Part shown: positions 1 to 64,000 of the stretch, in pieces
Layout of the letters: every line of letters begins with the position of its first letter
Position numbering within the stretch: position 1 is the stretch's first letter
NCBI GenBank assembly: GCA_017940465.1
Contig: JAGAYN010000044.1
Location: 3,662 to 67,661, forward strand
From: Bacteroidales bacterium
GTDB taxonomy: Bacteria > Bacteroidota > Bacteroidia > Bacteroidales > P3
Reading direction: 5' to 3'
DNA length: 64,000 nt
The notes under the pieces: generated by a model
Seen by the model: the letters and a program-made list of their open reading frames with translations, nothing else
Databases searched by the model: none
What the model was told of the DNA's origin: nothing
Program-made: the position numbers and the translations under genes

Positions 1-983
1 GCAGCATCATCGTGGTCATCATCGCCCTGCTGCCTGCACTGCTTTTCGGCATGTGGAACATCGGCTACCAGACCGCCATGAGCACCGGCGCCGGCGCCGA
101 CTGGCACTGGATCTACATGTGGTGGTTCGGATTCCTGCGCATGCTCCCCATGATTGCCGTCAGCTACATCGTCGGCCTGGCCATCGAGTTCGCCTTCGCT
201 CAATACCGCGGGCATGAGGTCAACGAGGGCTTCCTCGCCACCGGCCTGCTCATCCCGATGATTGTCCCCGTTACCACGCCCCTGTGGCAACTGGCGCTGG
301 CCGTGGCCTTCGCTGTCATCATCGGCAAGGAGGTCTTCGGCGGCAGCGGCATGAACTTCCTCAATCCCGCCCTCGTGGCGCGCGCCTTCCTCTTCTTCGC
401 CTACCCGACACACATGAGTGGCGACAAGGTGTGGATTGCCTCCACCTGGTGGGGCAACGACGCCATCGCCGGCGCCACGCCTATGGGCGAGCTGGCCACC
501 GGCTCCGCACCCTCGGCCTCGGCGCTGGACATGCTCATCGGCACCATCCCCGGCAGCACCTGCGAGACTTCGTTCATTGCCATCGCACTGGGCGCGATGC
601 TGCTGCTCTTCACCGGTATCGCCTCGTGGCGCATCATGCTCGGCGTCTTCCTCGGCGGCGGCCTCATGGGCCTGCTTTTCAACGCCATCGGCGGCAACGC
701 CTACATGGAATTGCCTTTCTACTACCACTTCCTGATGGGTGGCTTCGCCTTCGGTGCCGTCTTCATGGCCACCGACCCCGTCACCGCTGCGCAGACCAAC
801 GCCGGCAAATGGATCTACGGCCTGCTCATCGGCGTCTTCGCCGTACTGCTGCGCGTCTGCAACCCCGCCTACCCCGAGGGCATGATGCTCAGCATCCTCT
901 TCATGAACTGCATGGCCCCGCTGATAGACCACTGCATCGTGGCCAGAAACATTAAGATGAGAGAAAGGAGGATAGGAAAATGA
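1..983 (+). CDS. nqrB: Na+-translocating NADH:quinone oxidoreductase subunit B (5' end outside window)
   Basis: Frame is open to position 1 (listed ORF 12..983). Polytopic membrane protein with NqrB/RnfD-type motifs (GKEVFGGSGMNFLNPAL, FMATDPVT). 4-nt overlap with nqrC. Confidence 0.9.
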   Translation, partial: SIIVVIIALLPALLFGMWNIGYQTAMSTGAGADWHWIYMWWFGFLRMLPMIAVSYIVGLAIEFAFAQYRGHEVNEGFLATGLLIPMIVPVTTPLWQLALAVAFAVIIGKEVFGGSGMNFLNPALVARAFLFFAYPTHMSGDKVWIASTWWGNDAIAGATPMGELATGSAPSASALDMLIGTIPGSTCETSFIAIALGAMLLLFTGIASWRIMLGVFLGGGLMGLLFNAIGGNAYMELPFYYHFLMGGFAFGAVFMATDPVTAAQTNAGKWIYGLLIGVFAVLLRVCNPAYPEGMMLSILFMNCMAPLIDHCIVARNIKMRERRIGK

Positions 984-1609
984 AAAAGACTTTCAGCAAC
1001 CGCTACATCTTCATCTACTCCGCCGTGCTCGTCGTGGTGGCGGCGCTGATACTGACGGTCGTCGCCGTCAGCCTCAAGCCCGCCCAGGAGAAGAACCAGC
1101 AGGCCGAGACCAAGCAGATGATCCTCAAGACCATCGGCATCGACGCCACCCGCGACAACGCCGCCGAGCTCTACGCACAGAACATACAGGAAGCCGACCT
1201 CAAGGGAGAGCCCTACTTCACCTTCAAAGGCGGCGTCATCATCCCCCTGCGCGGCACCGGCCTTTGGGGTCCCATCTGGGGCTACCTGGCCTTCGACGAC
1301 GGTGGGACTGTCGTGGGCGCTGTGTTCGACCACAAAGGCGAGACCCCCGGCCTCGGCGGCGAGATTTCCACCGACAAGTTTGCCCAGCGTTTCGTGGGCA
1401 AAGAGATGTGCGAGGAGCCTATCCGCCTGAAGAAGAATGCCGACAAGGACAACCCCTACGAGGTGGACGCCATCAGCGGCGGCACCATGACCAGCAACGG
1501 CGTCACCGCCATGCTGGCTACCGCCTATGAGAAATACTCCGATGTGATACCCTGCCATGAGGACTGCGAAGCCATCTCGGCATTAATGATGGAGGAAGAA
1601 GAACAATGA
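980..1609 (+). CDS. nqrC: Na+-NQR subunit C
   Basis: 209 aa with N-terminal membrane anchor and FMN-attachment-type motif DAISGGTMTSNG. Overlaps both neighbours by 4 nt. Confidence 0.9.
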   Translation: MKKTFSNRYIFIYSAVLVVVAALILTVVAVSLKPAQEKNQQAETKQMILKTIGIDATRDNAAELYAQNIQEADLKGEPYFTFKGGVIIPLRGTGLWGPIWGYLAFDDGGTVVGAVFDHKGETPGLGGEISTDKFAQRFVGKEMCEEPIRLKKNADKDNPYEVDAISGGTMTSNGVTAMLATAYEKYSDVIPCHEDCEAISALMMEEEEQ

Positions 1610-2223
1610 AAAACACCGACCTTATAAAACTCCCCTTCAGCAAGAACAACCCCATCCTCGTGCAAGTGCTGGGCGTCTGCTCCTGCCTCGCGGTGACGGC
1701 GCAGCTCAAGCCTGCCGTCGTCATGGCCGTCTCGGTCACCGTCGTCGTGGCGCTGAGCAACCTCATCATCTCGCTCATGCGCAACACCATCCCGCCGCGC
1801 ATCCGCATCATCGTGCAGCTCGTCGTCGTCAGCACCCTCGTCGTGCTCGTCGACCAGGTGCTGAAGGCCTACATGTACGACGTCAGCAAGCAGCTCTCCG
1901 TCTTCGTCGGCCTCATCATCACCAACTGCATCGTCATGGGCCGCCTCGAAGCCTTCGCCATGGTGCAGAAGCCGTGGCCCTCGTTGCTCGACGGCCTCGG
2001 CAACGGCCTCGGCTACAGCGTCATCCTCATCGTCCTGGGCTTCGTCCGCGAACTCTTCGGCAGCGGCACCCTCTGGGGCTACCCTGTCGTGGAAAAGCTC
2101 GGCCTATATAATATTGGATACGAGAACAACGGCCTGATGATCATGCCTCCCATGGCCCTCATCCTCGTCGGCCTCATCATCTGGTGGCACCGCAGCCGCA
2201 ACAAAGACCTCGTCGAACAATAG
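1606..2223 (+). CDS. nqrD: Na+-NQR subunit D
   Basis: 205 aa multi-helix NqrD/RnfE-like membrane protein (ITNCIVMGRLEAFA). Overlaps the nqrC stop. Confidence 0.9.
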   Translation: MKNTDLIKLPFSKNNPILVQVLGVCSCLAVTAQLKPAVVMAVSVTVVVALSNLIISLMRNTIPPRIRIIVQLVVVSTLVVLVDQVLKAYMYDVSKQLSVFVGLIITNCIVMGRLEAFAMVQKPWPSLLDGLGNGLGYSVILIVLGFVRELFGSGTLWGYPVVEKLGLYNIGYENNGLMIMPPMALILVGLIIWWHRSRNKDLVEQ

Positions 2224-2279
2224 CCATCAACCTCATATGACATCACAATTTGTGACCGCATAATGAAACACAACAACTT

Positions 2280-2915
2280 ATGAGCGACAAACTAATCATA
2301 TCCGGAAATCAGCAGTCCGAGAACATCAAGAATGCCATCTATGAAGTCAGAGGGCAGAAAGTGATGCTCGATTACGACCTTGCCGCAATATATGGCGTTA
2401 AGACGGCCACTCTCAACCAGGCCGTTAAACGAAACATAGAGCGTTTCCCTGAAGATTTCATGTTTCGTCTTACAGAAGATGAGTGGGATGGACTCTTCAA
2501 TTCGGGTATGATATCACAAATTGTGACATCATCACTCAGCAAACGTAAAAAGACGGCTTCTCCCTATGCTTTTACCGAACATGGCGCCGTGATGTTGGCC
2601 GCCGTTCTTCGCAGTCCAAGTGCCGTACAAATGAGCGTGATGGTGACAAGAGCCTTTATCGCCATGCGTCAGGCAATATCCACAATGCTCGCGGTTGATT
2701 TGAAGGTGGAGCAGATTTCCCACAAGGTAGACCAACTGAACGCCTACGTTGAAGAGATATTGCATGACCAGAACGACATCAACGAGCAGCAGGAGCTGAC
2801 AAACAATGAGATTGCCACTCAGATAGAGGCAATCAACGACGCCCTCGACCAACTACGGGACACCAAAGCCACCCCAAGAAAGCCCATCGGATTCAAATCG
2901 CCCACCCATGAGTAA
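2280..2915 (+). CDS. ORF6N (KilA-N-like) domain DNA-binding protein
   Basis: N-terminal block IYEVRGQKVMLDYDLAAIYGVKTATLNQAVKRNIERFPEDFMFRLT, then SQIVTSS and PYAFTEHGAVMLA, typical of the ORF6N domain. Coiled-coil C-terminus. Confidence 0.75.
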   Translation: MSDKLIISGNQQSENIKNAIYEVRGQKVMLDYDLAAIYGVKTATLNQAVKRNIERFPEDFMFRLTEDEWDGLFNSGMISQIVTSSLSKRKKTASPYAFTEHGAVMLAAVLRSPSAVQMSVMVTRAFIAMRQAISTMLAVDLKVEQISHKVDQLNAYVEEILHDQNDINEQQELTNNEIATQIEAINDALDQLRDTKATPRKPIGFKSPTHE

Positions 2916-3091
2916 CTCCCCGTATATTACCAATCCCATCAACTCCCATTAACCCCATGAACAATTCCCCCAATCCCTCGACAATCCTTCGACAATCCTT
3001 CGGCGGTCTTCCCACCCTCTCCCTTCTTCGTGCCTTCTTCGATCCTTCTATGATCCTTACTTTATAACAATGAAAACAAGATAAAAAAACG

Positions 3092-3865
3092 ATGAACGAT
3101 ATCTGGTTGAAATATTCTCAATATGGTGTTAGAGTATCTGTGTTGATAGGCAATCACAATATGGATAAGGACGACCGCTTTCTGGTTCCCTTCATTACAC
3201 GTCAGCGTAAATGGGGCCTGATGAACCGCAAAGGAGAACTGGTGGTGAATCCTGTTTATGATGCAATCTGTAATGACTGCCAAACGAAAGATGACCTAAT
3301 CATAGTGGGATTATTACATCCTTATGCGTTTTCTAAAGAAGATGGAACCATTGATGCGAGAGTTAAATATCACTATGGATTAATCCGCACAGACGGTACA
3401 ACGTTCTTGAATGTAAAATACAATAGTGTTACATTGGGTAGTTTGATAACCGTGATTGGTGATGATGGGTGCTTTGCAATGGATTACACCGGGAAGGTAA
3501 TTATACCCAAAGGAAGATATGCATGGATGGATGGCTTCGATGACGGGCTGGCTCGTGTGAATAAAACCATAGAAGGAAAAACAAAATGGGGTATTATTGA
3601 TTGCAACGGCGAAGAGGTTGCCCCTTTGGATTATGACAAAATTTGGAACTTTTATGGGAAAAATATGGACGGAACTAATTTTGAAAAGGATGGACAGAAA
3701 TACTATTTGAAGTTCGATTTGTTAAGACCTTTTGAGTATCAAAAGAAATACGAACTAACCGAGAGGCAAATCCGACAGAGGGAAAAAGGTGCATGGGACG
3801 AAGCAAAAGATATGTGGCTGGATGCTTTTGAGGGTGACCCTGATAATTATTGGAACATAGACTAA
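3092..3865 (+). CDS. WG-repeat (KWG) protein, cytoplasmic
   Basis: 257 aa with no signal peptide. Repeated units of the type KWGLMNRKGELVVNPVYD and KWGIIDCNGEEVAPLDYD. AT-rich codon usage unlike the flanking core genes. Confidence 0.65.
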   Translation: MNDIWLKYSQYGVRVSVLIGNHNMDKDDRFLVPFITRQRKWGLMNRKGELVVNPVYDAICNDCQTKDDLIIVGLLHPYAFSKEDGTIDARVKYHYGLIRTDGTTFLNVKYNSVTLGSLITVIGDDGCFAMDYTGKVIIPKGRYAWMDGFDDGLARVNKTIEGKTKWGIIDCNGEEVAPLDYDKIWNFYGKNMDGTNFEKDGQKYYLKFDLLRPFEYQKKYELTERQIRQREKGAWDEAKDMWLDAFEGDPDNYWNID

Positions 3866-3872
3866 TAAACAG

Positions 3873-4862
3873 ATGAAATACCGGCAATACAAAATAGTAC
3901 ACTTCTCCGAAATTGAGGACAAAAAGTTTGGCAGAGCATGGCGCATTCAGGCATTAGCCGAAGGAATACATCCCGACTGCACGGTTAGTTTTATGTTCTC
4001 CAATTTATACAGCAAAGCAGGGTTTTCGGAGTACTTCATCGCCCCCTACAACAATTATGTAATGGACGAGATAGAAGACATTGCTTTGCGCGGTGACGTA
4101 TGGTCGCCCGACACCAATGACTGGACGGTCGACAAGGAAAACACTATCGTGGACGGCATCCCCGTAATCACACACCACTATTGCGGTAGGTTGCAAGATA
4201 AGGCGCAGAAACCGGAGGACTGTAGTTCTCGAATTGCAAGTTGGATGCCATTATTCCAATTGATTATTGCAGAAAAATCCGACCTAAAACATAATACAGA
4301 TGCAGAAACAGGAATTGAATACTTTGAATGCGGAAAAGTGAAAGGATTTGTAAGTCCTTCGGCGATGAATGAACTTGGCAATGAGGTTTACAGCATGGGG
4401 GATTTCAAAGTGGCTATGATATCCTTCAAAGAAACCGCCCCCCAACCATGGCTGCTTTACGTTCCACCGAAATCCAAATTGGCAACAAGAAACACCTCGC
4501 AGCAACAAAGTGCAGATACATTACTCAAAATTGGAGAGTGGCGACAGGCTTTCCCCTTGGCAAAAAGAGCGATGGAGAAAAGCATGGAGGAAATGGGAAA
4601 GACTTTCAAATATGACTACAACATACTTAAGAAAGACCCCGAAGAGAATCCAGAAACTGGGATTTGCTTCGACCGCTTTGTTGAAAGCAATGTCCAACAT
4701 TTTCTACCTGCAATAAGAAATATGTTGAGAGTTTTCGACATGGCGATTAACGATATCGACAAGTGCAATGCAGCGGTGAATTACGAGGATGAACTGGAAG
4801 AAATAAAACAAACAGTTGACAAGATGGTGCACGATGCCAAAAAACCTTTTGAGAATGATTGA
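3873..4862 (+). CDS. Hypothetical protein (329 aa)
   Basis: Long ORF starting 7 nt after the WG-repeat gene stop, AT-rich like that neighbour. No motif I recognise. Confidence 0.6.
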   Translation: MKYRQYKIVHFSEIEDKKFGRAWRIQALAEGIHPDCTVSFMFSNLYSKAGFSEYFIAPYNNYVMDEIEDIALRGDVWSPDTNDWTVDKENTIVDGIPVITHHYCGRLQDKAQKPEDCSSRIASWMPLFQLIIAEKSDLKHNTDAETGIEYFECGKVKGFVSPSAMNELGNEVYSMGDFKVAMISFKETAPQPWLLYVPPKSKLATRNTSQQQSADTLLKIGEWRQAFPLAKRAMEKSMEEMGKTFKYDYNILKKDPEENPETGICFDRFVESNVQHFLPAIRNMLRVFDMAINDIDKCNAAVNYEDELEEIKQTVDKMVHDAKKPFEND

Positions 4863-4902
4863 AGGAATTGACCACCGTAAAGGAGTACGCTACACCTCGT
4901 TT

Positions 4903-5298
4903 ATGACGCCGAATACCTACGTGCCGTTAGTTGACACCACGCACACCGACCCCATAGACACGGGCGACGTGCGCATCACGCTGGTGGACGACGGCACGGC
5001 ACTGGTGGCCTACCCCAACCCCTTCCGCCAGAGGGTCACCATCCGAATTGAAAACTCCGACTTGAAAACCGTGAACGGCGTCGCCACCGCCATCCTCACC
5101 GACCTCTCCGGCCGCCGCGAGCAAGTACCCCTCACCCCGCAGGGCCACTCAAGCAATAACACAATAACGCAATCAAGCACCTACACCCTCGACCTCACCT
5201 CCCGCCCCCAATCCACCTACCTCCTCACCCTCACCACCACCACCGGCCACCAACACACCCTCCGCCTCCTCAAACAAGCAGACATCTTCGGAAGATAA
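4903..5298 (+). pseudogene. Orphan T9SS type-A C-terminal sorting domain fragment
   Basis: Encodes only a CTD-like segment (ALVAYPNPFRQRVTIRIENSDL, YTLDL, YLLTLTT, LRLLKQ). No signal peptide or functional domain upstream. 4903 is the first in-frame ATG beyond the preceding gene. A GC shift occurs just upstream. Confidence 0.55.
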
Positions 5299-5325
5299 AA
5301 CAATATACGTAAAAAACAATCAACT

Positions 5326-6390
5326 ATGGCGGACAACAAACCTACCAACAACGGCGATGCTCTGGATTTATTCCACGACGTATGTCAGATTATCGACGGT
5401 GTGCGCACCCGGGTGGCGGTGTATGTCAACTCCGAGGTGTGCCTCACCAACTGGCATATTGGCAAACGCATCAAAGAGGATGTCCTTTTCAACCAGCGCG
5501 CCGAATACGGCAAACAGGTGCTTAAGACGCTGTCCGCCAAGCTGACCGAACGCTATGGCCGCGGCTGGAGCCACAAAACTTTGCTGCATTGTCTCCGCGT
5601 CGCGGAGACTTTTACAGAAGATGAAATTGTGTACGCAGTGCGGAGACAATTCTCTTGGACGCATATCAAGACTTTAATGTATATAGACGACCCTCTGAAA
5701 CGCCGTTTCTATATGGAGATGTGCCAGATAGAGCATTGGGACACTCGTACTCTCGACTTGAAGATTGACAGCCAGCTCTACGAGCGCAGTGCCATCAGCC
5801 GCCGCCCTGCGGAGACTATCGAAAAAGAGTTGCAGCAGGTGTCCGAACAACAGACGCTGGTGCCCGATATGGTGTTTCGCAGCAGCTATTTCCTTGATAT
5901 GCTCGGACTGCCCGACATCTTCAGCGAACGCGACCTGGAGGAAGCCATCATCACACAGATGCAATATTTCATCAACGAGATGGGGTCCGACTTCGCTTTC
6001 CTTGCCCGACAGAAACGGATTACAGTGGATGCCACTGACTATTATATCGACCTCCTTTTCTATCACCGTGGACTGCGCCGCTTGGTAGCAATCGACCTCA
6101 AGCTGGGACGCTTCAAGCCAGAACACGAAGGGCAGATGCGCCTGTACCTCCGCTACCTCGACCGCAACGAGCGTCGGCAGGGCGAGGAGTCGCCCATCGG
6201 TCTCATCCTGTGCTCCGAAGGCAATACCGAACATATTGAGTATCTGATGCTCGACGAGGAAAGTCCCATCAAAGTGGCCCAGTACTACACCCAATTGCCC
6301 GACAAGAAACTGCTGGCCGAGAAACTGCAACGGGCTATTGCCATCGCTCGCGAACATTGTTCTCAAAATAACAAATACAACAAAGAATGA
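5326..6390 (+). CDS. DUF1016/YhcG-type PD-(D/E)xK nuclease family protein
   Basis: 354 aa. N-terminal block (VNSEVCLTNWHIGKRI, RAEYGKQVLKTLS, GRGWS) and C-terminal core (IDLLFYHRGLRRLVAIDLKLGRFKPEHEGQMRLYL) match this family as I remember it. Confidence 0.7.
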   Translation: MADNKPTNNGDALDLFHDVCQIIDGVRTRVAVYVNSEVCLTNWHIGKRIKEDVLFNQRAEYGKQVLKTLSAKLTERYGRGWSHKTLLHCLRVAETFTEDEIVYAVRRQFSWTHIKTLMYIDDPLKRRFYMEMCQIEHWDTRTLDLKIDSQLYERSAISRRPAETIEKELQQVSEQQTLVPDMVFRSSYFLDMLGLPDIFSERDLEEAIITQMQYFINEMGSDFAFLARQKRITVDATDYYIDLLFYHRGLRRLVAIDLKLGRFKPEHEGQMRLYLRYLDRNERRQGEESPIGLILCSEGNTEHIEYLMLDEESPIKVAQYYTQLPDKKLLAEKLQRAIAIAREHCSQNNKYNKE

Positions 6391-6442
6391 GCACAACAAC
6401 GACTAACAAATTAACAAATTAACGAATTAACAAATTCAATAA

Positions 6443-7057
6443 ATGGACTACGTAAACATATTCATCAAGTCGATTTTCGTCGACAACATGATTTTCGCTT
6501 TCTTCCTCGGCATGTGTTCCTACCTGGCCGTGAGCAAGACGGTGAAGACCTCGGCGGGTCTCGGCATCGCAGTTACTTTCGTGCTGCTTATCACCGTTCC
6601 CATCAACTACCTGCTCAACAAATACTTCCTGGCCGACGGCGCGATGGCGTGGATTTCGCCGTCGCTGGCGGATGTGGACCTCTCGTTCTTGAGCCTCATC
6701 ATGTTCATCGCCGTCATCGCGGCCATTGTGCAGATGGTGGAGATGGTGGTGGAGAAGTTCAGCCCGAGCCTCTACAACTCTTTGGGCATCTTCCTGCCGC
6801 TGATAGCGGTGAATTGCGCGGTCATGAGTGGCTCGCTCTTCATGCAGGAACGCGGCTACCAGAACATCGGCGAGGCCACGGTCTTCGCCCTGGGCAGCGG
6901 CATCGGCTGGTTCCTGGCCATCGTGGCCATCGCCGCCATCCGTGAGAAGTTGCGCTACAGCCACATCCCGCCCGCCCTCCGCGGCGTCGGCATCACCTTC
7001 ATCATCACCGGCCTCATGGGCTTGGCATTCATGTCATTCATGGGATTCAAACTCTAA
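6443..7057 (+). CDS. nqrE: Na+-NQR subunit E
   Basis: 204 aa NqrE/RnfA-like six-helix membrane protein, followed by nqrF. Confidence 0.9.
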
Positions 7058-7099
7058 CCGCCCATTAAGCTCATTAGTCCCATTAAACCCATTAGCCCC

Positions 7100-8389
7100 A
7101 TGACTACAACATTAACTTCAGCAATCATCATCATCCTGGTCGTCATCCTGCTGCTGGTGGCGCTGCTCCTTGTGCTGCGCGCCAAGCTGGTGCCGCAGGG
7201 CAACGTCAAGATTACCATCAATGAAGATAAGGAACTCACCGCCCCGACGGGAGGCACCCTCATCTCCACCCTCGGCGAGCAAGGCATCCACCTGCCCTCG
7301 GCCTGCGGCGGCAAAGGCAGCTGCGGCCAGTGCAAATGCCGTGTCGTCCGTGGCGGCGGCGAGATTCTCCCCACCGAGAAAGGCTTCTTCAGCCGCAAGC
7401 AGCAGCAGGAGGGCTGGCGCCTCGGCTGCCAGGTGAAGGTCAAGGAAGACCTCGCCCTCCGGCTCCCCGAGAGCATCCTCAGCATCAAGGAATACGAGTG
7501 CACCGTGGTCAGCAACAGCAACGTCGCCACCTTCATCAAGGAGTTCAAGGTGCAGCTGCCCGCCGGCGAGCACATGGACTTCGTGCCCGGCAGCTACGCC
7601 CAGATCAAGATACCGAAGTTCACGGTGAAATACAGCGACTTCGACCGCTCCCTCATCGGAGACGAGTACCTGCCCGCCTGGGAGAAGGCGGGGATGTTCG
7701 ACCTCGTCTGCACGAACACCGAGCCCACCGTCCGCGCCTACTCCATGGCCAACTATCCCGCCGAGGGCGACGTCTTCATGCTCACCGTCCGCATCGCCAC
7801 CCCGCCGCTCACCGCCGACCGCAGCGGATTCCAGAAGGTCAACCCCGGCATCGCCTCTTCTTATATATTCTCGCTCAAGCCCGGCGACAAGGTCATCATG
7901 AGCGGCCCCTACGGCGAGTTCAGCGTCCGCGGCACCGCCGACGGCACCTGGAGCGACGACCCCAAGGGCAACGAGATGATCTGGGTCGGCGGCGGCGCCG
8001 GCATGGCCCCCCTCCGCGCACAGATCATGCACCTCACCCGCACCCTCAACTGCACCCACCGCCCGATGCACTACTTCTACGGCGCCCGCGCCCTCAACGA
8101 GGTCTTCTACCTGCAGGATTTCCTCCAGCTCGAGCAGTCGCACCCCAACTTCCACTTCCACCTGGCGCTGGACCGTCCCGACCCTGCCGCCGACGCCGCC
8201 GGCGTGAAGTACACCCCCGGCTTCGTCCACAACGTCATGCTCGAGACCTACCTCAAGGACCACCTCGCCCCCGAGGACATCGAGTACTACATGTGCGGCC
8301 CCGGTCCCATGAGCAAGGCCGTCATCCAGATGCTCGACTCCCTCGGTGTCCAGCCCGAGAGCATCGCCTTCGACGACTTCGGCGGCTGA
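7100..8389 (+). CDS. nqrF: Na+-NQR subunit F
   Basis: N-terminal TM helix, 2Fe-2S motif CGGKGSCGQCKC, FAD/NADH domain (RAYSMANYP, GGGAGMAP). Confidence 0.92.
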   Translation: MTTTLTSAIIIILVVILLLVALLLVLRAKLVPQGNVKITINEDKELTAPTGGTLISTLGEQGIHLPSACGGKGSCGQCKCRVVRGGGEILPTEKGFFSRKQQQEGWRLGCQVKVKEDLALRLPESILSIKEYECTVVSNSNVATFIKEFKVQLPAGEHMDFVPGSYAQIKIPKFTVKYSDFDRSLIGDEYLPAWEKAGMFDLVCTNTEPTVRAYSMANYPAEGDVFMLTVRIATPPLTADRSGFQKVNPGIASSYIFSLKPGDKVIMSGPYGEFSVRGTADGTWSDDPKGNEMIWVGGGAGMAPLRAQIMHLTRTLNCTHRPMHYFYGARALNEVFYLQDFLQLEQSHPNFHFHLALDRPDPAADAAGVKYTPGFVHNVMLETYLKDHLAPEDIEYYMCGPGPMSKAVIQMLDSLGVQPESIAFDDFGG

Positions 8390-8603
8390 TTTCTGCTACT
8401 CCTGCTGGCCACCACAGTCAGCACGCAGCAGGCCCGCCGCTATTGAGCCGCCGGGCCACTCTCGTGGAACGCCTTCCACCAACACTTCTGGCAGCGCTAC
8501 CGCCTGCCAGCCTCTTGGCACCCCGTTCCTCCGAATTGTCTCGCTGGAGCATCGATGCACGCCTGATGCTGATGCGCAACAAATACGGATTCTTTTACTT
8601 TTT

Positions 8604-8878
8604 TTTGCCACGTCGGAAAAAGTTCGCATCTTTGCACTCGCAAAACCGATAGGACGGTTTGCCGAGAAAGTTGCATTATCGCCTTATTCCGATTGTGTGA
8701 ACCTAGACAATTTACACGTCATCCGTAAAGTTAGGAATAGAGGAAATCCGATATGCTCCCATGGATTGATATCCACCTGTGGGGCAATTCAGAATACCTT
8801 TATATTCACTTTACGGGGAAGTCTAGGCCCTCACACAAGAAGATAGAGACTTAATGGATGGCTCCACTTTCTTCGTTG
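8604..8878 (+). ncRNA. Conserved promoter + structured 5' leader element, copy A
   Basis: TTTG (8604-8607), 19 nt, CATCTTTG (8627-8634). Blockwise alignment to 58608-58893 and 61079-61365. Ends in AATGGATGGCTCCACTTTCTTCGTTG, 72 nt before the ATG at 8950. Confidence 0.6.
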
Positions 8879-8949
8879 TATTAATTCACTCGCCGAAGAG
8901 CCTGTTGGCAAACTAACAGTTGCGCACGACACGTACCAGTGACACATTT

Positions 8950-9951
8950 ATGACCCAAACACACAAACTCCTCACCCTGGCCCTCGCCGCCACCCTCGCC
9001 TTCGCAGCCTGCGACAAAGACGATAACTCGGGTAAACAAATTGAATGGATGGAGGATTATTACTACAGTTCCTCTAGTCGCTCTACCGATGGGCGTTTTC
9101 ACCGAACCAGATTCTCTTGGGAGGGAGGACAGCTTAGGCGGCTGGAGTATTTCGACGCCGACAATCAGCGGGTTATATACTACATCGAAATAGTCTACGA
9201 GGACGGCAAGGCGAAAGAGGTGCGCGGGTACGATGAGTCCGGGAAAGCATGGGAGTCTGCCACCCTCTCTGCCACCCTCTTCTACACGGATGACAAAATA
9301 ACGAGCATCCAGTCTTCTTCCTATGCCGTCACGTACGAATACAACTCCGCCGGCGAGCTGGTCAAAGTAACCGGGTCGGATGGCTCCACCACCACCTTCC
9401 TCTGGGAGAACGGCAACATTGTTGAAGAGCGCCATGAAGACAGAATCACGACCTATACCTACGACAACAAGACAAACCCATACCATTCGGCATGCATCGT
9501 TGCATACCTTGGTGAACCAGGCGCTCGAATGCTTTCCCGAAACAACATCGTCAGCGAAACCTACACAAGCGGAGACTACGAAAGCCGCGATGAGTATTCA
9601 TATACCTACGACGGCGACTACCCCACCACAGTAACATCCAACACCTCCGACGGAAAAGATGTTACCTACTTCCGCTATACCGACGGCAGCGGCATGTCCG
9701 CCCCGGACATGTGCCACATCAAAATCGAGGACGGATACGAAGACCATGAGAGTAGACCCTACTACGTATATGGCGTCGGCACCTATGCCAAAGGCGACAA
9801 GGTTATCATTAGCACAGATGCGGACTACTTCCACGACGACACCTTCTACATCTTCTCCCACTGGAGCGACGGCAACACCGACAACCCCCGCACCTTCACT
9901 GCCACCGCCGACGTCACCCTCCGGCCCGTCTACACAGCCGCCGAGTATTAA
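8950..9951 (+). CDS. Lipoprotein with YD/RHS-like beta repeats
   Basis: ATG 8950 gives MTQTHKLLTLALAATLAFAAC (lipobox). Repeat-like segments include YEYNSAGELVKV and YTYDNKTNPY. Paralog of 58974..59747 (shared FSWE block and repeat pattern). Confidence 0.8.
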   Translation: MTQTHKLLTLALAATLAFAACDKDDNSGKQIEWMEDYYYSSSSRSTDGRFHRTRFSWEGGQLRRLEYFDADNQRVIYYIEIVYEDGKAKEVRGYDESGKAWESATLSATLFYTDDKITSIQSSSYAVTYEYNSAGELVKVTGSDGSTTTFLWENGNIVEERHEDRITTYTYDNKTNPYHSACIVAYLGEPGARMLSRNNIVSETYTSGDYESRDEYSYTYDGDYPTTVTSNTSDGKDVTYFRYTDGSGMSAPDMCHIKIEDGYEDHESRPYYVYGVGTYAKGDKVIISTDADYFHDDTFYIFSHWSDGNTDNPRTFTATADVTLRPVYTAAEY

Positions 9952-9982
9952 AAAACACCCTCCACGGCTGCTCTATGCCCCT

Positions 9983-10016
9983 GGCCCGCGACCCCGTCGC
10001 GGGCCTTTCTCTTTTT
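9983..10016 (+). terminator. Rho-independent terminator of the 8950 gene
   Basis: GGCCCGCGA / TCGCGGGCC stem followed by TTTCTCTTTTT. Confidence 0.7.
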
Positions 10017-10160
10017 GCATCCCCGGAGCACTCCTGCCAATGCCCTACAGGATAAAAAGAGGAGCAAAACCTATAGCATACAGCATACTGGCAATCAACA
10101 TGTTATACTGGTGCATTTTTCGGCCGTTTTCGGGTTTTTGTGCGAAAAACGGGCGGAGAT
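10014..10160 (+). repeat. Conserved 3' element, copy A
   Basis: GCATCCCCGGAGCACTCCTGCC, then a purine-rich box, then CATACAGCATACTGGCAATCAAC. Aligns with 59806-59950, 62910-63045 and, inverted, 21486-21612. Confidence 0.6.
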
Positions 10161-10264
10161 TCCACGTGCTGCACAGACAGCATGTATCATGCTGGTTTTC
10201 AATATATATGCGTATATTACATTTAAAAGGCAACGGCAATGCGCCGTATATTGTTTTTATTTCG

Positions 10265-10272
10265 TATCTTTG
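10265..10272 (+). promoter_or_regulatory. -7 box (TATCTTTG) of the sdh/frd operon promoter
   Basis: TTCGTATCTTTGCACCC lies 46 nt before the sdhC ATG. The same TTCGTAnnTTTGCA context recurs at other genes here. Confidence 0.55.
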
Positions 10273-10317
10273 CACCCTCGAAATAAGTGATAATACTATC
10301 GTACAATATTAAAATAT

Positions 10318-11283
10318 ATGCAGTTACCCAAAATCCACTCCATCACGAAGAAGATGCTGGTTGCCTTGGTGGGCGGCTTTCTGCTCCTCTTCCTGCTGTT
10401 CCACATGACGGCCAACCTCTTCATCCTGCGCCACGACGACGGCGCATGGTACTCCGCCTTCTGCCACTTCATGGGCACGAACTGGGTGGTGAAACTGTTT
10501 GAAGTCGTCCTGCTGGGCGTCCTTGCGCTGCACATCCTGCTCACCCTCTGGCTGGCCTTGACCAACAGGCTGGCCCGCCCCGTGCGCTACAAGCAGCGCC
10601 AACGCTCGGAGACCCACACCACGTCGAAACTCATGATGTGGACCGGCATCCTCATCTTCGCCTTCCTGGTGATGCACTTCTGCCAGTTCTATTTTGTAAA
10701 AATCGGCTGGGTGAAGGGCGAATACATGGTGGAGGTGGAGAAGTTGCAGACCGATGAGGTGAACACCGTGCAGCAGTTCTCCATGCAGCAGGGGATGAGT
10801 CCGGAGGACTTTGTCTCCAGCCTCGAGGGGCAGCTGGCCATGTATGCCGACCAGATGCCGGCCGAGGAGTATGAGTCCATGGTGCAAAACATCGCCAACC
10901 TGCGCGGCGCCGTGCCGGTGGCCGGGCTGCTGTCCGACGCCGTCGCGAAAGGCCACCTGAGCGAGAACCGCAAATGGGTGCGCCACCTCGACTACGACCA
11001 GCGCCAGATGCTCAAGAAGACCGTCCCCGACTGCGGCGTCGAGCCCGACTTCTACTACATGAGCCGCCAGTTGTTCCACAACGCGCTCATGGTCATCCTC
11101 TACCTCATCGCCTTCGTGGCCCTCTTCATGCACCTCACCCACGCCTTCCCCTCGGTGTTCCAAAGCCTGGGACTGAACAACTACAAGTACAACAATTTCA
11201 TCGAAATCTGCGGCAAGATATACACCTGGGTCATCACCCTCGGCTTCGCCGCCGTGCCCATACTCGTCTACATCGGCCTGTAA
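10318..11283 (+). CDS. sdhC: Succinate dehydrogenase/fumarate reductase cytochrome b subunit (b558 type) with long hydrophilic loop
   Basis: Five predicted TM helices with His residues at 29, 72, 120 and 272. First gene of the CAB operon. Confidence 0.85.
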
Positions 11284-11317
11284 AATCTCAACTTTCACCT
11301 TTCAATTTTCAATTCGA

Positions 11318-13282
<1,965 letters not shown>

Positions 13283-13285
13283 GCC

Positions 13286-14041
13286 ATGCACTTCATTCTA
13301 CATATCTGGCGCCAAGAGAACGCCCGCGCCAAAGGGCACTTCGAGACCTACGAAATCGACAACATCAGCGCCGACTGCTCGTTCCTCGAGATGCTGGACC
13401 AACTGAATGAGAAGCTGGTCAATGACCATATCACCCATCCCGTCTGCTTCGACAACGACTGCCGCGAGGGCATCTGCGGCATGTGCGGCCTCTACATCAA
13501 CGGCCGTCCGCACGGCAACGACGACGGCGTCACCACCTGCCAGCTCCACATGCGCCACTTCCACGACGGCGACGAGATCTGGGTAGAGCCCTGGCGCGCC
13601 AAGGCATTTCCCATTATCCGCGACCTCGTGGTGGACCGCACGGCCTTCGACAAAATCATCCAGGCCGGCGGCTACATCAGCGCCACCACCGGCGGCGTGC
13701 CCGACGCCAACAACATCCTCGTGCCCAAGCACAAGGCCGACCAGGCCATGGATGCCGCCGCCTGCATCGGCTGCGGCGCCTGCGTGGCAGCCTGCAAGAA
13801 CGCCTCCGCCATGCTCTTCGTCGGCGCCAAGGTGAGCCACCTCGCCCTCCTGCCCCAGGGCAAGCCCGAAGCGCAGGACCGCGTCTACAAGATGGTCTGC
13901 AAGATGGACGAGCTCGGCTTCGGCGCCTGCACCAACACCTATGCCTGCGAGGCCGAATGCCCCAAGCAAATCAAGCGCCAGAACATCGCCCGCATGAACC
14001 GCCACTGGCTGGGCAGCCTGCTCGGCCGCGACCGCAACTGA
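13286..14041 (+). CDS. sdhB: Succinate dehydrogenase/fumarate reductase iron-sulfur subunit
   Basis: Cluster motifs [33 protein letters not shown]. Confidence 0.95.
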
Positions 14042-14045
14042 ACGC

Positions 14046-14155
14046 CACCCGGAAGGTATCCTATAGGTATCCCATAGGTATCCTGTAGGTATTTACTTCG
14101 ACTGTGAACCGATATGGCCCACTTCCGGACCACATTCCTCCGCCCGTCGAAAAAA
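14046..14155 (+). repeat. 11-nt tandem-repeat intergenic element, GGTATCC subfamily, copy 1
   Basis: Units GGTATCCTATA, GGTATCCCATA, GGTATCCTGTA, GGTATTTACTT (14055-14098), flanked by CCGGAAG and TTCCGGACCA. About 85% identical by eye to 51183-51285. Confidence 0.75.
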
Positions 14156-14229
14156 CACTTTTCCATTTACCCTGAGTTTCAAGTCCATAGGCAGGGGCAT
14201 CGCCCTTGACAACACACACCACACATTTT

Positions 14230-14260
14230 CCGTCCCCTCTCCTGGCAGGAGAGGGGACGG
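14230..14260. terminator. Strong GC hairpin between the convergent sdhB and FISUMP genes
   Basis: CCGTCCCCTCTCCTG / CAGGAGAGGGGACGG near-perfect palindrome. No T-run follows on either strand, so a terminator role is uncertain. Confidence 0.3.
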
Positions 14261-14285
14261 AAGGGGGAGGTCACTGAAGTCGTCT

Positions 14286-15026
14286 CTATCGCGTGGAGCG
14301 TACAGCGCGAACAGAGATCCCGCCGGCGCGGTCGCGGTCGCGGTAGTCGTAGCCCATGAACTGGTCGTCCAATTCGAAGTAGAAGAACCACGCGTTGTAC
14401 GGGTTACTCTCGTTGAGCGACGAGGACCAGTTGAAGCCGAGGCTGCCGTCGTAGCTGAGCTCGTCGCCCCAGCGATCGCCGGCGGCAGGCAGGAAGAGGC
14501 TGCGGCCGTTAGTTTTGCTGGTTAGTTTGCGGCCGTACTTGCCGTTTTGAGTCGTCCACTCCGAGGTGGTGTTATCGATGAGTTCGTTCCACTCCTCACG
14601 GGTGGGGATGCGGGCTCCGTTGCCAAGTTTGGCGGTGGCAACATCATCGGAGGCCTGCAGGGTTGTGAGGTCATCGGTGAAGCCATTGTAGCCCCAACCG
14701 CTATTGGTGCAGTACTTGGTCAACTGGTCATAATCTCCATTGCAGTACTTGTACGTGCTCCAGTAGTATACGCTCTTGGTCGCAATCTCGCCCCAGGCGT
14801 AATAGTCTCCATACTCCTCGGGCGCGCTGGCACCCACATTGCACGTCGCCCACAAAAGGCCACTGGGCAGTCCCATGTCCACCCACTCGGCAGTCTCCGA
14901 TCCACCACCGCTGCCAGAACCTCCGCCAGGGTTGTCGTTCTTGTCATCATCGTCTTTGCCGCAGGCCGTCATTGCCAGCGCGGCACCCATGGCCACCAGG
15001 GCCAAAAGTTTGAAGGTTTTCTTCAT
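14286..15026 (-). CDS. FISUMP (Fibrobacter succinogenes major paralogous) domain lipoprotein
   Basis: Lipobox LAMTAC. Motifs WATCNVGA, YYAWGE, LFLPAAG and GISVRAVR are characteristic of this domain. Confidence 0.85.
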   Translation of the reverse strand: MKKTFKLLALVAMGAALAMTACGKDDDDKNDNPGGGSGSGGGSETAEWVDMGLPSGLLWATCNVGASAPEEYGDYYAWGEIATKSVYYWSTYKYCNGDYDQLTKYCTNSGWGYNGFTDDLTTLQASDDVATAKLGNGARIPTREEWNELIDNTTSEWTTQNGKYGRKLTSKTNGRSLFLPAAGDRWGDELSYDGSLGFNWSSSLNESNPYNAWFFYFELDDQFMGYDYRDRDRAGGISVRAVRSTR

Positions 15027-15178
15027 GTTGCTTTTTTTATTGGTTTATAGAAATTTGAATATTGTGAATTGCCGACAGCAAACGCCTCGCCCCCCTCGTG
15101 GATTGAGGCGGCGCGGACGATGCAATAAGTAAGTTGTATATGGGGAAATCCCCCTTCCTATTCCCCTAAAGCGCGTAT

Positions 15179-15199
15179 GGGGGGGGGGGGGGGGGGGGG
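15179..15199 (+). repeat. Homopolymeric G21 tract
   Basis: 21 consecutive G read directly. Lies 153 nt upstream of the FISUMP start codon and downstream of its predicted -7 box. Confidence 0.95.
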
Positions 15200-15253
15200 T
15201 AACAGCATGTTATGAAAACCGGTTGCTTTCATCCTGTCTTCGTTTCCAGAGTG

Positions 15254-15261
15254 CAAAAATA
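15254..15261 (-). promoter_or_regulatory. Candidate -7 box (TATTTTTG on minus strand) for the FISUMP lipoprotein gene
   Basis: The reverse complement of AGAGTGCAAAAATACA reads TGTATTTTTGCACTCT. Confidence 0.45.
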
Positions 15262-15580
15262 CATAAAAATTCTTGATTCAAGCAAAGACGCATGAAAAAA
15301 ATATTAAAACATGAATTATCATGAATTTACCATGTAATTATTAATGGATAATTCGTGAGTATTCGTGTTTTTTTCAGAGGAAAGATACAAACTTTATACC
15401 ATATGGCGAGAATCTTTTCAACAAAGACACAAAAACAGAATCGGTGTGTGCATCGGTGAAGGAGGGCATTTCTTTTAACGAAAGGCATTATTTATCAAAT
15501 CGATACAAAACAACAGACCTGTTTCGGGACCCAAAACCTTCTCACTACCAATAGTGAGGGTCCATGTCGGGAAAAGTTCG

Positions 15581-15588
15581 TAATTTTG
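15581..15588 (+). promoter_or_regulatory. -7 box (TAATTTTG) of the CDF transporter promoter
   Basis: TTCGTAATTTTGCAAA lies 38 nt before the ATG at 15626. Confidence 0.55.
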
Positions 15589-15625
15589 CAAACTGAAGAA
15601 CAGACGGAAAATAACAAAAAACATC

Positions 15626-16606
15626 ATGAAACATATACACGACCACCGCGAAGAACATCACCATCATGAGCATGAGCATGTCCATGGACACCACGATCAT
15701 CACGGCCACGGGCACCACCATCACCACCACCACGCGCACGCGATAGAGAAGTTGTCTACTATCTATATCATCGCCGTGGCGCTGAACCTGGCCTTCGTCA
15801 TCGTCGAGGCCGTGGCGGGCTTTGTGGGCAACAGCCTCGGCCTGCTCTCCGATGCCGGGCACAACCTGAGCGATGTCTTCTCGCTGCTGCTGGCCATGGT
15901 GGCGCTGAAGCTGGCCTCGAGCCACGCCACCAAACGCTTCACCTACGGCCGCCGCAAAGCATCGGTGCTCATCTCGCTGCTCAACGCCATCATCCTGCTC
16001 GTCGCCGTCGGCGCCATCATGGTGGAGAGCGTGCAGAAGTTCTTCAACCCCAGCGAGGTAAGCGGCGACCTCATCATCTGGACCGCCGCCGTGGGCATCG
16101 TCATCAACGGCCTCACCGCCTGGGCCCTGAGCCGCCAGCAGCAGCACGACATCAACACCCGCGGCGCCTTCCTCCACATGCTGGCCGACACGCTGGTGAG
16201 CGTCGGCGTGGTCGTCTCCGGCATCGTCATCAAGTACACCGGCTGGTGGGTGGTCGACCCCATCATCGGCCTCGCCATAGCCGTGGTCATCCTCGTCAGC
16301 ACCTGGAGCCTCCTGGCCGAGAGCCTGCGCATGAGCACCGACGCCGTACCCGAGGGCTTCGACGTGGACGACATCACCAAACAGATTGAAGCCCAGGAGG
16401 GTGTGCTGGGTGTGCACCACCTCCACATCTGGCCCATCTCGACCACCGAGACGGCCCTCACCTGCCACATCGTCATCCCCGAAGCCGCTATGTTAGAGGA
16501 GGTTACTGACCGCGTGAAACACCTGCTGGACGGCCTCGGCATCCACCACAGCACCCTCGAACTCGAAACCCACAGCAGCCACTGCCACGATCACGACTGC
16601 TGCTGA
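15626..16606 (+). CDS. czcD: Cation diffusion facilitator (CzcD/ZitB-like) metal efflux transporter
   Basis: His-rich N-terminus, six TM helices, motifs GLLSDAGHNLSD and HMLADTL, C-terminal cytoplasmic domain. Confidence 0.85.
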   Translation: MKHIHDHREEHHHHEHEHVHGHHDHHGHGHHHHHHHAHAIEKLSTIYIIAVALNLAFVIVEAVAGFVGNSLGLLSDAGHNLSDVFSLLLAMVALKLASSHATKRFTYGRRKASVLISLLNAIILLVAVGAIMVESVQKFFNPSEVSGDLIIWTAAVGIVINGLTAWALSRQQQHDINTRGAFLHMLADTLVSVGVVVSGIVIKYTGWWVVDPIIGLAIAVVILVSTWSLLAESLRMSTDAVPEGFDVDDITKQIEAQEGVLGVHHLHIWPISTTETALTCHIVIPEAAMLEEVTDRVKHLLDGLGIHHSTLELETHSSHCHDHDCC

Positions 16607-16659
16607 AAAAAAACACCACGCCGTGCAGTCTTCCTCTGTTTTGTGGTCTCATATAATAT

Positions 16660-18192
16660 ATGAGCGACATGGAACAACTGGTAGAAGACACGCGGCATGG
16701 CGACGCAAATGCGCAAGCAAAGCTCTACAAGCAATGCTATAAAAAGGCCGTAAACACCTGTCAACGTATCGTCGGCGACCCTCTCCTTTCCGAGGAGATA
16801 GCCGACGATGCGTTTCTTGTTGCTTTTTCCAAACTGCACCAACTGGAAGACGGACATCGGTTTGAGCCCTGGTTGTCCCAAATTGTCCGCCGTCTCGCAC
16901 TGCGACATCTGCAACGCTCTCACAACCTGCCCACCGTTCCGCTCGAGGAAGTCGCAGACATTCCCGAAGACGATGCTCCACTGCTGAGTGAAGAGGAGAT
17001 TCTGCGTGCTATCGAAAATCTTCCGCAAGGCTACCGTGATGTCTTCAGAATGTCAGTGTTGGATGGGAAATCGCACATCGAAATAGCCGCCCAGTTAGTT
17101 ATCAACCCACACTCTTCGTCCTCCCAGCTGACCCGTGCCAAGCGAATGCTACGGAACACGTTGCGTTTCGGATGGTTCATATTGATTATTCCCATTGTAT
17201 GGTTCGTTCTGCACCACCAACACGACAAGCCCGCCTTGGTTGCGAAAACAGGCGAGAAGCCCAACCCCTCGCCAGTAGAGGAAAGGTGCACCGAGGTTCC
17301 GCCAACCTTCATACGCTCCACCATCATTGCCAGCAGCCCAAATGAAACCAACACAATAACAGAAGATACGCCCATCTGTATCAACCTGGACACACTCGTT
17401 CCCGAGCCGACAATCATTCTTCGTCAATGGGATCAGTCCGACCAACACATCACCGCATCATCGTTGTCCCGATGGTCATTCTCCGTATCCCATACCATGC
17501 CCACTGTCAGCACGAGCAGCCAAACGTTTCCATATTCCCTCTCGCTTGCCAACGGCAATGCCGTCGACAACTGGCTCGACTACGTCACCGCAACGACCAA
17601 TCCTGATGGAGCCTCCATCATCGACTCCGTCATTTCCAACATTGCCGTTGCCAACATTGAGAATAACGGCGGCCAGATACTCCGCACCTCCCACAATCAC
17701 GCTCCTGTTGCATTTTCACTCTCGGCATCCTACAAACTGACACACCATTGGAGCATCGGCACAGGCATTGGCCTGACACTGCTCCAGTCCGATTTTACCA
17801 TCGGCGAAAGGTCCAACAGCATCAAGCAAACTCAACGTCTCGTCTACCTGGATTTACCGATTGGCATGCAATACCATTTCTTCCCCTCTCATCAGCTGTC
17901 CTTCTACGCCGCACTTTCAGCCTCGTTCCACCTTCCATTGTCCGGCACATTGACGACAGACTACATCATCAACGGCGAAAAAACACTGACCGAGCACAAC
18001 AGAATAGACAACGTACCGATGATCTCATTCGGCATTGGCATTGGCCTGCAATGGCACATAACCCCATCCATTGGCATCTATGCCGAGCCTTCATTGCGAT
18101 ACTATTGCATCCCCACAGGAGCGCCCGCATCCTTCCTTTCCCAGAATCCTCTCTCGCTGTCCCTTCCTTGCGGCTTGCGCTTCATTTTTTAA
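16660..18192 (+). CDS. ECF-type sigma-70 factor fused to a TM helix and a C-terminal OM-beta-barrel-like domain
   Basis: Sigma region 2 (DDAFLVAFSKL, FEPWLSQIVRRLA) and region 4 (LPQGYRDVFRMSVLDGKSHIEIAAQL). TM helix at aa 170-185. S/T/P-rich linker. C-terminal alternating beta pattern ends in GLRFIF. Confidence 0.7.
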   Translation: MSDMEQLVEDTRHGDANAQAKLYKQCYKKAVNTCQRIVGDPLLSEEIADDAFLVAFSKLHQLEDGHRFEPWLSQIVRRLALRHLQRSHNLPTVPLEEVADIPEDDAPLLSEEEILRAIENLPQGYRDVFRMSVLDGKSHIEIAAQLVINPHSSSSQLTRAKRMLRNTLRFGWFILIIPIVWFVLHHQHDKPALVAKTGEKPNPSPVEERCTEVPPTFIRSTIIASSPNETNTITEDTPICINLDTLVPEPTIILRQWDQSDQHITASSLSRWSFSVSHTMPTVSTSSQTFPYSLSLANGNAVDNWLDYVTATTNPDGASIIDSVISNIAVANIENNGGQILRTSHNHAPVAFSLSASYKLTHHWSIGTGIGLTLLQSDFTIGERSNSIKQTQRLVYLDLPIGMQYHFFPSHQLSFYAALSASFHLPLSGTLTTDYIINGEKTLTEHNRIDNVPMISFGIGIGLQWHITPSIGIYAEPSLRYYCIPTGAPASFLSQNPLSLSLPCGLRFIF

Positions 18193-18264
18193 TAGGCAGA
18201 TGCAGTCCACAGCGACATCATGGTCTCTTTATAGGTAGAAAACCCAATAAAAAAGAGACACCCG

Positions 18265-19338
18265 ATGTACAATCTGAAAGATTACATGCTGAATGGAATG
18301 CATTATGTCAACAATAGCATCCGTCCCCGGCATAAACGGCTCAGCCAGCTTATGATTTATGCCACAACGGCCTGCCAGTCACGCTGCCGCCATTGTTCCA
18401 TTTGGCGCAAACCACACGAACATCTGTCGCCAAACGACATCCAACTGTTAATGCAGAGCCGCTGCATCACGCGCTTCACCACCGTAGGTCTCGAAGGCGG
18501 CGAGTTCATCCTCCATCCTCAAGCCGCATCCATCCTCCAATGGTTCTCCGTTCATCACCGCAATTTCACGCTTCTTTCGAACGGTCTTGCACCCGATCTG
18601 CTGGCGGATTATGTACAACGGTTTCCGCCACGCCACCTCTACCTCTCGCTCGACGAGCCAAGGGAGACCTATCAGCGCATGCGGGGTATCGACGGTTACA
18701 ACAGGCTCGTCCAGTCCATCGAACGGCTTCACCGCCAGGTTCCCATCTCCCTGATGTTCTGTCTTTCGCCATGGAACAGCTTCGACGACCTGTGCCATGT
18801 GGCCGATGTGGCTTTGCACTACAACATAGATCTCCGTATCGGCATCTATAGCACCATGTCCTTCTTCGGCACCACCCGAGACCTCCTGCCTGCCGACAGC
18901 TTCACATCCCGCATACCCGAAATCATCCGCCATACCGACCAAAACTACGAACATCTCGCCCTCTATGAGCAATGGCGCTCCGGGCATCTGAACATTCCCT
19001 GCCACAGCATCCGCAGCCAACTCGTTGTACACAGCAACGGCGACATCCCCCTTTGCCAAAACCTCGACGTCGTCCTCGGCAACATCCACCGAACTCCTCT
19101 CGATGCAATCTTCAACTCAAAACAGACATGCAACATCCAACGTGCCTACGGCAAAAACTGCAATGGCTGCTGGATCAATTTCCATCGTAAGTACGACACC
19201 ATTCTGCTCAGCAATCTCGAACGTGTCGCGCCGAAGGCTTTCCTCGAAAAACTGTTCGGCTCATATCAATGGTGCGCCGACCCCTCCTGCAGCTATCGCC
19301 AACACATCAAATCCATCGCCTCATGTTCCAAGACATAA
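18265..19338 (+). CDS. Radical SAM protein with SPASM/twitch-like C-terminal Cys-rich region
   Basis: CX3CX2C (CQSRCRHC, aa 37-44). C-terminal cysteines in PCHS, PLCQN, CNIQ, CNGCW. Confidence 0.75.
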   Translation: MYNLKDYMLNGMHYVNNSIRPRHKRLSQLMIYATTACQSRCRHCSIWRKPHEHLSPNDIQLLMQSRCITRFTTVGLEGGEFILHPQAASILQWFSVHHRNFTLLSNGLAPDLLADYVQRFPPRHLYLSLDEPRETYQRMRGIDGYNRLVQSIERLHRQVPISLMFCLSPWNSFDDLCHVADVALHYNIDLRIGIYSTMSFFGTTRDLLPADSFTSRIPEIIRHTDQNYEHLALYEQWRSGHLNIPCHSIRSQLVVHSNGDIPLCQNLDVVLGNIHRTPLDAIFNSKQTCNIQRAYGKNCNGCWINFHRKYDTILLSNLERVAPKAFLEKLFGSYQWCADPSCSYRQHIKSIASCSKT

Positions 19339-20348
19339 TCTCCCGATACAAACGCCGCAACGCTGCAACCCTCATGGACTGCCCCTATCCGAAGCCTGTC
19401 GCCATTGTCGGACTGGGCACACATTGTATCACCAACATCGTTCCCGTACTCGAACAATTGCGTGTTCCCATCAGCCACATCCTTGTTCGCTCTCCACACA
19501 TCGCATCGGTTGTAGCCCGTCGTTTTCCCGATGCCAACCTTGTGGACTCCATCCCCCCTGTCCTCGACGATCCGTCGGTGAAAACGGTCTTCGTTGCCAC
19601 CCCCGCCACGACACACCTCGCCCTCGTCAGCCAACTCTTGCAAAGCAGCAAAAACGTATTCATCGAGAAACCGCCCTGCGAGACTCTCGCCGAGCTGCAC
19701 CAACTCATACTTTTACGCAAAAACGCCATCGTGCAGGTGGGTTTGCAGAAGCGCTTCGCTCCTGCCGTAAGGGTTTTGCAGAGGCAACTTGGCAGACACC
19801 GTGCCGACCACTACCTTCTCCGCTACGGCACAGGAGCCTACCCCGAGGGCGACGCTCTTACCGACCTTTTCATACACCCTCTCGACCTTGCCGTCCATCT
19901 CTTCGGTCCAGCCGAGGTGGTGAGCATTGTCCGTTCTCCGGACAACACCATCCTTCTTCACCTCGACCACAACGGAACAAAAGGAGCCCTCGAGCTCTCC
20001 ACCTCATACTCTTGGCAGCAGCCGGTCGAGGAACTGACCGTGGTCACAAAGGACGGCGTCTACAGCTTGGAAAGCACCGACTGCCTGAGCTTCTCTCCGC
20101 GTCCCCACTCCTTCATAGGTATTCCTTTGGAGAAAATCCACCCTCGGCATCCCACCAACGTCACCCTCTACCATCGCGACACCTTCTCCCCCGTATTCTC
20201 AGCCAACAGACTCGTATCCTCCGGCTTCTACTACGAAATCGAAGCTTTCCTCAGCGCCCTGCAGCACAACTCACCCAAAGGGCTGACCACACTCGAGTCC
20301 CTTATCCCCGTGTATAAGATAATGGAATCTATTTCACGCGGTAAGTAA
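19323..20348 (+). CDS. Gfo/Idh/MocA family oxidoreductase
   Basis: Rossmann-type N-terminus VAIVGLGTHCITNIVPVL and an EKP motif (FIEKPPCE). ATG 19323 overlaps the radical SAM gene by 16 nt. Confidence 0.7.
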   Translation: MFQDIISRYKRRNAATLMDCPYPKPVAIVGLGTHCITNIVPVLEQLRVPISHILVRSPHIASVVARRFPDANLVDSIPPVLDDPSVKTVFVATPATTHLALVSQLLQSSKNVFIEKPPCETLAELHQLILLRKNAIVQVGLQKRFAPAVRVLQRQLGRHRADHYLLRYGTGAYPEGDALTDLFIHPLDLAVHLFGPAEVVSIVRSPDNTILLHLDHNGTKGALELSTSYSWQQPVEELTVVTKDGVYSLESTDCLSFSPRPHSFIGIPLEKIHPRHPTNVTLYHRDTFSPVFSANRLVSSGFYYEIEAFLSALQHNSPKGLTTLESLIPVYKIMESISRGK

Positions 20349-20589
20349 ACCTGTCGATTTTTCCGACACCCATCTCGCCGAGGCGGGCTGCCGTACGGGC
20401 GCAGTCCGCCTCGGTGTTGCATTCGGCTATCTGCGGCACGCGGACAATGACATGCTCCGGGCCTGCCAGCGACAGCAGCAGCGCGAGGTTGTCCCAGGCG
20501 CGGGCACTGTCGGCCTGCCGCTGGGCGTGAGCCGCCACGGCCACCGCTGCCATCAACGCTTTCAGCACTATGCGTTTCATGTCATTCAT
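20329..20589 (-). CDS. Small secreted hypothetical protein
   Basis: 86 aa with a signal-peptide-like N-terminus (MKRIVLKALMAAVAVAAHAQ). Lies 18 nt downstream of tcdA on the same strand. Host-like GC. Confidence 0.45.
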   Translation of the reverse strand: MNDMKRIVLKALMAAVAVAAHAQRQADSARAWDNLALLLSLAGPEHVIVRVPQIAECNTEADCARTAARLGEMGVGKIDRFTYRVK

Positions 20590-20607
20590 GTACCCTTTGC
20601 CTTTTTA

Positions 20608-21423
20608 TTACGTCAATTCCCGTGAACAGATGTCCTGCATGACGAGGCCCGCGAGGGTGAAGCCGTAGATGGCTGTGATGTGGGCCAGGGAGCCGTTGAT
20701 CTGTGCCTTGGAGGTGCACCACTCGTGGTTGAGCAGGTCCTGCCGCCCCTCAACCTGTTCGGCCTTGGGACAGAGGCAGGCCGCCGTGCCGCACGAGCGC
20801 ACCGCCTGCCCCAGATTGGGCAGCACCTCGGGGCTCCACACGCACTGGAACTTCCGCTGCGGGAAGCGTTTCTGCCGACGCATCCTGCGACGCAGCACCG
20901 CCGCCAGCGGGCAGCCGTCGACCTTCCAGAACTCGCTGACGCGCACCTGCGTGGGGTCCATCTTCAGGGCCGCTCCCATGGAGCTGAAAAAACGCGGCGC
21001 GCCGGAAACAGTGGCGCGGATGATGAGCTCCAGCTTGTCCTTCAGGCTGTCGATGCAGTCTATCACGTAGTCATACCCCTCCAGGTGGAAGCTGTCGGCG
21101 GTCTCGGCGCAGAATATCTCCTGCAGGGCCGTGACATCGGCGTAGGGATTGATCTCCAGCAGGCGGTCGCGCAGGGCGTCCACCTTCACACGTCCCACGG
21201 TGCGGGTGGTGGCCATGCTCTGGCGGTTGATGTTGGTGACGCACACGCGGTCGGAGTCCACCACGGTGATGTGCCCCACCCCGCTGCGCACCAGGCTCTC
21301 GGCGCACCATGACCCCACGCCGCCCACGCCGAAGACGATGACCCGCGCCGCCCGCATCCGCTCCATCGCCGCCGCGCCCACCAGGAGCTCCGTGCGGTTG
21401 AGTATGCCTTTTTCTGTTGTCAT
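20608..21423 (-). CDS. tcdA: tRNA threonylcarbamoyladenosine dehydratase (ThiF/HesA family)
   Basis: VIVFGVGGVGSWCAESLVRSGVG and VVDSDRVCVTNINRQ. An alternative start at 21444 is possible. Confidence 0.8.
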   Translation of the reverse strand: MTTEKGILNRTELLVGAAAMERMRAARVIVFGVGGVGSWCAESLVRSGVGHITVVDSDRVCVTNINRQSMATTRTVGRVKVDALRDRLLEINPYADVTALQEIFCAETADSFHLEGYDYVIDCIDSLKDKLELIIRATVSGAPRFFSSMGAALKMDPTQVRVSEFWKVDGCPLAAVLRRRMRRQKRFPQRKFQCVWSPEVLPNLGQAVRSCGTAACLCPKAEQVEGRQDLLNHEWCTSKAQINGSLAHITAIYGFTLAGLVMQDICSRELT

Positions 21424-21485
21424 CCGATATATTTCTTTCAGCAACAGGGGGATAACGCCCTCGCGACGGCTTTATTGCGCAGGGC

Positions 21486-21612
21486 TCGATTTTTTGATTT
21501 TTTTTGCCCCGGAGGAGGAAAAATGCAGGATTACAACAGGCTGGAAACCAACATTCTGTATGCTATAGGTTTTGCTCCCCTTTCTATCCACCTGGTCTCC
21601 TCCAAGGGGGCT
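21486..21612 (-). repeat. Conserved 3' element family, copy D (inverted, not attached to a cassette)
   Basis: The reverse complement reads GGAGCAAAACCTATAGCATACAGAATG...CAGCCTGTTGTAATCCTGCA. This matches 10060-10090 and 59889-59910. Confidence 0.55.
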
Positions 21613-21674
21613 GCCGGGCGGCAGGCGGGGATGAACTGTTTTTCATCATCGCTTGCCGAATGCAAATAATTTCG

Positions 21675-21682
21675 TATATTTG
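21675..21682 (+). promoter_or_regulatory. -7 box (TATATTTG) of the DPP-IV promoter
   Basis: TTCGTATATTTGCATT lies 35 nt before the ATG at 21717. Confidence 0.55.
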
Positions 21683-21716
21683 CATTTTGTATCATTGTAA
21701 AAATAATCTGCACGGA

Positions 21717-24014
21717 ATGAAGAAACTCGTTGTCTTTATGGCACTTGCACTCGCAGCAGGCATCGGCGCACCCCATGCCCAAAAACACGACATCACCCTC
21801 GAGGACATCTGGACCCGCCGCACTTTCAGTCCCCAAGGCATCGGCGGCATACGCTCCATGAACGACGGGGAGCACTACCTCAGCATGACCCGCATCGGCA
21901 TCACCAAATACCAATACGCCACCGGCGAGAAGGTGGTGGACCTCTGCCTCTTCGCCTCCCCCGACATGCGCAAGTTCGCGGCGCCCCTCCCCCCCATGGA
22001 GGGCTACGCCATGAGCCAGGACGAGCAGAAAATCCTCCTCTCCAGCGGCTTCGAACCCATCTACCGCCACAGCGGCGTGAGCGACTACTGGCTCTACGAC
22101 GTGCAGCAGCGCGGCTTCATGAAGCTGACCCGCGGCGGCAAGATGCGCCTGGCCGAACTCAGCCCCGACGGCACCAAGCTGGCCTTCGTGCGCGACAACA
22201 ACCTCTACTGGATGGACCTCCAGAACCTCGAGGAACACCAGATTACCACCGACGGCCGCGTGAACGCCGTCATCAACGGCACCACCGACTGGGTCTACGA
22301 GGAGGAATTCGCCATCACCAAAGGCTTCGCCTGGAGTCCCGACTCGAAGAAGATAGCCTACATGCGCTTCGACGAAAGCAAGGTCAAAGAGTACAACATG
22401 CAGATGTGGGGAGCCCTCTACCCGGAGGACTACCGATACAAATACCCCAAGGCCGGCGAGGACAACAGCGTGGTGACCATGGGCATACACAACCTGGAGA
22501 ACCCCAAGGCCTTCGCCCCCGCCATCACCCAAATCAACGCCGACAACCGCAAGTATTGGGAGTACATCCCCCGCTTCCAGTGGGCCGATGCCAACACACT
22601 GACCGTCATGCGTATGAACCGCCTGCAGAACCACATGCAAATCCTCGCCCTCGGCGCCAATGACGGCGACAACAAGGTGACCACCCTCTACGACGAGCAG
22701 GACGCCGCCTACGTGGAGGTGCCAGACACCTGGCAGTTCATCACCGTTGGAAAAGGAAAGAAAGCCCAGCAGCAGATGCTCATCACCAGTGAGCGCAACG
22801 GCTACCGCCACGTGTACCTCTACGGCATGGACGGCAAGCTGGTCCGCCAGGTGACCACCGGCGAGTGGGAGGTCTGCGCCGTCGAGGGCGTGGACGTGAA
22901 GAACAACCGCCTCTACTACACCAGCCGCGAGCACGGCGCCATCAACAAGAGCCTTTACCGCATTAACCTTGACGGCAAGAAGAAGCAGTGCCTGAACTAC
23001 AAGGTTGACAGCGACATTGCCAAGGCGATATTGAGCCATCCGAAACTTCACCAGAGAGAAGACAACATTTTTCTCGGCACATACAACGCCACTTTCAGCA
23101 ACGGATGCAAATACTACATCTGCACCTTCAGCGATGCCAATACAGCCCCCGTCTATACTTTGCACGATGCCAATGGCAAGATAGTCAAACTACTGGAGGA
23201 CAATGCATCTTTATCCGCAAAAATGCACGACTACGGCACCGGCAGCAAGAACTTCGGCACCTTCACCACCAGCCACGGTACCGAACTGAACTGCTACATG
23301 ATTACCCCGAAGGGATTCGACCAATCAAGCAAGCGCTATCCCGTGCTCATCTATGTCTACGGCGGCCCCGGCAACCAGCAGGTGACCAACAGCTATGGCT
23401 ACTCGGACTACTACTGGTACCACATGCTGGCAGAGAAGGGCTATATCATAATGTGCTTCGACGGGCGCGGCACCGGCGGCCGCGGAGCGCAGTTCAAGAA
23501 GCAGACCTACGGCGACCTGGGCCGCATGGAATGCGAGGACGCCATCGAGGCCGCCCGCTGGCTGGGACAGCAATCGTGGGTCGACAAAGAGCGCATCGGC
23601 ATCTGGGGCTGGAGCTTCGGCGGCTACCTCTCCACCCTCGCCCTCCTCAAGGGCAACGACGTCTTCAAGGCCGCCATCGCCGTGGCCCCGGTGATGAACT
23701 GGCGCTACTACGACAACATCTACACCGAGCGCTTCCTCGGCCTGCCCAAGGACAACGCCAAGGGCTACGACGACAACTCGCCCCTCAACTTCGCCGACCG
23801 CCTGCAGGGCAACTACCTCCTCATCCACGGCACCGGCGACGACAACGTCCACTTCCAGAACACCGCCGAGATGGTGGACCGCCTGCAGCGCGCCGGCAAG
23901 CACTTCGAATTCCAAATCTACCCCAACAAGAACCACTCCATCTACGACGCCACCGGCCAGACCCGCCTCAACCTCTACCAGACCATGACCGATTTCATCC
24001 AACGCAAATTATAG
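21717..24014 (+). CDS. Dipeptidyl peptidase IV (S9B family)
   Basis: The signal peptide starts at ATG 21717 ([22 protein letters not shown]). Propeller motif DWVYEEEF, catalytic Ser context GWSFGGY, and HGTGDDNVH. Confidence 0.9.
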
Positions 24015-24019
24015 TCACC

Positions 24020-24769
24020 ATGAAACGAATAACCATCCTCGCCCTGTTGGCCACCGCCACCCTGTATGCCTCGGCGCAGCTGACCTACGGCGTCCGCGCC
24101 GGCCTGGGTCTGGCCACCATGAAAGACGACTTGAGCACCCACCGGCCCATCCTGGGAGTGAACGCCGGAGCCTACCTCGACTACTCCTTCGCCTGGAGCG
24201 AGAGCGTCATCGGACAGATGATACACCTCCAGGCCGGCCTGAACATGATGCGCAGGGGTTGCGACTACCGCAACGTGTTCGAGAACGTCACAGACATCAG
24301 CATCCGCACCGGCCACTACCACGCCTGGTACCTCCAGATGGTGCCCGTCACGCTGGGCTTCCAGTACGAACTGCCCATCCGCTCGCCCGGCCACGTGGTG
24401 GGCTTCTTTGTGGGGCCGGCCGTCAGCGTGGGCCTCTTCGGAAGCTACGAAGACCGGATGGTACACCCCCACTCGCCCGACCGCAACACCAACTACGACA
24501 TCGCACGCGACGGCACCAGCGACGACCTCAAGGTGTTCAACCACCTGAACCGCCTCGACGCCAGCATCCTCGTAGGCTTCTCCTACCACCGTGGGAAAGC
24601 CGCCCTGTCGTTCCACATCGACCACGGCCTCACCGCCACCTCCGAAAGCGACGACATCCTCCGCATCATCGAAAGCCAGCAGGCAGGGAACGCCGAGCAC
24701 CCGCAAGTCCCCAACGGCCACAACGCAGCCTACATCCTCTCCTTCAGCTACCAGCTGGGGAAATTCTAA
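24020..24769 (+). CDS. Outer membrane beta-barrel (porin-family) protein
   Basis: Signal peptide [20 protein letters not shown], alternating beta-strand pattern, C-terminal YQLGKF. Confidence 0.75.
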
Positions 24770-24795
24770 TCCTATATATAAAAGACAGACACAAC

Positions 24796-26307
24796 ATGGT
24801 ACGCGTAAGATTCGCCCCCTCCCCCACCGGTCCGCTCCACATCGGCGGCGTCCGCACCGCCCTCTACAACTACCTCTTCGCCCGCCAGCAAGGCGGCAAG
24901 ATGATTCTCCGCATCGAAGACACCGACCAGACCCGCTTCGTGCCCGGTGCCGAGCAATACATCATCGAAGCCCTCGACTGGCTGGGCATCCAATTCGACG
25001 AAGGGGTCCACCTCGGAGGCCCCTATGGCCCCTACCGCCAGAGCGACCGCAAGGAACTCTACCGCCAATACGCCGAGCAACTCATCCGCGACGGCTGGGC
25101 CTACTACGCCTTCGACCGCCCCGAAGCCCTCGAAGCCAAGCGCAAAGAATATGAGGCACAGAAGAAGACATTCCAATACGACTGCACCACACGCGCCAAC
25201 ATGGAGAACAGCCTCACCATGCCCGCCGAAGAGGTGCAGCGTCGCCTTGCCGACGGCGAACCCTATGTGCTACGCTTCAAATTCCCAGACAACACCGACA
25301 TCACCGTCCACGACCTCATCCGCGGCCAAGTCACCATGAACAGCCGCCTGCTGGACGACAAAGTGCTCTTCAAGAGCGACGGCATGCCCACCTACCACCT
25401 GGCCAACATCGTGGACGACCACCTGATGGAAATCACCCACGTCATCCGAGGCGAGGAATGGCTCCCCTCGGCACCGCTCCACGTGATGCTCTACAAGGCC
25501 TTCGGCTGGCAGGCGCCGCAATTCGCCCACCTGCCCCTGCTGCTCAAGCCCGAAGGCAACGGCAAGCTGAGCAAGCGTGACGGCGACCGCCTGGGATTCC
25601 CCGTCTTCCCCCTGGAATGGCACGACCCCAAGAGCGGCGAAGTCTCCAGCGGATACCGCGAACAGGGCTACCTGCCGCAGGCCGTGGTCAACATGCTCGC
25701 CCTCCTCGGCTGGAATCCCGGCAACGACCAGGAGATGATGTCCATAGACGACCTCATCCGCCTCTTCAGCATAGAACACATCAGCAAGAGCGGCGCCAAG
25801 TTCAACCTCGACAAAGCGCGCTGGTTCCAGCACGAATACTTCCAGCAACTGCCCGACGAACAGGTGGCCGACATGCTGGAGGCGCAGGTGAAGGAGCACG
25901 GCATCGAGGCGGGACGCGACTACATCGTCAAGGTAGCCGCCATGATGAAGGAGCGCATCACCTTCCCCAGCGAACTGTGGGACACCTGCTGCTACTTCTT
26001 CCAAGCCCCCACAGAATACGACCCCGCCGCCGTCAAGAAGCGCTGGCAACCCGGCATGGAGACCCACATGGCCAAGGTCATCGAGCTGCTGAACACCGTC
26101 CCCTTCGAGTACGACGCCCTCCACCAGGCCCTCCTCGAGGACTACATCAAGGGCAACGGCCTCAACACCGGAGCGGTGATGAACTCACTGCGTCTCTCGG
26201 TAGTGGGCAAGACGGTCGGCCCCGACATGCTGACGCTCGTCATGATGCTCGGCAAGGAAGAGGTCATCCGGCGCGTGGAACGGGCCATCGCGAACATCAA
26301 GAACTGA
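24796..26307 (+). CDS. gltX: Glutamate--tRNA ligase
   Basis: Class I motifs [13 protein letters not shown] (HIGH) and KLSKR (KMSKS-type). Confidence 0.95.
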
Positions 26308-26339
26308 ACATCCAGACCCACGAAGTAAAACCCATCAAC

Positions 26340-26933
26340 ATGAATAGAACCAGCATCTTCGCGGCCACCGCCGCCCTTGCGCTTGCCCTTGCGGCATGCA
26401 ACAGCACAGACACCAAGCAGAACCCTGCCGCCACCGCCCCTGTGGTGGCCGAAGGGGGGCTGAAAATCGCCTATGTCGACACCGACACCCTCCTGGCCCA
26501 CTACCAGTACGCCAAGGACCTCGAGGCCGAACTCCTCGCCTATCGCAACCAGCAGGAAGCCAGCGGCCGCAGCCAGATGGAGAAGTTCCAGAAGGACTAC
26601 CAGGACTACCTCAAGAACGGAGCCTCCATGACCCTCAGCCAGCAGCAGGCCAAGGAGGCCGAACTCAAGCAGCGGGCCGAGCGCATGGCCACCCTCGAGC
26701 AGGAACTGGCCGCCAAAATCATGGAACGCCAGATGACCGAGAACACCAAACTGCTCAACGCAATATTCGCCTTTGTGCGCGAATACAACGAGCAGAACCA
26801 GCGCTTCGACGTCATCCTGCGCAAGACCTTCGAGAACTCACCCGTGCTCTACCTCAACCCCGCCATGGACATCACACAGGAAATCCTCGACGGGCTGAAC
26901 ACCGAATACGAGCAAGTGAAGAAGAACAAATGA
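26340..26933 (+). CDS. OmpH/Skp family periplasmic chaperone
   Basis: Signal/lipobox LALALAAC. About 197 aa, coiled-coil-rich, with YVDTDTLL and a Q/E/K-rich core. Confidence 0.8.
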   Translation: MNRTSIFAATAALALALAACNSTDTKQNPAATAPVVAEGGLKIAYVDTDTLLAHYQYAKDLEAELLAYRNQQEASGRSQMEKFQKDYQDYLKNGASMTLSQQQAKEAELKQRAERMATLEQELAAKIMERQMTENTKLLNAIFAFVREYNEQNQRFDVILRKTFENSPVLYLNPAMDITQEILDGLNTEYEQVKKNK

Positions 26934-26982
26934 ACCCCAAGGGCCGCCCAGCGGCCCTTTCTTTATTGCCCGACGCCGCGGC

Positions 26983-28065
26983 CTATCGCACGAAGCGGCC
27001 GCGCAGGGCGGTGAATGTCTTGCGACGGAGCAGGTAGTACTCCGGAAGGATGCGCCCCTGATAGAGGGACGAGACGTTGTGCTGGTGCAGCGCCGCGCGC
27101 TTCTCGGCCAGCCGGTGCCGCTGCTCCCTGTACTCGCGGTGCGCCTTGCCCACGGCGAGGAACTCGCCCATATGCCCCCCGCAGAGGAATTTCACAGCCG
27201 CCAGCCAGTCGAGCACCATACGCAGCCGAATGACACGCTTCACCCTCGAGGCGGGCAGGTTCTTGTACAGCATGGCGAGGTTGTTGCGGAAGTTGAGCTG
27301 CGTCTTGAAGGGCGACGACTTGGGAAGCGTGCCGCCGCCGACATGGTAGACCGTGGAACGCGGGCAATAGCGGACGCGATAGCCGGCATTCTTCACCCGC
27401 CAGCAGAAGTCGATCTCCTCCATGTGGGCGAAGAAGTCGCCATCCAGTCCGCCCACCTTGTGCCACACCACGGATTTGACAAACATCGCGGCACCGGAAG
27501 CCCAGAAGATGTCGGCCTCGTCGTCGTACTGCCCGTGGTCGCGTTCGAGGGTGGTAAAGAGGCGGCCCCTGCAGAAAGGGTAGCCGAAGGTGTCGATGAA
27601 GCCGCCGGCGGCGCCGGCATACTCGAAGGAGGTCTTGCGGTCGTACATGAGGAGCTTGGGCTGCGCCACCGCCACACGCCAGTCCCTCTCCATCATCGCC
27701 ACCACGGGCTGCAGCCAGTGGGGCGTGCACTCCACGTCGGAGTTGAGCAGCACATAGTAGTCGAAGCCCTGGGGCTGCAGGGCGAGGAGGGCGCGGTTGT
27801 AGCCCTCGGCAAAGCCGTAGTTGCGGTCGAGGAGGATGAGCGGCAGGTCGGGATAGCGTTCCCGGAGGAAGGCTACCGAGTCATCGGTCGACCCATTGTC
27901 GGCCACAATGACCTGCGACTCCAGCTCCAGCGGCGGCGTGTTGGGCACCTGCCACCCGGCCTCGCCGGGGTTGGAGAGGAGGGAATACTTTACCACCGAC
28001 GGCAAGAAGCGCTCCAGCATGGAGCGTCCGTTCCAGTTGAGTATGACGACAGCCAGTTTGATCAT
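26983..28065 (-). CDS. Family 2 glycosyltransferase
   Basis: The ATG at 28065 gives MIKLAVVILNWNGRSMLERFLPSV. GT2 fold with an NSDVE (DxD-like) motif. The longer listed ORF is an upstream extension. Confidence 0.85.
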   Translation of the reverse strand: MIKLAVVILNWNGRSMLERFLPSVVKYSLLSNPGEAGWQVPNTPPLELESQVIVADNGSTDDSVAFLRERYPDLPLILLDRNYGFAEGYNRALLALQPQGFDYYVLLNSDVECTPHWLQPVVAMMERDWRVAVAQPKLLMYDRKTSFEYAGAAGGFIDTFGYPFCRGRLFTTLERDHGQYDDEADIFWASGAAMFVKSVVWHKVGGLDGDFFAHMEEIDFCWRVKNAGYRVRYCPRSTVYHVGGGTLPKSSPFKTQLNFRNNLAMLYKNLPASRVKRVIRLRMVLDWLAAVKFLCGGHMGEFLAVGKAHREYREQRHRLAEKRAALHQHNVSSLYQGRILPEYYLLRRKTFTALRGRFVR

Positions 28066-28874
28066 GATGCAGGGCGTTGGTGTTTCCAGCGGCGATGGCT
28101 CCAGAGCCAGTACTCGGGCCGCTGCATGATTTGTTGTTCCAGGGTACGCGCGTAGCGTTCCACAATGGTATACTGCGGCACCTCCAGCGGATTGAGGCAG
28201 AGGGGGGAGAGGGTGACACGGTAGCGTCCGCGCGACACCTTGTCCACCACGTAGTAGAAGACCGGCAGGTCGTACTTGCGGGCGAAGTTCTCGGCCCCGT
28301 AGAGGAAGGGGGTGTCCTGGTGGAGGAAGTGGGTCCAGTAGGCGCGGTCGGGGTGCGGAGGCGACTGGTCGCTGAGCATCATCAGGGCGCAGGGCACACG
28401 GTGGCGGTGGTAGAACTCCACCGTCTGGCGCACCGTGTCGGCATAGACCACCTGAGTCCCGTAGCGTGTGCGCCGGCGCAGTACCCACGGCTCCAGCCAC
28501 CGGCTGCCGAGGGGCTTGCCCACGCCTATGCCATGGTGGTGGAACTGCATGTTGAGCGACGTGACCATGTACTCCCAATTATTGTAGTGGGCCGACATCA
28601 GGACCACCGACCGCCCCTGACGGAAGTAGGGCTCCAGCAGCTGGGGATTGGCCACACGGTAGCGTTTGAGGATGGCCTGCGGCGAGGCGAAGAGGTTGTA
28701 GAGCCCCTCCACCAGGAGGTCGCACAGGTGGTGGTAGTAGCGCCGTTCAATGCTGCGCAGTTCCTTCTCCCCTTTCCCAGGGAAGGAGGCAGCCAGGTTG
28801 CGCCGCACCACGGCGCGTCGATAGCCCGCGAGGCGGTAGGCGACAAGGTAGATTATGGCGGAAAGGAGCCTCAA
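28062..28874 (-). CDS. LpxL/HtrB-type lipid A biosynthesis (lysophospholipid) acyltransferase family protein
   Basis: HYNNWE catalytic motif and an N-terminal membrane anchor. 4-nt overlap with the GT2 gene. Confidence 0.75.
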   Translation of the reverse strand: MRLLSAIIYLVAYRLAGYRRAVVRRNLAASFPGKGEKELRSIERRYYHHLCDLLVEGLYNLFASPQAILKRYRVANPQLLEPYFRQGRSVVLMSAHYNNWEYMVTSLNMQFHHHGIGVGKPLGSRWLEPWVLRRRTRYGTQVVYADTVRQTVEFYHRHRVPCALMMLSDQSPPHPDRAYWTHFLHQDTPFLYGAENFARKYDLPVFYYVVDKVSRGRYRVTLSPLCLNPLEVPQYTIVERYARTLEQQIMQRPEYWLWSHRRWKHQRPAS

Positions 28875-28892
28875 GGGGTGCTGGACTGGAGG

Positions 28893-30422
28893 TTAATAGC
28901 CACGGTTGAACTGCTCGCCCACGGCACCCACCATGTTCTCCGGCAGCTGCTGGCGGCAGAGGCGGCGCTCCCATCCGGCCTCCTGCACCTCGCCGCGGGC
29001 GTTGCTGTTGAGGAGCTTGTAGAAGCCCGACCGGTGCTCGTCCCAGAAGAGGAACACACGGTTCGGGTCGTCGGTGGCCAGTTTGTTGTAGCGCCAGAGC
29101 TGGTACGGGAGGTAATAGACATGGCCCTGCGACTCGCTGGCCGAGGGGTCCTCGCCACCGCCGCCGCTCTCGCCGACGGTGATGCCGCGCGTGTTGCTGT
29201 GGGCCGCGTTGAGGTAGCGCGCGGAGACGTAGTTCTTCTCGTCGCGGATGAAGTCGGGCGGGCCGTACTGGAGGTAGACGCGGCCGCGGTCGGTGTGGAT
29301 GCCCGGCGTGCGGGGATAGCTGAACTGGGCCTGCACATAGTCCACCCGCTCCTTGTATTTCAGCCATGCCGCCTCGGGCGCCACGGGGTCGCGCTTGGTC
29401 CAGAAGCGGTAGAGGAACGCCTGCTTCTCCTCCAGCCCGGGGCGGCTGATGAGGTCGCGCGCCGCATCCTTCTCGTGTTCCGACGCCAGGGGGTAGAGGG
29501 CATCGATGTAGAGCGCGAGCTGCTGCTCGTCGGTGTAGCGGCCGGCAAACGTAGTCGCGAAGTCGCTGATCTCCACTCCCTTCACACCCGGGTTCGAGCG
29601 GAAGAAGGGAAGTTTCTTGTAGAGCATGAGCTGGTTTTCGGCGTTGCGCAGTTCCACCACCAGGTTGTAGTTGCCCGAAGGGAGGTGCGAGATGTCGAGC
29701 GAACCGTAGACGGGCACCACCTTCTCGCTGTATTTGCGGCGGGCCAGCTGCTGCCCCTCGAAGCGCGAGCCCGTCTCCTGCTGCTCCACGAAAGCGAGGG
29801 CGAGGAAGGGCTTGCGGCCGGTCTCGCGGTCGATGTTGTAGATTTCGTAGTAAAAGTTGAGCTGGTCGACGCTTTCGGGCAGGAAGTCGCTCACATAGGG
29901 CTCCATGTCGTAGCCGCCGCGCGAGAGGTTGTTCTCGCGTTCGGTGGGGGTGGCCGAGGCGATGAGCTGGATGCTGGAGAGCGACGGGTGCTGGGCGTCG
30001 TAGTTGATCACCAGTTTCTCCGCCACGACGGAGGGCTCGGCATCGGCAAGCTTGTCGCGCACCGAGAGTTCGAGGTCGTAGATGCCGTTGCGCATGGGGA
30101 AGCGCTGCAGGTCGAGGAAGGTGAAGTCGAGCTCGTCGAGCGACGCCACGGTGGGGCTGTTGAGGTCGTATTTCCGCAGGAAGCAGACCGAGTCGCCTTG
30201 CTTGAGGAGCAGCACCACCTCGGCCGTGGCGCGGTAGACGCCGTCGGGCTGGCGCTCGAACTGCATGGTCCACGCGTCGAAGGAGAGGTAGGTCTCCACA
30301 TAGGGGCTCTGGCGGTCGGCCAGCCAGAAGGTGCTGTAGCCGAAGAGGGCCTGCATCCTGGGCTGGGCCTGGGCGGTGGCCAGGAGGGCGGCCAGGGATA
30401 GGAATAGGATTGTCTTTTTCAT
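28893..30422 (-). CDS. GWxTD-domain protein
   Basis: Signal peptide MKKTILFLSLAALLATAQA. C-terminal block PGIHTDRGRVYLQYGPPD is typical of the GWxTD domain. Confidence 0.7.
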   Translation of the reverse strand: MKKTILFLSLAALLATAQAQPRMQALFGYSTFWLADRQSPYVETYLSFDAWTMQFERQPDGVYRATAEVVLLLKQGDSVCFLRKYDLNSPTVASLDELDFTFLDLQRFPMRNGIYDLELSVRDKLADAEPSVVAEKLVINYDAQHPSLSSIQLIASATPTERENNLSRGGYDMEPYVSDFLPESVDQLNFYYEIYNIDRETGRKPFLALAFVEQQETGSRFEGQQLARRKYSEKVVPVYGSLDISHLPSGNYNLVVELRNAENQLMLYKKLPFFRSNPGVKGVEISDFATTFAGRYTDEQQLALYIDALYPLASEHEKDAARDLISRPGLEEKQAFLYRFWTKRDPVAPEAAWLKYKERVDYVQAQFSYPRTPGIHTDRGRVYLQYGPPDFIRDEKNYVSARYLNAAHSNTRGITVGESGGGGEDPSASESQGHVYYLPYQLWRYNKLATDDPNRVFLFWDEHRSGFYKLLNSNARGEVQEAGWERRLCRQQLPENMVGAVGEQFNRGY

Positions 30423-30506
30423 CGCTTACGCCTTTGATACCAAAGGCTAACGCACAAGTGCGCGAATTATTGTGCGGGGGCGAAAATATTCTGCCGGGGG
30501 GATGCA

Positions 30507-30622
30507 CCGCGACTGGTCCGGATCGGTCCCGCCACCCGGACCGGCTCCCCACAGACCAACTCCGAGACAACTCCGTATCAACTCCGAGTCAACTCCGAGT
30601 CGACACCGACCCCCCTCCGGAG
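30507..30622 (-). repeat. 11-nt tandem-repeat intergenic element, CGGAGTTGA subfamily, copy 1 (inverted relative to 39424-39556)
   Basis: Units CCAACTCCGAG, ACAACTCCGTA, TCAACTCCGAG, TCAACTCCGAG, TCGACACCGAC (30556-30610). Flanked by CCGCGACTGGTCCGG and CCTCCGG. Confidence 0.8.
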
Positions 30623-30650
30623 CCTGCCCGCGGCGGTGTGGAAAAAAATA

Positions 30651-30682
30651 TTTGGCCGGACCGTTTTTTTTTCGTAACTTTG
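30651..30682 (+). promoter_or_regulatory. Promoter of the glycogen-synthase-like gene (TTTG-N20-TAACTTTG)
   Basis: -33 TTTG at 30651-30654 and -7 TAACTTTG at 30675-30682. The ATG is at 30711. Confidence 0.6.
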
Positions 30683-30710
30683 CACATTATACACACTATA
30701 CCACCAGAAT

Positions 30711-31538
30711 ATGGCGAAAGGGAGAATACTGTTTGTAAACCAAGAAATTATGCCGTTCTCGGCAGAGAACAGCCGCAGCCAGATGGGCCGCTACCTGCCT
30801 GCCAAAATGCAGGAAATGGGTCGCGAAATCAGGGTGTTCATGCCGAAGTTCTGTACCCTCAACGAGCGTAAATACCAACTCCACGAGGTCATCCGCCTCT
30901 CGGGGATGAACCTCATCGTGAACAACTGCGACCACCAGCTCATCATCAAGGTCGGCTCCATCCCCACGGCACGCATGCAGGTCTACTTCATCGACAACGA
31001 AGAGTACGTCATCGACGGCGACAGCATGCTCAACGCCAAAGGAGGCCTGCTGCCCGACATGGACGAGCGCCTCCTCTTCTTCGGCCGCGGCGTGCTGGAG
31101 GCCGTGCGCAAGCTGGCCTGGCAGCCGCATCTAATCAACTTCAGCGGCTGGCTCACCGCCATGATCCCCTTCTACCTGCGCCGCATCAACAAGGAGAACG
31201 CCTTCTTCACCGGCACCAAGATGGTCATCACCCTCACCGACGACCCCTTCAAGGGCAGCATCGGCGGCGACCTGGAGCGCAAGATGAAGACCGACAACGC
31301 CACCGCCAAGGACCTCCGCCTCTACGGACAGACCGACTACCTCGGCCTCATGAAGGCCGCCATCACCTACTCCCACGGCATCGTCATCGGCTCGCCCAAC
31401 GTGCACCCCGAACTCGTGGCCTACGCCAAAGAGAACAAACGCAACGTCCTCGACTATATCGACGACCGCGATGAGTTCTACTCCCGCATCAACAAACTGT
31501 ACGACACCGTCGTCGGAACCTCCAAATTCGAGAACTAA
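30711..31538 (+). CDS. Short glycogen/starch synthase-like protein (N-terminal catalytic-domain form)
   Basis: 275 aa. ILFVNQEIMPF and GRYLPAKMQEMGREIRVFMPKF resemble the starch synthase catalytic domain. Confidence 0.7.
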   Translation: MAKGRILFVNQEIMPFSAENSRSQMGRYLPAKMQEMGREIRVFMPKFCTLNERKYQLHEVIRLSGMNLIVNNCDHQLIIKVGSIPTARMQVYFIDNEEYVIDGDSMLNAKGGLLPDMDERLLFFGRGVLEAVRKLAWQPHLINFSGWLTAMIPFYLRRINKENAFFTGTKMVITLTDDPFKGSIGGDLERKMKTDNATAKDLRLYGQTDYLGLMKAAITYSHGIVIGSPNVHPELVAYAKENKRNVLDYIDDRDEFYSRINKLYDTVVGTSKFEN

Positions 31539-31544
31539 CCTGCC

Positions 31545-32789
31545 ATGAGACACCTCCGCACCACCCTCGCGGCCCTGCTGCTGGCCGCCCTCTTTGCCGC
31601 CTGCGAAGAGAAAGAGACCGCCGTGGGCATCGACCTCGTCGACCCGGACACCTTCTACCGCGGCACCACCCACACCCTCTACCCCGACGCAGCTTTCAGC
31701 AAAGTCGAGGACACCCTCCGCACCGACATCACCAGCGAGGGCATCCTGGGCAACCTGACCGACCCCGTCTACGGCCGCACCTCCGCCATCCTCTACACCC
31801 AGATCGCCCTCCCCTCCAACGCAGCCTCCATCGACTTCAACGAGGCACAGGTCGACTCGGTGGTCCTCTCCCTCACCAAAAAGAACCTCTTCCCCGACAC
31901 CGCCGCCACCTACCACCTGCGCCTTGAGGTACGCCTGCTGGACGAAGCCGTCGAGACCGACAGCGTCTACTACAGCACCAGCCAGCTCGCCGTCTCCGCC
32001 GACGCACCCCTCTTCGACCAATACATCGATGTGAGCTACACCGACACCGTGGTCCACCTCACCCTCGACAACCACATCAAGGACGTGCTCCGCACCAGCG
32101 CCACATCCAGCGAGTTCGTGCAGCACACCAAAGGGCTGCGCATCCGCGTCTCCGACGGCGAAGGGATGATGTCCATCGACTTCTCCGACGTGCGCACCTG
32201 CCTCACCGCCTACTACCACAACATCGCCTCCGGCGACACCCTCCGCAACCACTACACCTTCCTCATCGGCTACGGTGCCAAGCACTTCATGCAGTTCACC
32301 CACGACTACAGCGGCACCCCCCTGGCCGCGGGCGGCAACATCGACGGCACCGGACGCCTCTACCTCGAAGCCCTCGGCGGCCATGCCGTGCACCTCTCCT
32401 TCGACACCGCCATCCGCGCCTTCGCCGGGCAGCACCCCCGCGCCGTCATCCACTACGCCGAACTCCTACTCCCCCTCGCCCCCGAGGCCAGCACGTTCAC
32501 CCCTGGAGTGGTGATGGCCATGACCCAAGGCAGCAACAGCCCCTGGGTGGGCATCGCCGACCTCGCGGAGACCATCACCATCCGCGGCTACGACGGCACC
32601 TACGACCCCGACCTCAACCGCTTCCGCATCCGCCTGCCACGCCACGTGCAGCAGATGCACCGCCAAGGCAACGACCCGGGCATGCTGCTCGTGCTCGACG
32701 CACGCCGCAGCTCCGCCTACAACACCGTCTTCAACGGCATCGCCGACACCGCCACGGCACCCAAGATCGTATTCGTATACTCCGAATAA
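31545..32789 (+). CDS. Lipoprotein, probably DUF4270 family
   Basis: Lipobox LLAALFAAC. Its position right after the short glycogen-synthase-like gene matches what I recall for DUF4270. Family call is from memory only. Confidence 0.5.
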   Translation: MRHLRTTLAALLLAALFAACEEKETAVGIDLVDPDTFYRGTTHTLYPDAAFSKVEDTLRTDITSEGILGNLTDPVYGRTSAILYTQIALPSNAASIDFNEAQVDSVVLSLTKKNLFPDTAATYHLRLEVRLLDEAVETDSVYYSTSQLAVSADAPLFDQYIDVSYTDTVVHLTLDNHIKDVLRTSATSSEFVQHTKGLRIRVSDGEGMMSIDFSDVRTCLTAYYHNIASGDTLRNHYTFLIGYGAKHFMQFTHDYSGTPLAAGGNIDGTGRLYLEALGGHAVHLSFDTAIRAFAGQHPRAVIHYAELLLPLAPEASTFTPGVVMAMTQGSNSPWVGIADLAETITIRGYDGTYDPDLNRFRIRLPRHVQQMHRQGNDPGMLLVLDARRSSAYNTVFNGIADTATAPKIVFVYSE

Positions 32790-32800
32790 TACCCCCAGCC

Positions 32801-33946
32801 ATGAACACCAAGCACCTCGCCCTCGCCCTGGCCGCGCTGCTCATCCCCACCGGCCTCCAGGCACAGAAACTCTACCAAAAGAAGCACCAGAACAGCAACC
32901 AGACCTCGGTGGAAGGCCCCATGGACGACCAGGGACGCCGCACCGGCAACTGGACCTGGTGGTACCCCTCGGGCGCCGTCTCGCAGCAAGGCTCCTACCT
33001 CCGCGGCGAGAAAACCGGCCTCTGGACCACCTTCTACCAGGACGGCAGCCGCATGTCCGAAGAAACCTTCGGCGACGGCTTCAACCGCACCTGGCACCAG
33101 AACGGAGACCTCCGCAGCGAAGTGCCCGTCGCCAACGGCAAACCCAACGGCCTCTACCGCTCCTGGCACCCCAACGGGCAGAAGGAAGAGGAGACCACCT
33201 ACGCCGACGGCAGCCGCGAAGGCGCCACCACACAGTGGCACCCCAACGGCAAGGTGCGCTTCCAGGGCCAGTACAAGAACGACGAGCTCCAGGGCCCGGC
33301 CACATGGTACTTCGCCAACGGCAAGGTGGACATGAAGGGCAACCTCGTCGACGGCCTGCAGGAAGGCGAATGGAACTTCTACTGGAACTCCACCGGGAAA
33401 CTGGGCACCAAGGGACAATACACGAAAGGGAAAGAGAGCGGCCAGTGGATATACTACTACGAGACCGGCGAACAATGGCGCACCGGCTCCTACGTGGCCG
33501 GCCAGCGCGAGGGCCTCTGGACCACATGGTACGAAAGCGGCCGCAAACTGCACGAGGGACAATACCTCAACGGCAAGGAGAACGGCAAGTGGACCTCCTG
33601 GTACGAGGACGGCAAGGTGGACTACTACGGCGAGTTCCGCAACGGGATGAAAGAGGGCGAGTGGCGAGGCCTCTACGACGACGGCACCACACGCTACGTC
33701 ATCCACTACACCAACGACGTGAAGGACGGCGAGGAGGTGCGCTACTACCCCAACGGCAAGGTCGAACTCCGCCAGCATTTCACCCAGGGCACCCTCAACG
33801 GCAAGTACGAGCGCTACAGCGAATCGGGCGCGCCCGTCGAGAAGGGCGAGTTCACCATGGGCGAGAAAGAGGGCCGCTGGGTGTGGTACGACAACGGACG
33901 TGAAGCATACAAAGCCCGCTTCAAGGACGGGCAAGAGGTGAAATGA
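32801..33946 (+). CDS. MORN-repeat variant (YwqK-like) protein
   Basis: Signal peptide followed by about a dozen G.W..WY..G..........G units. Confidence 0.75.
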   Translation: MNTKHLALALAALLIPTGLQAQKLYQKKHQNSNQTSVEGPMDDQGRRTGNWTWWYPSGAVSQQGSYLRGEKTGLWTTFYQDGSRMSEETFGDGFNRTWHQNGDLRSEVPVANGKPNGLYRSWHPNGQKEEETTYADGSREGATTQWHPNGKVRFQGQYKNDELQGPATWYFANGKVDMKGNLVDGLQEGEWNFYWNSTGKLGTKGQYTKGKESGQWIYYYETGEQWRTGSYVAGQREGLWTTWYESGRKLHEGQYLNGKENGKWTSWYEDGKVDYYGEFRNGMKEGEWRGLYDDGTTRYVIHYTNDVKDGEEVRYYPNGKVELRQHFTQGTLNGKYERYSESGAPVEKGEFTMGEKEGRWVWYDNGREAYKARFKDGQEVK

Positions 33947-34506
33947 GACTGCTCCTGGCCTCGCAATCGCCCCGCCGCCGCCAGCTGCTGGACGCGCTGG
34001 GATTCCCCGTGGAGTTCATCTCTCCCGACGTGAAGGAGGAGGTTCCCTCCGACCTGCCGGCCTGCCAGGCGGCGGAATACCTCGCCCGACTCAAGGCCGA
34101 AGCCTGCCCCACCGACCATATCGCACCGGACCAGGTGCTCATCGCCGCCGACACGGTGGTGGTGTTGCACGGCCACGCCCTCGGCAAGCCCCGCGACCGG
34201 CACGAGGCCGTCGCCATGCTCAAGGCGCTCTCCGGCCAGCCACACTCCGTATTCACCGGCGTATGCCTCCGCACCCCCACGCTCACTCACTCCTTCTCGG
34301 AAGAGACCATCGTCCACTTCGCCCCCCTTTCCGACGCCGACATCGCCCACTATGTGGACACCTACCGCCCCTTCGACAAGGCGGGGGCTTACGGCATACA
34401 GGAATGGATCGGCATGGTGGGCATCACCCGCATCGAGGGATGCTACTACAACGTCATGGGTCTCCCCGTGGCGCGGCTCTACTGTGAACTTCAACTCCTC
34501 GGCTGA
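33943..34506 (+). CDS. maf: Maf-like nucleoside triphosphate pyrophosphatase
   Basis: MRLLLASQSPRRRQLL signature and AGAYGIQE motif. Confidence 0.9.
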   Translation: MRLLLASQSPRRRQLLDALGFPVEFISPDVKEEVPSDLPACQAAEYLARLKAEACPTDHIAPDQVLIAADTVVVLHGHALGKPRDRHEAVAMLKALSGQPHSVFTGVCLRTPTLTHSFSEETIVHFAPLSDADIAHYVDTYRPFDKAGAYGIQEWIGMVGITRIEGCYYNVMGLPVARLYCELQLLG

Positions 34507-36386
34507 AGGCGGAGGAACATCTGCCTGTCAAGCTGCAATTCCCCGCTGTCGAGCATAGCCCGCAGCGCGTCGGAGCAGGCGGTGAATCCCCTTGTAGACA
34601 AGGCTTCGCGCAGGTCGGCCACGCTCATGGGCGCCACCTGCAGCAGTTCCCGCACCGCATCTTCCACCCTACCCTCCGTATCAGCCTTGCCAAGACACAC
34701 GTCGCACTGGCCGCACTCCCCCACCACGGCCTCGCCGAAGTAGGTCACCAGCTGCTGGCTGCGGCACTGACGGGCGTTACCCACATAGGCCTCCATGGCC
34801 TCCAGGCGCGCCAGCGCTGCCTCCTTCACGCGGCCGTAGCGCTCCTCGCCGGGGTATATCTGGCGCTCGTCGACGCGTTCGGTCAGGAAGTAGATCTGTG
34901 GCTTGCGGGGGCGCGGGCTGTATTCCACCACCTTCATCTCGTGCATGCGGCGCAGGTGTGTCGCCACCTCGGCGGCGGTGCATCCGCATCGGGCGCCCAA
35001 TTTGCCCTCGTCGATGCGCACAGGCATGGAGGAGAGGCCCGGATAGAGGCGCATGGCGGCCAGCAGCACCTCGCCCAGCATCAGGTGCTCTACCCGGAAC
35101 CGGTAGAGCTCCGCGCGGGAGGCGGGAGCATAGAGGGTGGCGAACGCCTCCTCATGGCCTGGCAGTGCGATGAGCCCTTCGCGCTCCAGGAAGCGGCAGG
35201 CGCTGAAGACCAGGCGGGGGTCCATGCCGTAGTGGCTGCAGACCTCCTCGAGGTCGAAGTCGAAATGCGTGTCGGCGCCGCTGCCGATGGGGAGGCGGTA
35301 GTGGTTGCAGAGGGCGCGGTAGACGTTGCGCAGCTGTGCCACGGAGGGGTAATCGTCGGCGAAACGGCGGCGTAGCTGCCGCAGGTCGGCGGGGTCGTAG
35401 AGGAGGGCGGCGAGGGCTGGCTTGCCGTCACGGCCGGCGCGTCCGGCCTCCTGGAAGTAGGCTTCCAGCGAGTCCGGCAGGTCCATGTGCACCACCAGGC
35501 GCACGTCGGGTTTGTCGATGCCCATGCCGAAGGCGTTGGTGGCCACCATGCAGAGGGCGCGTCCCTCCATCCATGCCAGCTGGCGGCTGTCGCGTTCGCG
35601 GGCGTCGAGTCCTGCGTGGTAGCAGGTGGCCTTCACGCCGTGCTGCTCCAGCAGGCGGGCCACCTCCTGGGTCCGCCGGCGGCTGCGGGTGTAGACGATG
35701 CTGCTCCCTCCGGCTTCGGCCACCAGCCGCGCCAGCCGCGCCACCTTGTCGCCGCCCTGCATCACGCGGTAGGCCAGGTTGGAGCGCACGAAGCTGCTGC
35801 GGAACACTTGGCAGTTGCGCATGAGGAGGCGCTGGCGTATGTCGTCCACCACGGCGGGGGTGGCGGTGGCGGTGAGGGCGATGAGTGGGGCGGCGGGGTG
35901 GTATTGGCGTATGGCGGCCACGTCGAGGTATGGGGGGCGGAAGTCATAGCCCCACTGCGAGACGCAGTGCGCCTCGTCCACGGCCAGCATTCCCACCTGC
36001 ATCTTCCGGAAGTATTCTATGAACATGCGCTGCTTCAGGCGCTCGGGGGAGACATAGAGCAGCTTGAGGGTGCCGCAGAGGGCGTTGCCCAGCACGTCGG
36101 CCATCTCCTGGCGGTTCATGCCTGCGACGAGGCAGGCGGCCTTGATGCGGCGGTCGTTGAGTTGCTGCACCTGGTCCTTCATCAGGGCGATGAGGGGCGA
36201 CACCACGAGGCACACCCCCGGGCGGAGCAGGGCGGGGAGCTGGTAGCAGAGCGACTTGCCCCCACCAGTAGGGAGCAGGGCCAGTGTGTCCTGGCCCTGC
36301 TCCACAGCTTTGATTATCTCTTCCTGCAGGGGTCTGAAGGCTTGGTAGCCCCAGTGCTTCTGCAGCAGTGCGTGTCGTCTGTCCAT
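34491..36386 (-). CDS. recQ: RecQ family ATP-dependent DNA helicase
   Basis: The ATG at 36386 gives MDRRHALLQKHWGYQAFRPLQEEII. Motifs PTGGGKSLCYQLPAL, DEAH box (VDEAHCVSQWGYDFRP) and CGQCDVC. Confidence 0.9.
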   Translation of the reverse strand: MDRRHALLQKHWGYQAFRPLQEEIIKAVEQGQDTLALLPTGGGKSLCYQLPALLRPGVCLVVSPLIALMKDQVQQLNDRRIKAACLVAGMNRQEMADVLGNALCGTLKLLYVSPERLKQRMFIEYFRKMQVGMLAVDEAHCVSQWGYDFRPPYLDVAAIRQYHPAAPLIALTATATPAVVDDIRQRLLMRNCQVFRSSFVRSNLAYRVMQGGDKVARLARLVAEAGGSSIVYTRSRRRTQEVARLLEQHGVKATCYHAGLDARERDSRQLAWMEGRALCMVATNAFGMGIDKPDVRLVVHMDLPDSLEAYFQEAGRAGRDGKPALAALLYDPADLRQLRRRFADDYPSVAQLRNVYRALCNHYRLPIGSGADTHFDFDLEEVCSHYGMDPRLVFSACRFLEREGLIALPGHEEAFATLYAPASRAELYRFRVEHLMLGEVLLAAMRLYPGLSSMPVRIDEGKLGARCGCTAAEVATHLRRMHEMKVVEYSPRPRKPQIYFLTERVDERQIYPGEERYGRVKEAALARLEAMEAYVGNARQCRSQQLVTYFGEAVVGECGQCDVCLGKADTEGRVEDAVRELLQVAPMSVADLREALSTRGFTACSDALRAMLDSGELQLDRQMFLRLQPRS

Positions 36387-36391
36387 CGGCG

Positions 36392-39337
36392 TCAGCGCAG
36401 GAGGGTAACCGTCCCCTGGTGCTGGCTGAGGCTGCTGCTGGAGGGTTTGCGGTAGCGGCAGGTGTAGACGTAGGTGCCCTGGGGGAGGTTCTCGCCGTTG
36501 TGGGTGCCGTCCCAGGTGAAGCTCTGGTCGTCGCTCTCGTACACCAGCTCGCCCCGGCGGTTGTAGATGTAGATGTGGAAGTATTCGTAGGCGTTCACGG
36601 AGTACATCTTGAAGAGCGCGTTGCCGTCGCGGCTGTCGGGGGTGAAGACGTTGGGGAACCATGCCGTGAAGAGGGCGACGGGGATGCCGAAGTGGTGGAC
36701 GATGGGGCAGCCGAGTTCGTTGTAGGAGGTGAGGACCACGTGGGCGGAGTCGCGCCCGATGACGCCCTCGAAGGCGTGGGTCACTTCCTTGCCGGTGGAC
36801 ATGACGCCGTCCTCGAACTCCCATTCGGAGAGGTAGCTTCCGTTGCCGGCGTCGCGCATGGTGATGCGGGGGTCGTCAGAGTCGATGTAGGCGGGGGTGT
36901 AGTCCACGCTGGGGACGACGAGGGGGACGACGGTGACGGTCTTCTTGAGCGGCGTGGCGTCGCAGTCGTTGGCGCCGTGGCCCACCATGGTGTAGACGGT
37001 GGTCCGGGTGGGAGAGACGGCGATGCGGTCCTGCGTCTCCTGTCCGGCGAGGGAGGGGTCGGCGGGCGAGGCGGTCCAGGTGTAGTGGTCGGCGGCGGTG
37101 CCGGTGAGTTCAGCCACCTGGCCCGGGCAGATGCGTCCGTCCTCGGGTGTCATGGTGAGTTCAGGGGTCACCAACTGCACCACGATGCTGTCCCATGCCA
37201 CGCAGCCTTGCGGGCTGGTCACCTTGACATAGTAGGTCTCGTATTCGCTCTGGGGGACCACCTGCAGTTTCTGGCCGGCGGGCAGGCCGCCTTCCACCAC
37301 GCCGAGGCGGCGCGACCATTCATAGGTGCAGTTGGCCACACCCTTGGCCCTCACCTCCACGTCGGTGCGGCTGCCCTCGCAGACGATCTGTTCGCCCGTG
37401 ACGTCCAGTTCGGGGTGGAGGAAGACCGACACGGTGTCGGTCACCGTGGTGCTGCACCACATGGTGTCGGTGCCGTCCATCCAGTACATGCCGTTGTAGA
37501 CGGTGAGGCGGATGGGTTCCACGGAGTGGGTGAAGGAGCGGTTGATGGATTTGTTCTCGGTGCCTTCGCCGGTGATGACGAAGGAGAGGGTGGTGTCGCC
37601 GTTGGGGGCGGCGGGGTCGAGCAGTTCCCAGCGGCGGCTGGTGCCGGCTCTGCAGGTGTCGGTGATTTGGGTGGAGGCTTCGTCGCAGAGCACGCGGTCA
37701 GAGATGGTCATGCCCTTGGTGGCGGGGTTGACGCGGGGCTGGATGGGGAAGAGCTGGTCGGTGTAGCATTGGGCGGTGTCGGCCGGCGTAACCGTCTTCC
37801 ACACGCGCACCAGGAGGCTCTTGGGGTCGGCGTCGGTGAAGGAGGTCATCACCGTGTCGCCCGTGTGGCTGAAGGCGGGGTTGCCGAGGCCGGTGGCGTT
37901 GTTGTAGAACTTCCATTCGGTGCGGCTGTTGTCCACCGAGGCGCTGGTGCCCACGCCGGGCACGAGGCTGTGGTCCCAGAGACGCACCGAGCCGTCGCAC
38001 ATCAGCAGCGAGTCCACCTGGATGGCGGGCTTGGTGTTCTCCACGTTCACGTAGAGGCGTGTCTTGAAGGGCTTGGCGGGGTCGATGGCGGACTTCATCT
38101 CGCAGCAGATGGTCTGCCGGGCGCTCATGTAGTTGCAGGGCACGGTCTGCCCGGCGGCGTTGCGCTCGCGCGTCACCTGGAAGTCGGCGGCCTGCAGTTT
38201 ATAGATGTGGCCGCTGTCGGCCTCGGTGCGTTCGGTGGTGAGGGGGCGGAAGGTGTAGTGGGACGTCGACTGGGGGTCCGAGGGGTCGAGGTTGAGGTAG
38301 GCGATGGGACTCTCGCCCCATTCCGAGGCGTACCACTGGTAGCCCAGCAGGCCGCGGGGAGCGGTGAGGGTGGTCACGTCGGTGGTGGCACCCGAGGGGC
38401 AGCCGGACTGCTGGATCTCCATCGGACGGCACTCGCCCGCGATGTAGGCGTAGCCAAAGTGGCCGGACCATTCGCAGTCGCCCATCATCACTTCGATGCG
38501 CACCTGCTCGGAGATGTATTTCGAGAGGTTGATGGAGACCTTGGCCCAGTCCTTGTATATGATGTCATTGCTACTTCCGTAGTGCCATCCGTTCTCGTTG
38601 TAGTCGCTGAGAATCTGTGCAGTACCACCGTTGCTGGTGGAGGTGGAGGTGACATAGTAGGCCAGCCAGCCCTCATTCTCGCTGTAGATCTGCTGCCAGT
38701 TTCCGGAAGCGTTCTTCTTCATCACGCGGACAACCACCGTAGGATCGTATTTTTTTCCGTGTCCAGTGCCACTCGGAGCCTCCACAACGGCGGCATAGTA
38801 GAGGTAGAGCATGGCATTGTCTGCCGTGACCGGCATGGTGTAGTACAACGCTGCCGCCTGGGCACCGGTTTTCCCGTCGCCGATGCGGATGCTGGAGGTG
38901 ATATTGGTCGGCACGTCGTTGGTGCCGGTGCTGACGGTGTTGAAGTGCGTGGGCACTATCTTCAGGCGCGTCCCGCCGGCGTTGGGGTCGTACTGCACGG
39001 CATCGGTAGTCTTGTTGACCCGGAATTGCTTGTCGTTGTCCGGCAGGCCGGCATTGCCATAGCCGCTGTTTGCAGTGACATTGGCCAGCTGGTTACCGCT
39101 ATACATGGTATTATTAAACGTCATTGCTGTGTATGCAGTCAGTACATCAGGCTCACCCTCGTCCTTCTTCCCACTCTGTCCGCTCCACGTGTACATCGCA
39201 TTACCCGTGTTGAAGTTGGCCGGGTTGCTCCAGCCCGGGCAGGCTGTGGATTGGCTCCAGGTGCTGTTCTGGCTCCAGGCAGGCACCGCCGCCGCCAGCA
39301 GCAACGCCATCATTGTCAGTCTCGTTTTCATAACCAT
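36392..39337 (-). CDS. Large secreted adhesin-like protein with T9SS type-B (gliding motility-associated) C-terminal domain
   Basis: Start MVMKTRLTMMALLLAAAVPAWSQ. Ig-like repeat body. C-terminus FPNVFTPDSRDGNALF...YIYNRRGELVYES...FTWDGTHNGENLPQGTYVY. Confidence 0.85.
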   Translation of the reverse strand: MVMKTRLTMMALLLAAAVPAWSQNSTWSQSTACPGWSNPANFNTGNAMYTWSGQSGKKDEGEPDVLTAYTAMTFNNTMYSGNQLANVTANSGYGNAGLPDNDKQFRVNKTTDAVQYDPNAGGTRLKIVPTHFNTVSTGTNDVPTNITSSIRIGDGKTGAQAAALYYTMPVTADNAMLYLYYAAVVEAPSGTGHGKKYDPTVVVRVMKKNASGNWQQIYSENEGWLAYYVTSTSTSNGGTAQILSDYNENGWHYGSSNDIIYKDWAKVSINLSKYISEQVRIEVMMGDCEWSGHFGYAYIAGECRPMEIQQSGCPSGATTDVTTLTAPRGLLGYQWYASEWGESPIAYLNLDPSDPQSTSHYTFRPLTTERTEADSGHIYKLQAADFQVTRERNAAGQTVPCNYMSARQTICCEMKSAIDPAKPFKTRLYVNVENTKPAIQVDSLLMCDGSVRLWDHSLVPGVGTSASVDNSRTEWKFYNNATGLGNPAFSHTGDTVMTSFTDADPKSLLVRVWKTVTPADTAQCYTDQLFPIQPRVNPATKGMTISDRVLCDEASTQITDTCRAGTSRRWELLDPAAPNGDTTLSFVITGEGTENKSINRSFTHSVEPIRLTVYNGMYWMDGTDTMWCSTTVTDTVSVFLHPELDVTGEQIVCEGSRTDVEVRAKGVANCTYEWSRRLGVVEGGLPAGQKLQVVPQSEYETYYVKVTSPQGCVAWDSIVVQLVTPELTMTPEDGRICPGQVAELTGTAADHYTWTASPADPSLAGQETQDRIAVSPTRTTVYTMVGHGANDCDATPLKKTVTVVPLVVPSVDYTPAYIDSDDPRITMRDAGNGSYLSEWEFEDGVMSTGKEVTHAFEGVIGRDSAHVVLTSYNELGCPIVHHFGIPVALFTAWFPNVFTPDSRDGNALFKMYSVNAYEYFHIYIYNRRGELVYESDDQSFTWDGTHNGENLPQGTYVYTCRYRKPSSSSLSQHQGTVTLLR

Positions 39338-39423
39338 ATCTTGTTTTGTTTGTTCTTGTTCTACACTTATAGACACCCTTTCCGCCGTTTTGATGCATCG
39401 CCCCGCAACTTTTTTTCCGCCCC

Positions 39424-39556
39424 CCGCCGGAGGAGGGTCGGAGTTGACTCGGAGTTGATACGGAGTTGTCTCGGAGTTGACTCGGAGTTGGTCCCCGGCA
39501 CGCATGTCCGGCTTCCGGAACCCGCCCGGAGCAGCCCCGGACCAATCGCGGAACGC
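39424..39556 (+). repeat. 11-nt tandem-repeat intergenic element, CGGAGTTGA subfamily, copy 2
   Basis: Units GTCGGAGTTGA, CTCGGAGTTGA, TACGGAGTTGT, CTCGGAGTTGA, CTCGGAGTTGG (39437-39491). Flanked by CCGGAGG and CCCCGGACCAATCGCGG. Confidence 0.8.
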
Positions 39557-39561
39557 CCTGC

Positions 39562-40818
39562 CTATCTACCCTGTTCCCCAGCGGGTTTCGACCCCACCAG
39601 GGCGTAGAAAAGGATATATCCGAAGCCCGCCACCACCAGCCAGTAGCTGCCCACGAAGCCCACTCCGTCGGCCAGCATGTTCTGGAAGAAGGGCAGGATG
39701 CCGCCGCCGCAGACGAGGGTCATGAAGATGCCGCTGGCCAGGGGGGTGTACTTGCCCAGCCCCTCGGTGGAGAGGTTGAAGACGGCGCCCCACATCACCG
39801 AGGTGCAGAGGCCGCAGAGGGTGGCGAAGAGCACCTTGAGGGGCACCGCCGCGCCCCGCAGCGCCACCGTGGCCGACGCCGGCACCGCCATGAAGCACAC
39901 CACCAGCACCACCGCCACCGCTGCCGCCACCGCCAGCATCGTCCGGCTCGACACCCGTCCGCCCAGCAGGCCGCCCACGAAGCGGCCGCACAGCATCAGG
40001 AACCAATAAGCGCCGATGAACCATCCCGCAAGGTCGGCCCCCAGCCCCAGGCCGCCGCCCGATGCGGGGGTGGTCATGTAGAGGTTGGCCGTGTTGGGGA
40101 TGCCCACCTCGACGCCCACGTAGCAGAAGATGGCCACGGCGCCGAGGGTGAAGTGGCGGAAGCCCAGGGGCGAGGTGCGGTCCTGCGCGCGCGCTGCCCG
40201 CTGCCCGGCCGTCTCGAGGTGGGGTTCCGGTATCTTGGTCGCCACGATGACCACAAACGCCAGCGCAAAGATGCCCATGGCGATAAGCATCGCCGGCGCA
40301 GCGTCGGCGACGGAGGCCGTCTCCACCGTGCCGCCGATGAGGTAGCCCAGCAGGATGGGCGCTATGGTGCCGCCCGCGCTGTTGAGCGTGCCGCCCCACT
40401 GGATGAGCTGGTTGCCGCGGTTGCCGCCGCCGCCCAGCGTGTTCAGCATCGGGTTCACCACCGTGTTCAGCAGGCACATGGAGAAGCCCGCCACCAGGGC
40501 ACCGGCCACGTAGACCGCGAAGCTCTCCACATATCCCGAGAGGAACTGTATGCCCACCCCCACGAAGCCCACCGTCACGGCCAGGAGCGAGGTCGCCTTG
40601 TAGCCCCGCCGGCGCAGGATGATTCCCGCAGGGATGCCCATGCAGGCATAGGCTATGAAGTTGGCCAGCGTGCCCAGCTGCGCCATCGCGTTGCCGGTGC
40701 CGTACTGGTTCTTGACGATGACGCCCATCGAACCAGCGAAGTTGGTCACGAACGCTATCATGAAAAACAGCAGGAACATCACCACTATGGGCACTGCAAA
40801 GTTCTGTCTCCTCTCCAT
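39562..40818 (-). CDS. Sugar MFS transporter (FucP/GluP-like)
   Basis: 418 aa with 12 TM helices. The N-terminal FFMIAFVTNFAGSM and GIPAGIILRRRGYK blocks are typical of the glucose/galactose-fucose permease group. Confidence 0.8.
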   Translation of the reverse strand: MERRQNFAVPIVVMFLLFFMIAFVTNFAGSMGVIVKNQYGTGNAMAQLGTLANFIAYACMGIPAGIILRRRGYKATSLLAVTVGFVGVGIQFLSGYVESFAVYVAGALVAGFSMCLLNTVVNPMLNTLGGGGNRGNQLIQWGGTLNSAGGTIAPILLGYLIGGTVETASVADAAPAMLIAMGIFALAFVVIVATKIPEPHLETAGQRAARAQDRTSPLGFRHFTLGAVAIFCYVGVEVGIPNTANLYMTTPASGGGLGLGADLAGWFIGAYWFLMLCGRFVGGLLGGRVSSRTMLAVAAAVAVVLVVCFMAVPASATVALRGAAVPLKVLFATLCGLCTSVMWGAVFNLSTEGLGKYTPLASGIFMTLVCGGGILPFFQNMLADGVGFVGSYWLVVAGFGYILFYALVGSKPAGEQGR

Positions 40819-40843
40819 CGTATAGGGGTTTAACGGTTACACA

Positions 40844-42880
40844 TCAGCGCACAGCGACAATGCGTCGTGCCTTCAGCCCGTCGGCCTGCAGCAGGAAAGC
40901 CCCCGCCGAAGGCAGGGTGAAGCAGGCGTGACGGTCGCGCGTGGGCGTGGCCAGCAGGCGCCCTTGCAGGTCGTAGAAGGCAAGGAGGCGGCCCTGGGGG
41001 TTGTCCACGGTGAGGAGCAGGCCGTCGAGGGTGCACTCCAGCCCGTCGGCCTCGGCCTCGGCAATGCCGTTGCTGATGCCGGTGATGCCCTGGATGGACC
41101 AGGTGTAGTAGCCCGTGACGGCGGTGTCGACCAGCTGCCATTCCCCGTCGCGCACCACCCACATGCCGTCGTCCACGCCGGTGTAGGGCGTGATGCCCAT
41201 GCAATACTTTACGCTGTCGGCGGCGAAGGTTATCCAGAGGGGTTGTGTGGGGTCGATGGCAAGCGGCTCGTCCAGCACAATGTTGCGCCAGCCATAGGAC
41301 TGCAGGCGCTTGACAGTCTCGTAGACGGGCTGCTGCGGACGCTCGCCCTGGTAGATGCGGAGCACGTAGTGGCCCGTGGTGTAGGCAAAGGTGCGCACCT
41401 GCTCCAGCTGGCGGCCGGCGGTGAGGTAGTCGGTCGGTATGCGGATGCCCCACTCGCAATGGGTCAGCGAATACAGCGTATCGAAGTTGGGGACAAAGCC
41501 CATGCCGTAGCCGAGCGTGTCGCGCGAGAGGGGTACGAAGTAGGCCGTGTCGGCGTAGTCCACGGTAGGATAGTAGAATATGGGGTTGAAGCGGTTGCCG
41601 CTGGCCCAGTGGGAGAAGCGGTAGCCCGGGGCGGCGGTGGCAAGGAGGATGGCGCGGTCGCCGTCCACGGCGTAGGTGCCGCTGCCGCTGACGCTGCCGC
41701 GCGTGGGGTCGGAACTGACGACATTGACCTCCGAGGTGGAGGCGTTGGGGGTGATGGGGTAGACGCCAATCAGGGCCTCGTTCATCTCGTTGTAGGCCGC
41801 ATAGCCGTAAGTGTTGGGGGTGCCTATAATCAGACGAGCGAGGTTGTAGAAGCCGTTGTCGACCCCGCCCCAGCCCCAGTTGACGTGGTAGAGGCCCGTG
41901 GTGTCGTAGCCGTCCACCACGAAGGCGTGGCCGCCCGAGGAGGAGCTGCCGGTGTAGATGAGCGGACGCCCGGCGTTGAGTTCGCTGCTCATAAGGTCGT
42001 CCCACTCCGCCTCGGTGTATCCCTCCATGCATGCGTTATACATGCCGGGGTTGTAGTAGAAATGCTTCTCCAAAGCCTGCTCGGCGGAGCGGCGCCAGAG
42101 CATGCCGCCCGAGTGGGCATAGGCGCCGCTGGCCCCGGTACCGTACCTCATGTTCATGCCGACACCCACTTCGTAGCACAGCTTGGCCACGGCGTCGCGC
42201 TGGGCCTGGGGCGAGCCTACATTGACACGCACAGGGATGTTGTCCCAATCATAGACGGAACTATCATAGACCACGGTCTGCTGGCCGTAGTCGGCGGTGC
42301 TGTAGGTGTGCGTTCCACGGCCTCGTTCGGGGTGGCGCCAGTAGCGCATCACCTGGGCCGTGGCGGTGGCCGTACAGCCGGTGAGGGTGCGCTTCCGGGC
42401 AGTGGAATCGTAGGGGCATGCGTCGTTGTAGGGGCGGTCCTGCTCCCAGAAGCTGTCCAGCAGGAGGAGTCTGGACTGGCCCTCGGTGCGGCGCCTGGGA
42501 CGTCCCTGGGTCAGGCACTCCCATTCCTCGGCCACCGCGGCGGACTGCGCTATGCCGAGGGCGCGGATGGAGGCGATTTCGCGTTGGTGGCCGTCCAACC
42601 ATTGCTGCAGGTTGGGGGGCAGCTGGGCGGTGGAAAACGTCGCCTCGCGGTCGTAGGCCAGCAGGGGGCGCGCGCAGTCGTCGGCGGAGAGGAGCACAAA
42701 ACCCCGCCCGTCGGCGGCGTTGAAAAGGTAGCATTCGGTGAACTCTTTCGGCGTGGCATCCACCACATCCTTGCCCAGGAGGGCCTGTGCCGCGCGACGC
42801 GCGGTCTCGGGGGGCACCGGCCGGGCCGCCAGCGTGGCTGCCCACAGAAGCACGGTCGCCAGGAGAAAATGCTTCTTCAT
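40844..42880 (-). CDS. C10 family (streptopain-like) cysteine peptidase with T9SS type-A sorting domain
   Basis: ATG 42880 gives MKKHFLLATVLLWAATLAA. N-terminal inhibitor-like prodomain. Catalytic Cys context TGCTATATAQVMRYW and His context GGHAFVVDGYD. C-terminal CTD (LLAFYDLQGRLL). Confidence 0.85.
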   Translation of the reverse strand: MKKHFLLATVLLWAATLAARPVPPETARRAAQALLGKDVVDATPKEFTECYLFNAADGRGFVLLSADDCARPLLAYDREATFSTAQLPPNLQQWLDGHQREIASIRALGIAQSAAVAEEWECLTQGRPRRRTEGQSRLLLLDSFWEQDRPYNDACPYDSTARKRTLTGCTATATAQVMRYWRHPERGRGTHTYSTADYGQQTVVYDSSVYDWDNIPVRVNVGSPQAQRDAVAKLCYEVGVGMNMRYGTGASGAYAHSGGMLWRRSAEQALEKHFYYNPGMYNACMEGYTEAEWDDLMSSELNAGRPLIYTGSSSSGGHAFVVDGYDTTGLYHVNWGWGGVDNGFYNLARLIIGTPNTYGYAAYNEMNEALIGVYPITPNASTSEVNVVSSDPTRGSVSGSGTYAVDGDRAILLATAAPGYRFSHWASGNRFNPIFYYPTVDYADTAYFVPLSRDTLGYGMGFVPNFDTLYSLTHCEWGIRIPTDYLTAGRQLEQVRTFAYTTGHYVLRIYQGERPQQPVYETVKRLQSYGWRNIVLDEPLAIDPTQPLWITFAADSVKYCMGITPYTGVDDGMWVVRDGEWQLVDTAVTGYYTWSIQGITGISNGIAEAEADGLECTLDGLLLTVDNPQGRLLAFYDLQGRLLATPTRDRHACFTLPSAGAFLLQADGLKARRIVAVR

Positions 42881-42896
42881 ATTATAAAGGATTGGA

Positions 42897-44108
42897 TTAT
42901 TCAGGGCACCAGTTCGCCGGAAGGCGGTAGCGGGTGGTGTTGGTCCCGATGTTGTAGATGTAGCCCACGGTGAAGGAGGGCAGGCCGACGCTGTAGAACT
43001 TGCCCGAGGGACCCGGGCCGCCGCCGATGGGGGTGGGGACCATGATGTACTTGAGGTCGGCATAGAGGTCGCTCCGCCGGCTGAGATAGTAGCGGAAGAA
43101 GAGGCCGAAGTCGGCCGCCATGTCGAATTCCACGTTGTCATACCTCCACACAAGGCCGGCGCCGAGGTAGGGCATGATGTTGAATCGAGTGCCGCGGGCA
43201 AAGCCGAAGGCGTGCGAGAGGTTGACCATGAGGTCGGCATGGAGGTTGGAGAAGGCATAGCCGTCGCCGGGGCCGCCCGCGACGGTGTCGTACTGTTCGT
43301 GGCCCGTGATGCCGTTGAGTTCCAGGCGCAGCGTCCAGAACTCCGTGATGTTGCGCCCCACAAACACTTCCGGCGCCACGCCCCACATGCCGTCCTTGGG
43401 GTTGAGGTGCATCAAGTCGAAGGTGGAGATATTGGGCCCTATGCCCAGGCCGAGGAACCAGTCGTTACCCACGGCGCGCGACTCGTACTCGGTGCGGCGG
43501 TGGAAGGGCGTGTTGTAGAAGGTGCGGGTGAAGCCCAAGGCCAGGGAGTTCATGATGATGTTGCCGGGCGAACCGTCGAACTGCTGCGGGAGGAAGTAGG
43601 CTTTGTACTGCAAGAAGGTGAACCAGGATCTGGAGATACGGAAGTCGGCCTGCAGACCCAACATGAGTTGCACCTCATGGTCTACGCTTTCACCCTTCTT
43701 GTCCACCACGATGGAGTCGCGCCAGACCATGCCCAAGCCTATCATGGGGTATACCATCAGGCGCCAGTTGCGTATCCGGCTGAAGGTGGCGTTCAGGTCC
43801 CACAGAAAGTCGACGTTGGCAAAGGTATAGTCGGCCACCTCGTGGGTGTTGAGGTTGTTGCGCATCTGGTTCGGGCTGGTGTTGGTGATGATGTCGAGAC
43901 TCACCCTCAACGCCAGGGGGTTGGTTATCCACTTGCCCACAGCGATACCACCGGAAAAGCCTGGCGTGAGGCCATACTTGTTGTTGTAGAAACTGGCCCC
44001 TATCTGCCCGGAGACGAACATGTTGGCTCCGAAGGGGCTCCCACCCACCTGGGCATGGGCCGTAGCCAGCAGGAGCATGAGGAGGATGGATACAAGTAAC
44101 TTCTTCAT
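42897..44108 (-). CDS. Outer membrane beta-barrel protein with internal duplication (paralog 1)
   Basis: Signal peptide MKKLLVSILLMLLLATAHAQ. Two similar halves (VYPMIGLGMVWRD / IMPYLGAGLVWRYD). Paralog of 44130..45389. Confidence 0.75.
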   Translation of the reverse strand: MKKLLVSILLMLLLATAHAQVGGSPFGANMFVSGQIGASFYNNKYGLTPGFSGGIAVGKWITNPLALRVSLDIITNTSPNQMRNNLNTHEVADYTFANVDFLWDLNATFSRIRNWRLMVYPMIGLGMVWRDSIVVDKKGESVDHEVQLMLGLQADFRISRSWFTFLQYKAYFLPQQFDGSPGNIIMNSLALGFTRTFYNTPFHRRTEYESRAVGNDWFLGLGIGPNISTFDLMHLNPKDGMWGVAPEVFVGRNITEFWTLRLELNGITGHEQYDTVAGGPGDGYAFSNLHADLMVNLSHAFGFARGTRFNIMPYLGAGLVWRYDNVEFDMAADFGLFFRYYLSRRSDLYADLKYIMVPTPIGGGPGPSGKFYSVGLPSFTVGYIYNIGTNTTRYRLPANWCPE

Positions 44109-44129
44109 AATCTGACGGTGGGGATGTTG

Positions 44130-45389
44130 TTAAAAGGCGCACTCGGTGCTGTGGCTGGAGGGTTGGCGGTAGCCGGTGGTAGAGTGGTTGAAGTTGTGGA
44201 TGTAGCCGATGGTGAACATGGGGTAGCCCACCCCCAGGATATTGCCCGACGGGCCGTAGCCGCCGGCGGTGCGGGGGGTGACCATGATGTACTTGAGGTC
44301 CATGTAGAAGTCGCCTTCCGGACTGATGTAACGGCGGAAGAAGAGGCCCGCGTCACCGGCCACGTTGAAGACGGGGTGGCTGTCGTAGCGCCAAATCGGT
44401 CCGGCACCGATGTAGGGCATGATGGCCCACTTGCGTCCGGGGCGCGTCCCATCGAGACCCAACAGGTTGAGCATCAGGTCGGCATGGAGCATCGTGAACT
44501 TGTAGGGAAGGCCCGGCACGTATTCCGTACTAATGCTTCCGTCGGGGTTGAGCACCTGCTGCTGCTTGTAGCGCTCGCGCGCGAAGAGGCCCGTCAGTTC
44601 GAAACGTATGGTCCAGGCGCTGCTGTAGTTGCGACCCAGCATTACCTCGGGCACATAGTGCCACAGTTTCAAGGCCTTCTTGTCCAGAAAATACTCGAAC
44701 TCGAAACTGGAGAATAGGGCGCCGCCACCGAAGCCGATAAACCAGTCTTCCTGGATGTTGCGCGATTCATTGGCACGTCGTCCGCGGTAATAGGAGCGTC
44801 CCCAATAGTAGGAAAGGCCCAGATTGGCGTTGAGGAAGTTGTTGCTGCCATGCGATCCGTCGAACCCTTGAGGCAGGAAAAAGTTCTTCGCCTCCAGGAA
44901 GATGTCGAGGCGGCTGTCGCGCTCGCGGTGCCAAGCCAGCTGGAGACCCAGCATGGTCTGGAACTCATTGTCGGCCGACGCGAGGTTGGGGTCCGACCCG
45001 CGGCGCAGAAGACCCAGGCCCACAATGGGATAGATGCCCAGGTGGTTGCCGAAAAGGTGCACCCGCCCGAGAGTGGCAGGGATGTCCCAAAGGAACTGTC
45101 CACTCACCATGTGGAACACCACATCGCCGTCCAAACCGGCCAGGGTTTTGGAATAACTCGGCGCAAAGACGCCGTCATAGGCAAGGCGGAAGGCCAGTGG
45201 GCGAATGATCCACTGCCCCAGCGCAGCACTCGCGTTGTATCCCATCGTGGGCGAATCACCGGCATAGAGGTACATGGTCATGCCTCCATTCAGCGAGAGG
45301 AAAGCGTTCTCCTTGAGGGACAGCACCTTCTGAGCACCGACCCCTGCAGCCAGTCCCATGGCAACCAGTACTATCAGCAGTTTCTTCAT
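44130..45389 (-). CDS. Outer membrane beta-barrel protein with internal duplication (paralog 2)
   Basis: ATG 45389 gives MKKLLIVLVAMGLAAGVGAQ. Halves marked by IYPIVGLGLLRRG / IMPYIGAGPIWRYD. C-terminus resembles paralog 1 (KYIMV...GYIHNF). Confidence 0.75.
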   Translation of the reverse strand: MKKLLIVLVAMGLAAGVGAQKVLSLKENAFLSLNGGMTMYLYAGDSPTMGYNASAALGQWIIRPLAFRLAYDGVFAPSYSKTLAGLDGDVVFHMVSGQFLWDIPATLGRVHLFGNHLGIYPIVGLGLLRRGSDPNLASADNEFQTMLGLQLAWHRERDSRLDIFLEAKNFFLPQGFDGSHGSNNFLNANLGLSYYWGRSYYRGRRANESRNIQEDWFIGFGGGALFSSFEFEYFLDKKALKLWHYVPEVMLGRNYSSAWTIRFELTGLFARERYKQQQVLNPDGSISTEYVPGLPYKFTMLHADLMLNLLGLDGTRPGRKWAIMPYIGAGPIWRYDSHPVFNVAGDAGLFFRRYISPEGDFYMDLKYIMVTPRTAGGYGPSGNILGVGYPMFTIGYIHNFNHSTTGYRQPSSHSTECAF

Positions 45390-45417
45390 GGTGGGGTTCC
45401 TCCCTCGTGGGTATTGT

Positions 45418-46779
45418 TTATGCCTTGGCACGCTCGGCAAACTCCTTGGCCGATACCTTCTCCACCTCGGGCTTGACCTGATCCTTGAAGAGCTTGGCCA
45501 GGTTGCCAGCGTAGAGACGGTCCACTATCTGGGACACATTCTGGCGGTCGGCGGCGATGGTGCGGGCGGCTTTCTCCAGTCGTTCCTCGGTCTGTTCCTT
45601 GGTCTCGCCCTCAGGCTTGTTGGAGGCTTCGTTGCGACGGAGGATATCCTTGATATAGTCCACTATCTGATTGCTTGTGGGTTCCACGGGCTGAAGCTCT
45701 TCCAGCTTGGCCTCGATAAGTTCCCACTTCAGCGAAGGCAAGTACTGGTCGTTCCAGTTAGCCTCGATGCTTTCAGGTGTCATATCCTTGTCGCCACGGG
45801 AAGCAAACCAGCGCTTGAGGAAAGCTTCGGGCAGCGGGGCGCTGAAATGGTCGATGAGGGCCTTGCGGACCTGGTTCACAAAGAGGTAGTCGCTCTGCTC
45901 GTTGTTGGCCTTTTCCAGTTCTGCCTGGAGAGCCTTGCGGAAGGAGTCGGCATCCTTAATCTTCTGATCGGGGAAGACCGTCTTGTACAGGTCGGCATTC
46001 ATCTTGTGGGGCACGATGCGCGAGATGCCACTGAGAGTGAGTTCAACGTCGGATTTAAACTTCTTGGCAGTGGCATTGTCCATGTGCAGGGCTCGCTCGA
46101 TATCGGCTGTCGGGAATGCCTTGGCCATGTTGAAGACCACTTTTTCCTCGGATTTCTTGCCCTCAAAGAGCGGAAGCATTTCCTCGTCCTTCAGGTTCTG
46201 GAGGTTCAGCGAGACGAAAGTCTCCTCCCCACCCTCTTTCGGAGCGCCTTTCTTGTCCAGTTCAACAATCTTACCATAGACGTAGTCGCCGGCACCGACC
46301 TTCTCCGGGGTCTCGAATTTGCCGTAGCGGTTCTGGATATTGGTCACCTCTGCCTCGACATCCTTGGAGGCCACCTTGACCTGATTGTACTTCACCTCAA
46401 TGCTTTTCCAGTCGATGTTGAACTCGGGCGCAACGGCCACGTCGAAGTAGAAGGTGAAGTCCTTCTGCTTGCCGAAGTCCACGCTGCCGGTCTTTTCATC
46501 ATTGCTCATCGGCATGCCGAGGATATGCAACTTCTCATCATCAATGTATTTGAACAGGCTGGTATTGAGTGTACTTTGAACCACATCGCCCACAATGGCG
46601 GCTTTGTACATACGCTCGATGAGGGCTTTGGGCGCCATTCCCTTGCGGAAGCCTGGCACCGTGGCCTTATGCTGGTAGTCCCTGAGCTGCTTGGCTGTGC
46701 TTTCCAGATAGTCGTTTTCCTCGATATCAATCTTGATACAGAGTTCCAAATCGCTTAAATTCTCTCTTGTGATGTTCAT
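45418..46779 (-). CDS. tig: Trigger factor
   Basis: MNITRENLSDLELCIKIDIEENDY and VPGFRKGMAPKALIERMY (ribosome-binding TF signature). Confidence 0.92.
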   Translation of the reverse strand: MNITRENLSDLELCIKIDIEENDYLESTAKQLRDYQHKATVPGFRKGMAPKALIERMYKAAIVGDVVQSTLNTSLFKYIDDEKLHILGMPMSNDEKTGSVDFGKQKDFTFYFDVAVAPEFNIDWKSIEVKYNQVKVASKDVEAEVTNIQNRYGKFETPEKVGAGDYVYGKIVELDKKGAPKEGGEETFVSLNLQNLKDEEMLPLFEGKKSEEKVVFNMAKAFPTADIERALHMDNATAKKFKSDVELTLSGISRIVPHKMNADLYKTVFPDQKIKDADSFRKALQAELEKANNEQSDYLFVNQVRKALIDHFSAPLPEAFLKRWFASRGDKDMTPESIEANWNDQYLPSLKWELIEAKLEELQPVEPTSNQIVDYIKDILRRNEASNKPEGETKEQTEERLEKAARTIAADRQNVSQIVDRLYAGNLAKLFKDQVKPEVEKVSAKEFAERAKA

Positions 46780-46833
46780 CTGATTGTTTTATTTTATTGA
46801 TTTTTAGTATCCTTATATATAAATAGTAATTTG

Positions 46834-46841
46834 CAAAAGTA
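46834..46841 (-). promoter_or_regulatory. -7 box (TACTTTTG on minus strand) of the tig promoter
   Basis: The reverse complement reads GCGTACTTTTGCAAAT, about 55 nt upstream of the tig ATG. Confidence 0.5.
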
Positions 46842-46997
46842 CGCAAAATATTTGATTATGAGGATATTTTTTTTCGTGTGATGTCGCGACACAGTATCAA
46901 TACTCTATGTATCAGACTGATACATACGCATGTTTTATATATCCCACTCCGGATCACAAGCCACGGACAGGGATTTTATAAGGGTGGATTTCAAGAA

Positions 46998-47028
46998 GTC
47001 CGCCCCGCAGCGATGCTGCGAGGCGGAC
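46998..47028 (-). terminator. Hairpin downstream of atpG
   Basis: GTCCGCC..GCAGC / GCTGC..GGCGGAC composite stem 35 nt after the atpG stop, followed on the minus strand by TTCTTGAAAT. Confidence 0.45.
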
Positions 47029-47062
47029 AGGATTGTTTACCATTACGGAAGGCTGCAAGGGG

Positions 47063-47959
47063 CTATCCCTTGAGGGCTTCGCTGCCGGAGACTATCTCTA
47101 TGATTTCATTGGTGATAGCCGCCTGGCGCGCTTTGTTGTAACTGAGGGTGAGGTCCTTGAGCAACTCGGTGGCATTGTCGGTGGCCTTCTGCATGGCTGT
47201 CATGCGTGCCCCATGCTCCGAGGCAAGCGAGTCAAGGATAATGCGGTAGATTGTGGAACGAAGGGTCAGCGGAACCATCTCACGTAGAATATCCTCCTTG
47301 GAAGGTTCGTAGATGTAATCGTTGGCCGATGAGGAGGAGCCCTCTTGCGTACCAGCCGCACCGACAGCACTGGAGGCAGCCGCCAGGGGGAGGAACTGTT
47401 CCGTGGAGAGTACCTGTGTTAGGGAATTCTTGAACTGGTTGTACACTATCTCCACACAGTCTATTTCCTTGGAAGTGAACTGTTCCATAATACAGTCAGC
47501 CAGGGAAGCGACGGTGTCGAAAGCGGGGGCATCCAGCAGTTCATCCTGTGTAGTGAGCACAAGGTCCTTTTGACGCACCAGCAACTCGGAACTCTTCTTG
47601 CCAATGGAAAGCACACGGATATGACCCTCAGGCAGTTGCTGGCGGTAGTGGTTGATACGCTGCTGTGCCTGCTTGAGCACATTGCTGTTGAACGCGCCGC
47701 ACAGCCCTTTGTTTGAAGTGACAACCACAAGGAGCACCGTCTGCACCGGCCTCGCATCGTGGTAGGGGGTCTGAATGCCGTCGCCAGTATCGATGTCGGA
47801 GATAATCTCCTGCAACTGTGCGGTGTAGGGCCTCATGCCGGTGATGGCATTCTGGGCGCGACGGAACTTGGCAGCCGAAACCATCTTCATGGCAGAGGTG
47901 ATCTGCTGCGTCGATGAGACGGAGGCAATGCGAGTGCGGACTTCTTTGAGGTTGGCCAT
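47063..47959 (-). CDS. atpG: F0F1 ATP synthase gamma subunit
   Basis: MANLKEVRTRIASVSSTQQITSAMKMVSAAK N-terminus and C-terminal ITNEIIEIVSG. Confidence 0.95.
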   Translation of the reverse strand: MANLKEVRTRIASVSSTQQITSAMKMVSAAKFRRAQNAITGMRPYTAQLQEIISDIDTGDGIQTPYHDARPVQTVLLVVVTSNKGLCGAFNSNVLKQAQQRINHYRQQLPEGHIRVLSIGKKSSELLVRQKDLVLTTQDELLDAPAFDTVASLADCIMEQFTSKEIDCVEIVYNQFKNSLTQVLSTEQFLPLAAASSAVGAAGTQEGSSSSANDYIYEPSKEDILREMVPLTLRSTIYRIILDSLASEHGARMTAMQKATDNATELLKDLTLSYNKARQAAITNEIIEIVSGSEALKG

Positions 47960-47967
47960 GAGGAGGT

Positions 47968-49545
47968 TTATTTATAGCGTTCGGCCAGGTCAAGGGCCAC
48001 CTGGCGCATAACGGACAGGTCGCTGTCCACCAACTTTCCGGCGCGCAGATTGTCCAATATAGCACGGTGCTGGCTCTTCATCTGGAAAAGGAACTCTTTC
48101 TCGAAGTCACCCACCTTGTCAATGGCCACCTTCTGGAGCAGTCCGTTGGTGCCACAGAAGATGATGGCCACCTGTTCTTCGACAGGCATGGGATTGTACT
48201 GCGGCTGCTTGAGCACCTCCACATTGCGGGCACCCTTGTCGAGCACTGCCTTGGTGGCGGCGTCGAGGTCGGAGCCGAACTTGGAGAATGCCTCCAGCTC
48301 GCGGTACTGCGCCTGATCCATCTTCAGTGTGCCGGCGATTTTCTTCATCGACTTAATCTGTGCCTTGCCACCCACACGCGACACCGAGATACCGACATTG
48401 ATGGCAGGTCGGACGCCGCTGTTGAAGAGATTGGTCTCCAAGAATATCTGACCGTCGGTGATAGAGATGACATTGGTGGGGATATAGGCGGAGACATCGC
48501 CGGCCTGGGTCTCGATGATGGGCAGTGCGGTGAGCGACCCCCCACCCTTTACCTTGCCCTGCAGCGAGGCAGGCAGGTCGTTCATCTGGGCGGCAATCTG
48601 GTCGTTCTGAATGATGCGGGCGGCACGTTCGAGCAGGCGGCTGTGGAGGTAGAACACATCGCCGGGGTATGCTTCGCGTCCCGGTGGGCGACGCAGCAGG
48701 AGCGACACCTCGCGATAGGCCACAGCCTGCTTGGAGAGGTCGTCGTAGATGACCAGAGCGTTTCGTCCCGTATCGCGGAAGTATTCGCCGATGGCAGCAC
48801 CTGCAAAGGGGGCATAGAACTGCATGGCGGCAGGGTCGGATGCGGTGGCGGCCACAACAATGGTGTAGTCCATGGCACCTTTCTCCTCCAGATTCTTTAC
48901 CAGATTAGCCACCGTGGAGCCCTTCTGTCCACAAGCCACATAGATGCAATACACAGGGTCTCCGGCATCGTAGAAGCTCTTCTGGTTGATTATGGTGTCG
49001 ATGGCAATGGCCGTCTTGCCGGTCTGGCGGTCGCCGATGATGAGTTCGCGCTGGCCACGGCCTATGGGTATCATCGAGTCGATGGCCTTGATGCCGGTCT
49101 GTAACGGCTGCTCCACCGGCTGTCGGTAGATGACACCCGGGGCCTTGCGCTCGATGGGCATCTCGTACAGCTCGCCTTCGATGGGGCCTTTGCCGTCGAT
49201 GGGCTCGCCGATGGTGTTGATGACGCGGCCCAGCATGCCTTCACCCACGCAGAGCGAGGCGATGCGTCCGGTGCGCTTCACGGTGTCACCCTCGTTAATG
49301 GTGCTCACTTCGCCCAGCATCACGATGCCGACATTATCCTCTTCCAGGTTTTGCACTATGCCATGGTCACCGGTGTCGAACTCAACCAGCTCGCCACTTT
49401 GGGCGTTGCTGAGGCCGTATACGCGGGCGATACCGTCGCCCACGGTGAGCACAGTGCCCACCTCCTCGAGTTCTATCTCCAGGTTGACGTTGGCCAGTTG
49501 CTGCTTCAATATTGCCGATACTTCGGCAGGCTTTATATCTGACAT
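47968..49545 (-). CDS. atpA: F0F1 ATP synthase alpha subunit
   Basis: Walker A GDRQTGKT and the typical alpha-subunit length and signature. Confidence 0.97.
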
Positions 49546-49551
49546 ATTATT

Positions 49552-50109
49552 TTATAGTTTACTTTCATATATATTCTTCCCGAACTCGATGCGGAGCTTG
49601 CGTATCTTGGTGCGGATACGGGCGTCGTACATCTTGCCGTCGAACTCGAGTTTGTAGCCACCGAGCATCTTCGGGTCGGTGCGGTCGTGGAGTTCCACCT
49701 TGCGACCGGTGTAGTCCTCCACCATCTGGGTGACCATGCGGCGGGCGGTGTCGTCGATAGGCTGGTGGGTCACCAGGTCGCTGAAGACGACGCCGCGATA
49801 CTCGCGCCACATATCCACGTATGCATCGCCTATGCCCCGCAGGTTCACCGAGCGGTTTTTCCGCACGGCGAAACGCAGGAAGGCGGCGGTAGTGTCGCAC
49901 ACGCGGCTGCCGAACAGCGCGTCCACAATGGCGGCTTTCTTGTCGCCCTTCACCGTTGGATTGCCCAGCACAACGGCCAACTCGCGGTTCTCGGACATCA
50001 CCTCGGAGACCATCCGCATGTCGTCGGCCACGCGGTCCACGGCGTCCCGTTCGGTGGCCAGCAGGAGCAGGGCCTTGGCATAATGGGTGTTGATGCGGAA
50101 GTCGTTCAT
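49552..50109 (-). CDS. atpH: F0F1 ATP synthase delta subunit
   Basis: 185 aa OSCP-like protein located between atpF and atpA. Confidence 0.85.
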   Translation of the reverse strand: MNDFRINTHYAKALLLLATERDAVDRVADDMRMVSEVMSENRELAVVLGNPTVKGDKKAAIVDALFGSRVCDTTAAFLRFAVRKNRSVNLRGIGDAYVDMWREYRGVVFSDLVTHQPIDDTARRMVTQMVEDYTGRKVELHDRTDPKMLGGYKLEFDGKMYDARIRTKIRKLRIEFGKNIYESKL

Positions 50110-50115
50110 GGTGTG

Positions 50116-50616
50116 TTAGTTGAGTTGCATCAATTCGAGCTCCTTCTGTATGAGGAGGTCAGCCTTGGGCTTGTCGCTCAGCTCGGCACGGATGAGCTTT
50201 TCCGCAATCTCGATGCTGAGGTTGGCAATCTGGTTCTTGAGTTCGTGCATGGCCTTGAGCTTCTCGTAGGTGATGTTCTCGCGGGCGTTGTCCACGATGC
50301 GGTCGGCTTCCACCTGGGCTTTGGCGCGGGCTTCTTCGACAATCTGCTCGCTGGTCTGACGGGCCGAGCGGAGCATCTCGTCGCGTTCTATTTTGGCCTG
50401 GCGGAGGAGTTCCTCGTTGTGAGCCACGAGGTTTTTCATCTCCTCGCGGGCCTTGGCGGCCTCGTTGAGCGAGGCGGCGATGGCTTCCTCGCGGCTATGG
50501 AGCGCCTTCAGGATGGCCGGCCAGCCCCATTTGATGAGGATGAAGGCCAGTATGCCGAACGACACGAGCATCCAAAAGAAGGTGCCTATGCCGGGATTAA
50601 TCAGGGGGTTGTTCAT
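50116..50616 (-). CDS. atpF: F0F1 ATP synthase subunit b
   Basis: Single N-terminal TM helix followed by a long charged helix. Confidence 0.85.
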   Translation of the reverse strand: MNNPLINPGIGTFFWMLVSFGILAFILIKWGWPAILKALHSREEAIAASLNEAAKAREEMKNLVAHNEELLRQAKIERDEMLRSARQTSEQIVEEARAKAQVEADRIVDNARENITYEKLKAMHELKNQIANLSIEIAEKLIRAELSDKPKADLLIQKELELMQLN

Positions 50617-50724
50617 TCTTCAATATATGTTAGGAGACATGCGTTGGTGCATTCTCGCTCATTGTTGTCGCTTGAAAGGGGCCGGCCAATCGCCGGCCCC
50701 GTGGTTTCATGCGGCGGCGCTTCA

Positions 50725-50997
<273 letters not shown>

Positions 50998-51034
50998 TTA
51001 TATGTTAAACCTGTTTTTTCTCAAAATTCGGGTG

Positions 51035-51042
51035 CAAAGATA
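51035..51042 (-). promoter_or_regulatory. -7 box (TATCTTTG on minus strand) immediately upstream of atpE
   Basis: The reverse complement reads TGTCTATCTTTGCACCC, about 50 nt upstream of the atpE ATG. Confidence 0.55.
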
Positions 51043-51182
51043 GACATTTTTTCACACTTAAATGTTAAATCCAAAACTTTTTTTTATCAAAAAGTTTTCA
51101 AACACCAACTAAACCACTGGAACACAACCGGAAGCGTGCCGGAAAACCGCTATCCAACGCTCCCTCTCCCACCCTCGCACCG

Positions 51183-51285
51183 CTCCGGACGGGCAGCGAC
51201 CCTATAGGTATCCCCCAGGTATCCCCTAGGTATTTACTTCGACTGAGAACCGATATGACCCTTTATGGACCATCTGAAAAAAAGT
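51183..51285 (+). repeat. 11-nt tandem-repeat intergenic element, GGTATCC subfamily, copy 2
   Basis: Units GGTATCCCCCA, GGTATCCCCTA, GGTATTTACTT (51207-51239), then CGACTGAGAACCGATATGACCC and ATGGACCA. Aligns with 14046-14155. Confidence 0.75.
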
Positions 51286-51294
51286 GGCTCGATT

Positions 51295-51327
51295 TTTTCA
51301 CCCAGACCGAAAAAAAATGTATCTTTG
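51295..51327 (+). promoter_or_regulatory. Orphan promoter-like sequence (TTTT-N21-TATCTTTG) with no downstream CDS
   Basis: GAAAAAAAATGTATCTTTGCACCC has the same context as functional promoters here. It points toward the nadB 3' end. Confidence 0.4.
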
Positions 51328-51470
51328 CACCCGCCTCCTCGTCTCCTGCCGGGGCTGCGGCAGGTGGTACTCTTCAGCACCGACGGAAAACCGGCTCTCC
51401 GCGCCGAAGCCGACGGCAGCAACCCCCTCCGCATCGACACGCGCCACCACGGCAGGCTCCAAAACAGAAC

Positions 51471-51502
51471 GGGTAGTGGTGGAATGACTCCACCCACTAC
51501 CC
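51471..51502 (-). terminator. Terminator of nadB
   Basis: GGGTAGTGGTGGA / TCCACCCACTACCC stem (one bulge) 29 nt after the nadB stop, followed on the minus strand by GTTCTGTTTTGG. Confidence 0.6.
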
Positions 51503-51530
51503 TCTTGGTTTCCACTGCACAAAGGCAACG

Positions 51531-53093
51531 CTAACGCAGGTGGTCGAGGCTGTAGTGCAGCCCCACGTTCTCCTTGCGCGCGCGCGCCATCTTTATAATA
51601 AGATAGGAGCAGGCGATAAGGTTGCGCAACTCGGAAAGGGGCTCGGTGAGGACCGAGCGGTTGTAGAGGTCCTCCGTCTCGCGGAAGATGAGGTTCAACC
51701 GGTCGAACGCGCGCTGCAGGCGCAGGTCGCTGCGGACAATGCCCACATAGTTCCACATGATCTCCTGCAGTTCGCGCTTGGTCTGCGTGATGAGAATCAT
51801 CTCCTCGTTGAGCACCATCCCCTCGGCATTCCAGTCGGGCACCCGGGCGTTGAATCCCAACACCTTGACCTCCTCGATGGCCGCCATGGCGGCATTGTGG
51901 GCATAGACCACGGCCTCCAGCAGCGAATTGGAAGCCAGGCGGTTGCCCCCGTGCAGGCCGGTGCACGAGCACTCGCCCGCGGCATAGAGGTGACGTATGG
52001 AGGACAACCCGTTGCAATCCACCTTGATGCCGCCGCACTGGTAGTGGGCCGCCGGGCGGATGGGAATCATGTCCTTCGTGATGTCGATGCCTACGGAAAG
52101 GCACTTGGCATAGATGGTGGGGAAGCCCTCGATGAGCTGTTGGCGTCCTATGGGTCGCGCATCCAGGTAGAGGTACTCCCTGCCGCTGGTCTTCATCTCG
52201 TTGTCGATGGCGCGGGCCACGATGTCGCGTGGCGCCAGCGAGAGGCGCTTGTCGTATTTCTGCATGAACTCCTTCCCGTCGCGGTCCTTCAGGATGGCCC
52301 CCGCGCCGCGCATGGCCTCGGTGATGAGGAAGGCGGGCTTCTCGGCCGGATTGTAGAGGCTGGTGGGATGGAACTGCATGAATTCCAAGTCGCTGAGCAC
52401 GCCGCGGGCACGATGCACCATGGCCACGCCGTCGCCGGTGGAGATGACGGGGGTGGTGGTGGTGGTGTAGACGTTGCCCATGCCGCCGGTGGCCAGGAGG
52501 GTCACCTTGGCCAGGTAGGTATCGATGCGGTTGGTGTCGCAATCGAGGGCGTAGACCCCATAGCACTCGATGCCGGGCGTGTGCTTGGTGACGCGCTGCC
52601 CGAGGTGGTGCTGGGTGATGATGTCGATGGCGAACTGGCGTTCCTTAATCTCTATGTTGGGATGGTTGCGGGCAGCCTCCAGCAGGCCGCGCTCGATCTC
52701 CTCGCCGGTGTTGTCCTTGTGGTGGAGGATGCGGAACTCGCTGTGCCCGCCCTCGCGGTGCAGGTCGAAGCGGTCGCCTTGCAGGTCGCGGTCGAAGCCC
52801 ACGCCGTACTGCACCAGCTCGCGGATGCGGTCGGGGGCCTGGCGGATGGTCATCTCCACCACCTCGCGGTCGCAGATGCCGTCGCCCGCCACAAGGGTGT
52901 CCTGGATATGCTTGTCGAAGGAGTCGCTGTCGTACATGACGGCGGCGATCCCGCCCTGCGCATAGCGCGTGCTCCCCTCGCGGGCCTCGCCCTTCGACAG
53001 GACACACACCTTGCCGTAAGGGGCCACCTTGAGGGCAAAACTCAAGCCGGCGATGCCGGAGCCGACAACCAGAAAGTCTACTTCGTATCTCAT
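51531..53093 (-). CDS. nadB: L-aspartate oxidase
   Basis: DFLVVGSGIAGLS FAD fold and YAQGGIAA. Flavoprotein homologous to SdhA but about 520 aa. Confidence 0.92.
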   Translation of the reverse strand: MRYEVDFLVVGSGIAGLSFALKVAPYGKVCVLSKGEAREGSTRYAQGGIAAVMYDSDSFDKHIQDTLVAGDGICDREVVEMTIRQAPDRIRELVQYGVGFDRDLQGDRFDLHREGGHSEFRILHHKDNTGEEIERGLLEAARNHPNIEIKERQFAIDIITQHHLGQRVTKHTPGIECYGVYALDCDTNRIDTYLAKVTLLATGGMGNVYTTTTTPVISTGDGVAMVHRARGVLSDLEFMQFHPTSLYNPAEKPAFLITEAMRGAGAILKDRDGKEFMQKYDKRLSLAPRDIVARAIDNEMKTSGREYLYLDARPIGRQQLIEGFPTIYAKCLSVGIDITKDMIPIRPAAHYQCGGIKVDCNGLSSIRHLYAAGECSCTGLHGGNRLASNSLLEAVVYAHNAAMAAIEEVKVLGFNARVPDWNAEGMVLNEEMILITQTKRELQEIMWNYVGIVRSDLRLQRAFDRLNLIFRETEDLYNRSVLTEPLSELRNLIACSYLIIKMARARKENVGLHYSLDHLR

Positions 53094-53971
53094 ATCGAGC
53101 TAACCAGTGCAATGCGGAAGCCTACCGTCGGATCCCTGTCGTCCTTGTGTCTCTCGGTCCGGACGGCAATACGGCTACGGTTGATGTTCTGCATGTAACT
53201 CGCCCCGCGGACTGCCATGCTCTCGTTCTCAGTGTCTCCGGCAGGGTCGTCTTCTTCATCCTCGATGTACATCATGTATCCCGACGAGGTCCACTCCCAC
53301 ACGTTGCCCGTCATGTCGTAGAGTCCCAACGCATTAGGCCACTTCTGGGCCACCGGGTGCATGCGGCGCTCCTGGGTGAGGAGACCGTCCTTCTTGTACT
53401 CTATCCATGAGTTGCCGTAGTACCAAGCCACCTTGTCCAGATCGTTGCTTCCGGCATAGAGGGTCTGCACCTCGGGCGCCACATGGCCTCCGCGGGCGGC
53501 ATACTCCCACTGCGCCTCGGTGGGGACGGTGAAACTCTGGTGCCTCGCCTCATTGAGGAGCACAATGAAATCGGCAATCTGCCCCATGCTGAGGTTCACC
53601 ATAGGATAGTCGGCACTGTCCTGATCCATCAGGTAGCGCGTACCCATTATGGCATGGTACTGCTTCTGCGTTATCGGTGTAGCGCTGATGTAGAAGTCCT
53701 TGTTGATATTCACCCTGTGGGCCGGACGCTCGTTGGGGCGCGCCAGGAGGGTGTCGTCGCCATCCGAGCCCATGATGAAGGAGCCTGCCTTGACAAGCAC
53801 CATGTCTATGACTACATCCGTGCCCTGGATTTCAAGGCCCACCTTCTCCACTCCCTCGACAGGGTAAGGGCACACCTCGGAGGAGGTGGTCACTGTATTC
53901 TCTTCGCAGGCCACGCCCAGCAAGGCCATCACGAGCGCCGCCAGGGCGGCCATAAGAGTGCTTTTTCTCAT
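53090..53971 (-). CDS. Formylglycine-generating enzyme (SUMF1) family lipoprotein
   Basis: ATG 53971 gives MRKSTLMAALAALVMALLGVAC. Motifs NERPAHRVNI, GNVWEWT, RGASY. Its stop overlaps the nadB start by 4 nt. Confidence 0.8.
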   Translation of the reverse strand: MRKSTLMAALAALVMALLGVACEENTVTTSSEVCPYPVEGVEKVGLEIQGTDVVIDMVLVKAGSFIMGSDGDDTLLARPNERPAHRVNINKDFYISATPITQKQYHAIMGTRYLMDQDSADYPMVNLSMGQIADFIVLLNEARHQSFTVPTEAQWEYAARGGHVAPEVQTLYAGSNDLDKVAWYYGNSWIEYKKDGLLTQERRMHPVAQKWPNALGLYDMTGNVWEWTSSGYMMYIEDEEDDPAGDTENESMAVRGASYMQNINRSRIAVRTERHKDDRDPTVGFRIALVSSI

Positions 53972-54105
53972 CGCTGTTTTGTTTTGATACGGTGTTGTTG
54001 TCGGTCTCAATTCGGCTGCAAAGGTACAAATATTCTTTCAACTGGCAAAATATTTTTGCTCCCATAGCCGTCCGAAGCCCTCAGCACAGGGCGGACTGGG
54101 CGACG

Positions 54106-54480
54106 TCAGTCGGTCACGAAATTGCCCAGAAGGGCCTGCGCGGTGTATACCTTCATCCTGTCCAGTTTGCCTGTAGCGATGGCCTTGCGCAGCAGGGCGC
54201 GGGCCTTGGTGAGGTCCTCGGGGACACCGACAGCATAGTAGTAGCAAAGGGCAAGGCTGTAGAGCCCGTCCGGGTCGTTCTGCTCCGCGGCACGGGTGTA
54301 CCACTTGACAGCCTCCACGGAATCCACGGCGGTGCCGATTCCTTTCTCATAGCATCGTCCCAACTGGAACTGTGCCTGGGGGTCGCCTTGCTCGGCAGCG
54401 GTACGGTAGTCGGCGGCACTCTGTGCCAGGGCGGCGGCTCCTGCAAGGAGCATCAGCGCAAGGGTGAGAATCTTTTTCAT
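54106..54480 (-). CDS. Sel1-like repeat protein, secreted
   Basis: Signal peptide MKKILTLALMLLAGAAALAQ. Sel1 units (AQFQLGRCYEKGIG...AVKWYTRAAEQ). Confidence 0.8.
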   Translation of the reverse strand: MKKILTLALMLLAGAAALAQSAADYRTAAEQGDPQAQFQLGRCYEKGIGTAVDSVEAVKWYTRAAEQNDPDGLYSLALCYYYAVGVPEDLTKARALLRKAIATGKLDRMKVYTAQALLGNFVTD

Positions 54481-54507
54481 CGTTGTATCTTTTTATGGAT
54501 TAGTGAA

Positions 54508-55302
54508 TTAATTTCTCGGCAGGAAGCGAATCTCCTCCGGGTTGATCAAACCCAGCGAGAGGGCTTTGGCGACACGTGCGGCGCTCTTGTTCACAATGTC
54601 GAGGCGACGCGAGAGGTCCTTCTGGCGTTCCTGGACGGACTTGTCGCTCTCCTCCAAGCGGGAGGCAATCTCGCTGGCGGTACAGCCGGCGGCTTCCAGC
54701 AGGAGGAGGGTACGCTCGGCCGGAGCGAGCTCCACATAGTCCGTGCTGCCCACAAGGTTGAAATAATGCTCGGCCGCCTCCTTGAGGGTCATCATGACCG
54801 GGTAGTTGAAATAGAACTGCTCGCCACGCTCCAGGCAGGCGATGGCGCGCAGGATGTTCTCTATGGCGAATCCTCCGGCGGCATTCTTGCTTACGAAGGC
54901 ACTGGCTCCCAGACGCAAAGCCTCCATCACCACGCGCCCGATCTCGATCACCCGCTGCGCCCGCCGCTCCTCGGTGGAGAGGGGGTGGTCGAAACGTCCG
55001 GAGAAGATGATGATCCGCACCTGGGGATACTGCTCGTGGATGCGGCGTGCGATGAGCAGTCCGCCGGTGGGTTCCCCTTGGAACTCCATGTCCACCAGCA
55101 GGTAATCAGGCACCTCGGCCGTCTCCAGCGCCGCCATCAGGCTGGGTCCCGAGGCAAAAGTGTCCACCATCTCCACACGGCGCAACTCGGTGCCCAGGTC
55201 GTCGCCCGATTCCACCGTGGCGCCCCGTTCGTTCATCTCCATTCGGACGGCCTTGCGTATCAGGGGCTCGTCGTCCACCATCATGACTCTAATATTGCTC
55301 AT
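54508..55302 (-). CDS. Response regulator with LuxR/GerE-type HTH
   Basis: Receiver domain (VMMVDDEPLIR, acceptor Asp in YLLVDMEF) and a C-terminal HTH (LAPAERTLLLLEAAGCTASEIASRL). Confidence 0.8.
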   Translation of the reverse strand: MSNIRVMMVDDEPLIRKAVRMEMNERGATVESGDDLGTELRRVEMVDTFASGPSLMAALETAEVPDYLLVDMEFQGEPTGGLLIARRIHEQYPQVRIIIFSGRFDHPLSTEERRAQRVIEIGRVVMEALRLGASAFVSKNAAGGFAIENILRAIACLERGEQFYFNYPVMMTLKEAAEHYFNLVGSTDYVELAPAERTLLLLEAAGCTASEIASRLEESDKSVQERQKDLSRRLDIVNKSAARVAKALSLGLINPEEIRFLPRN

Positions 55303-57257
55303 ACAGTATGCTGTTTTTCAGCCAACAGGACATGCATCCGCGTGCCTTTGCCCACCTCGCTCTCGGCCCAGATCTTGCATCCGCGGCGGGTGTGGTCGTC
55401 GTGTTTCTTGACAATGTAGCGACAGAGGATGAGACCGAAGCCGTGGTCGCCGTCGGGTCGGTCGGCCCGGAAGAGCGCCTCCAGCTGTCCGGCGGCCATT
55501 CCGCTGCCGGTATCGGCCACGGTGAGCTGCACCATGCCGTTCTCTTCCTTTGCAGCCGAGAGGGTTACACTTCCCAGAGAGGTGTGCTGCAAGGCGTTGT
55601 TCACCAGGTTGCGGAGCAGGATGGTCACCAGCAGGCGGTCGCCCCAAAGGTGCAGCGGCGTAGGCTCCACCCGTAGGCTGACCCCTTCGGCCGGACTCAC
55701 CACCTGCCGCCCCACCTCGTCCAGCACCTCCTGCAGAGGGAAGGTGGAGGGGCTGAATGTCAGCCCGCTGGGTATGGAGAGCGAAGTCCAGTTCTTGATA
55801 TTGTCGAAGGTGCGCAGCAGCTGCTCCAGCACTTCCGACCGCAGCTCGGGTGCGAGACTGGGATTGCGCAGGTAACCTATGAAGGGGCTGATGTCGTGGC
55901 GCATCACGCTGAGGCAGGTCTCCACGTTGGCAATGCGCTCCACATCGCGCCGCTTGGCCTCCTCCAGTTGCTGCTTTTCACGCCGCAAACGTCTGAAACT
56001 GAACCACAGCAATGCCGTCAGCACCGCCAGCGCCACCAACAGCAGGCTCACCACCATCGCGGTGCGGGTCATCCAGCGGCTGCGGCGGCCCAGGGTCTCC
56101 AGGTGCTGCTGCAGGGCGAAGTCTTCCTGCTCGTTCTGCTTGATGTAGTCCTGTAGTTCGACGTAATGTTCATACCAACGCCGCGCCTCGTCGGGGGTGG
56201 AGGCCATGCGGCTGCGCAGGAGCACGTCGAAAAGGCCCACTTCCATCTTGGGGGCCGAGAAGGGGGGCCACGTGCCGCGCATGTCCAGCCACTCGCGCAG
56301 CACGCGATGGGCTGTGGATGTGTCGCTTACAAGAAGTGCATAGCGTGCCGTGGAGGTGACGCCGCCCAGCATCTGGTAGGGGTCGCCGTAGTCGAAGAAG
56401 GTGCGGCGTGCCTCGTCATAGAGTGCCAGCACCGTGTCCGGCGGCACCTCGCCCGGCAGGCTCCGCAGGGCGTAGGCTTCCATCTGCATCGTGTTGGCCA
56501 GATGGTAGAGGTCGGGACCCGCGAGCTCCAGTATTCCATAGTTCAAGTCGCAGTATTCCAATGCCGTGAGGCTCTCGCCCGCACTCTGCCAGCCGTAGGC
56601 CAGGGCATAGTTGAGCGCCATGTCCTGCGCATAGTCCACCTGCAGTTGCGGCCTCAGTTCCTCCACCTCGGCCAGCAGCGTCCGCACATCGGCCTCCTTG
56701 CCGTCGCGGTAGTGGTAGTTGAGGGTGAGCAGGGTGATGTAGTATTCCGATTGCGCGTAACTATATAATATGTTGTCGCGGCTGTGTTCCAGCACCCCGC
56801 TTTTCTCCACATTGTACAGCAGGCGGTAGCTGTCGGCCAGCTGGCAGTTGCGCTGCAGCAGGCGGGCGGCGACCAGTTGGTGGATAACCCACTCGATATC
56901 ACCGTTCTGCATCGACGCCTGGCGCAGGTGCGCCAGTTTGTCCTCCATGTCGAGCATGGTCCTCGCGTTTGAGTAGTCCGACATGAGGAAGTAGGCAAAC
57001 GCCTTGTTGTTGCAGGCCCGCAACTGACCGTCCACATACCCGGGCAGCGAGTCCTGTATGTAGCGTAGCGCACTGTCGGACAGTTCAATGCAGCGCATCG
57101 GATCGCGGTAGCGGCAGAGGAACGCCTCGCGGTTGATGCCGTCGGCACGCGACCGCCTCAACCCGTCGGTTTTCTCTCCCCCGCCGCACGCAGAAAGCAG
57201 TAAGACTGCGCACAATAGGGCCAATTTGCAACCTTGTTTCACATTGCAAAAGTACAT
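55299..57257 (-). CDS. Sensor histidine kinase with N-terminal TPR-like extracytoplasmic domain
   Basis: Lipobox LLLSAC. TM helix near aa 400. H-box MRHDISPF. HATPase_c blocks (NLVNNALQHT, DTGSGM, GFGLIL). Overlaps the regulator gene by 4 nt. Confidence 0.85.
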   Translation of the reverse strand: MYFCNVKQGCKLALLCAVLLLSACGGGEKTDGLRRSRADGINREAFLCRYRDPMRCIELSDSALRYIQDSLPGYVDGQLRACNNKAFAYFLMSDYSNARTMLDMEDKLAHLRQASMQNGDIEWVIHQLVAARLLQRNCQLADSYRLLYNVEKSGVLEHSRDNILYSYAQSEYYITLLTLNYHYRDGKEADVRTLLAEVEELRPQLQVDYAQDMALNYALAYGWQSAGESLTALEYCDLNYGILELAGPDLYHLANTMQMEAYALRSLPGEVPPDTVLALYDEARRTFFDYGDPYQMLGGVTSTARYALLVSDTSTAHRVLREWLDMRGTWPPFSAPKMEVGLFDVLLRSRMASTPDEARRWYEHYVELQDYIKQNEQEDFALQQHLETLGRRSRWMTRTAMVVSLLLVALAVLTALLWFSFRRLRREKQQLEEAKRRDVERIANVETCLSVMRHDISPFIGYLRNPSLAPELRSEVLEQLLRTFDNIKNWTSLSIPSGLTFSPSTFPLQEVLDEVGRQVVSPAEGVSLRVEPTPLHLWGDRLLVTILLRNLVNNALQHTSLGSVTLSAAKEENGMVQLTVADTGSGMAAGQLEALFRADRPDGDHGFGLILCRYIVKKHDDHTRRGCKIWAESEVGKGTRMHVLLAEKQHTV

Positions 57258-57315
57258 ATTTTTTTTGAATTACAAACTAAAAATCACGATTTTATGCCAC
57301 AGCCACAAAAAAAAA

Positions 57316-57347
57316 TTTGGCCGGTTCGGAAAAAGTGCGTACCTTTG
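57316..57347 (+). promoter_or_regulatory. Promoter of tRNA-Cys (TTTG-N20-TACCTTTG)
   Basis: -33 at 57316-57319 and -7 at 57340-57347. The mature tRNA starts at 57371. Confidence 0.6.
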
Positions 57348-57370
57348 CAGCCGAAAACAATGCCAAAGAG

Positions 57371-57441
57371 GGTCGTTTGGCCGAGGGGCTAGGCACAGGT
57401 CTGCAAAACCTGCTACTCCGGTTCAAATCCGGAAGCGACCT
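57371..57441 (+). tRNA. tRNA-Cys (GCA)
   Basis: Hand-folded cloverleaf: acceptor GGTCGTT/AGCGACC, anticodon arm CAGGT-CTGCAAA-ACCTG (anticodon GCA), T arm TCCGG-TTCAAAT-CCGGA, discriminator U. CCA is not encoded. Confidence 0.9.
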
Positions 57442-57450
57442 CAACGAAAA

Positions 57451-57480
57451 AGGAACCTGCTGTCAGGTTCCTTTTTTCTT
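57451..57480. terminator. Bidirectional terminator between tRNA-Cys and ddl
   Basis: AGGAACCTG / CAGGTTCCT stem, preceded by AAAA and followed by TTTTTCTTTTT. Confidence 0.8.
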
Positions 57481-57498
57481 TTTCACTCTTCCCTGCCG

Positions 57499-58500
57499 TC
57501 AGTCGGCAAGCGCCGCCTCGATGGCCATCCCGTAGAGTTCCGCCGGGCTGATGCCCATCGCCCGCGCCTGCTTGGGGACGATGCTTTCGGCGCTCTGGCC
57601 GGGTATCGTGTTCACCTCCAGGAAGTAGAGTTCCTTGGCGCCGGTGTCGTAGATGTAGTCGAAGCGCACGATGCCGCGGCAACCCAGCAGGTCGTACAGC
57701 CTTGCCGACACCTCCTGTATGTGCTTCGACACCTCCTCTTCCACCTCGGCAGGCGTCACCTCGTTGCTGAATCCCTCATACTTGGCCTCATAGTCGAAAA
57801 ACTCGTGCCCGCCGAGGGGGATGATCTCGGTGATGGGGAACACCAGTTTCTCGCGACCAGTGAAGAACACTCCGCAGTCGAATTCGCGCCCCGTGATGCA
57901 CTCCTCCACCATCACCTGCCGGTCCTCGCCGAAGGCCGTGCGCACGGCCGCAAGCAGTTCCTCCGGCCGCTTCACCTTGGTGGTGGCCACGCTGCTGCCA
58001 CCGGCGGCGGGCTTCACGAATAGGGGGTAGCGCAGGGAGGCCGTCATGTCGGCAAGTTTCTGTGCCTCAGGCTCCTCGTAGAGCAGCACCGACCGGGCCA
58101 CCTTCACCAGCCCTGTGGCAGCCACCACGGGGTTGCAGTAGCCCTTGTGGAAAGTCAGACTGGAGGTGTAAAAGCCACAGGTAGTGTATTTTATACCAAG
58201 CATGTCGAAGTAGCCCTGCAGCACGCCGTTCTCGCCCGGGTTTCCGTGGATGATGATGAAAGCCAGGTCGAAACGCACTTGGCGTCCGTCGATGGTGATG
58301 CTGAAGTCGTTCCTGTCCACCGGCAGTTTCGCGCCGTCGGGCGCGAGGCCGTACCACTCCGCGCGCGTGATTACTATCTTATACACGTTGTATCGCCCGT
58401 GGTCCAACTGTTCAAACACCTGGTTTCCACTGGCTATCGAGATGTCAAACTCGCCGCTGTACCCCCCCATCACGAGGGCTATGTTCTTCTTCGTCATCAT
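57499..58500 (-). CDS. ddl: D-alanine--D-alanine ligase
   Basis: MMTKKNIALVMGGYSGEFDISIASG and an ATP-grasp body (LFVKPAAGGSSV, EVNTIPG). Confidence 0.92.
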   Translation of the reverse strand: MMTKKNIALVMGGYSGEFDISIASGNQVFEQLDHGRYNVYKIVITRAEWYGLAPDGAKLPVDRNDFSITIDGRQVRFDLAFIIIHGNPGENGVLQGYFDMLGIKYTTCGFYTSSLTFHKGYCNPVVAATGLVKVARSVLLYEEPEAQKLADMTASLRYPLFVKPAAGGSSVATTKVKRPEELLAAVRTAFGEDRQVMVEECITGREFDCGVFFTGREKLVFPITEIIPLGGHEFFDYEAKYEGFSNEVTPAEVEEEVSKHIQEVSARLYDLLGCRGIVRFDYIYDTGAKELYFLEVNTIPGQSAESIVPKQARAMGISPAELYGMAIEAALAD

Positions 58501-58607
58501 GTTGGTTTTTGCCCTTGTAACGCACACCCCCGCCTGTTTATTGCCTACCGATATATGTTTTCATGCGTAGAATGACAGCTCACGGATCGCGGCAGCCAAA
58601 ATATTTT

Positions 58608-58893
58608 TTTGCCGTATGAGAAAAAGTTTGTACTTTTGCACCCGCAAACCGCCGAGACATGGTTTGCCGAGAAAGTTGCATTTTTCGCCTTATTCCGAGT
58701 TTGTGAACTTGGCCGTTCATCAATAATGATATGTAGGAATAATAGGGAAGATGAATGCTCCTGTTTGGAATGTATGCACATGAGATACATCCAGTGTGGA
58801 GCGAATCATTAAACCATTATTTTATATCATTGGGAGGCCAAGCCCACACAAACAAAATAGTGCCAAGAATGGATGGCTCCACTTTCTTCGTTG
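58608..58893 (+). ncRNA. Conserved promoter + structured 5' leader element, copy B
   Basis: TTTG (58608-58611), 19 nt, TACTTTTG (58631-58638). Conserved blocks and helices are described in the findings. Ends 80 nt before the ATG at 58974. Confidence 0.6.
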
Positions 58894-58973
58894 CGTAAAA
58901 CTATCCCTCCCGTGCCGTGGGGAACAACTCAACAGCGACGGGCCGATGCTTTATAACCGGCTACAAAAAACCA

Positions 58974-59747
58974 ATGAAAGTAATACGATTATTACTGGCA
59001 ACAACGCTCCTGGCACTCGGAGCAACCCTGACCTCCTGCTCCAACGACGACGACAAAGCCGGCATGGGAAAGGCCCTGACCAGGCTCACTCTCGAAGATG
59101 AAGACGGCTACTACCAATCCCTCCACTTTTCCTGGGAGGACAACAAGGTAAGCTTCATTCAAGTTTGGGAATCAAATCGTTATGGAAACATGCTTCTTTC
59201 TGCCGAACTGACGCCAGAATACCGCAACGGCAAACTGGAATCCTGCTATGCCTACAGTGCAGAAGACCGCTCCGGCATCACCCTGCAAGGCAACTACACT
59301 GGCAATCAACTCACTCAAGTACAGATTCCTCGCGAGGACCCCGCACTGCTCAGCTACGACACCGAAGGCAACCTCCGCTCCATTAACATCAACCACGACC
59401 AGCTCTCCTTCTCGTGGAGCGGCGGACGCATTACACAAATCATCGACCCTGATGGGCGTTCTGTTTCCGTGACGTGCGACGACAAACGCAACCCGCTGAA
59501 CGATGTCATCCGCTGCATCATAGGCTCTTGGAGCGCCACAATGGGCAATATCACACGCCTGGTAAACTACCGTGGCGAAACCGTCGACCTCCAGTACACC
59601 TTCGACGGCGACTACCCCTCGCAGTGCCGTGTCATTGTGGATGGGAAAGTAGGCGGCATCCTATATTACGAGTACGCAGACGGCAGCGGTTCGGCTCCGG
59701 CCAACCTTCCCGCCAACTACAGCAAGAAAAGCTGGCGCATCTTCTAA
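58974..59747 (+). CDS. Lipoprotein with YD/RHS-like beta repeats (paralog of 8950..9951)
   Basis: ATG 58974 gives MKVIRLLLATTLLALGATLTSC (lipobox). Contains HFSWEDNKVSF, YDTEGNLRSI and FSWSGGRITQIIDPDGRS. Confidence 0.8.
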   Translation: MKVIRLLLATTLLALGATLTSCSNDDDKAGMGKALTRLTLEDEDGYYQSLHFSWEDNKVSFIQVWESNRYGNMLLSAELTPEYRNGKLESCYAYSAEDRSGITLQGNYTGNQLTQVQIPREDPALLSYDTEGNLRSININHDQLSFSWSGGRITQIIDPDGRSVSVTCDDKRNPLNDVIRCIIGSWSATMGNITRLVNYRGETVDLQYTFDGDYPSQCRVIVDGKVGGILYYEYADGSGSAPANLPANYSKKSWRIF

Positions 59748-59774
59748 ACCTATCCGGCGCAGGCTGGAACGACA

Positions 59775-59809
59775 GGGACACCTATGCCTTGCAGAGGTGT
59801 CCCTTTTTT
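59775..59809 (+). terminator. Rho-independent terminator of the 58974 gene
   Basis: GGGACACCT / AGGTGTCCC stem followed by TTTTTT. Confidence 0.75.
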
Positions 59810-59950
59810 GCATCCCTGCCATCCTCCCGGAGCACTCCTGGAGGGTAAGGAGAGGGGAAGAAGAGGGTGCCTCTTACATACTGAAAAACAGCCTGTTGCA
59901 AAACTGCAACTTAGGGCTGTTTTTCGGTTTTTTTTCGGAAAATCTGCAAA
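59806..59950 (+). repeat. Conserved 3' element, copy B
   Basis: TTTGCATCCC...CCGGAGCACTCCTGGAGG, then GAGGGGAAGAAGAGGGTGCCTCTTACATACTGAAAAACA, then a hairpin at 59889-59919 with a T-run at 59920-59936. Confidence 0.6.
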
Positions 59951-59969
59951 GGATTGCGGGGGTGTGTCG

Positions 59970-60863
59970 CTAATGCAGCGGGATGTGGCGCAACTGCTTC
60001 ATCTTCTTTGCGTTGAGGTGTGCCTGCTGGATGGTGGCGGGTGTCATGGCGGATTGCTGGAAGCGGTCGTAGACGATGTCCTCGGCCAGCGGCGAGGGGT
60101 GCGAGAGGTCGGGGCCGTAGAAGCGGTAGTCGCGCAGCTCGTCCAGCACAATTTCGTAGGCGGGGAAGTAGGAAATCGGAATTTGTAAGCTGAAAATCGA
60201 GAGCAGCTCCTCCACGGCCATCAGCAGGGTGGCCTTGCTGAGCTGGTTGCCGTGGGCACCGTCGGCCAGGTGGCGTATGGGGCTGACGGTGAAGATGATG
60301 TCGAGTCCGGGATTGAACTCCCTGAGTTTCACCAGCAGGGGTTTCCAAAGGGCGACGATTTCCCCCACCGGCATCCGCCGCCGCTCGAACATCGCCGCCG
60401 GCAGTTTGTGGCAGTTGGCCACCACCATCCGGGCGCCTTCGCCTTTCAGCCGGGGGATGAGGCCGTAGACCCATGCCGTGCCGAAGGTCACCATCAGCAC
60501 CCGTGCCGTATGCAATGCCTTGTGGGATTGGTGGATGCGGCTGTTGCATACCTCAAGCGTCTCCTCTGCCGTGGGGCGGGAGAAGGAGCCGTGGTGGTGC
60601 CACGAATGCCAAAGGCCCTCGTGCTGCACCAGGTCCCTGTCCGTGATTTCCCTGTCCTCCACCATGCGCTCCAGCGCCGCCGCCACCGACGCGGGATTGT
60701 ACAGCGTCCCGAACGGGTTCCGCTCCACACGGAATCCCCCCTCCTCCATCCTCCGCCCGATGGCATCGGCAAAGCACGAACCCATCGTCACCACCCCGTC
60801 CTCCATACTGATTTTCAACGGCATCGGCGACACCTCCACCGTGGTATAAAGCTGCATCTTCAT
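59970..60863 (-). CDS. GSCFA family protein
   Basis: Contains the GSCFA motif (VVTMGSCFADAIG). The start is probably at 60863 (MKMQLYTTV); the ORF is open to 60884. Confidence 0.8.
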   Translation of the reverse strand: MKMQLYTTVEVSPMPLKISMEDGVVTMGSCFADAIGRRMEEGGFRVERNPFGTLYNPASVAAALERMVEDREITDRDLVQHEGLWHSWHHHGSFSRPTAEETLEVCNSRIHQSHKALHTARVLMVTFGTAWVYGLIPRLKGEGARMVVANCHKLPAAMFERRRMPVGEIVALWKPLLVKLREFNPGLDIIFTVSPIRHLADGAHGNQLSKATLLMAVEELLSIFSLQIPISYFPAYEIVLDELRDYRFYGPDLSHPSPLAEDIVYDRFQQSAMTPATIQQAHLNAKKMKQLRHIPLH

Positions 60864-61078
60864 ATCTACATAGTTTATCCGCATAACGCTATATCACAAT
60901 GATTTATTACCCAACTATGTGAAAATAGCCAGTTACATGCCATTGCCACCACTCGTTACATATTATTTCATTCTATACGCATGATTCACAGCAATATAAC
61001 ATTGAACGTGCCAAATCTGGAATTGAATTCCAAATTTAGCCAGTGTGGATAGCCATCCTCCTATTCGCAGAAATATTT

Positions 61079-61365
61079 TTTGTCATATCTGGAAAAGTTT
61101 GTACCTTTGCACTCGCAAACCGCAAGAGTATGGTTTGCCGAGAAAGTTGCATTTTTCGCCTTATTCCTGGCTTGTGAAACTTCGACAACTTCACTAATGA
61201 TATACGGAACAAAGGATAGATTGATGCTCCTGATATGGTATATGTATTTTCCTATGCAATACCTTTGTGGAGCGGTTCATTACACCTTTATTTTATATCA
61301 TAGGGAGTCGAAGCCCTCACAAGCAAGATAGGGTTGCAAATGGAAGGCTCCACTTTCTTCGTTGC
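61079..61365 (+). ncRNA. Conserved promoter + structured 5' leader element, copy C
   Basis: TTTG (61079-61082), 19 nt, TACCTTTG (61102-61109). Ends in AATGGAAGGCTCCACTTTCTTCGTTGC, 72 nt before the ATG at 61438. Confidence 0.6.
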
Positions 61366-61437
61366 AAAATATATCTCAACGTGCCTTGGGAAAAAAAAAC
61401 TGAACCGCCAACAGTATAAAAGAGGCATAGTAACACC

Positions 61438-62889
61438 ATGAAAAAAACACTGTTTTTATGTATGTGCATCATCATGTTTGGGATGTCTGCAACTGCTCAA
61501 TATCAACTAACGCAGAGTATTGAACGCAAACTCCAAGGTAATCAGGAGACACTTAAGACGTTATCCAGCAATGGCGATGCAGAGGCCACGTACATACTAG
61601 GGTATCGAATGAAACTACAACCCTACAGAGACACCCTAAATCAGATGGCAAAAAACAAACAACCTGATGCGATGTTTTTCAAGTGGCTTTCATACCAATA
61701 CGGGAATGCATATCGCAGAAAGAAACCACTACTAAAGAAAACTGCCAAAAGTGGAAACAAATGGGCATGCTACATAATGGGGGAGATAACTCCATACAAA
61801 AAAAAGAAAGCAAAAAAGCAATGGTACATGAAGGCTGCTGAGGATAGTTGTGCAGACGCCTGCGTTGCACTATTAAAGTACTATTTTCCTGAGAATCAAA
61901 AAGACAGCATTTATATAATGATCAACAAAACTCTGGAGTTCTGTAAAGATGATAATGAACTCAAACATTTTGAGTATGAACTCGGCAAGGAACTCTATCA
62001 TTGCCTTCCTAAAGATGAAAAGGAACGAGAAAAGTACACATACATTATGCCTGACATAACTCAATTTCTTACAAATTCGTTTAATAATGGAAACTCTAAT
62101 GCTGCAGGGGAACTAATGAAATGCAATTACGAAAACCAAGACTATGAGCAAAGCATATACTATACATTCCAATACCTAGAGGCGTTCAGCAATCACATCC
62201 AGGTGAAAAGAGAATGTTATCTTAATTTATCCCGATGCTATCTTAAGACTGGAAAACCACAACTGGCAGAATCTTATGGCCTAGCGCGATATGAACTTAA
62301 CCTTAACGAATTTAACAATGGGCACTTACATTATGGATATCAGGCGTCTACCTCTGCAAAATGGATGAGCGAACTATATACTGAACTTGAAAGAGAAGAA
62401 GGGGCGCGATTGTGGTTTGAACGGGCAAAAGAGATTGAAAAACAGGCAAAGAAGTTGGAAAAATTAGCAAAAGAAAAAGAAAGACAGGCCCGATTGGAGC
62501 GTATTGCCAACGCCCTAGACAATGTCAATACAGTCCTGTCGGCAGCCAATGATTTGGCGACCCAAATCAACAATTACAAAGCCCCGTCATCTGCCAGCAC
62601 AACATCAGATTATTCAGGTTCCTCGTCCTCTACCAGCAAAAGCAGTCCCGGGAGAAAACACGACCCATATGCCGCCTCACATGAAGCCAACAAGCAGAAC
62701 GCCGAGAATATCTACCGTCGCTACAGCAACCAACTAATCGACATGAACACCAACTACGAGCGTGATTACAACGACAGCCAGCGCCGACAGATTCAAGCCA
62801 GCATGAAAAAGATACGCACCGAGTGGGAGCAAAAGGGCTATACGTTCTGGCATTCCCCATGGGAGAATTGGGACGGCCATAAACAATAA
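61438..62889 (+). CDS. Secreted Sel1/TPR-like protein with coiled-coil and Ser-rich C-terminal region
   Basis: Signal peptide MKKTLFLCMCIIMFGMSATAQ. Sel1-like units, a KEIEKQAKKLEKLAKEKERQARLE coiled coil and an S-rich tract. Markedly AT-rich compared with its surroundings. Confidence 0.75.
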   Translation: MKKTLFLCMCIIMFGMSATAQYQLTQSIERKLQGNQETLKTLSSNGDAEATYILGYRMKLQPYRDTLNQMAKNKQPDAMFFKWLSYQYGNAYRRKKPLLKKTAKSGNKWACYIMGEITPYKKKKAKKQWYMKAAEDSCADACVALLKYYFPENQKDSIYIMINKTLEFCKDDNELKHFEYELGKELYHCLPKDEKEREKYTYIMPDITQFLTNSFNNGNSNAAGELMKCNYENQDYEQSIYYTFQYLEAFSNHIQVKRECYLNLSRCYLKTGKPQLAESYGLARYELNLNEFNNGHLHYGYQASTSAKWMSELYTELEREEGARLWFERAKEIEKQAKKLEKLAKEKERQARLERIANALDNVNTVLSAANDLATQINNYKAPSSASTTSDYSGSSSSTSKSSPGRKHDPYAASHEANKQNAENIYRRYSNQLIDMNTNYERDYNDSQRRQIQASMKKIRTEWEQKGYTFWHSPWENWDGHKQ

Positions 62890-62909
62890 TACGGATATCT
62901 CTCCCAGCC

Positions 62910-63045
62910 AGTCTCCTGCCACATACCTGGCAAAGACGAAGAGGGGAAGAAGAGGATACCCTTAACATACTGGAAATCAACGGGCCAAAATCTGACGATT
63001 TTGGCCCGTTTTGGGGTTTTTGAACGGAAAATTTCGAGGTTCGGG
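62910..63045 (+). repeat. Conserved 3' element, copy C
   Basis: CTCCTGCC...GAGGGGAAGAAGAGGATACCCTTAACATACTGGAAATCAAC, followed by a hairpin with a T-run. Confidence 0.6.
62982..63021. terminator. Terminator hairpin between the 61438 gene and dnaE
   Basis: GGGCCAAAATC / GATTTTGGCCC stem followed by GTTTTGGGGTTTTT. Confidence 0.7.
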
Positions 63046-63047
63046 GG

Positions 63048-64000
63048 CTAACTCTTGGGGATGGGGGTAATGTCGTATACACCAGCGAGTTGGAACAGCT
63101 CTGGGATGAATTCGCGGGCGGAGACGCAGAGGTCCTGCGATTCCATGGTGAGTTGCAGATCGCGGTCCGGATCCACCACCAATGCCTGCAGGGGGATGGT
63201 GCCCTTGTGGCGCTTGGCCAGCCGCTGGAGCGCCTCGCAGAATGCCTCGTTCACATCGGCAAGCATGAGCTTGAACATCAGGTGCCCCGTGTAGCGGTCC
63301 ATCACATTCCCGAGGGGCATCATGCTGGTTATCTTGAGTCTGGTGAAGCTACGCTCGGCATTGGTCTTCTTGTCGGTATAGTGGCTGGTGCGTACCGTGC
63401 CACGGCAGTAGACGAAGGTGTTGTTTATAAAGAAGTTGCGGTAGTCGGTATACTCCTGGCCGAAGAGTTTGAGCTCGTAACTGCCGCTGTAGTCGTCCAG
63501 CACCATACTGCCGAAGGGTTCGCCCTTCTTGCTGACCATCTCCTTGACATCGGAGACCATGCCTGCGAAGCGCACCTCGCACCCGGAAAGGGCTTCGAGG
63601 CTGTTCAGCTTGTCGACACCGATATTGGTATAGGCCTTCACCTCGTACTTGTAGTCATCCAGCGGATGGCCGCTGAGGTAGGTGCTGATGACCTCCTTTT
63701 CATAGCGGCAGCGTTCGATGTTGGTCCACGGCTGGGCTTCGGGGATGGGCGGATGTTCCTCCTCGGCCAGTTCGGTACTCATGCTGAAGATGGACATCTG
63801 GTTGGAGGCCGATCCGTCCTGCTGGCGGATGGCCCATCGGACGAGCTGGTCGAGGTAGGTGGGGGTGGTCTCGAGGTCGTTCGCCTTGAAGAAGTACTGC
63901 GCGCGGTGCATGGTTCCCACGCCGTCGAAGGCACCGGCCTTGACAAGCACCTCCATGTTCTTCTTGTTCACCGAGTGCATGTCGACACGCTTCAGGAAGT
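63048..64000 (-). CDS. dnaE: DNA polymerase III alpha subunit, C-terminal part (continues beyond window)
   Basis: VLVKAGAFD..., followed by an OB-fold region and C-terminal tail typical of DnaE. The frame is open to the window end. Confidence 0.85.
   Translation of the reverse strand, partial: FLKRVDMHSVNKKNMEVLVKAGAFDGVGTMHRAQYFFKANDLETTPTYLDQLVRWAIRQQDGSASNQMSIFSMSTELAEEEHPPIPEAQPWTNIERCRYEKEVISTYLSGHPLDDYKYEVKAYTNIGVDKLNSLEALSGCEVRFAGMVSDVKEMVSKKGEPFGSMVLDDYSGSYELKLFGQEYTDYRNFFINNTFVYCRGTVRTSHYTDKKTNAERSFTRLKITSMMPLGNVMDRYTGHLMFKLMLADVNEAFCEALQRLAKRHKGTIPLQALVVDPDRDLQLTMESQDLCVSAREFIPELFQLAGVYDITPIPKS

Follow-up and report, generated by a model that had tools for sequence, protein, structure and literature searches.

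Paired 11-nt phased arrays beside two Bacteroidales genes as probable copies of a dispersed intergenic minisatellite

Two short arrays of 11-nt tandem units, inverted with respect to one another, lie just upstream of two genes in the 64-kb stretch of Bacteroidales DNA that was analysed here (referred to as the window), and the locus raises the question of whether they constitute an operator shared by these genes or are copies of an element that has settled beside them. An earlier note on this DNA had described five tandem units at 30556-30610 and an inverted twin at 39437-39491, a description confirmed by the sequence itself, by TRF, by a search for inverted matches and by shuffled controls. 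Array A (30556-30610, + strand) reads CCAACTCCGAG, ACAACTCCGTA, TCAACTCCGAG, TCAACTCCGAG and TCGACACCGAC, and array B (39437-39491, - strand) comprises five tandem units of the form CAACTCCGnnn, with TRF reporting a period of 11 and 4.8 copies for A and B alike. An 8-nt core is invariant in these direct repeats. A repeat search of the window detected a 42-nt perfect inverted match between the arrays (30557-30598 / 39438-39479), which sits within 114-nt arms that are 76% complementary (30507-30620 / 39427-39540). The window contains 14 occurrences of CAACTCCGAG at up to one mismatch where 4.75 are expected, a count attained by none of 100 shuffles. Runs of at least three TCCG or CGGA at exact 11-nt spacing are found in the 64-kb window only at A and B, the shuffle mean being 0.035, and the window has a G+C content of 58.5%. 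An OmpR/PhoB-type array would have direct repeats with a period of 10-11 bp, and the period of 11 with its strict TCCG phase agrees with this.

The genes and regulatory regions surrounding the two arrays are as follows.

28893-30422, - strand: divergent upstream gene with a weak GWxTD-domain match (profile match, gene calls, synteny)
30651-30682, + strand: promoter of the GT5 operon, with -33 TTTG (30651-30654) and -7 TAACTTTG (30675-30682) separated by a 20-nt spacer (sequence; conserved in orthologous spacers)
30711-31538, + strand: Glyco_transf_5 (GT5) gene, short and glycogen/starch-synthase-like (Pfam, E = 7e-35; synteny)
36392-39337, - strand: T9SS secreted protein encoded downstream of B and carrying Ig_7 and CHU_C domains (Pfam, gene calls)
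39338-39424, - strand: DNA upstream of the CHU_C gene, probably ancestral, GAAAAAAA...GGGTGTCTATAAG..., outside the repeat (homology to sister locus L327, score 34)
39562-40818, - strand: MFS transporter, fucose-permease-like (Pfam), whose stop codon directly precedes B

Array A is located within a 288-nt spacer between the divergent genes at 28893-30422 (-) and 30711-31538 (+), the latter heading a conserved GT5-DUF4270/BamH-MORN-Maf operon. The canonical promoter of Bacteroidetes has TTTG at -33 and TAnnTTTG at -7. The promoter that had been predicted between A and this gene was borne out, in that the stretch at 30651-30682, a promoter of the Bacteroidetes type, fits the Bacteroides consensus and is conserved in orthologous spacers; an A-tract (30642-30649) lies just 5' of it, and a sigma-70 scan returned no match there, as expected for this phylum. 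The proposed upstream position also holds, with the core of A falling at approximately -78 to -133 from the inferred transcription start. In its full extent, B starts 6 nt past the MFS stop codon, and the sequence and scans detected behind it neither a canonical -33/-7 (TTTG/TAnnTTTG) promoter nor an intrinsic terminator. Both arrays point towards their downstream gene, as had been noted, with the ATG at a distance of 100 nt for A (30711) and 99 nt for B (39337), while gene callers favour a start at 39331 over the ATG at 39337 for the T9SS gene. The near-equal distances and common orientation are left here as coincidence, or as the outcome of both elements favouring the upstream edge of promoters.

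When the two loci are read in an 11-nt register, the flanks of each array resolve into further units of it that have decayed, giving elements of 10-13 units and 130-140 nt in total. TCCG or CCG recurs in 11-nt phase from 30502 to 30633 in A and from 39566 down to 39425 in B. The parts of the two elements are listed below.

30502-30633, + strand: element A, about 12 phased 11-nt units (unit register, TCCG phase run, 114-nt arm)
30502-30556, + strand: leader of A, decayed and GC-rich, including CTGGTCCGGAT (unit register)
30557-30611, + strand: core of A, CAACTCCGAGA, CAACTCCGTAT, CAACTCCGAGT, CAACTCCGAGT, ending in the degenerate CGACACCGACC (sequence, TRF, inverted match, unit register)
30612-30622 and onwards, + strand: tail of A, CCCCTCCGGAG at 30612-30622, then CCTGCCCGCGG (unit register)
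39425-39566, - strand: element B, about 13 phased 11-nt units (unit register, CGGA phase runs)
39436-39490, - strand: core of B, CAACTCCGAGT, CAACTCCGAGA, CAACTCCGTAT, CAACTCCGAGT, CAACTCCGACC (sequence, TRF, inverted match, unit register)
39435-39425, - strand: tail unit of B, CTCCTCCGGCG (unit register)

Element A thus runs through ATGCACCGCGA, CTGGTCCGGAT and CGGTCCCGCCA, two units lacking the core, four perfect CAACTCCGnnn units, CGACACCGACC, CCCCTCCGGAG and CCTGCCCGCGG. Element B is made up of four TCCG leader units (39566-39523, three of which read TCCGG), two decayed units, five perfect CAACTCCGnnn units and the tail CTCCTCCGGCG, and its two CGGA phase runs (39428-39486 and 39516-39552) are mutually in phase. 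B has an extra perfect unit on its distal side and A an extra degenerate unit on its proximal side, and the copies therefore differ by the gain or loss of units. The leader and tail units of A and B agree at approximately 5-9 of 11 positions (about 65% identity), in contrast with the identical 42-nt core. Such a difference between core and flanks would be very unlikely under equal neutral decay, with a probability that we estimate at around 0.65^42. Because an identical core stands against diverged leader and tail units, the comparison points to a core that is either constrained or recently homogenised by gene conversion.

The flanks of the arrays had also been said to match. For the distal flank this stands, with CGCGAYTGGTCCGG being a member of the phased array, whereas the proximal flank GGAAAAAAA is probably not repeat. 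It most likely represents ancestral promoter-proximal DNA abutted by each array, since homology to the DNA of sister species begins at AAATATTTGG in A and at GAAAAAAA in B. No terminal inverted repeats matching an IS family and no target-site duplications were recognisable at the boundaries of A and B, nor does either element show similarity to the published terminal inverted repeat of BrickBuilt, GAGACCTTTGCA, and no empty site with exact boundaries was identified in the loci compared. The leader motif of A and B occurs in the window only at these two elements; neither leader nor tail was present in any of about 320 fetched loci, and the flanks of A and B match none of them. Among the matches in the window, no intergenic copy was recognised of the hairpin module of sister subfamilies, AGGTCG-N4-CGACCT.

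The two loci were also compared with assemblies of the same and of sister species. An exact-protein look-up retrieved five further assemblies of the same species, and both spacers are identical in all five. Three of these loci (L117, L118 and L120) span both arrays, each in the orientation seen in the window, and three Logan contigs stop inside array A. The nearest other species for A are represented by L125, L127 and L129, where the GT5 protein has 82-85% amino-acid identity. In all three, the GT5-DUF4270(BamH)-MORN-Maf operon is kept together with its promoter (TTTTTTTTTGTAACTTTGCAC, TTTTTTTTGTAATTTTGCA and TTTTTCGTATTTTTGCAC), and in all three the array is absent from the orthologous GT5 spacer (113-238 nt); the three 20-kb sister loci contain no TCCG-phased runs at all. 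The sister GT5 spacers border RecX or TrmE instead of the gene with the GWxTD match, which places A at a synteny breakpoint. When the promoter region of A was aligned to that of L127, a local alignment score of 40 was obtained that none of 500 shuffles equalled, with homology beginning at the position given above.

A similar picture was obtained for B. From GAAAAAAA to near the ATG, the DNA shows homology to the part of L327 that lies upstream of a related CHU_C gene (39% protein identity), with a local alignment score of 34 against a shuffle maximum of 27 (0/500). The array is absent after the MFS gene in L325, L326 and L327; an ordinary hairpin and T-run terminator follows this gene in L325 and L326 and other palindromic repeats follow it in L327, with the next gene being different in each of the three. 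L327 carries a different 8/16-nt array (GGAGATAA/GGAGGTAA), which ends just upstream of the stretch homologous to B. Given that the arrays are absent and the neighbours changed in the sister species, A and B are situated at synteny breakpoints and are lineage-specific additions. As far as these alignments indicate, the arrays are no ancestral part of the two promoter regions.

Only two copies of the element occur within the 64-kb window, and it is in the contigs of relatives that a high copy number becomes visible. Arrays of CAACTCCG amount to at least several hundred across the genome and metagenome scans. The scan of a genome collection, for two units with 16 fixed bases, returned at least 116 loci, many of the non-Bacteroidota matches being expected by chance, and the metagenome scan, for three units, returned at least 120 loci with at least 128 arrays of 3-16 units each. 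All scans required the CAACTCCG core, and matches in other phyla, being expected by chance, prove nothing. Among the matches listed, Bacteroidales metagenome-assembled genomes have several loci each, as exemplified by the eight in UBA2939. Their common build is [CAACTCCGnnn]n, followed by a short palindrome such as TCCGACTGCAGTCGGA and then by [nnCGGAGnnnn]m, with the direct and inverted arms having only the CTCCG/CGGAG core in common. This central palindrome is restricted to some sister subfamilies. The phase extends beyond the units that were searched for: of the additional TCCG sites lying up to 70 nt from the seed units among the matches listed, 34 of 35 upstream and 33 of 38 downstream keep the 11-nt phase, and 17 of 29 successive steps between downstream CGGA sites measure 11 nt. 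In units not forced by the search pattern, information content is highest at TCCG. It was also found that, once the seed arrays are set aside, the tandem repeats in approximately 400 kb of Bacteroidales DNA comprise 25 arrays of period 7 and 21 of period 11, as compared to five of period 8, six of period 10 and two of period 13.

Larger modules are conserved as well. One subfamily shared across samples has the order ...GTTATAGTATAAC...CTCAAAGTCAACAT, array, GTTGTCCGCTTTTTGTCGGAC and a hairpin module, TTAGGTCGTGCGCGACCTAA, while a second, likewise shared across samples, is composed of heptad repeats, array and CAACTCTCACTCCGTATCTGTTAATTTTAAC. Leader, centre and tail modules are conserved within subfamilies across different metagenome-assembled genomes. 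Where two elements share a contig among the matches listed, they are 1.2-11 kb apart, mostly 4-11 kb. A comparison of unit number between strains had been proposed in the earlier note, and its outcome is divided: in relatives, samples differ in the number of units at a given locus whose flanks are 98-100% identical (L299 vs L313; L206 vs L294, with 8 vs 3 units), while the same-species assemblies have identical arrays in five of five cases. A phage origin was set aside, as the 74 stretches returned by a viral scan mostly came from unrelated phyla or represented a repeat within the coding sequence of a single phage gene. No description of a family with such units was found in the literature searched, where the unit dimers are likewise absent, nor in Rfam. 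A and B probably belong with these TCCG-phased 11-nt arrays, which form a large superfamily in gut and rumen Bacteroidales.

The position of these arrays relative to genes bears directly on the question of an operator. With a crude ORF call, 30 of 35 Bacteroidota arrays among the matches listed are intergenic and their orientation is mixed. The earlier note held that arrays at random orientations and distances from genes would speak against an activator site, and this is largely what is seen in relatives. Among the matches listed, arrays occur in all spacer types (co-directional sense 19, antisense 11, divergent 18, convergent 16), with no significant orientation bias in co-directional spacers (19 vs 11), and the distance from array to next start codon ranges from 17 to more than 1000 nt with a median of 166. 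The last TCCG is 29-188 nt from the downstream -7 box, with no mod-11 preference and no fixed distance, so that helical phasing with the promoter is lacking. Again among the matches listed, TAnnTTTG motifs within 250 nt that fire away from the elements number 13 on the 3' side and 13 on the 5' side, and in none of 38 cases does such a motif fire into the element from upstream within this distance. As promoters fire away on both sides and none fires inward, the elements lie in untranscribed spacer DNA without a fixed geometry.

Taken together, we consider it probable that A and B are two copies of a dispersed non-coding minisatellite of REP/BIME- or BrickBuilt-like character, a putative protein-binding platform, and not an operator for the two genes. 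This reading is preferred in part because many relatives have an inverted CGGA arm and leader or tail modules, which form the anatomy of a dispersed repeat and not that of an operator. Each element would consist of 10-13 units of 11 nt that present TCCG once per helical turn, with five central units kept and the outer ones decayed, and many members of the superfamily would follow the order leader, direct array, central palindrome, inverted CGGA array and tail. Units would be gained and lost by slippage, for which the relatives with differing unit numbers provide direct examples. Copying between spacers would proceed by non-autonomous transposition or recombination, a spread that we infer because leader and tail modules recur among copies and because orthologous sites lack the arrays. 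A and B have each come to lie at the upstream edge of a promoter-proximal region that most probably predates them, at sites that the sister species show to be synteny breakpoints. The phased TCCG core may then act as a platform along which one protein binds cooperatively on one face of the DNA, the candidate binders being a nucleoid factor of the host and the enzyme responsible for spreading the element, and any effect on the adjoining promoters would be modulatory and incidental. Such a one-face platform is suggested by TCCG that persists at one-turn spacing in decayed units, by inverted arms that preserve nothing but the core and by the excess of period 11; a strict period of one helical turn with a conserved TCCG is what a protein bound on one face would need. 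It is a bolder and rather improbable proposal that the family constitutes an undescribed high-copy system comparable to REP/RAYT. In it, a specific protein, be it a nucleoid factor of the host or a transposase that has been domesticated, would polymerise along one face of the array, and the elements would settle preferentially at the upstream edge of promoters and there insulate or tune transcription.

The reading originally put forward was that of a winged-helix regulator of the OmpR/PhoB type, or a similar activator, which would co-regulate the GT5 operon and the T9SS gene from approximately -80 to -135. It accounts for 11-bp direct repeats with an invariant 8-nt core, for the orientation of A and B towards genes whose ATG lies at 100 and 99 nt, for the real promoter downstream of A and for a core that is identical between copies with diverged flanks. 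Nonetheless, three sister species keep the orthologous promoter without the array, B is not followed by a canonical promoter, and in relatives the units occur in convergent spacers, in either orientation, at any distance and out of promoter phase. Pho boxes carry an A/T-rich minor-groove segment, whereas the units described here are GC-rich and have none, and inverted CGGA arms and a series of 10-13 phased units are also unlike a pho box. We regard the activator site as quite unlikely on these grounds. Somewhat more room, although the idea is still unlikely to be correct, is left for the arrays as debris of slippage, that is, neutral minisatellites from an old duplication or gene conversion, without a binding partner and with TCCG reflecting the common descent of the units. 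The polymorphic unit number in relatives, the many unrelated 7-, 8- and 11-nt arrays in spacers (including the 8/16-nt array of L327) and the lack of conservation of the array across species are all in keeping with it. Against it, TCCG is held in phase in otherwise decayed units, the CGGA arms preserve the core and not the remainder of the unit, and leader and tail modules are conserved among different metagenome-assembled genomes. An excess of period 11 over periods 8, 10 and 13 would, moreover, not be expected from slippage alone.

An element acting at the RNA level has also been considered, in which the C-rich sense strand with its repeated CAACUCCG would act in a transcript, for instance by loading Rho at a rut-like site, as a leader or attenuator, or in the form of a small RNA. 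Rho binds sequence that regularly spaced YC dinucleotides resemble, and this regularity is present in the arrays; B, moreover, lies in sense orientation 6 nt past the MFS stop without an intrinsic terminator. Yet A is placed between divergent genes with no promoter reading in, in relatives no promoter motif fires into an element within 250 nt (0/38 among the matches listed), and the leader units are G-rich. Predicted folds compared with shuffles were inconsistent, with z of -2.2 (A) and -0.4 (B) for the sense strand and -5.0 and -0.6 for the antisense strand. Rfam gave no match at gathering score in the whole window, at E up to 10 in 30300-39700, or in 18 sister-element loci, and scans found neither an intrinsic terminator nor a sigma-70 promoter within elements A and B. 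The Rho-loading site was set aside, considering that A is not in a transcribed position and that leader units are G-rich, and an RNA element in general is judged very improbable. The arrays could finally be viewed as recombination substrates, with the inverted cores allowing the 8.8-kb segment between them to invert in a shufflon-like manner; perfect 42-nt inverted repeats 8.8 kb apart, both at synteny breakpoints relative to sister species, would be suitable for this. However, L117, L118 and L120 are all oriented as the window is, both promoter-proximal regions are inside the segment so that inversion would swap only the outer flanks, and the enclosed genes are core genes of conserved order, which leaves inversion the least credible of these alternatives and in our estimation a most improbable one.

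If the dispersed-repeat reading is correct, gut and rumen Bacteroidales carry many short phased repeats beside promoters and at synteny breakpoints. Members of the family break short-read assemblies, as illustrated by the Logan contigs that stop inside A, and could seed rearrangements. The arrays could also provide a handle on a DNA-binding protein. In annotation practice, comparative evidence is needed before such an 11-bp array, found upstream of a promoter in Bacteroidales, is called a regulon-specific operator.

Several known systems offer points of comparison. Short repeats spaced near one helical turn are found in the pho boxes bound by PhoB, in the 11-bp iterons of R1 parC bound by ParR and in the heptads of the omega repressor. 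Such phased operators and iterons lie beside promoters and are bound cooperatively on one face, the omega repeats being both direct and inverted; they are few per replicon, fixed beside their cognate genes and conserved with them. The family described here has a similar period but differs in that its copies are scattered, occupy no constant position or orientation and are missing from orthologous promoters. The STRR sequences of heterocystous cyanobacteria are tandem 7-nt units dispersed in many intergenic regions and have no known function, and to our knowledge neither a helical-turn period nor an inverted arm occurs in them. They resemble the present arrays as families of very short tandem units dispersed between genes, and differ in the 7-nt unit and in the phylum.

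The REP, BIME and REPIN sequences of Proteobacteria are associated with RAYT transposases. The likeness to these consists in short, extragenic, non-coding and lineage-specific sequences that reach a high copy number (here in relatives), form modular mosaics and inverted pairs able to fold into hairpins, and occupy positions near gene ends and promoters. In one account (PMC3733652), a REP sequence is a single imperfect palindrome of 20-40 nt with a GTAG or CGTC tag. The evidence on identity with a REP/BIME-type repeat, which the earlier note had raised, is mixed: the arrays of relatives are dispersed and intergenic and two copies are seen in the 64-kb window, but the unit of A and B is a non-palindromic 11-mer in tandem, not a palindrome of 20-40 nt, and no GTAG or CGTC tag was identified.

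BrickBuilt of Porphyromonas gingivalis, also of the Bacteroidales, is a minisatellite contained within a MITE (Klein et al., 2015, PMC4596501). This element contains units of 23 nt in variable number, is always intergenic at 49-591 nt from genes, possesses IS5-like terminal inverted repeats of the sequence given above, and has short flanking duplications in three of its four full copies (PMC4596501). A and B are distinct from it in their 11-nt unit, in TCCG recurring in helical phase, in the inverted CGGA arm of their relatives and in the lack of sequence similarity. Their leader and tail are themselves decayed units, unlike those of BrickBuilt, and no IS5-like terminal inverted repeats or duplications were found. 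Several BrickBuilt copies adjoin T9SS cargo genes (PMC4596501), as B precedes a T9SS gene, and unit number is variable in both families (here in relatives). Taking into account the Bacteroidales host, the spacer-less tandem imperfect units with conserved and variable positions, the shared leader and tail and the intergenic location that A and B have in common with it, BrickBuilt is, by analogy, their closest described counterpart.

Synteny breakpoints have been located at the spacers of both TCCG-phased 11-nt tandem arrays, namely array A, upstream of the GT5-DUF4270(BamH)-MORN-Maf operon (spacer at window 30423-30710), and array B, which directly follows the stop codon of an MFS gene and lies upstream of a gene for a T9SS protein with a CHU_C domain (spacer at window 39338-39561). 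In the sister-species loci carrying the GT5 operon (L125, L127, and L129), its upstream neighbour gene is different in every species compared, as is the gene following the MFS transporter in the loci carrying the latter (L325-L327), with the RecQ-CHU_C pair of L325 found in inverted orientation relative to the MFS gene. In L327, a different array has been detected:

L327 7545-7650: tandem array GGAGATAA/GGAGGTAA with a period of 8/16, unlike array B

This array stops just upstream of the stretch preceding a related CHU_C gene, a stretch homologous to the window region abutted by array B.

The number of 11-nt units also varies at single loci between metagenomes, as seen when L299 is compared with L313 and L206 with L294 (flanks 98-100% identical), one example being 8 versus 3 units. 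Since matching loci from different metagenomes carry unequal unit numbers, these arrays expand and contract in nature.

Several other repeats and three paralogous non-coding stretches occur in the window:

14051-14120 and 51192-51261 (+): second dispersed 11-nt family, AGGTATCCnnn units with a common tail
2934-3058: compound tandem run of 10- and 11-nt units, TCCCATCAAC, CAATCCTTCGA, and CCTTCTTCGAG
10010-10125 (+), 21518-21600 (-), 59800-59895 (+), and 62895-62980 (+): four copies of a third dispersed element, ~100 nt
15179-15199: intergenic homopolymer of 21 G
8601-8894, 58605-58894, and 61076-61365: paralogous non-coding stretches, ~290 nt each, 83-100% identical in blocks

In the AGGTATCCnnn family, 2.5-3.5 units are followed by a ~40-nt tail, TTACTTCGACTGWGAACCGATATGRCCC, common to both copies, which share 86% identity over 70 nt; one copy is placed 3' of a gene's stop codon and the other upstream of a promoter (51294-51337). 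The compound run lies immediately upstream of a gene starting at 3092. Copies of the ~100-nt element have in common the motif ...CGGAGCACTCCTG...AGAGG.GC...CATACWG, and at least three of the four adjoin terminator-like hairpins at gene 3' ends. The length of the G tract makes it slippage-prone, and it could be phase-variable.

Each ~290-nt stretch begins with a strong Bacteroidetes promoter and is followed by a gene, with no Rfam match for any of the three; they may represent leaders or small RNAs. At 51294-51530, a canonical promoter (TATCTTTG at ~51321) precedes ~190 nt devoid of an ORF on that strand, a possible non-coding RNA.

Eight alphaproteobacterial or high-G+C viral contigs (L057, L075, L132, L142, L149, L153, L174, and L192) share a conserved motif, CCAACTCCGnTCCAACTCCGTTC...GACTAACTCCGATTC, positioned immediately 3' of a stop codon. 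These contigs belong to a lineage unrelated to the Bacteroidales arrays, and the motif is probably a separate operator of that alphaproteobacterial or viral lineage.

Follow-up and report, generated by a model that had tools for sequence, protein, structure and literature searches.

Three stretches on one strand of this DNA resemble one another from end to end, each lying between promoter-like boxes and an open reading frame, and the question that they raise is whether they represent a repeat at the level of DNA, a conserved peptide, or a structured RNA, and in the last case what such an RNA might do. Within the window, that is, the whole stretch of 64,000 nucleotides analyzed here, the three copies announced in the preliminary description are recovered as co-linear + strand units at 8604-8949 (copy A), 58608-58973 (copy B), and 61079-61437 (copy C), and their alignment from end to end, flanks included, has a mean column identity of 76%. 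The blocks GGTTTGCCGAGAAAGTTGCAT and AATGGAWGGCTCCACTTTCTTCGTTG each occur exactly three times on the + strand, with 0 occurrences expected from 100 shuffles. The covariance-model scan proposed at the outset, performed with a model built from relatives, matches only copies A, B, and C in the window with scores of 187-210 bits, and the next-best match in the 64 kb is at 22 bits on the opposite strand. Indels of 1 nt between the copies, as described earlier, are real.

Units in the window and their relatives

Copies A and C are laid out as follows, with helices named as for copy B below.

8604-8949, + strand: copy A, whole unit, 187 bits with the covariance model
8604-8634, + strand: copy A promoter, with TTTG at 8604-07 and -7 box CATCTTTG at 8627-34 (from sequence)
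8640-62, 8663-70 / 8867-75, and 8693-99 / 8832-39, + strand: copy A helices P1, P2, and Pa
8702-08 / 8821-27, 8725-31 / 8808-14, and 8815-31, + strand: copy A helices PK, Pb, and P8
8853-78, 8892-8909, and 8918-41, + strand: copy A 3' block, P9, and 'alpha' hairpin
61079-61437, + strand: copy C, whole unit, 210 bits against model R1
61079-61109, + strand: copy C promoter, with TTTG at 61079-82 and TAnnTTTG box at 61102-09 (from sequence)
61115-38 and 61139-46 / 61353-61, + strand: copy C helices P1 and P2
61170-76 / 61318-24, 61180-86 / 61307-13, and 61197-203 / 61295-301, + strand: copy C helices Pa, PK, and Pb
61302-17, 61339-64, and 61374-91, + strand: copy C P8, 3' block, and P9

The distance from the end of the 3' block to the ATG is 71-80 nt (ATGs at 8950, 58974, and 61438), an interval that, besides P9, holds another small conserved hairpin in copies A and B. 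All three copies are thermodynamically more stable than their shuffles (z from -3.3 to -4.5), with minimum free energies of -91.6 kcal/mol for copy A (z -4.4) and -88.6 kcal/mol for copy C (z -4.5).

The promoter geometry reported previously, TTTG followed after 19 nt by TAnnTTTG, is present in copies A, B, and C. Among 96 relatives the -7 box is found in nearly all, TTTG stands 19-20 nt away in 60, and the spacer is conserved as well. By comparison with the Bacteroides sigma-ABfr consensus, a Bacteroidetes housekeeping-type promoter is predicted to function here; transcription and its start site are likewise predicted from the consensus, and the region that follows would be a 5' UTR. The covarying hairpin P1 begins 5-6 nt past the -7 box, close to the start predicted by consensus, a placement that might suit an ompA-type stabilizer if the mRNA 5' end does lie there.

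The element recurs in five rumen Bacteroidales MAGs, where 10 copies were counted, and in at least 120 stretches of metagenome sequence; together these yield 99 distinct full copies that score 145-245 bits with the covariance model and share 42-100% pairwise identity (mean 61%). Several copies occur per genome, with three in the 64-kb window and three on one 258-kb contig; searches of the window and of 750 kb of related loci found none beyond those with the 3' block. The metagenome copies were all gathered through the exact 3' block, and the invariance of this block is therefore partly an effect of collection, although in nine copies found through the 5' block it is identical or has no more than 2 nt changed.

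The earlier view that the element falls outside the named classes is upheld by Rfam 15 (4227 models), in which no match was found even at permissive E-values. A tRNA (57371-57441) was the sole match in the window at gathering thresholds; for 58500-61500 at E <= 10 there were two chance miRNA matches, both outside the element; and when seven loci carrying other subtypes were scanned at E <= 1, no credible match fell on the elements, the one overlap being with C0719, which scored 19.5 bits where its threshold is 50. BLAST against phages and plasmids and a pattern scan of IMG/VR gave no match to the element. A literature search with the invariant blocks as text returned nothing but a chance occurrence in a kiwifruit paper, and the literature on rumen or Bacteroidales RNA motifs held nothing that fits. 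The leader belongs to a previously undescribed RNA family, so far seen only in uncultured rumen Bacteroidales.

Helices and covariation

The helix map is given for copy B.

58608-58638, + strand: promoter, with -33 TTTG at 58608-11, a 19-nt spacer, and -7 box TACTTTTG at 58631-38
58644-58667, + strand: P1, 5'-terminal hairpin GCAAACC / GGTTTGC, supported by covariation
58668-58675, + strand: P2 5' arm CGAGAAAG, partner CTTTCTTCG at 58882-58890, closing helix with one bulge
58688-58696, + strand: X1 strand CCTTATTCC, whose 3' half (58692-96) pairs with GGAAT at 58736-40 (P3)
58699-58705, + strand: Pa 5' arm GTTTGTG, long-range partner CACAAAC at 58847-58853
58703-58720, + strand: P4 local hairpin GTGAAC / GTTCAT, loop holding the PK 5' arm CTTGGCC (58708-14)
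58726-58732, + strand: Pb 5' arm ATGATAT, long-range partner ATATCAT at 58824-58830
58750-58810, + strand: P5/P6 arm, GCTCC 58757-61 / GGAGC 58798-802 around P6 (58766-75 / 58785-93)
58815-58822, + strand: X2 strand CATTATTT, partner AAATAGTG at 58855-58862 (P7)
58831-58846, + strand: P8 hairpin TGGG / CCCA, loop holding the PK 3' arm GGCCAAG (58836-42)
58868-58893, + strand: invariant 3' block AATGGATGGCTCCACTTTCTTCGTTG, in which GCTCCAC (58876-82) can pair with GTGGAGC (58796-802)
58905-58922, + strand: P9 hairpin CCCTCCC-GTGCC-GTGGGG, downstream of the element as previously delimited
58940-58962, + strand: optional 'beta' hairpin GGGCCG-ATGCTTTATAAC-CGGCT, just 5' of the ATG

That the element functions at the level of RNA and not as a peptide, as first proposed, is strongly supported by 99 homologues, in which 577 cells show double changes, compared with 191 +/- 14 after shuffling and at most 248 with slid partners. 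In an alignment built without structural information 85.5% of cells pair, compared with at most 52% with slid partners, and in the model-based alignment 86.5% are paired. On the + strand G-U combinations outnumber A-C (377 vs 148), and model scores on the reverse strand reach at most 35 bits; the weak reverse-strand matches, at 20-35 bits, arise because the core is a long imperfect palindrome. The long-range helices Pa, PK, and Pb, which had been left out of the model behind the alignment, are recovered by an unbiased mutual-information scan, and in an alignment-free duplex test comparing cognate with non-cognate arms they reach z values of -33, -19, and -33, respectively, with controls at -1.4 and -1.8. 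RNAalifold applied to a plain MAFFT alignment of the 99 copies recovered few helices, because the variable arms are misaligned there.

The hand-drawn fold captures little of the structure, most of the covariation signal residing in helices that had not been drawn (Pa, PK, Pb, P3, P6, P7, and P9). Among those that had, P1 is fully borne out: double changes occur in every one of its seven pairs, 96% of cells are base-paired, and the cognate versus non-cognate test gives z -16. The closing helix P2 is compatible with the data (89% of cells paired), and in its outer extension cognate arms do modestly better than non-cognate ones (z -5.7), but the changes in P2 are one-sided, since the 3' arm is fixed by the search pattern and only the outer extension is free to vary. 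In the GGG/CCC hairpin, P8, the outer pair covaries weakly as described (AU 62, UA 9, GU 4, unpaired 24; z -1.9), whereas GGG/CCC itself is invariant. The pairing of GTGGAGC with GCTCCAC, in competition with ATGCTCC, is possible in 99% of cells with no double change, the 3' arm being invariant and the 5' arm changing only to G-U.

Of the undrawn helices, Pa varies most evidently at pair 92-289 (GC 26, AU 22, UA 22), and Pb has double changes in seven of seven pairs. The PK core is 99.7% paired, its arms reading CCTAGAC/GTCTAGG in copy A, CTTGGCC/GGCCAAG in copy B, and CTTCGAC/GTCGAAG in copy C, with pair 105-276 being GC in 36, CG in 15, and AU in 3. In the proximal part of P3 all five pairs show double changes and 98% of cells are paired; pair 247-296 of P7 is UA in 46, CG in 20, and UG in 14, and in copy B a T>A change in P7 is answered by G>T on the partner strand. 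P5a is 90% paired with changes mostly to G-U, and P6 is a variable hairpin (z -10). The 3' boundary first assigned (58893 / 58973) was drawn too early, as the covarying P9 lies downstream; P9 is present in 105 of 116 distinct tails with a stem z of -13.4, and its loop is GAGCC in 71, GGGCC in 16, GTGCC in 12, and GAGTC in 4. The 'beta' hairpin, found in ∼12% of copies, has a covarying stem (GCCG/CGGC, GCTCG/CGAGC) and a conserved loop. Invariant blocks that remain unpaired in the leader are AAUGGAUGG, GCAUUUU, and GGGAGUC.

Two simpler models were considered and proved insufficient. A model of P3[P4], P5/P6, and P7[P8] hairpins with a kissing loop was revised, as Pa and Pb cross P3 and P7. A pure rod model, X1:Y2 plus Y1:X2, has partial support: X1:Y2 shows no cognate advantage (z +0.7), and Y1d:X2d gives z -4.8.

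Incompatible helix sets, downstream genes, and proposed function

The long-range helices Pa, PK, and Pb bridge the 5' and 3' thirds of the core, whereas a second conserved set consists of the local helices P4, P3, and P7, and the two sets are impossible together within one secondary structure. P3 (z -8.8) crosses Pa, PK, and Pb, and both it and P7 (z -5.1) covary despite crossing Pa and Pb. P4 and Pa share GTG, the contested strand being GUG(AA), and pair 96-116 of P4 is GC in 63, AU in 20, and GU in 14. Column 96 covaries both with 116 (P4) and with 285 (Pa), the triplets being GCC in 35, GCA in 26, and AUU in 15, indicating that P4 and Pa are alternative pairings because one column covaries with partners in both. 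In two loci, L077 and L158, P4 and Pa are both perfect duplexes of 7-8 bp with 5-6 nt in common. The preliminary description had suspected mutually exclusive folds, and this suspicion is borne out at a different site: GUGGAGC does have two possible partners, GCUCC or GCUCCAC, but it is P4 against Pa that carries the covariation. In a nearest-neighbor model the long-range state comes out ahead for 77 of the 99 copies, with an average margin of 7 kcal/mol. Since both incompatible sets covary, either a conformational switch or conserved folding intermediates are implied; the two sets could reflect a conserved co-transcriptional folding pathway or a single pseudoknotted fold instead of a switch, and a switch is the reading that we infer.

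A same-strand open reading frame follows 124 of 132 copies, usually at a distance of 45-90 nt. In the window these are the following.

8950-9951, + strand: copy A gene, 333-aa lipoprotein, distantly paralogous to that of copy B (26% identity)
58974-59747, + strand: copy B gene, 257-aa lipoprotein with one RHS/YD repeat match
61438-62889, + strand: copy C gene, 483-aa protein with a signal peptide, GC 0.417

A search of 5.8 billion proteins for homologues of the copy B protein returned only the protein itself, an orphan, and the copy C protein has no Pfam match. Orthologues of the copy A gene at two other loci (L020 and L047) have the same leader. The downstream open reading frames (n = 112) fall into 58 unrelated protein clusters, among them BspA-type LRR/T9SS proteins, orphan lipoproteins, and radical SAM/SPASM, SPFH, zinc-ribbon, and ECF-sigma-like proteins, and ∼68% have signal peptides. 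They are low in GC (8.6 points under their flanks), often orphan, and placed singly among housekeeping genes. No regulator, integrase, or transposase recurs as a neighbor, the largest upstream family being a housekeeping one at six loci.

With about even confidence, each copy is taken to be a new cis-acting regulatory leader, in which promoter, leader, and one gene are placed under signal-driven two-state control. The transcription unit would comprise a housekeeping-type promoter, a structured 5' leader of about 300-330 nt, and one gene, and the leader would consist of the terminal P1, a core of ∼215 nt closed by P2 with P5/P6 at its tip, and P9 past the 3' block. Such a leader would act in cis once transcription has started, affecting how stable the mRNA is or how it is processed or translated, through a change between the local-hairpin and long-range states on a trans-acting signal; this signal, a small ligand, protein, or RNA, would presumably be common to all copies, bringing many surface and accessory genes under a single control. 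A tentative extension is that the leader may be a bistable sensor of a new riboswitch-like class, with selection acting on both conformations, responsive to ligand, protein, or RNA and present in dozens of copies per genome, which would place the surface proteome and low-GC accessory genes under one global signal. Like a riboswitch, the leader has a structured domain supported by covariation in a predicted 5' UTR; the 112 downstream open reading frames do not belong to one pathway or transport function, and as 58 unrelated families they point to no ligand. No terminator-like hairpin was found in the leader, and no leader segment shows copy-specific complementarity to the start-codon region (|z| <= 1.6), so that neither classical riboswitch output is visible.

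It is this lack of a detectable expression platform, together with mutually unrelated downstream genes of low GC, that speaks for a constitutive 5' UTR module, whose fold is static and whose second helix set only guides co-transcriptional folding. This module would be a stabilizer or processing site, an 'expression cassette' common to low-GC accessory genes, in which P1 might counter 5'-end-dependent decay and the long imperfect duplex might form an RNase III-type site or a Rho-loading shield. The position of P1, only a few nt from the predicted start, fits this proposal, as does the minimum-energy fold, which in all three window copies is one long nested rod and which corresponds to the state that is more stable in most of the 99 copies. 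Nevertheless, a mere stabilizer rarely needs ∼215 nt with several invariant unpaired blocks, or covariation in two incompatible helix sets, and we consider a static module unlikely.

The RNA might alternatively be the product itself, a multicopy noncoding RNA that is processed or ends before the open reading frame and acts in trans or in a particle, the frame being read through. Its own promoter, complex fold, invariant loops, and several copies per genome would suit such an RNA, and multicopy sRNA families are known in Bacteroides (FopS, PMC11697453). This explanation is nonetheless distinctly unlikely, given that no terminator lies between element and open reading frame, that orientation and distance to the frame are fixed, and that copies in one genome differ in their variable helices, as would hardly be expected if all shared a single trans target.

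Highly improbable is a function at the level of DNA, as a MITE/REP-like palindrome, a recombination site of a mobile cassette, or an invertible promoter region. The palindromic core, the insertion of low-GC, often orphan genes singly between housekeeping genes, and one truncated copy fused to unrelated sequence (L024) recall such elements, but divergence among copies is compensatory and non-random, and the excess of G-U over A-C marks one strand. MITE/REP-like elements would be expected in either orientation and as near-identical copies, whereas here orientation to the open reading frame is fixed and mean identity is low. The promoter lies outside the inverted repeat, upstream of P2, its outermost part, and no inversion is seen, each of the 99 copies being co-linear with the model, in disagreement with an inverton. 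Integron attC sites do not agree either, as the element is 5' of the open reading frame, has a promoter, and is dispersed among housekeeping genes, and neither a recurrent integrase or transposase nearby nor matches in plasmids, phages, or IMG/VR were found. A leader peptide or small open reading frame is scarcely credible: mechanical frames do overlap the element (e.g., 61080-61331, 83 aa), but they are not common to all three copies, 1-nt indels separate the conserved blocks, and the most variable parts (Pa, Pb, and P6) vary as base pairs and not as codons.

Significance and comparison with known systems

Post-transcriptional control in Bacteroidota is poorly understood. To our knowledge these bacteria have neither Hfq nor ProQ and make little use of Shine-Dalgarno pairing, and we know of no large structured leader described for them that is common to many unrelated surface-protein genes. 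With about 100 natural variants, unusually clean covariation, and two competing conserved helix sets, the leader family is a ready test case for the evolution of bistable RNAs, and it may represent a new regulatory signal among the bacteria that dominate fiber breakdown in ruminants. It marks low-GC, often orphan genes as one putative regulon, offering a handle on otherwise unannotated genes. If the leader does prove to be of a riboswitch-like class, then in an abundant rumen lineage of Bacteroidales that is still uncultured, orphan lipoproteins and T9SS cargo bearing BspA-type repeats would be among the products that answer to one signal.

The leader resembles c-di-GMP-I/GEMM, cobalamin, and T-box leaders in its large conserved fold in a predicted 5' UTR, its covariation, and its several copies per genome, and riboswitch-type leaders generally in its long-range loop-to-loop or pseudoknot pairing and mutually exclusive helices. 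Downstream of GEMM, as of the new leader, many genes code for functionally uncharacterized surface or secreted proteins. Unlike riboswitch-type leaders, it has no Rfam 15 match, no detectable terminator or start sequestration, and no coherent gene set that names a ligand.

Correia/NEMIS, ERIC, REP, and BOX elements are similarly multicopy and intergenic with long hairpins; they are transcribed in mRNA, and some carry promoters or RNase III sites. The new leader differs from them in its fixed orientation and distance to the open reading frame, its deep compensatory divergence, its invariant unpaired blocks, and the absence of any sign of transposition.

With ROOL, GOLLD, OLE, and raiA the leader shares a complex multi-helix fold, pseudoknot-like long-range pairs, and discovery by comparison in uncultured or rumen bacteria; ROOL was first found in the cow rumen (PMC5737381). 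These ornate RNAs are free-standing and mostly single-copy, whereas the new leader is smaller (∼300 nt), multicopy, without an Rfam match, and always between promoter and open reading frame. FopS/GibS are likewise paralogous Bacteroidota RNAs with canonical sigma-ABfr promoters, which for the new leader are predicted, and with a link to outer-membrane or surface proteins. FopS RNAs, of ∼65-70 nt, act in Bacteroidaceae by trans seed pairing at susC start sites (PMC11697453); the new RNA, in contrast, has no sequence similarity to them and is a leader of ∼330 nt fused to its own gene.

Copies in the window and their relatives

The three repeats lie on the + strand where the preliminary description had placed them, and they align end to end across their full length.

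8604-8949, + strand: copy A, followed by an ORF with its ATG at 8950
58608-58973, + strand: copy B, followed by an ORF with its ATG at 58974
61079-61437, + strand: copy C, followed by an ORF with its ATG at 61438

Each copy shows precisely the same promoter-like arrangement of TTTG, 19 nt, and TAnnTTTG (CATCTTTG in copy A). With up to 3 mismatches allowed, the two longest of the near-invariant blocks, GGTTTGCCGAGAAAGTTGCAT and AATGGAWGGCTCCACTTTCTTCGTTG, are found three times apiece on the + strand, against 0 expected in shuffles. A tRNA gene (57371-57441, 56.8 bits) is located ∼1.2 kb upstream of copy B, with a divergent D-Ala-D-Ala ligase gene (57499-58527, minus strand) between the two.

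Scanning one genome per species for an exact 18 nt of the 5′ block yielded true copies, nine full and one truncated, in five uncultured rumen Bacteroidales MAGs (RUG134, RUG10805, RUG13023, RUG12733, and RGIG4993); the remaining matches are due to chance, the rest of the element being absent there. A 20-nt scan of metagenomes for the 3′ block returned at least 120 stretches. Counting window, MAGs, and metagenomes together, there are 132 occurrences and, among them, 99 distinct full-length copies, the majority gathered through the exact 3′ block, with a mean pairwise identity of 61% and a minimum of 42%. All 99 score 145-245 bits against R1, a covariance model trained on 32 diverse copies, and in the window R1 finds only the three known copies (187-210 bits). 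Comparison with Rfam 15, proposed in the preliminary description, gave no match at gathering or permissive thresholds, leaving the element unexplained by any family there; phage and plasmid records and IMG/VR likewise contain no match, and the text of the invariant blocks is absent from any relevant paper in the literature searched. We consider it highly probable that the element represents a genuine and new family of structured RNA and that the + strand is the one read.

Same-orientation neighbors are 850 bp apart at one related locus (L065, 13223-14327), B and C are 2.47 kb apart, and three copies share one 258-kb metagenome contig, which suggests dozens of copies per genome. A truncated or recombined copy in RUG13023 (L024, 3126-3318) retains the promoter, helix P1, and the 5′ block as far as GCATTTTTCG, beyond which there is unrelated sequence with a 20-nt direct repeat (TAATGGACAAAATTAATGGT, twice) and the locus soon ends. 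Another metagenome contig (L141, 1-40) opens with the Illumina adapter GAGATCTACACTCTTTCCCTACACGACGCTCTTCCGATCT, a publicly archived assembly artefact.

The promoter region is kept across the family, spacer included. Across 96 relatives the sequence separating the −33 box from the −7 box (58612-58630 in copy B, and equivalents) keeps GCCAnnTnnnAAAAAnTTyG; spacers are not usually conserved in this way, and this one could be a regulator binding site. All three contigs of dataset Ga0256871 (L052, L058, and L162) start 10-30 nt past the predicted transcription start, within P1, and reach the ORF, as contigs derived from transcripts would.

Helices of the leader

On a plain MAFFT alignment containing no structural information, a structure drawn by hand is paired in 85.5% of cells, compared with at most 52% when partners are slid 1-3 columns out of register. 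Three helices outside the model, Pa, PK, and Pb, then emerged when the model alignment was scanned for mutual information without bias. The 5′ arm of Pa consists of variable nucleotides plus GUG directly 5′ of GUGAA, and its 3′ arm of CAC plus variable nucleotides directly 3′ of the GGG...CCC hairpin. In an alignment-free test, duplex energies were computed for the two arms of the same copy and compared with those for arms exchanged among copies.

Helix arms (+ strand) and duplex-test z values
Pa, z −33: copy B GTTTGTG (58699-58705) / CACAAAC (58847-58853); copy C GCTTGTG/CACAAGC; copy A TGTGTG/CACACA; one example among relatives CTATGGTG/CACCATAG
Pb, z −33: copy B ATGATAT (58726-58732) / ATATCAT (58824-58830); copy A GTAAAGT/ACTTTAC
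PK, z −19: copy B CTTGGCC/GGCCAAG; copy C CTTCGAC/GTCGAAG; copy A CCTAGAC/GTCTAGG
P1, z −16
P6, z −10
Controls (unrelated segment pairs), z −1.4 and −1.8

In the 99-copy alignment the full helix set is paired in 86.5% of cells, with double-side changes in 577 cells (191 ± 14 shuffled, at most 248 slid) and a covariation score of 0.312 (0.151 shuffled, at most 0.110 slid). G-U pairs exceed A-C pairs by 377 to 148 and reverse-strand model scores are at most 35 bits, indicating that the folded strand is the + strand.

The location of the element stands as first described, but not its end point just after the 3′ block, because the structured part runs on downstream. Hairpin P9, 10-20 nt downstream of the block, has a covarying stem (z −13.4) and the loop GAGCC in 71 copies, GGGCC in 16, GTGCC in 12 (B and C among them), and GAGTC in 4. 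After P9, ∼30% of copies have an "alpha" hairpin, AGUUGCGCCC-GACACGnAUUA-GGG (copy A, 8918-8941, with CAC/GTG instead of CCC/GGG), and ∼12% a "beta" hairpin, GCCG-AUGGUAUAUAAC-CGGC (copy B, 58940-58962). These are alternative small hairpins just 5′ of the start codon with conserved 11-12-nt loops. An AUG within the "beta" loop misleads ORF callers into false starts such as MVYNRH... and MLYNWH.... The invariant 3′ block GGCUCCACUUUCUU (58868-58893, 8853-8878, 61339-61364) resembles the Bacteroidetes 16S rRNA 3′ tail (CACCUCCUUUCU), and its partners (GAGAAAG, GUGGAGC, and the GAGCC loop) are Shine-Dalgarno-like purine runs; this may be coincidence.

Competing helix sets

Mutually exclusive folds had been suspected at the outset, and covariation backs two incompatible helix sets, though at another place (P4 versus Pa). 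Pa, PK, and Pb nest together with the core-closing helix P2 and with P5/P6, and the long rod so formed is what minimum-energy prediction gives for each of the three window copies (−89 to −92 kcal/mol; z −3.3 to −4.5). The local helices P3, P7, and P4 are supported too, yet cross or overlap the rod. P3 (UUAUUCC/GGAAUAA) has double-side changes at every proximal pair and is paired in 98% of cells (z −8.8), P7 (AUUU/AAAU; z −5.1) replaces U-A by C-G in 20 copies, and P4 (GUGAA/UUCAC) replaces G-C by A-U, likewise in 20. Covariation links column 96 to each of its candidate partners, 116 (P4) and 285 (Pa), the triplets at 96/116/285 being GCC in 35, GCA in 26, and AUU in 15; at two loci (L077 and L158) both P4 and Pa form a perfect 7-8-bp helix, with 5-6 nucleotides in common. 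Among the remaining pairings of the four related strands (X1, X2, Y1, Y2), Y1d:X2d is supported (z −4.8), and X1:Y2 and X1d:Y1d are without support. As for the GTGGAGC/GCTCCAC helix drawn earlier and its rival pairing with ATGCTCC, both are compatible with the data, which cannot choose: GUGGAGC is paired with upstream AUGCUCC in 90% of cells, with mostly G-U changes, and with invariant downstream GCUCCAC in 99%, with no double changes.

Two incompatible conserved helix sets imply a two-state device, an RNA whose folding intermediates are conserved, or a single compact fold with pseudoknots. The best-supported reading, predicted from sequence, is a structured 5′ leader RNA acting in cis. At about even odds, we favor a regulatory leader that would move between local-hairpin and long-range states on a trans-acting signal common to the copies and would act after initiation on mRNA stability, processing, or translation. 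A search of the leaders found no terminator-like site, and tests of every leader segment found no copy-specific complementarity to the start-codon region. The nearest-neighbor energy model favors the long-range state in 77 of the 99 copies, by a mean of 7.3 kcal/mol, which would suit a static structure. A constitutive stabilizer or processing module, the first-ranked rival, appears unlikely.

Downstream genes and likeness to known systems

A same-strand ORF begins soon after the element in 124 of 132 copies, mostly 45-90 nt beyond the 3′ block. A free or processed non-coding RNA, ranked second among the rivals, is less likely still. The 112 complete downstream ORFs form 58 clusters, ∼68% have signal-peptide-like N-termini, and many of the proteins are without a Pfam match. 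In the largest cluster (28 ORFs) the proteins have BspA-type leucine-rich repeats and a T9SS sorting domain; further products are orphan lipoproteins, radical SAM/SPASM enzymes, an SPFH protein, zinc-ribbon proteins, and an ECF-sigma-like protein. Upstream of the copies, no recurrent gene family was found across the loci. In the window, the ORFs behind A and B encode distantly paralogous lipoproteins (26% identity), each with weak RHS/YD-repeat matches, and the ORF behind C is unrelated to them; the copy B protein matches only itself among 5.8 billion proteins.

The GC content of downstream genes averages 8.6 points below that of the upstream flanks and is lower in 45 of 47 loci. As a set, the window genes (58974-59747, 61438-62889, and 8950-9951) have values of 0.54, 0.54, and 0.42, against 0.585 for the whole window, and the neighboring ddl and GSCFA genes 0.60-0.62. 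Among 2-kb windows of the 64,000 nt GC ranges from 0.45 to 0.68, with low stretches at 2-6, 46-48, and 58-64 kb, the last being the one examined. Each unit of promoter, leader, and gene may be a cassette that was acquired or evolves fast. Third among the rivals, a DNA-level repeat or cassette site is very improbable, and a small peptide, the fourth, is scarcely credible.

The behavior of the element does not fit a MITE, an inverton, or an attC site, and identity with FopS/GibS was rejected. The leader family is nearest in behavior to the multi-copy riboswitch-type leaders (GEMM, cobalamin, T-box) and nearest in look to the "ornate" RNAs of function yet to be assigned, but it is a member of neither, because it has no Rfam model match, no ligand-pointing gene set, and no visible classical expression platform. 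On sequence grounds we rate it as a putative new family inside a known kind, the structured cis-regulatory leader RNA.

Follow-up and report, generated by a model that had tools for sequence, protein, structure and literature searches.

Three units in the window (the whole 64,000-nt stretch analysed here, in whose numbering all coordinates are given) are probably single secreted-protein genes under a shared, structured, cis-acting leader RNA that defines a regulon, with the conserved element at their 3' side, termed E3, being a separate repeat.

Organisation of the units

The preliminary description of this DNA divided units A, B and C into five parts: promoter with conserved leader, non-conserved spacer, signal-peptide ORF, terminator and conserved 3' element. 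Five-part units do exist on the + strand, with every part where it had been placed or a few bases off, and they have this look because leader units often lie at the 5' side of E3. Their features are as follows.

Unit A
8604..8634, +, promoter: TTTG ... CATCTTTG, one mismatch to TAnnTTTG; aligns with the promoters of B and C
8640..8949, +, leader RNA: P1 at 8642-8660; closing helix CGAGAAAG 8663-8670 / CTTTCTTCG 8867-8875
8682-8690 / 8734-8743, +, leader helix P3; 8779-8785 / 8861-8867, +, leader helix P6
8702-8708 / 8821-8827, +, kissing loops CCTAGAC / GTCTAGG
3' part of the leader, 5' of the ATG, +: P8 hairpin and module (i)
8950..9951, +, cargo A: 333-aa lipoprotein, J6I49_08245, "hypothetical protein" at NCBI
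9983..10014, +, intrinsic terminator: 10-bp stem GGCCCGCGAC/GTCGCGGGCC (9983-10005), then a T-rich tail
10008..10184, +, E3 copy A3: nhmmer E=6e-31 and alignments; the 3' element of the preliminary description

Unit B
58608..58638, +, promoter: TTTG-N23-TACTTTTG, perfect consensus
58644..58973, +, leader RNA: P1 at 58646-58665; closing helix 58668-58675 / 58882-58890
58688-58696 / 58736-58746, +, leader helix P3; 58699-58702 / 58850-58853, +, P9
58766-58791, +, P5; 58831-58846, +, P7; 58906-58921, +, P8
58708-58714 / 58836-58842, +, kissing loops CTTGGCC / GGCCAAG
58796-58802 / 58876-58882, +, leader helix P6, GTGGAGC / GCTCCAC
58936-58962, +, leader module (ii)
58974..59747, +, cargo B: 257-aa lipoprotein, J6I49_08450, "hypothetical protein" at NCBI
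59775..59809, +, intrinsic terminator as read from the sequence: GGGACACCT/AGGTGTCCC (59775-59803), 11-nt loop, then T6
59802..59980, +, E3 copy B3: adjoins the stop codon of the convergent GSCFA gene
59970..60884, -, GSCFA-family gene (context): in L138 within a compact dnaE-GSCFA-ddl operon

Unit C
61079..61109, +, promoter: TTTG-N23-TACCTTTG, perfect consensus
61115..61437, +, leader RNA: closing helix 61139-61146 / 61353-61361; P6 at 61267-61273 / 61347-61353
61180-61186 / 61307-61313, +, kissing loops CTTCGAC / GTCGAAG
61438..62889, +, cargo C: 483-aa secreted protein, J6I49_08460, with a signal peptide
62897..63071, +, E3 copy C3: hairpin 62980-63009, then a T-rich tail; adjoins the stop codon of the convergent dnaE

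Perfect copies of the Bacteroidetes promoter TTTG-N17-23-TAnnTTTG were found at 7 sites in the window against 0.3 expected, those of units B and C among them. The unit promoters resemble the promoter of the neighbouring tRNA gene.

Cargos A and B, described earlier as paralogous and YD-like, are indeed distant paralogues (26% identity, E=4e-12) with weak RHS/YD matches. Both carry a signal peptide; cargo A has the lipobox ...AFAAC with acidic residues 3' of the Cys and weak similarity to YD/RHS and DUF4595, and cargo B has …LTSC with acidic NDDD 3' of the Cys and an RHS/YD repeat match. Units A and B seem to descend from an old duplication of leader and cargo together. Cargo C is, as had been noticed, AT-rich (41.7% GC versus 58.5% for the window) and unrelated to A and B; the spacer upstream of it is AT-rich too, and as an ORFan it matched nothing in Pfam, NCBIfam or PADLOC.

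A family of leader RNAs

When aligned, leaders A (8601-8949), B (58605-58973) and C (61076-61437) share 70-78% nucleotide identity, and the invariant cores GGTTTGCCGAGAAAGTTGCA and GGCTCCACTTTCTTCGTTG each occur three times in the window against 0 expected. The stretch of 72-80 nt once taken for a non-conserved spacer belongs to the leader, the conserved length of which is ~310-340 nt in the three units. The wider family shares both the covarying hairpin found in this stretch, which has a CG(A/G/U)GCC loop, and its conserved 3' module.

A query with core 1 returned 10 loci across 5 rumen Bacteroidales MAGs, and one with motif 2 returned at least 120 metagenome loci with at least 104 distinct leader copies. 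The metagenome sample was picked via motif 2, which in itself accounts for part of the conservation seen in that segment. Of the 133 motif matches listed, about 118 are copies of one element, all oriented alike, with a median distance of ~55-80 nt from the motif to the start of the downstream ORF. Position and orientation are fixed in the order promoter, leader, start codon, as in a cis-regulatory leader. The family comes mainly from ruminant-gut material. Rfam 15 returned tRNA alone for the whole window at the gathering threshold and nothing for the leader, and scans of the B/C region, the A region and the low-GC member L048 at E<=10 gave chance miRNA and snoRNA hits far below threshold. There was no leader match in plasmid and phage collections, and viral contigs gave one doubtful match. 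The leader is apparently a widespread, so far undescribed RNA family of ruminant-gut Bacteroidales.

The leader strand is the sense strand, since many G·U pairs occur there only and the promoter lies directly 5' of it. The conserved AUGGAUGG opens frames of 8-198 codons that are not themselves conserved, and no synonymous variation was seen among 12 leaders sampled independently of AUGGAUGG; given these variable frames, the leader is under selection as RNA.

Fold and covariation

The leaders share a conserved, interleaved, multi-pseudoknot fold with a core of ~250 nt. P1 is a 5'-terminal hairpin a few nt after the predicted transcription start, and a long-range closing helix (CGAGAAAG : CUUUCUUCG) is stacked on P6 (GUGGAGC : GCUCCAC). 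The fold also includes P3, P5, P11 and a four-way junction of P9, P4, P10 and P7, in which the loops of P4 and P7 are joined by a 7-bp kissing contact, and the P8 hairpin with its CGAGCC loop lies ~30-60 nt 5' of the start codon. In an alignment of 78 distinct leaders, 87.1% of cells were paired versus 78.4% after shuffling, double-change cells numbered 482 versus 180, and the covariation score was 0.272 versus 0.142, with none of 500 shuffles reaching the observed value in any of these measures; slid controls gave 35-46% paired. Examples of compensatory columns are 130-293 (GC35/CG20/AU3), 104-305 (GC21/AU20/UA20), 267-313 (UA34/CG28) and 378-391 (AU18/UA16/GC9/CG8). These changes support a conserved secondary structure and make the leader a candidate structured cis-regulatory element or riboswitch.

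An alignment-free test of the kissing loop found a perfect 6-7-nt complement in 103 of 104 leaders, the mean complement being 6.68 nt versus 4.93 nt with shuffled partners, and the loop sequences of A, B and C differ yet remain complementary, as listed above. The divergent subfamily 2 (L136, L137) keeps the same architecture with other sequences (UCUGGUA:UACCAGA, GCGUGGG:CCCGCGC), and its 3' end has sequence in common with leader B. Because P6 and the closing helix are invariant in the main family, their covariation rests on only two near-identical subfamily-2 sequences, in which the purine tract pairs with the U-rich tail at -11.6 kcal versus a median of -1.4 kcal. GAAAG could pair with either a local UUUUC or a distal CUUUC, both of which are invariant.

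In both subfamilies the GC-rich P6 is followed by a U-rich tract (UUUCUUCGUU; CUUCUUUUUUU in subfamily 2), at which an independent ncRNA gene, encoding a trans-acting sRNA or a self-cleaving or catalytic RNA, could end, and ribozymes and large ncRNAs typically show such conservation and such complex pseudoknots. We regard this as improbable because the U-rich tract forms the 3' side of the long-range closing helix, P8 and modules i and ii reach to within ~20 nt of the start codon, and in ~118 loci among the matches listed the leader keeps a fixed orientation and distance to the ORF.

We found no hairpin-plus-U-tract terminator between the leader and the ATG; the start region is A-rich and variable, with no conserved sequestering seen. 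Because of these two features, the leader would more likely act on mRNA stability, processing or translation efficiency than by attenuation. The phylum Bacteroidetes initiates translation without Shine-Dalgarno pairing. The leader might then be a passive expression module, that is, a 5' stabiliser and translation enhancer, possibly ribosome-recruiting, that ensures strong and stable expression without sensing anything; the start of P1 a few nt from the predicted transcription start, the likeness of the promoter to that of the tRNA gene, and the lack of a terminator-type expression platform or conserved start-region sequestering would all fit. However, a ~250-nt multi-pseudoknot core with many invariant unpaired nt goes far beyond known 5' stabilisers such as the much simpler ompA- and aprE-type leaders, and the genes concerned are accessory or secreted genes only, with no housekeeping genes among them, suggesting specific control, so that we consider a purely passive role rather unlikely.

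Genes behind the leader

Among the loci from the matches listed, 68 of 94 downstream cargos (~72%) have signal peptides. The cargos of the listed matches include 43 Pfam families, such as BspA-type LRR (10 members), T9SS tails, radical SAM and YcaO, and the majority have no Pfam match; BspA-LRR proteins and lipoproteins are numerous. No common metabolic or biochemical theme was seen across the 43 Pfam families. A theme-less set of downstream genes is unusual for a metabolite riboswitch. The earlier suggestion of a surface-protein regulon with shared cis-regulatory ends is supported at the 5' end, where a structured leader precedes many unrelated, mostly secreted genes, but not at the 3' end, where E3 is a separate repeat.

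E3 is a separate intergenic repeat

All three 3' elements of the preliminary description are present, with the spans listed above, but a fourth copy in the window had been missed:

21459..21629, -, solo E3 copy D3: no leader and no cargo, between divergent genes
20608-21444, -, ThiF/TcdA-like neighbour of D3; the other neighbour is a DPP-IV gene (+)

The E3 set comprises 26 copies in 18 loci, 4 of them in the window, at a density of ~1 copy per 10-16 kb. They are clade-restricted, conserved at the sequence level, and located antisense between co-directional housekeeping genes as well as upstream of unrelated genes, which is the dispersed intergenic distribution, independent of any one gene, of a REP- or MITE-like repeat. 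A solo E3 occupies the orthologous GSCFA|ddl site in L135 and L136, two relatives without unit B, and L136 also has E3 at the dnaE stop-codon site, as with C3. E3 is a separate intergenic DNA repeat and not part of the leader RNA. Like REP, BIME and MITE elements, it is multi-copy, intergenic, confined to one clade, found in both orientations and often located by terminators or T-runs; unlike them, it has no palindromic consensus fold (none on either strand in the 26 aligned copies) and no clear TIR or TSD at its ends by eye, and it carries a distinctive purine tract, GGAAGAAGAGGGGAAGAAGAGG. Among copies from loci not fetched via the leader, 5 of 10 adjoin a leader unit, far above chance, an excess that would be compatible with leader and E3 being linked in function. 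Most members of the leader family are without a conserved 3' flank.

Conserved flanks with exchangeable cargo had brought to mind integron cassettes and rAID, the recombinase-associated arrays of orphan immunity genes in gut Bacteroidales reportedly described by Ross et al. in 2019. In such a case a recombinase encoded elsewhere would recognise leader and E3 as the two ends of a unit, or the two would serve as portable homology arms in cargo swapping. Some of our observations speak for cassette-like behaviour. Related species cleanly either have or lack units B and C: in L135-L138 both are missing from the orthologous sites, and the ancestral dnaE-GSCFA-ddl operon is compact there. In L136 the gap between dnaE and GSCFA contains another unit headed by a leader, oppositely oriented. 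The AT-rich cargo C with its upstream spacer and the leader unit at the 5' side of 18 of the 26 E3 copies point the same way. To judge from sequence, units B and C are indels within that ancestral operon.

Nevertheless, we consider cassettes very improbable. The preliminary description asked whether the two flanks always co-occur, and the families proved separable, with more than 50 leader units lacking the conserved 3' flank and 8 of the 26 E3 copies adjoining no leader unit; independent flanks are an outcome that it had named as speaking against cassettes. E3 has no attC-like hairpin on either strand of the 26 aligned copies and no fold of the IS200-family-end type, and the conservation of the leader is accounted for by RNA structure. 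The recombinase whose absence had already been noted was not found in the parts of the window examined, and the plasmid and phage collections gave no leader match, the doubtful viral contig aside. Unit A is inherited vertically at nqrF|sdhC, where it is syntenic in at least five species with a homologous, fast-evolving cargo, and the strain comparison proposed for detecting cargo exchange showed a constant arrangement in 17 contigs with an identical GSCFA protein.

The units share with integron cassettes their short one-ORF form, unrelated cargos and a recurring 3' element, but they differ in having their own promoter and 300-nt leader, independent flanks, no attC-like hairpin and no arrays; no array of promoterless ORFs by intI/attI was found, nor any integrase among the window ORFs examined. 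With rAID they share the bacterial order and orphan or hypervariable small genes. However, the units are single (at most two in tandem, in L034) with no recombinase nearby, their cargos match no defence or immunity model in PADLOC, Pfam or NCBIfam, and their conserved element is a structured RNA leader. Integron- and rAID-like cassettes were rejected as the main reading, as leader and E3 occur independently, the units are dispersed between housekeeping genes, and they have their own promoters.

Discussion

The regulon under a structured leader would work as follows. Each unit would be a monocistronic gene, elsewhere at times a short operon, transcribed from a consensus Bacteroidetes promoter into a ~310-340-nt structured leader followed by the ORF of an accessory protein, such as a secreted or surface protein. 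The leader would act in cis after transcription initiation, probably by binding a common factor, be it a small molecule, a protein or the ribosome, and within one genome many genes for surface and secreted proteins, unrelated to each other and quick to evolve, would thereby come under shared control. New units would arise via duplication, as with A and B, and via intergenic insertion or deletion, as with B and C. Transcription start site, transcript ends and regulation are here inferred from the DNA sequence. More tentatively, the leader may represent a new type of large functional RNA through which Bacteroidales control their variable surface proteome, be it as a ligand-sensing riboswitch, a self-processing ribozyme or an IRES-like, ribosome-recruiting element, with E3 marking sites at which genes headed by a leader come and go.

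The c-di-GMP-I (GEMM-I) riboswitch lies upstream of many unrelated surface and secreted genes. It is the nearest analogy among riboswitch-type leaders, sharing with our leader the position between promoter and start codon, fixed orientation, a covarying fold, a junction with a loop-loop contact, several copies per genome, and heterogeneous, surface-enriched downstream genes. Unlike GEMM-I and other riboswitches, our leader has no Rfam 15 match, a larger core (~250 nt) with several interleaved pseudoknots, no expression platform that we could recognise and no metabolic theme, and its ligand is only hypothetical. Comparative genomics has also revealed large, "ornate" bacterial ncRNAs of unknown function, namely ROOL, GOLLD, raiA and HEARO (Weinberg et al. 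2017, PMC5737381). The leader resembles these in its abundance in rumen and gut metagenomes and its complex multi-junction, pseudoknotted fold, but it does not match their Rfam models, and whereas most of them stand alone or are associated with phages or transposons, it is consistently found as a 5' leader, preceded by a promoter of its own and followed 50-140 nt further on by an ORF.

The leader would extend the short list of large, complex-fold bacterial RNAs of unknown function, and the units show that a pattern of conserved flanks and variable cargo does not require a system for cassette recombination. Bacteroidales are dominant members of gut and rumen communities, and their variable surface proteins, such as BspA-type LRR proteins, surface lipoproteins and T9SS cargo, make contact with hosts, phages and neighbouring microbes. 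A ~300-nt multi-pseudoknot leader preceding many genes per genome, and hundreds across species, would offer a testable handle on the co-regulation of these surface genes.

Three leader units in the window

The window carries three genes on the + strand, units A, B and C, all in the same orientation and each made of a promoter, a leader RNA, a cargo ORF with a signal peptide and a conserved 3' intergenic repeat, E3. The preliminary description had this layout right, as alignments, ORFs, invariant cores, promoters and E3 coordinates all confirmed together with the strong terminators at the ends of units A and B, but it listed three 3' elements and overlooked a fourth, solo copy (D3) on the minus strand.

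Leader units and E3 copies in the window
8601-8949, + strand, leader A
8950-9951, + strand, cargo ORF A
10008-10184, E3 after unit A (A3)
21459-21629, minus strand, solo E3 (D3)
58605-58973, + strand, leader B
58974-59747, + strand, cargo ORF B
59802-59980, E3 after unit B (B3)
61076-61437, + strand, leader C
61438-62889, + strand, cargo ORF C
62897-63071, E3 after unit C (C3)

The three leaders are 70-78% identical in pairwise alignment and share the invariant cores GGTTTGCCGAGAAAGTTGCA and GGCTCCACTTTCTTCGTTG, both found three times in the window where none is expected. Promoters were scored by the Bacteroidetes pattern TTTG-N17-23-TAnnTTTG, a sigma-70 scan being dropped as unsuited to this phylum. 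The pattern is perfect at units B and C and has one mismatch at unit A, and the window holds seven such sites against 0.3 expected. A tRNA gene at 57371-57441 (region 57314-57441) has a promoter very like those of the leaders, a close likeness which suggests that the leader promoters belong to the strong, housekeeping type.

Cargos A and B (26% identity, E=4e-12) are remote paralogues that weakly resemble YD/RHS proteins, and none of the three cargos gave an informative match in Pfam, NCBIfam or PADLOC. Cargo C is unrelated to the other two and has a GC content of 41.7%, versus 58.5% for the window; it is an ORFan that matched only itself and, partially, one MORN-repeat protein among 5.8 billion proteins. 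The spacer of 190 nt that precedes leader C (60885-61075) is also low in GC (36.6%), so that spacer and cargo as a whole look foreign.

A wide leader family

Searched for in one genome per species, the first core turned up at 10 loci, spread over five MAGs of uncultured Bacteroidales from the rumen, and a search of metagenome contigs with the second core returned at least 120 loci, this metagenome set being gathered through that one conserved motif. About 118 of the 133 motif matches listed are the same element, each member sitting downstream of a TAnnTTTG promoter with the ORF start 50-140 nt past the second core. Since most of the members lack the first core, the copies in the window make up a single subfamily within a family that extends much further. 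A divergent subfamily 2, which came up by accident upstream of a BspA-type LRR gene in two fetched loci (L136, 1633-2016; L137, 1605-1985), was missed by the profile of the main family, showing that the family is broader than sequence searches reveal.

The leader family had no Rfam 15 match in four scans, even at E<=10. Collections of plasmids and phages gave no match either, and viral contigs next to nothing (one doubtful hit). No description of it was found in the searchable literature, including Weinberg 2017 and a 2026 preprint. Fremin & Bhatt 2021 include Prevotella RNA candidates from the neighbourhood of LRR_5 genes; the leader motif was not found in the 200 of their 408 supplementary files that were covered, and, compared by description only, these candidates could overlap the leader family.

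Two leader units stand in tandem at 13189-14324 of locus L034, 850 nt apart and with cargos of 137 aa and 255 aa, the sole array-like arrangement seen. At 3199-3318 of L008 (RUG13023), a leader copy stops directly behind the first core, where unrelated DNA with a direct repeat, TAATGGACAAAATTAATGG, takes over; this may be an insertion into the leader.

The leader as a folded RNA

Four features indicate that the leader acts as a sense-strand RNA and not as a peptide or a DNA site: many G·U pairs, found on the sense strand only; a promoter directly upstream; invariant wobble positions; and variable ORFs from the AUG of the conserved AUGGAUGG. As a leader peptide it can be rejected. The ORFs opened by AUGGAUGG run from 8 to 198 codons with neither frame nor stop conserved, and the wobble positions of this frame are invariant, leaving no synonymous variation. 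Likewise, the AUG of one of the modules close to the cargo start codon, module (ii) below, was rejected as a start, being in frame with the cargo in some units only.

RNAalifold applied to the gappy MAFFT alignment of 78 sequences recovered only helices P1 and P6, and we therefore built up the set of helices by scanning 78 distinct leaders for covariation and mutual information, followed by explicit counts. The resulting model of 64 pairs in 14 helices was compared with 500 shuffle runs. Paired cells made up 87.1% versus 78.4% after shuffling, and double-change cells numbered 482 versus 180, neither observed value being reached in any of the 500 runs; the covariation score was 0.272 versus 0.142. 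When partners were slid as a control, 35-46% of cells were paired.

The helices interleave. P3, P5, P6 and P11 form one set, which is crossed by another: P9, P4, P10 and P7 meet in a four-way junction, with a 7-bp kissing contact between the loops of P4 and P7. The kissing-helix column 130-293 shows GC35/CG20/AU3 with no exceptions. In an alignment-free test, 103 of 104 leaders held a perfect 6-7-nt kissing complement, with a mean length of 6.68 nt compared with 4.93 nt for shuffled partners; the pairs in the window are CCTAGAC/GTCTAGG, CTTGGCC/GGCCAAG and CTTCGAC/GTCGAAG.

What had been taken as a non-conserved spacer before the ORF is in fact the 3' portion of the leader, holding the covarying hairpin P8 (one stem pair reads AU18/UA16/GC9/CG8) with the loop CG(A/G/U)GCC and one of two conserved modules before the AUG. 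These alternative modules between P8 and the ATG are (i) GTTGCGCCCGACACGTATTAGGG and (ii) ACCGACGGGCCGATGGTATATAACCGGC, with examples in the window at 8914-8940 and 58936-58962. A pairing of the P8 loop CGAGCC with GGCUC in place of P6 was considered and found unsupported, as the U variant of the window copies would break it.

Subfamily 2 keeps the layout with different sequences, namely UCUGGUA:UACCAGA, GCGUGGG:CCCGCGC and pairing of the U-rich tail with a purine tract. P6 and the long-range closing helix CGAGAAAG:CUUUCUUCG owe their covariation support to this subfamily alone. At its 3' end, the subfamily-2 leader shares sequence with leader B.

Genes behind the leader

A simple heuristic found a signal peptide in 68 of the 94 distinct downstream proteins, and at least 23 of the 94 have a lipobox. 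The 75 cargos searched against Pfam contained 43 families, most cargos being without a match; among them were BspA-type LRR (10), InlB B-repeat (9), T9SS tails (3) and radical SAM/SPASM (2), together with YcaO, zinc ribbons and TM2. Clusters at 90% identity have 1-10 members. Taken together, these surveys show that the leader heads accessory, fast-evolving genes, mostly for surface proteins. Some units are small operons in which a 56-69-aa protein is followed by lipoproteins. Several leaders (in L025, L037, L032, L109 and others) precede non-secreted products, either RiPP-like enzymes (radical SAM/SPASM, YcaO) or small zinc-ribbon proteins.

E3 is a separate repeat

E3 is a repeat separate from the leader. 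Its profile matches only in the high-GC clade of the window, and the 3' flanks of over 50 other leader units are unrelated to it. With a refined profile, 18 loci yielded 26 copies, a density of roughly one in 9.5 kb there; four of the copies are in the window. Some copies are antisense and sit between co-directional housekeeping genes, and others are upstream of unrelated genes. In the GSCFA/ddl gap of L135 and L136, two loci fetched through the GSCFA protein, an E3 occupies the site and orientation of B3 without leader or cargo; in L136, another follows dnaE as C3 does in the window. No consensus fold was found on either strand, conservation being at the sequence level, which speaks against a structured RNA or an attC-like site; a role in ending transcription of co-oriented genes in general was rejected because of the many copies antisense between co-directional genes. 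Even so, E3 and leader units are associated: 13 copies are co-oriented downstream of a unit, five have an oppositely oriented leader promoter abutting their 5' side, and of 10 copies in loci fetched otherwise than through the leader, five show the association.

These observations bear on the rival reading of the units as a cassette system, in which conserved flanks would carry exchangeable cargo. The preliminary description, which raised this reading, had itself named independent occurrence of the two flank families as evidence against it, and leader and E3 do occur independently, so the reading fails. The 17 contigs that carry the identical GSCFA protein all show one arrangement, and no recombinase was found in the window regions examined, including the 4.2-kb insert and the inverted-repeat-bounded region described below. 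The indel behaviour of units B and C and the adjacency of E3 keep a weak form of the cassette reading alive.

History of the units and their surroundings

In the window, as in L007, L013, L111/L068 and L114 (nqrF 88-90% identical), unit A is flanked by nqrF and sdhC, and its cargo homologues are divergent, still recognisable YD-like lipoproteins. This shared site and recognisable cargo argue that unit A is old and vertically inherited. Units B and C are absent from L135-L137; in L136 and L137, an LRR gene headed by a leader of subfamily 2 adjoins GSCFA, and in L136 this unit occupies the dnaE/GSCFA gap in the orientation opposite to unit C. Units B and C are thus lineage-specific gains or losses.

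Several other features of the neighbourhood were observed. A 4.2-kb segment (2223-6441) missing from the syntenic L007 and L013 looks like an accessory island, with genes for an ORF6N-domain protein, a WG-repeat protein, a hypothetical protein and a YhcG/DUF1016 PDDEXK nuclease. Compared with L007, the sdhCAB operon (10318-14038) is inverted. A3 stands beside one breakpoint, and the other adjoins a 70-nt repeat (14051-14120) of tandem TAGGTATCC-like 9-mers, a second copy of which, 86% identical, lies 37 kb off at 51192-51261. Inverted repeats of 114 nt (30507-30620 and 39427-39540), built of tandem 10-mers (CAACTCCGAG...) with a perfectly complementary 42-nt core, stand 8.8 kb apart and enclose glycogen-synthase-like, DUF4270, MORN-repeat, RecQ and CHU_C (T9SS) genes; the segment between them could be invertible or mobile. 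A 180-nt direct repeat (42948-43127 and 44190-44369; 71% identity, 1.24 kb apart) probably reflects tandem paralogous genes.

Discussion

The leader family, its fold and its association with genes are established here; we infer its regulatory role and mode. Control would be exerted through stability, processing or translation, a mode towards which we lean because the start region is variable and unpaired, a terminator between leader and ORF is absent, and the U-rich tract after P6 is taken up by the closing helix. In two further rival readings, the leader is a passive expression module or a free-standing ncRNA or ribozyme. The best-supported reading of the sequences remains a cis-acting structured leader RNA that would unite surface and accessory genes in one regulon. 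Structured 5' leaders are a known kind of element; this family, unmatched in Rfam and apparently undescribed, is unusual in its size, its interleaved pseudoknots and the heterogeneous, mostly secreted set of genes that it heads.

Follow-up and report, generated by a model that had tools for sequence, protein, structure and literature searches.

A structured leader RNA family of uncultured Bacteroidales, with an intact member ahead of an orphan gene on a lineage-specific insertion

Riboswitches that occur many times per genome (those for cobalamin in Bacteroides, for instance, or for c-di-GMP in Firmicutes and Deltaproteobacteria) occupy leaders of 200-300 nt between promoter and start codon, precede diverse and often surface or exported genes, and combine long-range loop-loop pairing with alternative pairings near the expression region. 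Attenuators of the trp type and T-box leaders have a chain of mutually exclusive segments (1:2, 2:3, 3:4). The invertons of Bacteroidales have short inverted matches flanking a promoter ahead of surface-protein genes, while Correia elements of Neisseria and integron cassettes are repeated modules that give expression signals to unrelated genes and are inserted in a lineage-specific manner. The leader family described here resembles all of these, the invertons at one copy only (copy C). It is unlike the multi-copy riboswitches in that it has no Rfam match and its downstream genes share no metabolic theme, and in that it belongs essentially to one uncultured genus.

The window that we analysed is a 64,000-nt stretch from Bacteroidales bacterium (GCA_017940465.1 JAGAYN010000044.1:3662-67661), and positions are counted from its first nucleotide. 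It holds leader copies A, B and C. A BLAST search of 60951-61460 against the window aligned copy C with copy B (58599-58927) at 77% identity over 337 nt and with copy A (8601-8878) at 71% identity over 298 nt, bearing out the homology claimed in the first-pass annotation of this DNA. The conservation of copy C runs block by block from the promoter almost to the start codon at 61438. The leaders make up a new, well-supported family of structured leader RNAs, of which copy C is an ordinary intact member standing on a lineage-specific insertion.

The promoter lies on the plus strand at 61079-61109, with TTTG at 61079-61082, a 19-nt spacer, and TACCTTTG at 61102-61109, and this block is kept in all copies of the genome. 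TTTG/TAnnTTTG is the consensus of Bacteroides promoters, and the promoter would be of the primary-sigma Bacteroidetes type. The core of the leader RNA follows on the same strand (253 nt, 61112-61364) and matches our covariance model, R1, over the full model length, with 236.4 bits and E=2.7e-58. Copy C keeps every element and looks functional. The interval 61079-61437 is probably one intact copy of a portable expression module that consists of the promoter and a folded RNA leader of ~325 nt.

Model R1 was built from 22 copies. The genome of the window (2.24 Mb, 59% GC, 56 contigs) contains 10 full leader copies and one 3′ fragment. R1 searches detected the leader in 80 genomes out of 101 sampled from the genus, with 1-10 copies per genome. 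Of 140 other genera in the order, only 2 had it, and a few further single copies came from the two other families to which these belong. Leader copies inside one genome are 70-82% identical, the same divergence as is found between species. Exact matches to a 22-mer of the 3′ block are present in 69 public-genome stretches, all of them from uncultured Bacteroidales or Bacteroidetes MAGs, and the source is the ruminant gut throughout, where one is stated. The leaders of the two other families (L149, L186, L187, L150 and L185) are single diverged copies that retain the kissing loop described below; the one in G190 (RUG14538, 'uncultured Bacteroidia', L149) precedes a gene for a radical-SAM enzyme, and the one in G235 a gene for a 74-aa Cys-rich repeat protein.

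The R1 fold of the core, on the plus strand, consists of two domains joined by a 7-bp loop-loop pairing. It starts with the 5′-terminal hairpin P1 (61115-21 / 61132-38), after which the long-range helix P2 pairs a 5′ AGAAAG with a 3′ CUUUCU (61139-45 / 61354-61). The 5′ domain is made up of P3 (61149-52 / 61224-27), P4 (61159-67 / 61206-15) and the hairpin P4c (61174-78 / 61190-94), and a variable hairpin (61237-63) separates it from the 3′ domain, formed by P7 (GUGGAGC/GCUCCAC, 61267-73 / 61346-53), P8 (61285-94 / 61325-33) and P9 (61302-05 / 61314-17). The kissing partners are the P4c loop CUUCGAC (61180-61186) and the P9 loop GUCGAAG (61307-61313). The 3′ block GGCUCCACUUUCUUCGUUG (61346-61364) supplies both the 3′ arm of P7 and the 3′ strand of P2; within it GGCUCCACUUUCU is invariant and the tail almost so. 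Its first 13 bases are invariant in 79 copies, 23 of which came from BLAST without use of the 3′ block.

When 92 distinct copies were aligned to the model, standard pairs filled 94.7% of cells, compared with 87.6% in shuffles, and changes on both sides were seen at 39 of 51 pairs, compared with 19.6 in shuffles (none of 500 shuffles was as high). The covariation score was 0.230, and fell to 0.04-0.05 with the 3′ partners slid by 1-3 columns. The alignment behind these pair counts was fitted to the model, which biases it towards structure, and we therefore sought support independent of the model in P1, in the kissing loops and in distant homologs. P1 occurs as GCAAACC/GGUUUGC, GUAAACC/GGUUUAC, GUCUUUC/GAAAGAC, GAUGCUA/UAGCAUC and GUUGCGG/CCGCGAC. 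Of 88 distinct copies, 86 have P4c and P9 loops able to join by 6-7 contiguous Watson-Crick pairs, and at least 10 sequence variants of this pairing occur; loops combined across different copies average 3.6 pairs. P7 and P2 are nearly invariant within the family; in distant homologs P7 is compensated to AGGCG/CGCCU (G235 and G251) and P2 to AGGAAG/CUUCCU (G251). Only the sense strand is rich in G-U pairs, which fits an RNA transcribed from the adjoining promoter. The conserved fold of the leader family is thus well supported. None of the 4227 Rfam families matched any leader copy, by gathering score or at E values up to 1-10, and a literature search for a described motif returned nothing relevant.

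A long ORF on the same strand starts within 260 nt in 73 of 79 copies; the distance from core to ORF is 35-95 nt in 64 of them. The first ORFs behind the 73 copies fall into 45 unrelated BLASTP clusters, and their products include lipoproteins, other signal-peptide proteins, zinc-ribbon proteins and one radical-SAM enzyme; 56 of the 73 have a hydrophobic N-terminus. The proposal that the leader is conserved independently of its cargo is upheld by this diversity together with the covarying RNA fold. An unrelated gene behind the leader is the rule in the family, copy C being an ordinary member in this respect also, as the presence of 45 clusters among 73 proteins would lead one to expect.

The gene behind copy C (61438-62889, plus strand) encodes an orphan of 483 aa, exported and predicted to be all-helical, in which a signal peptide, helical repeats, one long helix and a Ser-rich tract can be recognized. 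It had been reported as unrelated to the ORF behind copy B, with which BLASTP agrees (E=0.37). Among 5.8 billion proteins its only matches were itself and two weak partial ones. The label 'Sel1/TPR-like' is not demonstrated: Pfam gave nothing at E<=0.01, the best family being TPR_12 at E=0.044 and 14.4 bits against a cut-off of 30.1. A single-sequence structure model shows helices only, among them a long one at residues 305-379, and leaves the Ser-rich stretch disordered; its confidence is low (pLDDT 45), too low for a fold search. Nor is the ORF 'much more AT-rich' than the leader, as had been stated, its GC fraction being 0.417 and that of the leader 0.392. It is 0.387 over the first 1000 nt and 0.482 over the last 452 nt, and the ORF is AT-rich only relative to the genome (0.585-0.594) and to ORFs A and B (0.54). 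The GC fraction of the leader, too, is far lower than that of the genome.

The leader extends beyond the core. Just ahead of the A-rich start region the alignment places a hairpin, P10 (61374-61391), with the stem UCUCAA / UUGGGA and the loop C-GUGCC, and the loop motif G(A/G/U)GC(C/U) is kept in 61 of 64 spacers over 53 different closing stems. By reading of the alignment, a weak P11-like hairpin, GCC / GGC (61407-61426), would be homologous to the GCCG...CGGC module of other copies. These features bear on whether the core is instead an independent gene for a small RNA with its end at P7 and UUUCUU, the downstream gene being a mere neighbour. Multi-copy small RNA families exist in Bacteroides, and the core has its own promoter and ends in a long hairpin followed by a U-rich tract. 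We nevertheless consider a small RNA gene unlikely: the downstream gene always lies nearby and shares the leader's strand, the conserved P10 carries the structure on to the start region, and the spacers between core and ORF appear to have no TAnnTTTG box of their own, to judge from a reading of the alignment that was not systematic. We infer cis action of the leader on its downstream gene.

Translation of a leader peptide could in principle exert such control. An AUG at 61340 opens a short frame (MEGSTFFV in copy C, MDGSTFFV in most copies) that is in register in 76 of 79 copies, and the frame of copy C (MEGSTFFVAKY…, 33 codons, 61340-61438) ends in AUGA, overlapping the start codon of the gene. 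Across copies, however, the frame is from 8 to more than 100 codons long, three copies are frameshifted or have no AUG, and the AUG is missing from the distant homologs. At synonymous sites there is no variation, as fits RNA pairing and not coding, and stops near the gene start show no enrichment (11 of 64, with 7 of 59 and 7 of 55 in the other frames). Attenuation by a leader peptide is therefore very improbable.

Copy C and its gene lie in a 2.16-kb insertion (60885-63047; spacer, leader, gene, 3′ repeat and hairpin) that splits a GSCFA gene (59970-60884, minus strand) on its left from a dnaE-like OB-fold gene (63048-63980, minus strand) on its right. The two neighbours are adjacent or nearly so, with gaps of 0-120 nt, in 26 of 29 other genomes of the genus examined, and none of the 29 has a leader at this junction. 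ddl closely follows GSCFA on the same strand wherever it is within the examined stretch. A second inserted unit, B (58528-59969), is likewise on the strand opposite to the dnaE-like/GSCFA/ddl string, and the genome of the window alone has two such opposite-strand units, B and C, in the string. Leader C with its gene is a lineage-specific insertion, seen in the genome of the window only. A tandem duplication of the B and C units with their neighbours was rejected, the minus-strand neighbour genes being unrelated.

In the closest relatives (G003, G006 and G048) the junction holds AT-rich islands or a leaderless lipoprotein gene, and this differing content marks the dnaE/GSCFA site as a hot spot. 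The islands, of GC 0.34-0.47, are at L145:4788-6705 (G003) and L146:189-3025 (G006), and one gene product of the G003 island reads Sel1-like (…QNGDANAMYNV…). Copy A, located after nqrF, is common to G000, G006 and G048 only, among 30 genomes. Copy A of G006 is followed by the same protein family, and no swapping of the ORF is therefore seen there.

Outside the leader, at 61010-61042, is a 33-nt palindrome, GCCAAATCTGGAATTGAATTCCAAATTTAGCC, which is an inverted match to itself and a relic of a variable neighbouring region. Homologous palindromes, two each, are upstream of GSCFA in G003 and G006, where there is no leader; the palindrome GGCCAAATCTGGAATTnAATTCCAGATTTGGCC is thus found in the three closest genomes (61010-61042 of the window; L145:4578-4607 and 4731-4770; L146:3339-3374 and 3494-3523). 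One of the G006 copies overlaps the start of a gene beginning MELNSIFGQNMYKRILENHL, taken to encode an AAA-type ATPase.

Insertion between housekeeping genes raises the question of a mobile cassette at the DNA level, with single-stranded hairpins as recombination sites like integron attC. Leader-plus-gene units are lineage-specific insertions at two or more sites, the downstream genes are extremely diverse, copies appear sporadically in other families, and unit C lies between two copies of a short repeat, GCCAAA(A)TCTG. This repeat has three sites in the whole genome, two of which flank unit C in direct orientation (61010-61020 and 62984-62995), within a wider match, AACGKGCCAAAWTCTGR. It could be due to chance or be a trace of the insertion of the unit, its right-hand copy being the hairpin of a 3′ element that is found genome-wide. 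The repeat after the ORFs (59813-59890, 62902-62979) has more than 70 copies in the genome, in both orientations, and we rejected it as a dedicated boundary of the cassette for not being specific to these units. The 3′ element is ~100-130 nt long; in it a purine-rich GGGGAAGAAGAGG box precedes a CATACTG core, itself followed by a variable hairpin. The element also occurs in relatives. Unlike Correia elements and integron cassettes, the leader lacks terminal inverted repeats, its copies share no target duplication, and nothing is conserved upstream of the promoter. There is no integrase with it, and no integron-type or other spare recombinase in the genome. The copies are old and diverged, their divergence within the genome being at the level found between species, which argues against recent transposition. 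What is conserved is an RNA fold that begins directly after the promoter and ends at the start codon, always in the sense orientation. On this evidence a mobile DNA cassette is about as unlikely as a small RNA gene, and the expression module remains our reading of the unit.

The left edge of copy C drew attention in the first-pass annotation because of a block upstream of the promoter that resembles parts of the leader. Read directly, the block is at 61040-61057 on the plus strand, with CCAGTGTGGA at 61040-61049 and GTGGATAGCCATCC at 61044-61057; the sequences had been given correctly, and the coordinates one base too high. CCAGTGTGGA is indeed identical to 58791-58800 of copy B, and GGAAGGCTCCAC is at 61342-61353 as described. 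It had been suggested that the block and its partner are inverted repeats bracketing an invertible promoter, or that the block is left over from a partial copy.

In the first case GTGGATAGCCATCC and GGAAGGCTCCAC would be recombinase sites, and a flip of 61058-61341 would silence the gene and perhaps drive GSCFA. The two blocks are roughly complementary and bracket the promoter, and the gene on the left reads away from the leader. When the 120 nt upstream of the promoter were compared with the reverse complement of the promoter-plus-leader of copy C, however, the best inverted alignment scored 15, below the 17.9 +/- 2.6 of 200 shuffles (p=0.94). Under the same scoring the match in question, which has a 2-nt gap and one mismatch, comes to ~13 against copy C and ~18 against the family consensus (manual count). 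Both values are at or below the shuffle mean, and the match is thus no better than chance. A left repeat had been found missing at copies A and B, and no inverted repeat to the 3′ block was present in any of the other 76 copies tested. Upstream inverted matches were significant in 7 of 77 copies, each of them a divergent promoter. As an arm of a conserved RNA helix, the right block is kept in all copies for reasons other than inversion.

Complete copies are collinear with the model from end to end, in 98 of 103 matches and in all matches of the genus-wide search; the remaining five are cut by the locus end, are deletion variants, or are an echo on the opposite strand. No assembly has a leader copy in an inverted arrangement, incomplete copies being plain deletions or truncations. 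The 94%-complete assembly has no match to a serine recombinase (Resolvase family), and its two tyrosine recombinases (Phage_integrase) are on contigs C32 and C40, neither of them the contig of the window. A metagenome scan with the left flank for other assemblies of the locus, whichever their orientation, returned 0 contigs. With a match at chance level that is unique to copy C, and with no invertase candidate, we give an invertible promoter hardly any credence. A terminator-like hairpin at 61044-61069 from a pattern scan was also dismissed, two such hairpins being found where 2.4 are expected from shuffles.

In the second case the block would be the remnant of another leader copy, partial or inverted, that was destroyed by rearrangement. 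It has the 10-nt identity to the internal block of copy B and, allowing a 2-nt gap, 12 of 12 matches to the reversed family consensus GGATGGCTCCAC, and truncated leader copies are known elsewhere. The GUGGAGC and GCUCCAC arms of the leader are mutually complementary, which makes the direct resemblance and the inverted one a single observation, and the similarity ends within 18 nt in both orientations. The CCAGTGT of the block continues the flank of the 33-nt palindrome at 61010-61042, and this flank with its palindrome is also found in G003 and G006, which have no leader at the site. A remnant is therefore no more credible than leader-peptide attenuation, and the left-edge block is a chance resemblance to the GTGGAGC / GGCTCCAC arms of the leader, without a role.

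How the module might work is suggested by four conserved segments that could pair in a mutually exclusive chain. Region 1, GCUCC (61226-61230, plus strand), can pair with the GGAGC of region 2 (61269-61273) as an alternative to P7. Pairing 2:3 is P7 itself (GUGGAGC with GCUCCAC), which would stack on P2 and close the P8-P9 arm, followed by UUUCUUCGUUG, and pairing 3:4 would join GGCUC of the invariant 3′ block to the complementary GAGCC that is the family consensus of the P10 loop. Pairings 1:2 and 2:3 are each possible in more than 92% of copies. For 1:2, 92.3% of cells are paired, a level not distinct from shuffles because the columns barely vary, and these columns show no covariation; a subfamily with CACUUGG/CCAAGUG appears to compensate the pairing, by reading of the alignment. 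Pairing 1:2 closes the variable hairpin and is the minimum-free-energy choice in 87 of 87 copies, favoured over P7 by a mean of 12.9 kcal/mol (nearest-neighbour energies, pseudoknot ignored), from which it follows that P7 may need help in forming. Pairing 3:4 is complementary in 54 of 61 copies, covariation being impossible where the partner strand is invariant, and the P10 loop of copy C, GUGCC, has one U-U mismatch with GGCUC.

Through such a chain the folding state of the core could reach either of two targets, P10 beside the start codon or the P7-P8-P9 hairpin, which with UUUCUU behind it is terminator-like, and the outcome would set the output of the downstream, mostly exported, protein. 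We infer this switch from complementarity and conservation only. The chain is like that of trp-type attenuators and T-box leaders in its succession of segments and differs in that its 3:4 step is a loop-to-strand pseudoknot and not a terminator, in the lack of a convincing leader peptide or of tRNA-binding features, and in the sensor-like kissing-loop core that precedes it. It is possible, and we say so tentatively, that the leaders form a new class of RNA switches that sense an effector, be it a small molecule, a protein or temperature. In a rumen Bacteroidales genus they would bring newly acquired genes for surface or secreted proteins, unrelated and dozens in number, under one signal; a gene would then enter the regulon simply by landing behind one of the copies.

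An RNA of 250-330 nt with a covarying kissing loop is on a par with the larger cis-acting RNAs of bacteria, and up to ten copies of it in a 2.2-Mb genome stand outside every Rfam family. The leader would mark a regulon of exported proteins in an abundant uncultured rumen lineage that has no genetics, and offers a handle on which signal these bacteria use for surface remodelling.

A Bacteroidales small SRP RNA (RF04183, 112 bits) is located at L008:356-462, ~1 kb from leader copy I. Two deletion variants of the leader, L055:6492-6566 and L089:3350-3526, are each still ahead of a gene. One is a 75-nt 'mini' leader with only P1, AGAAAG and the 3′ block, and the other is missing the part from the 3′ strand of P4 through the 5′ arm of P7.
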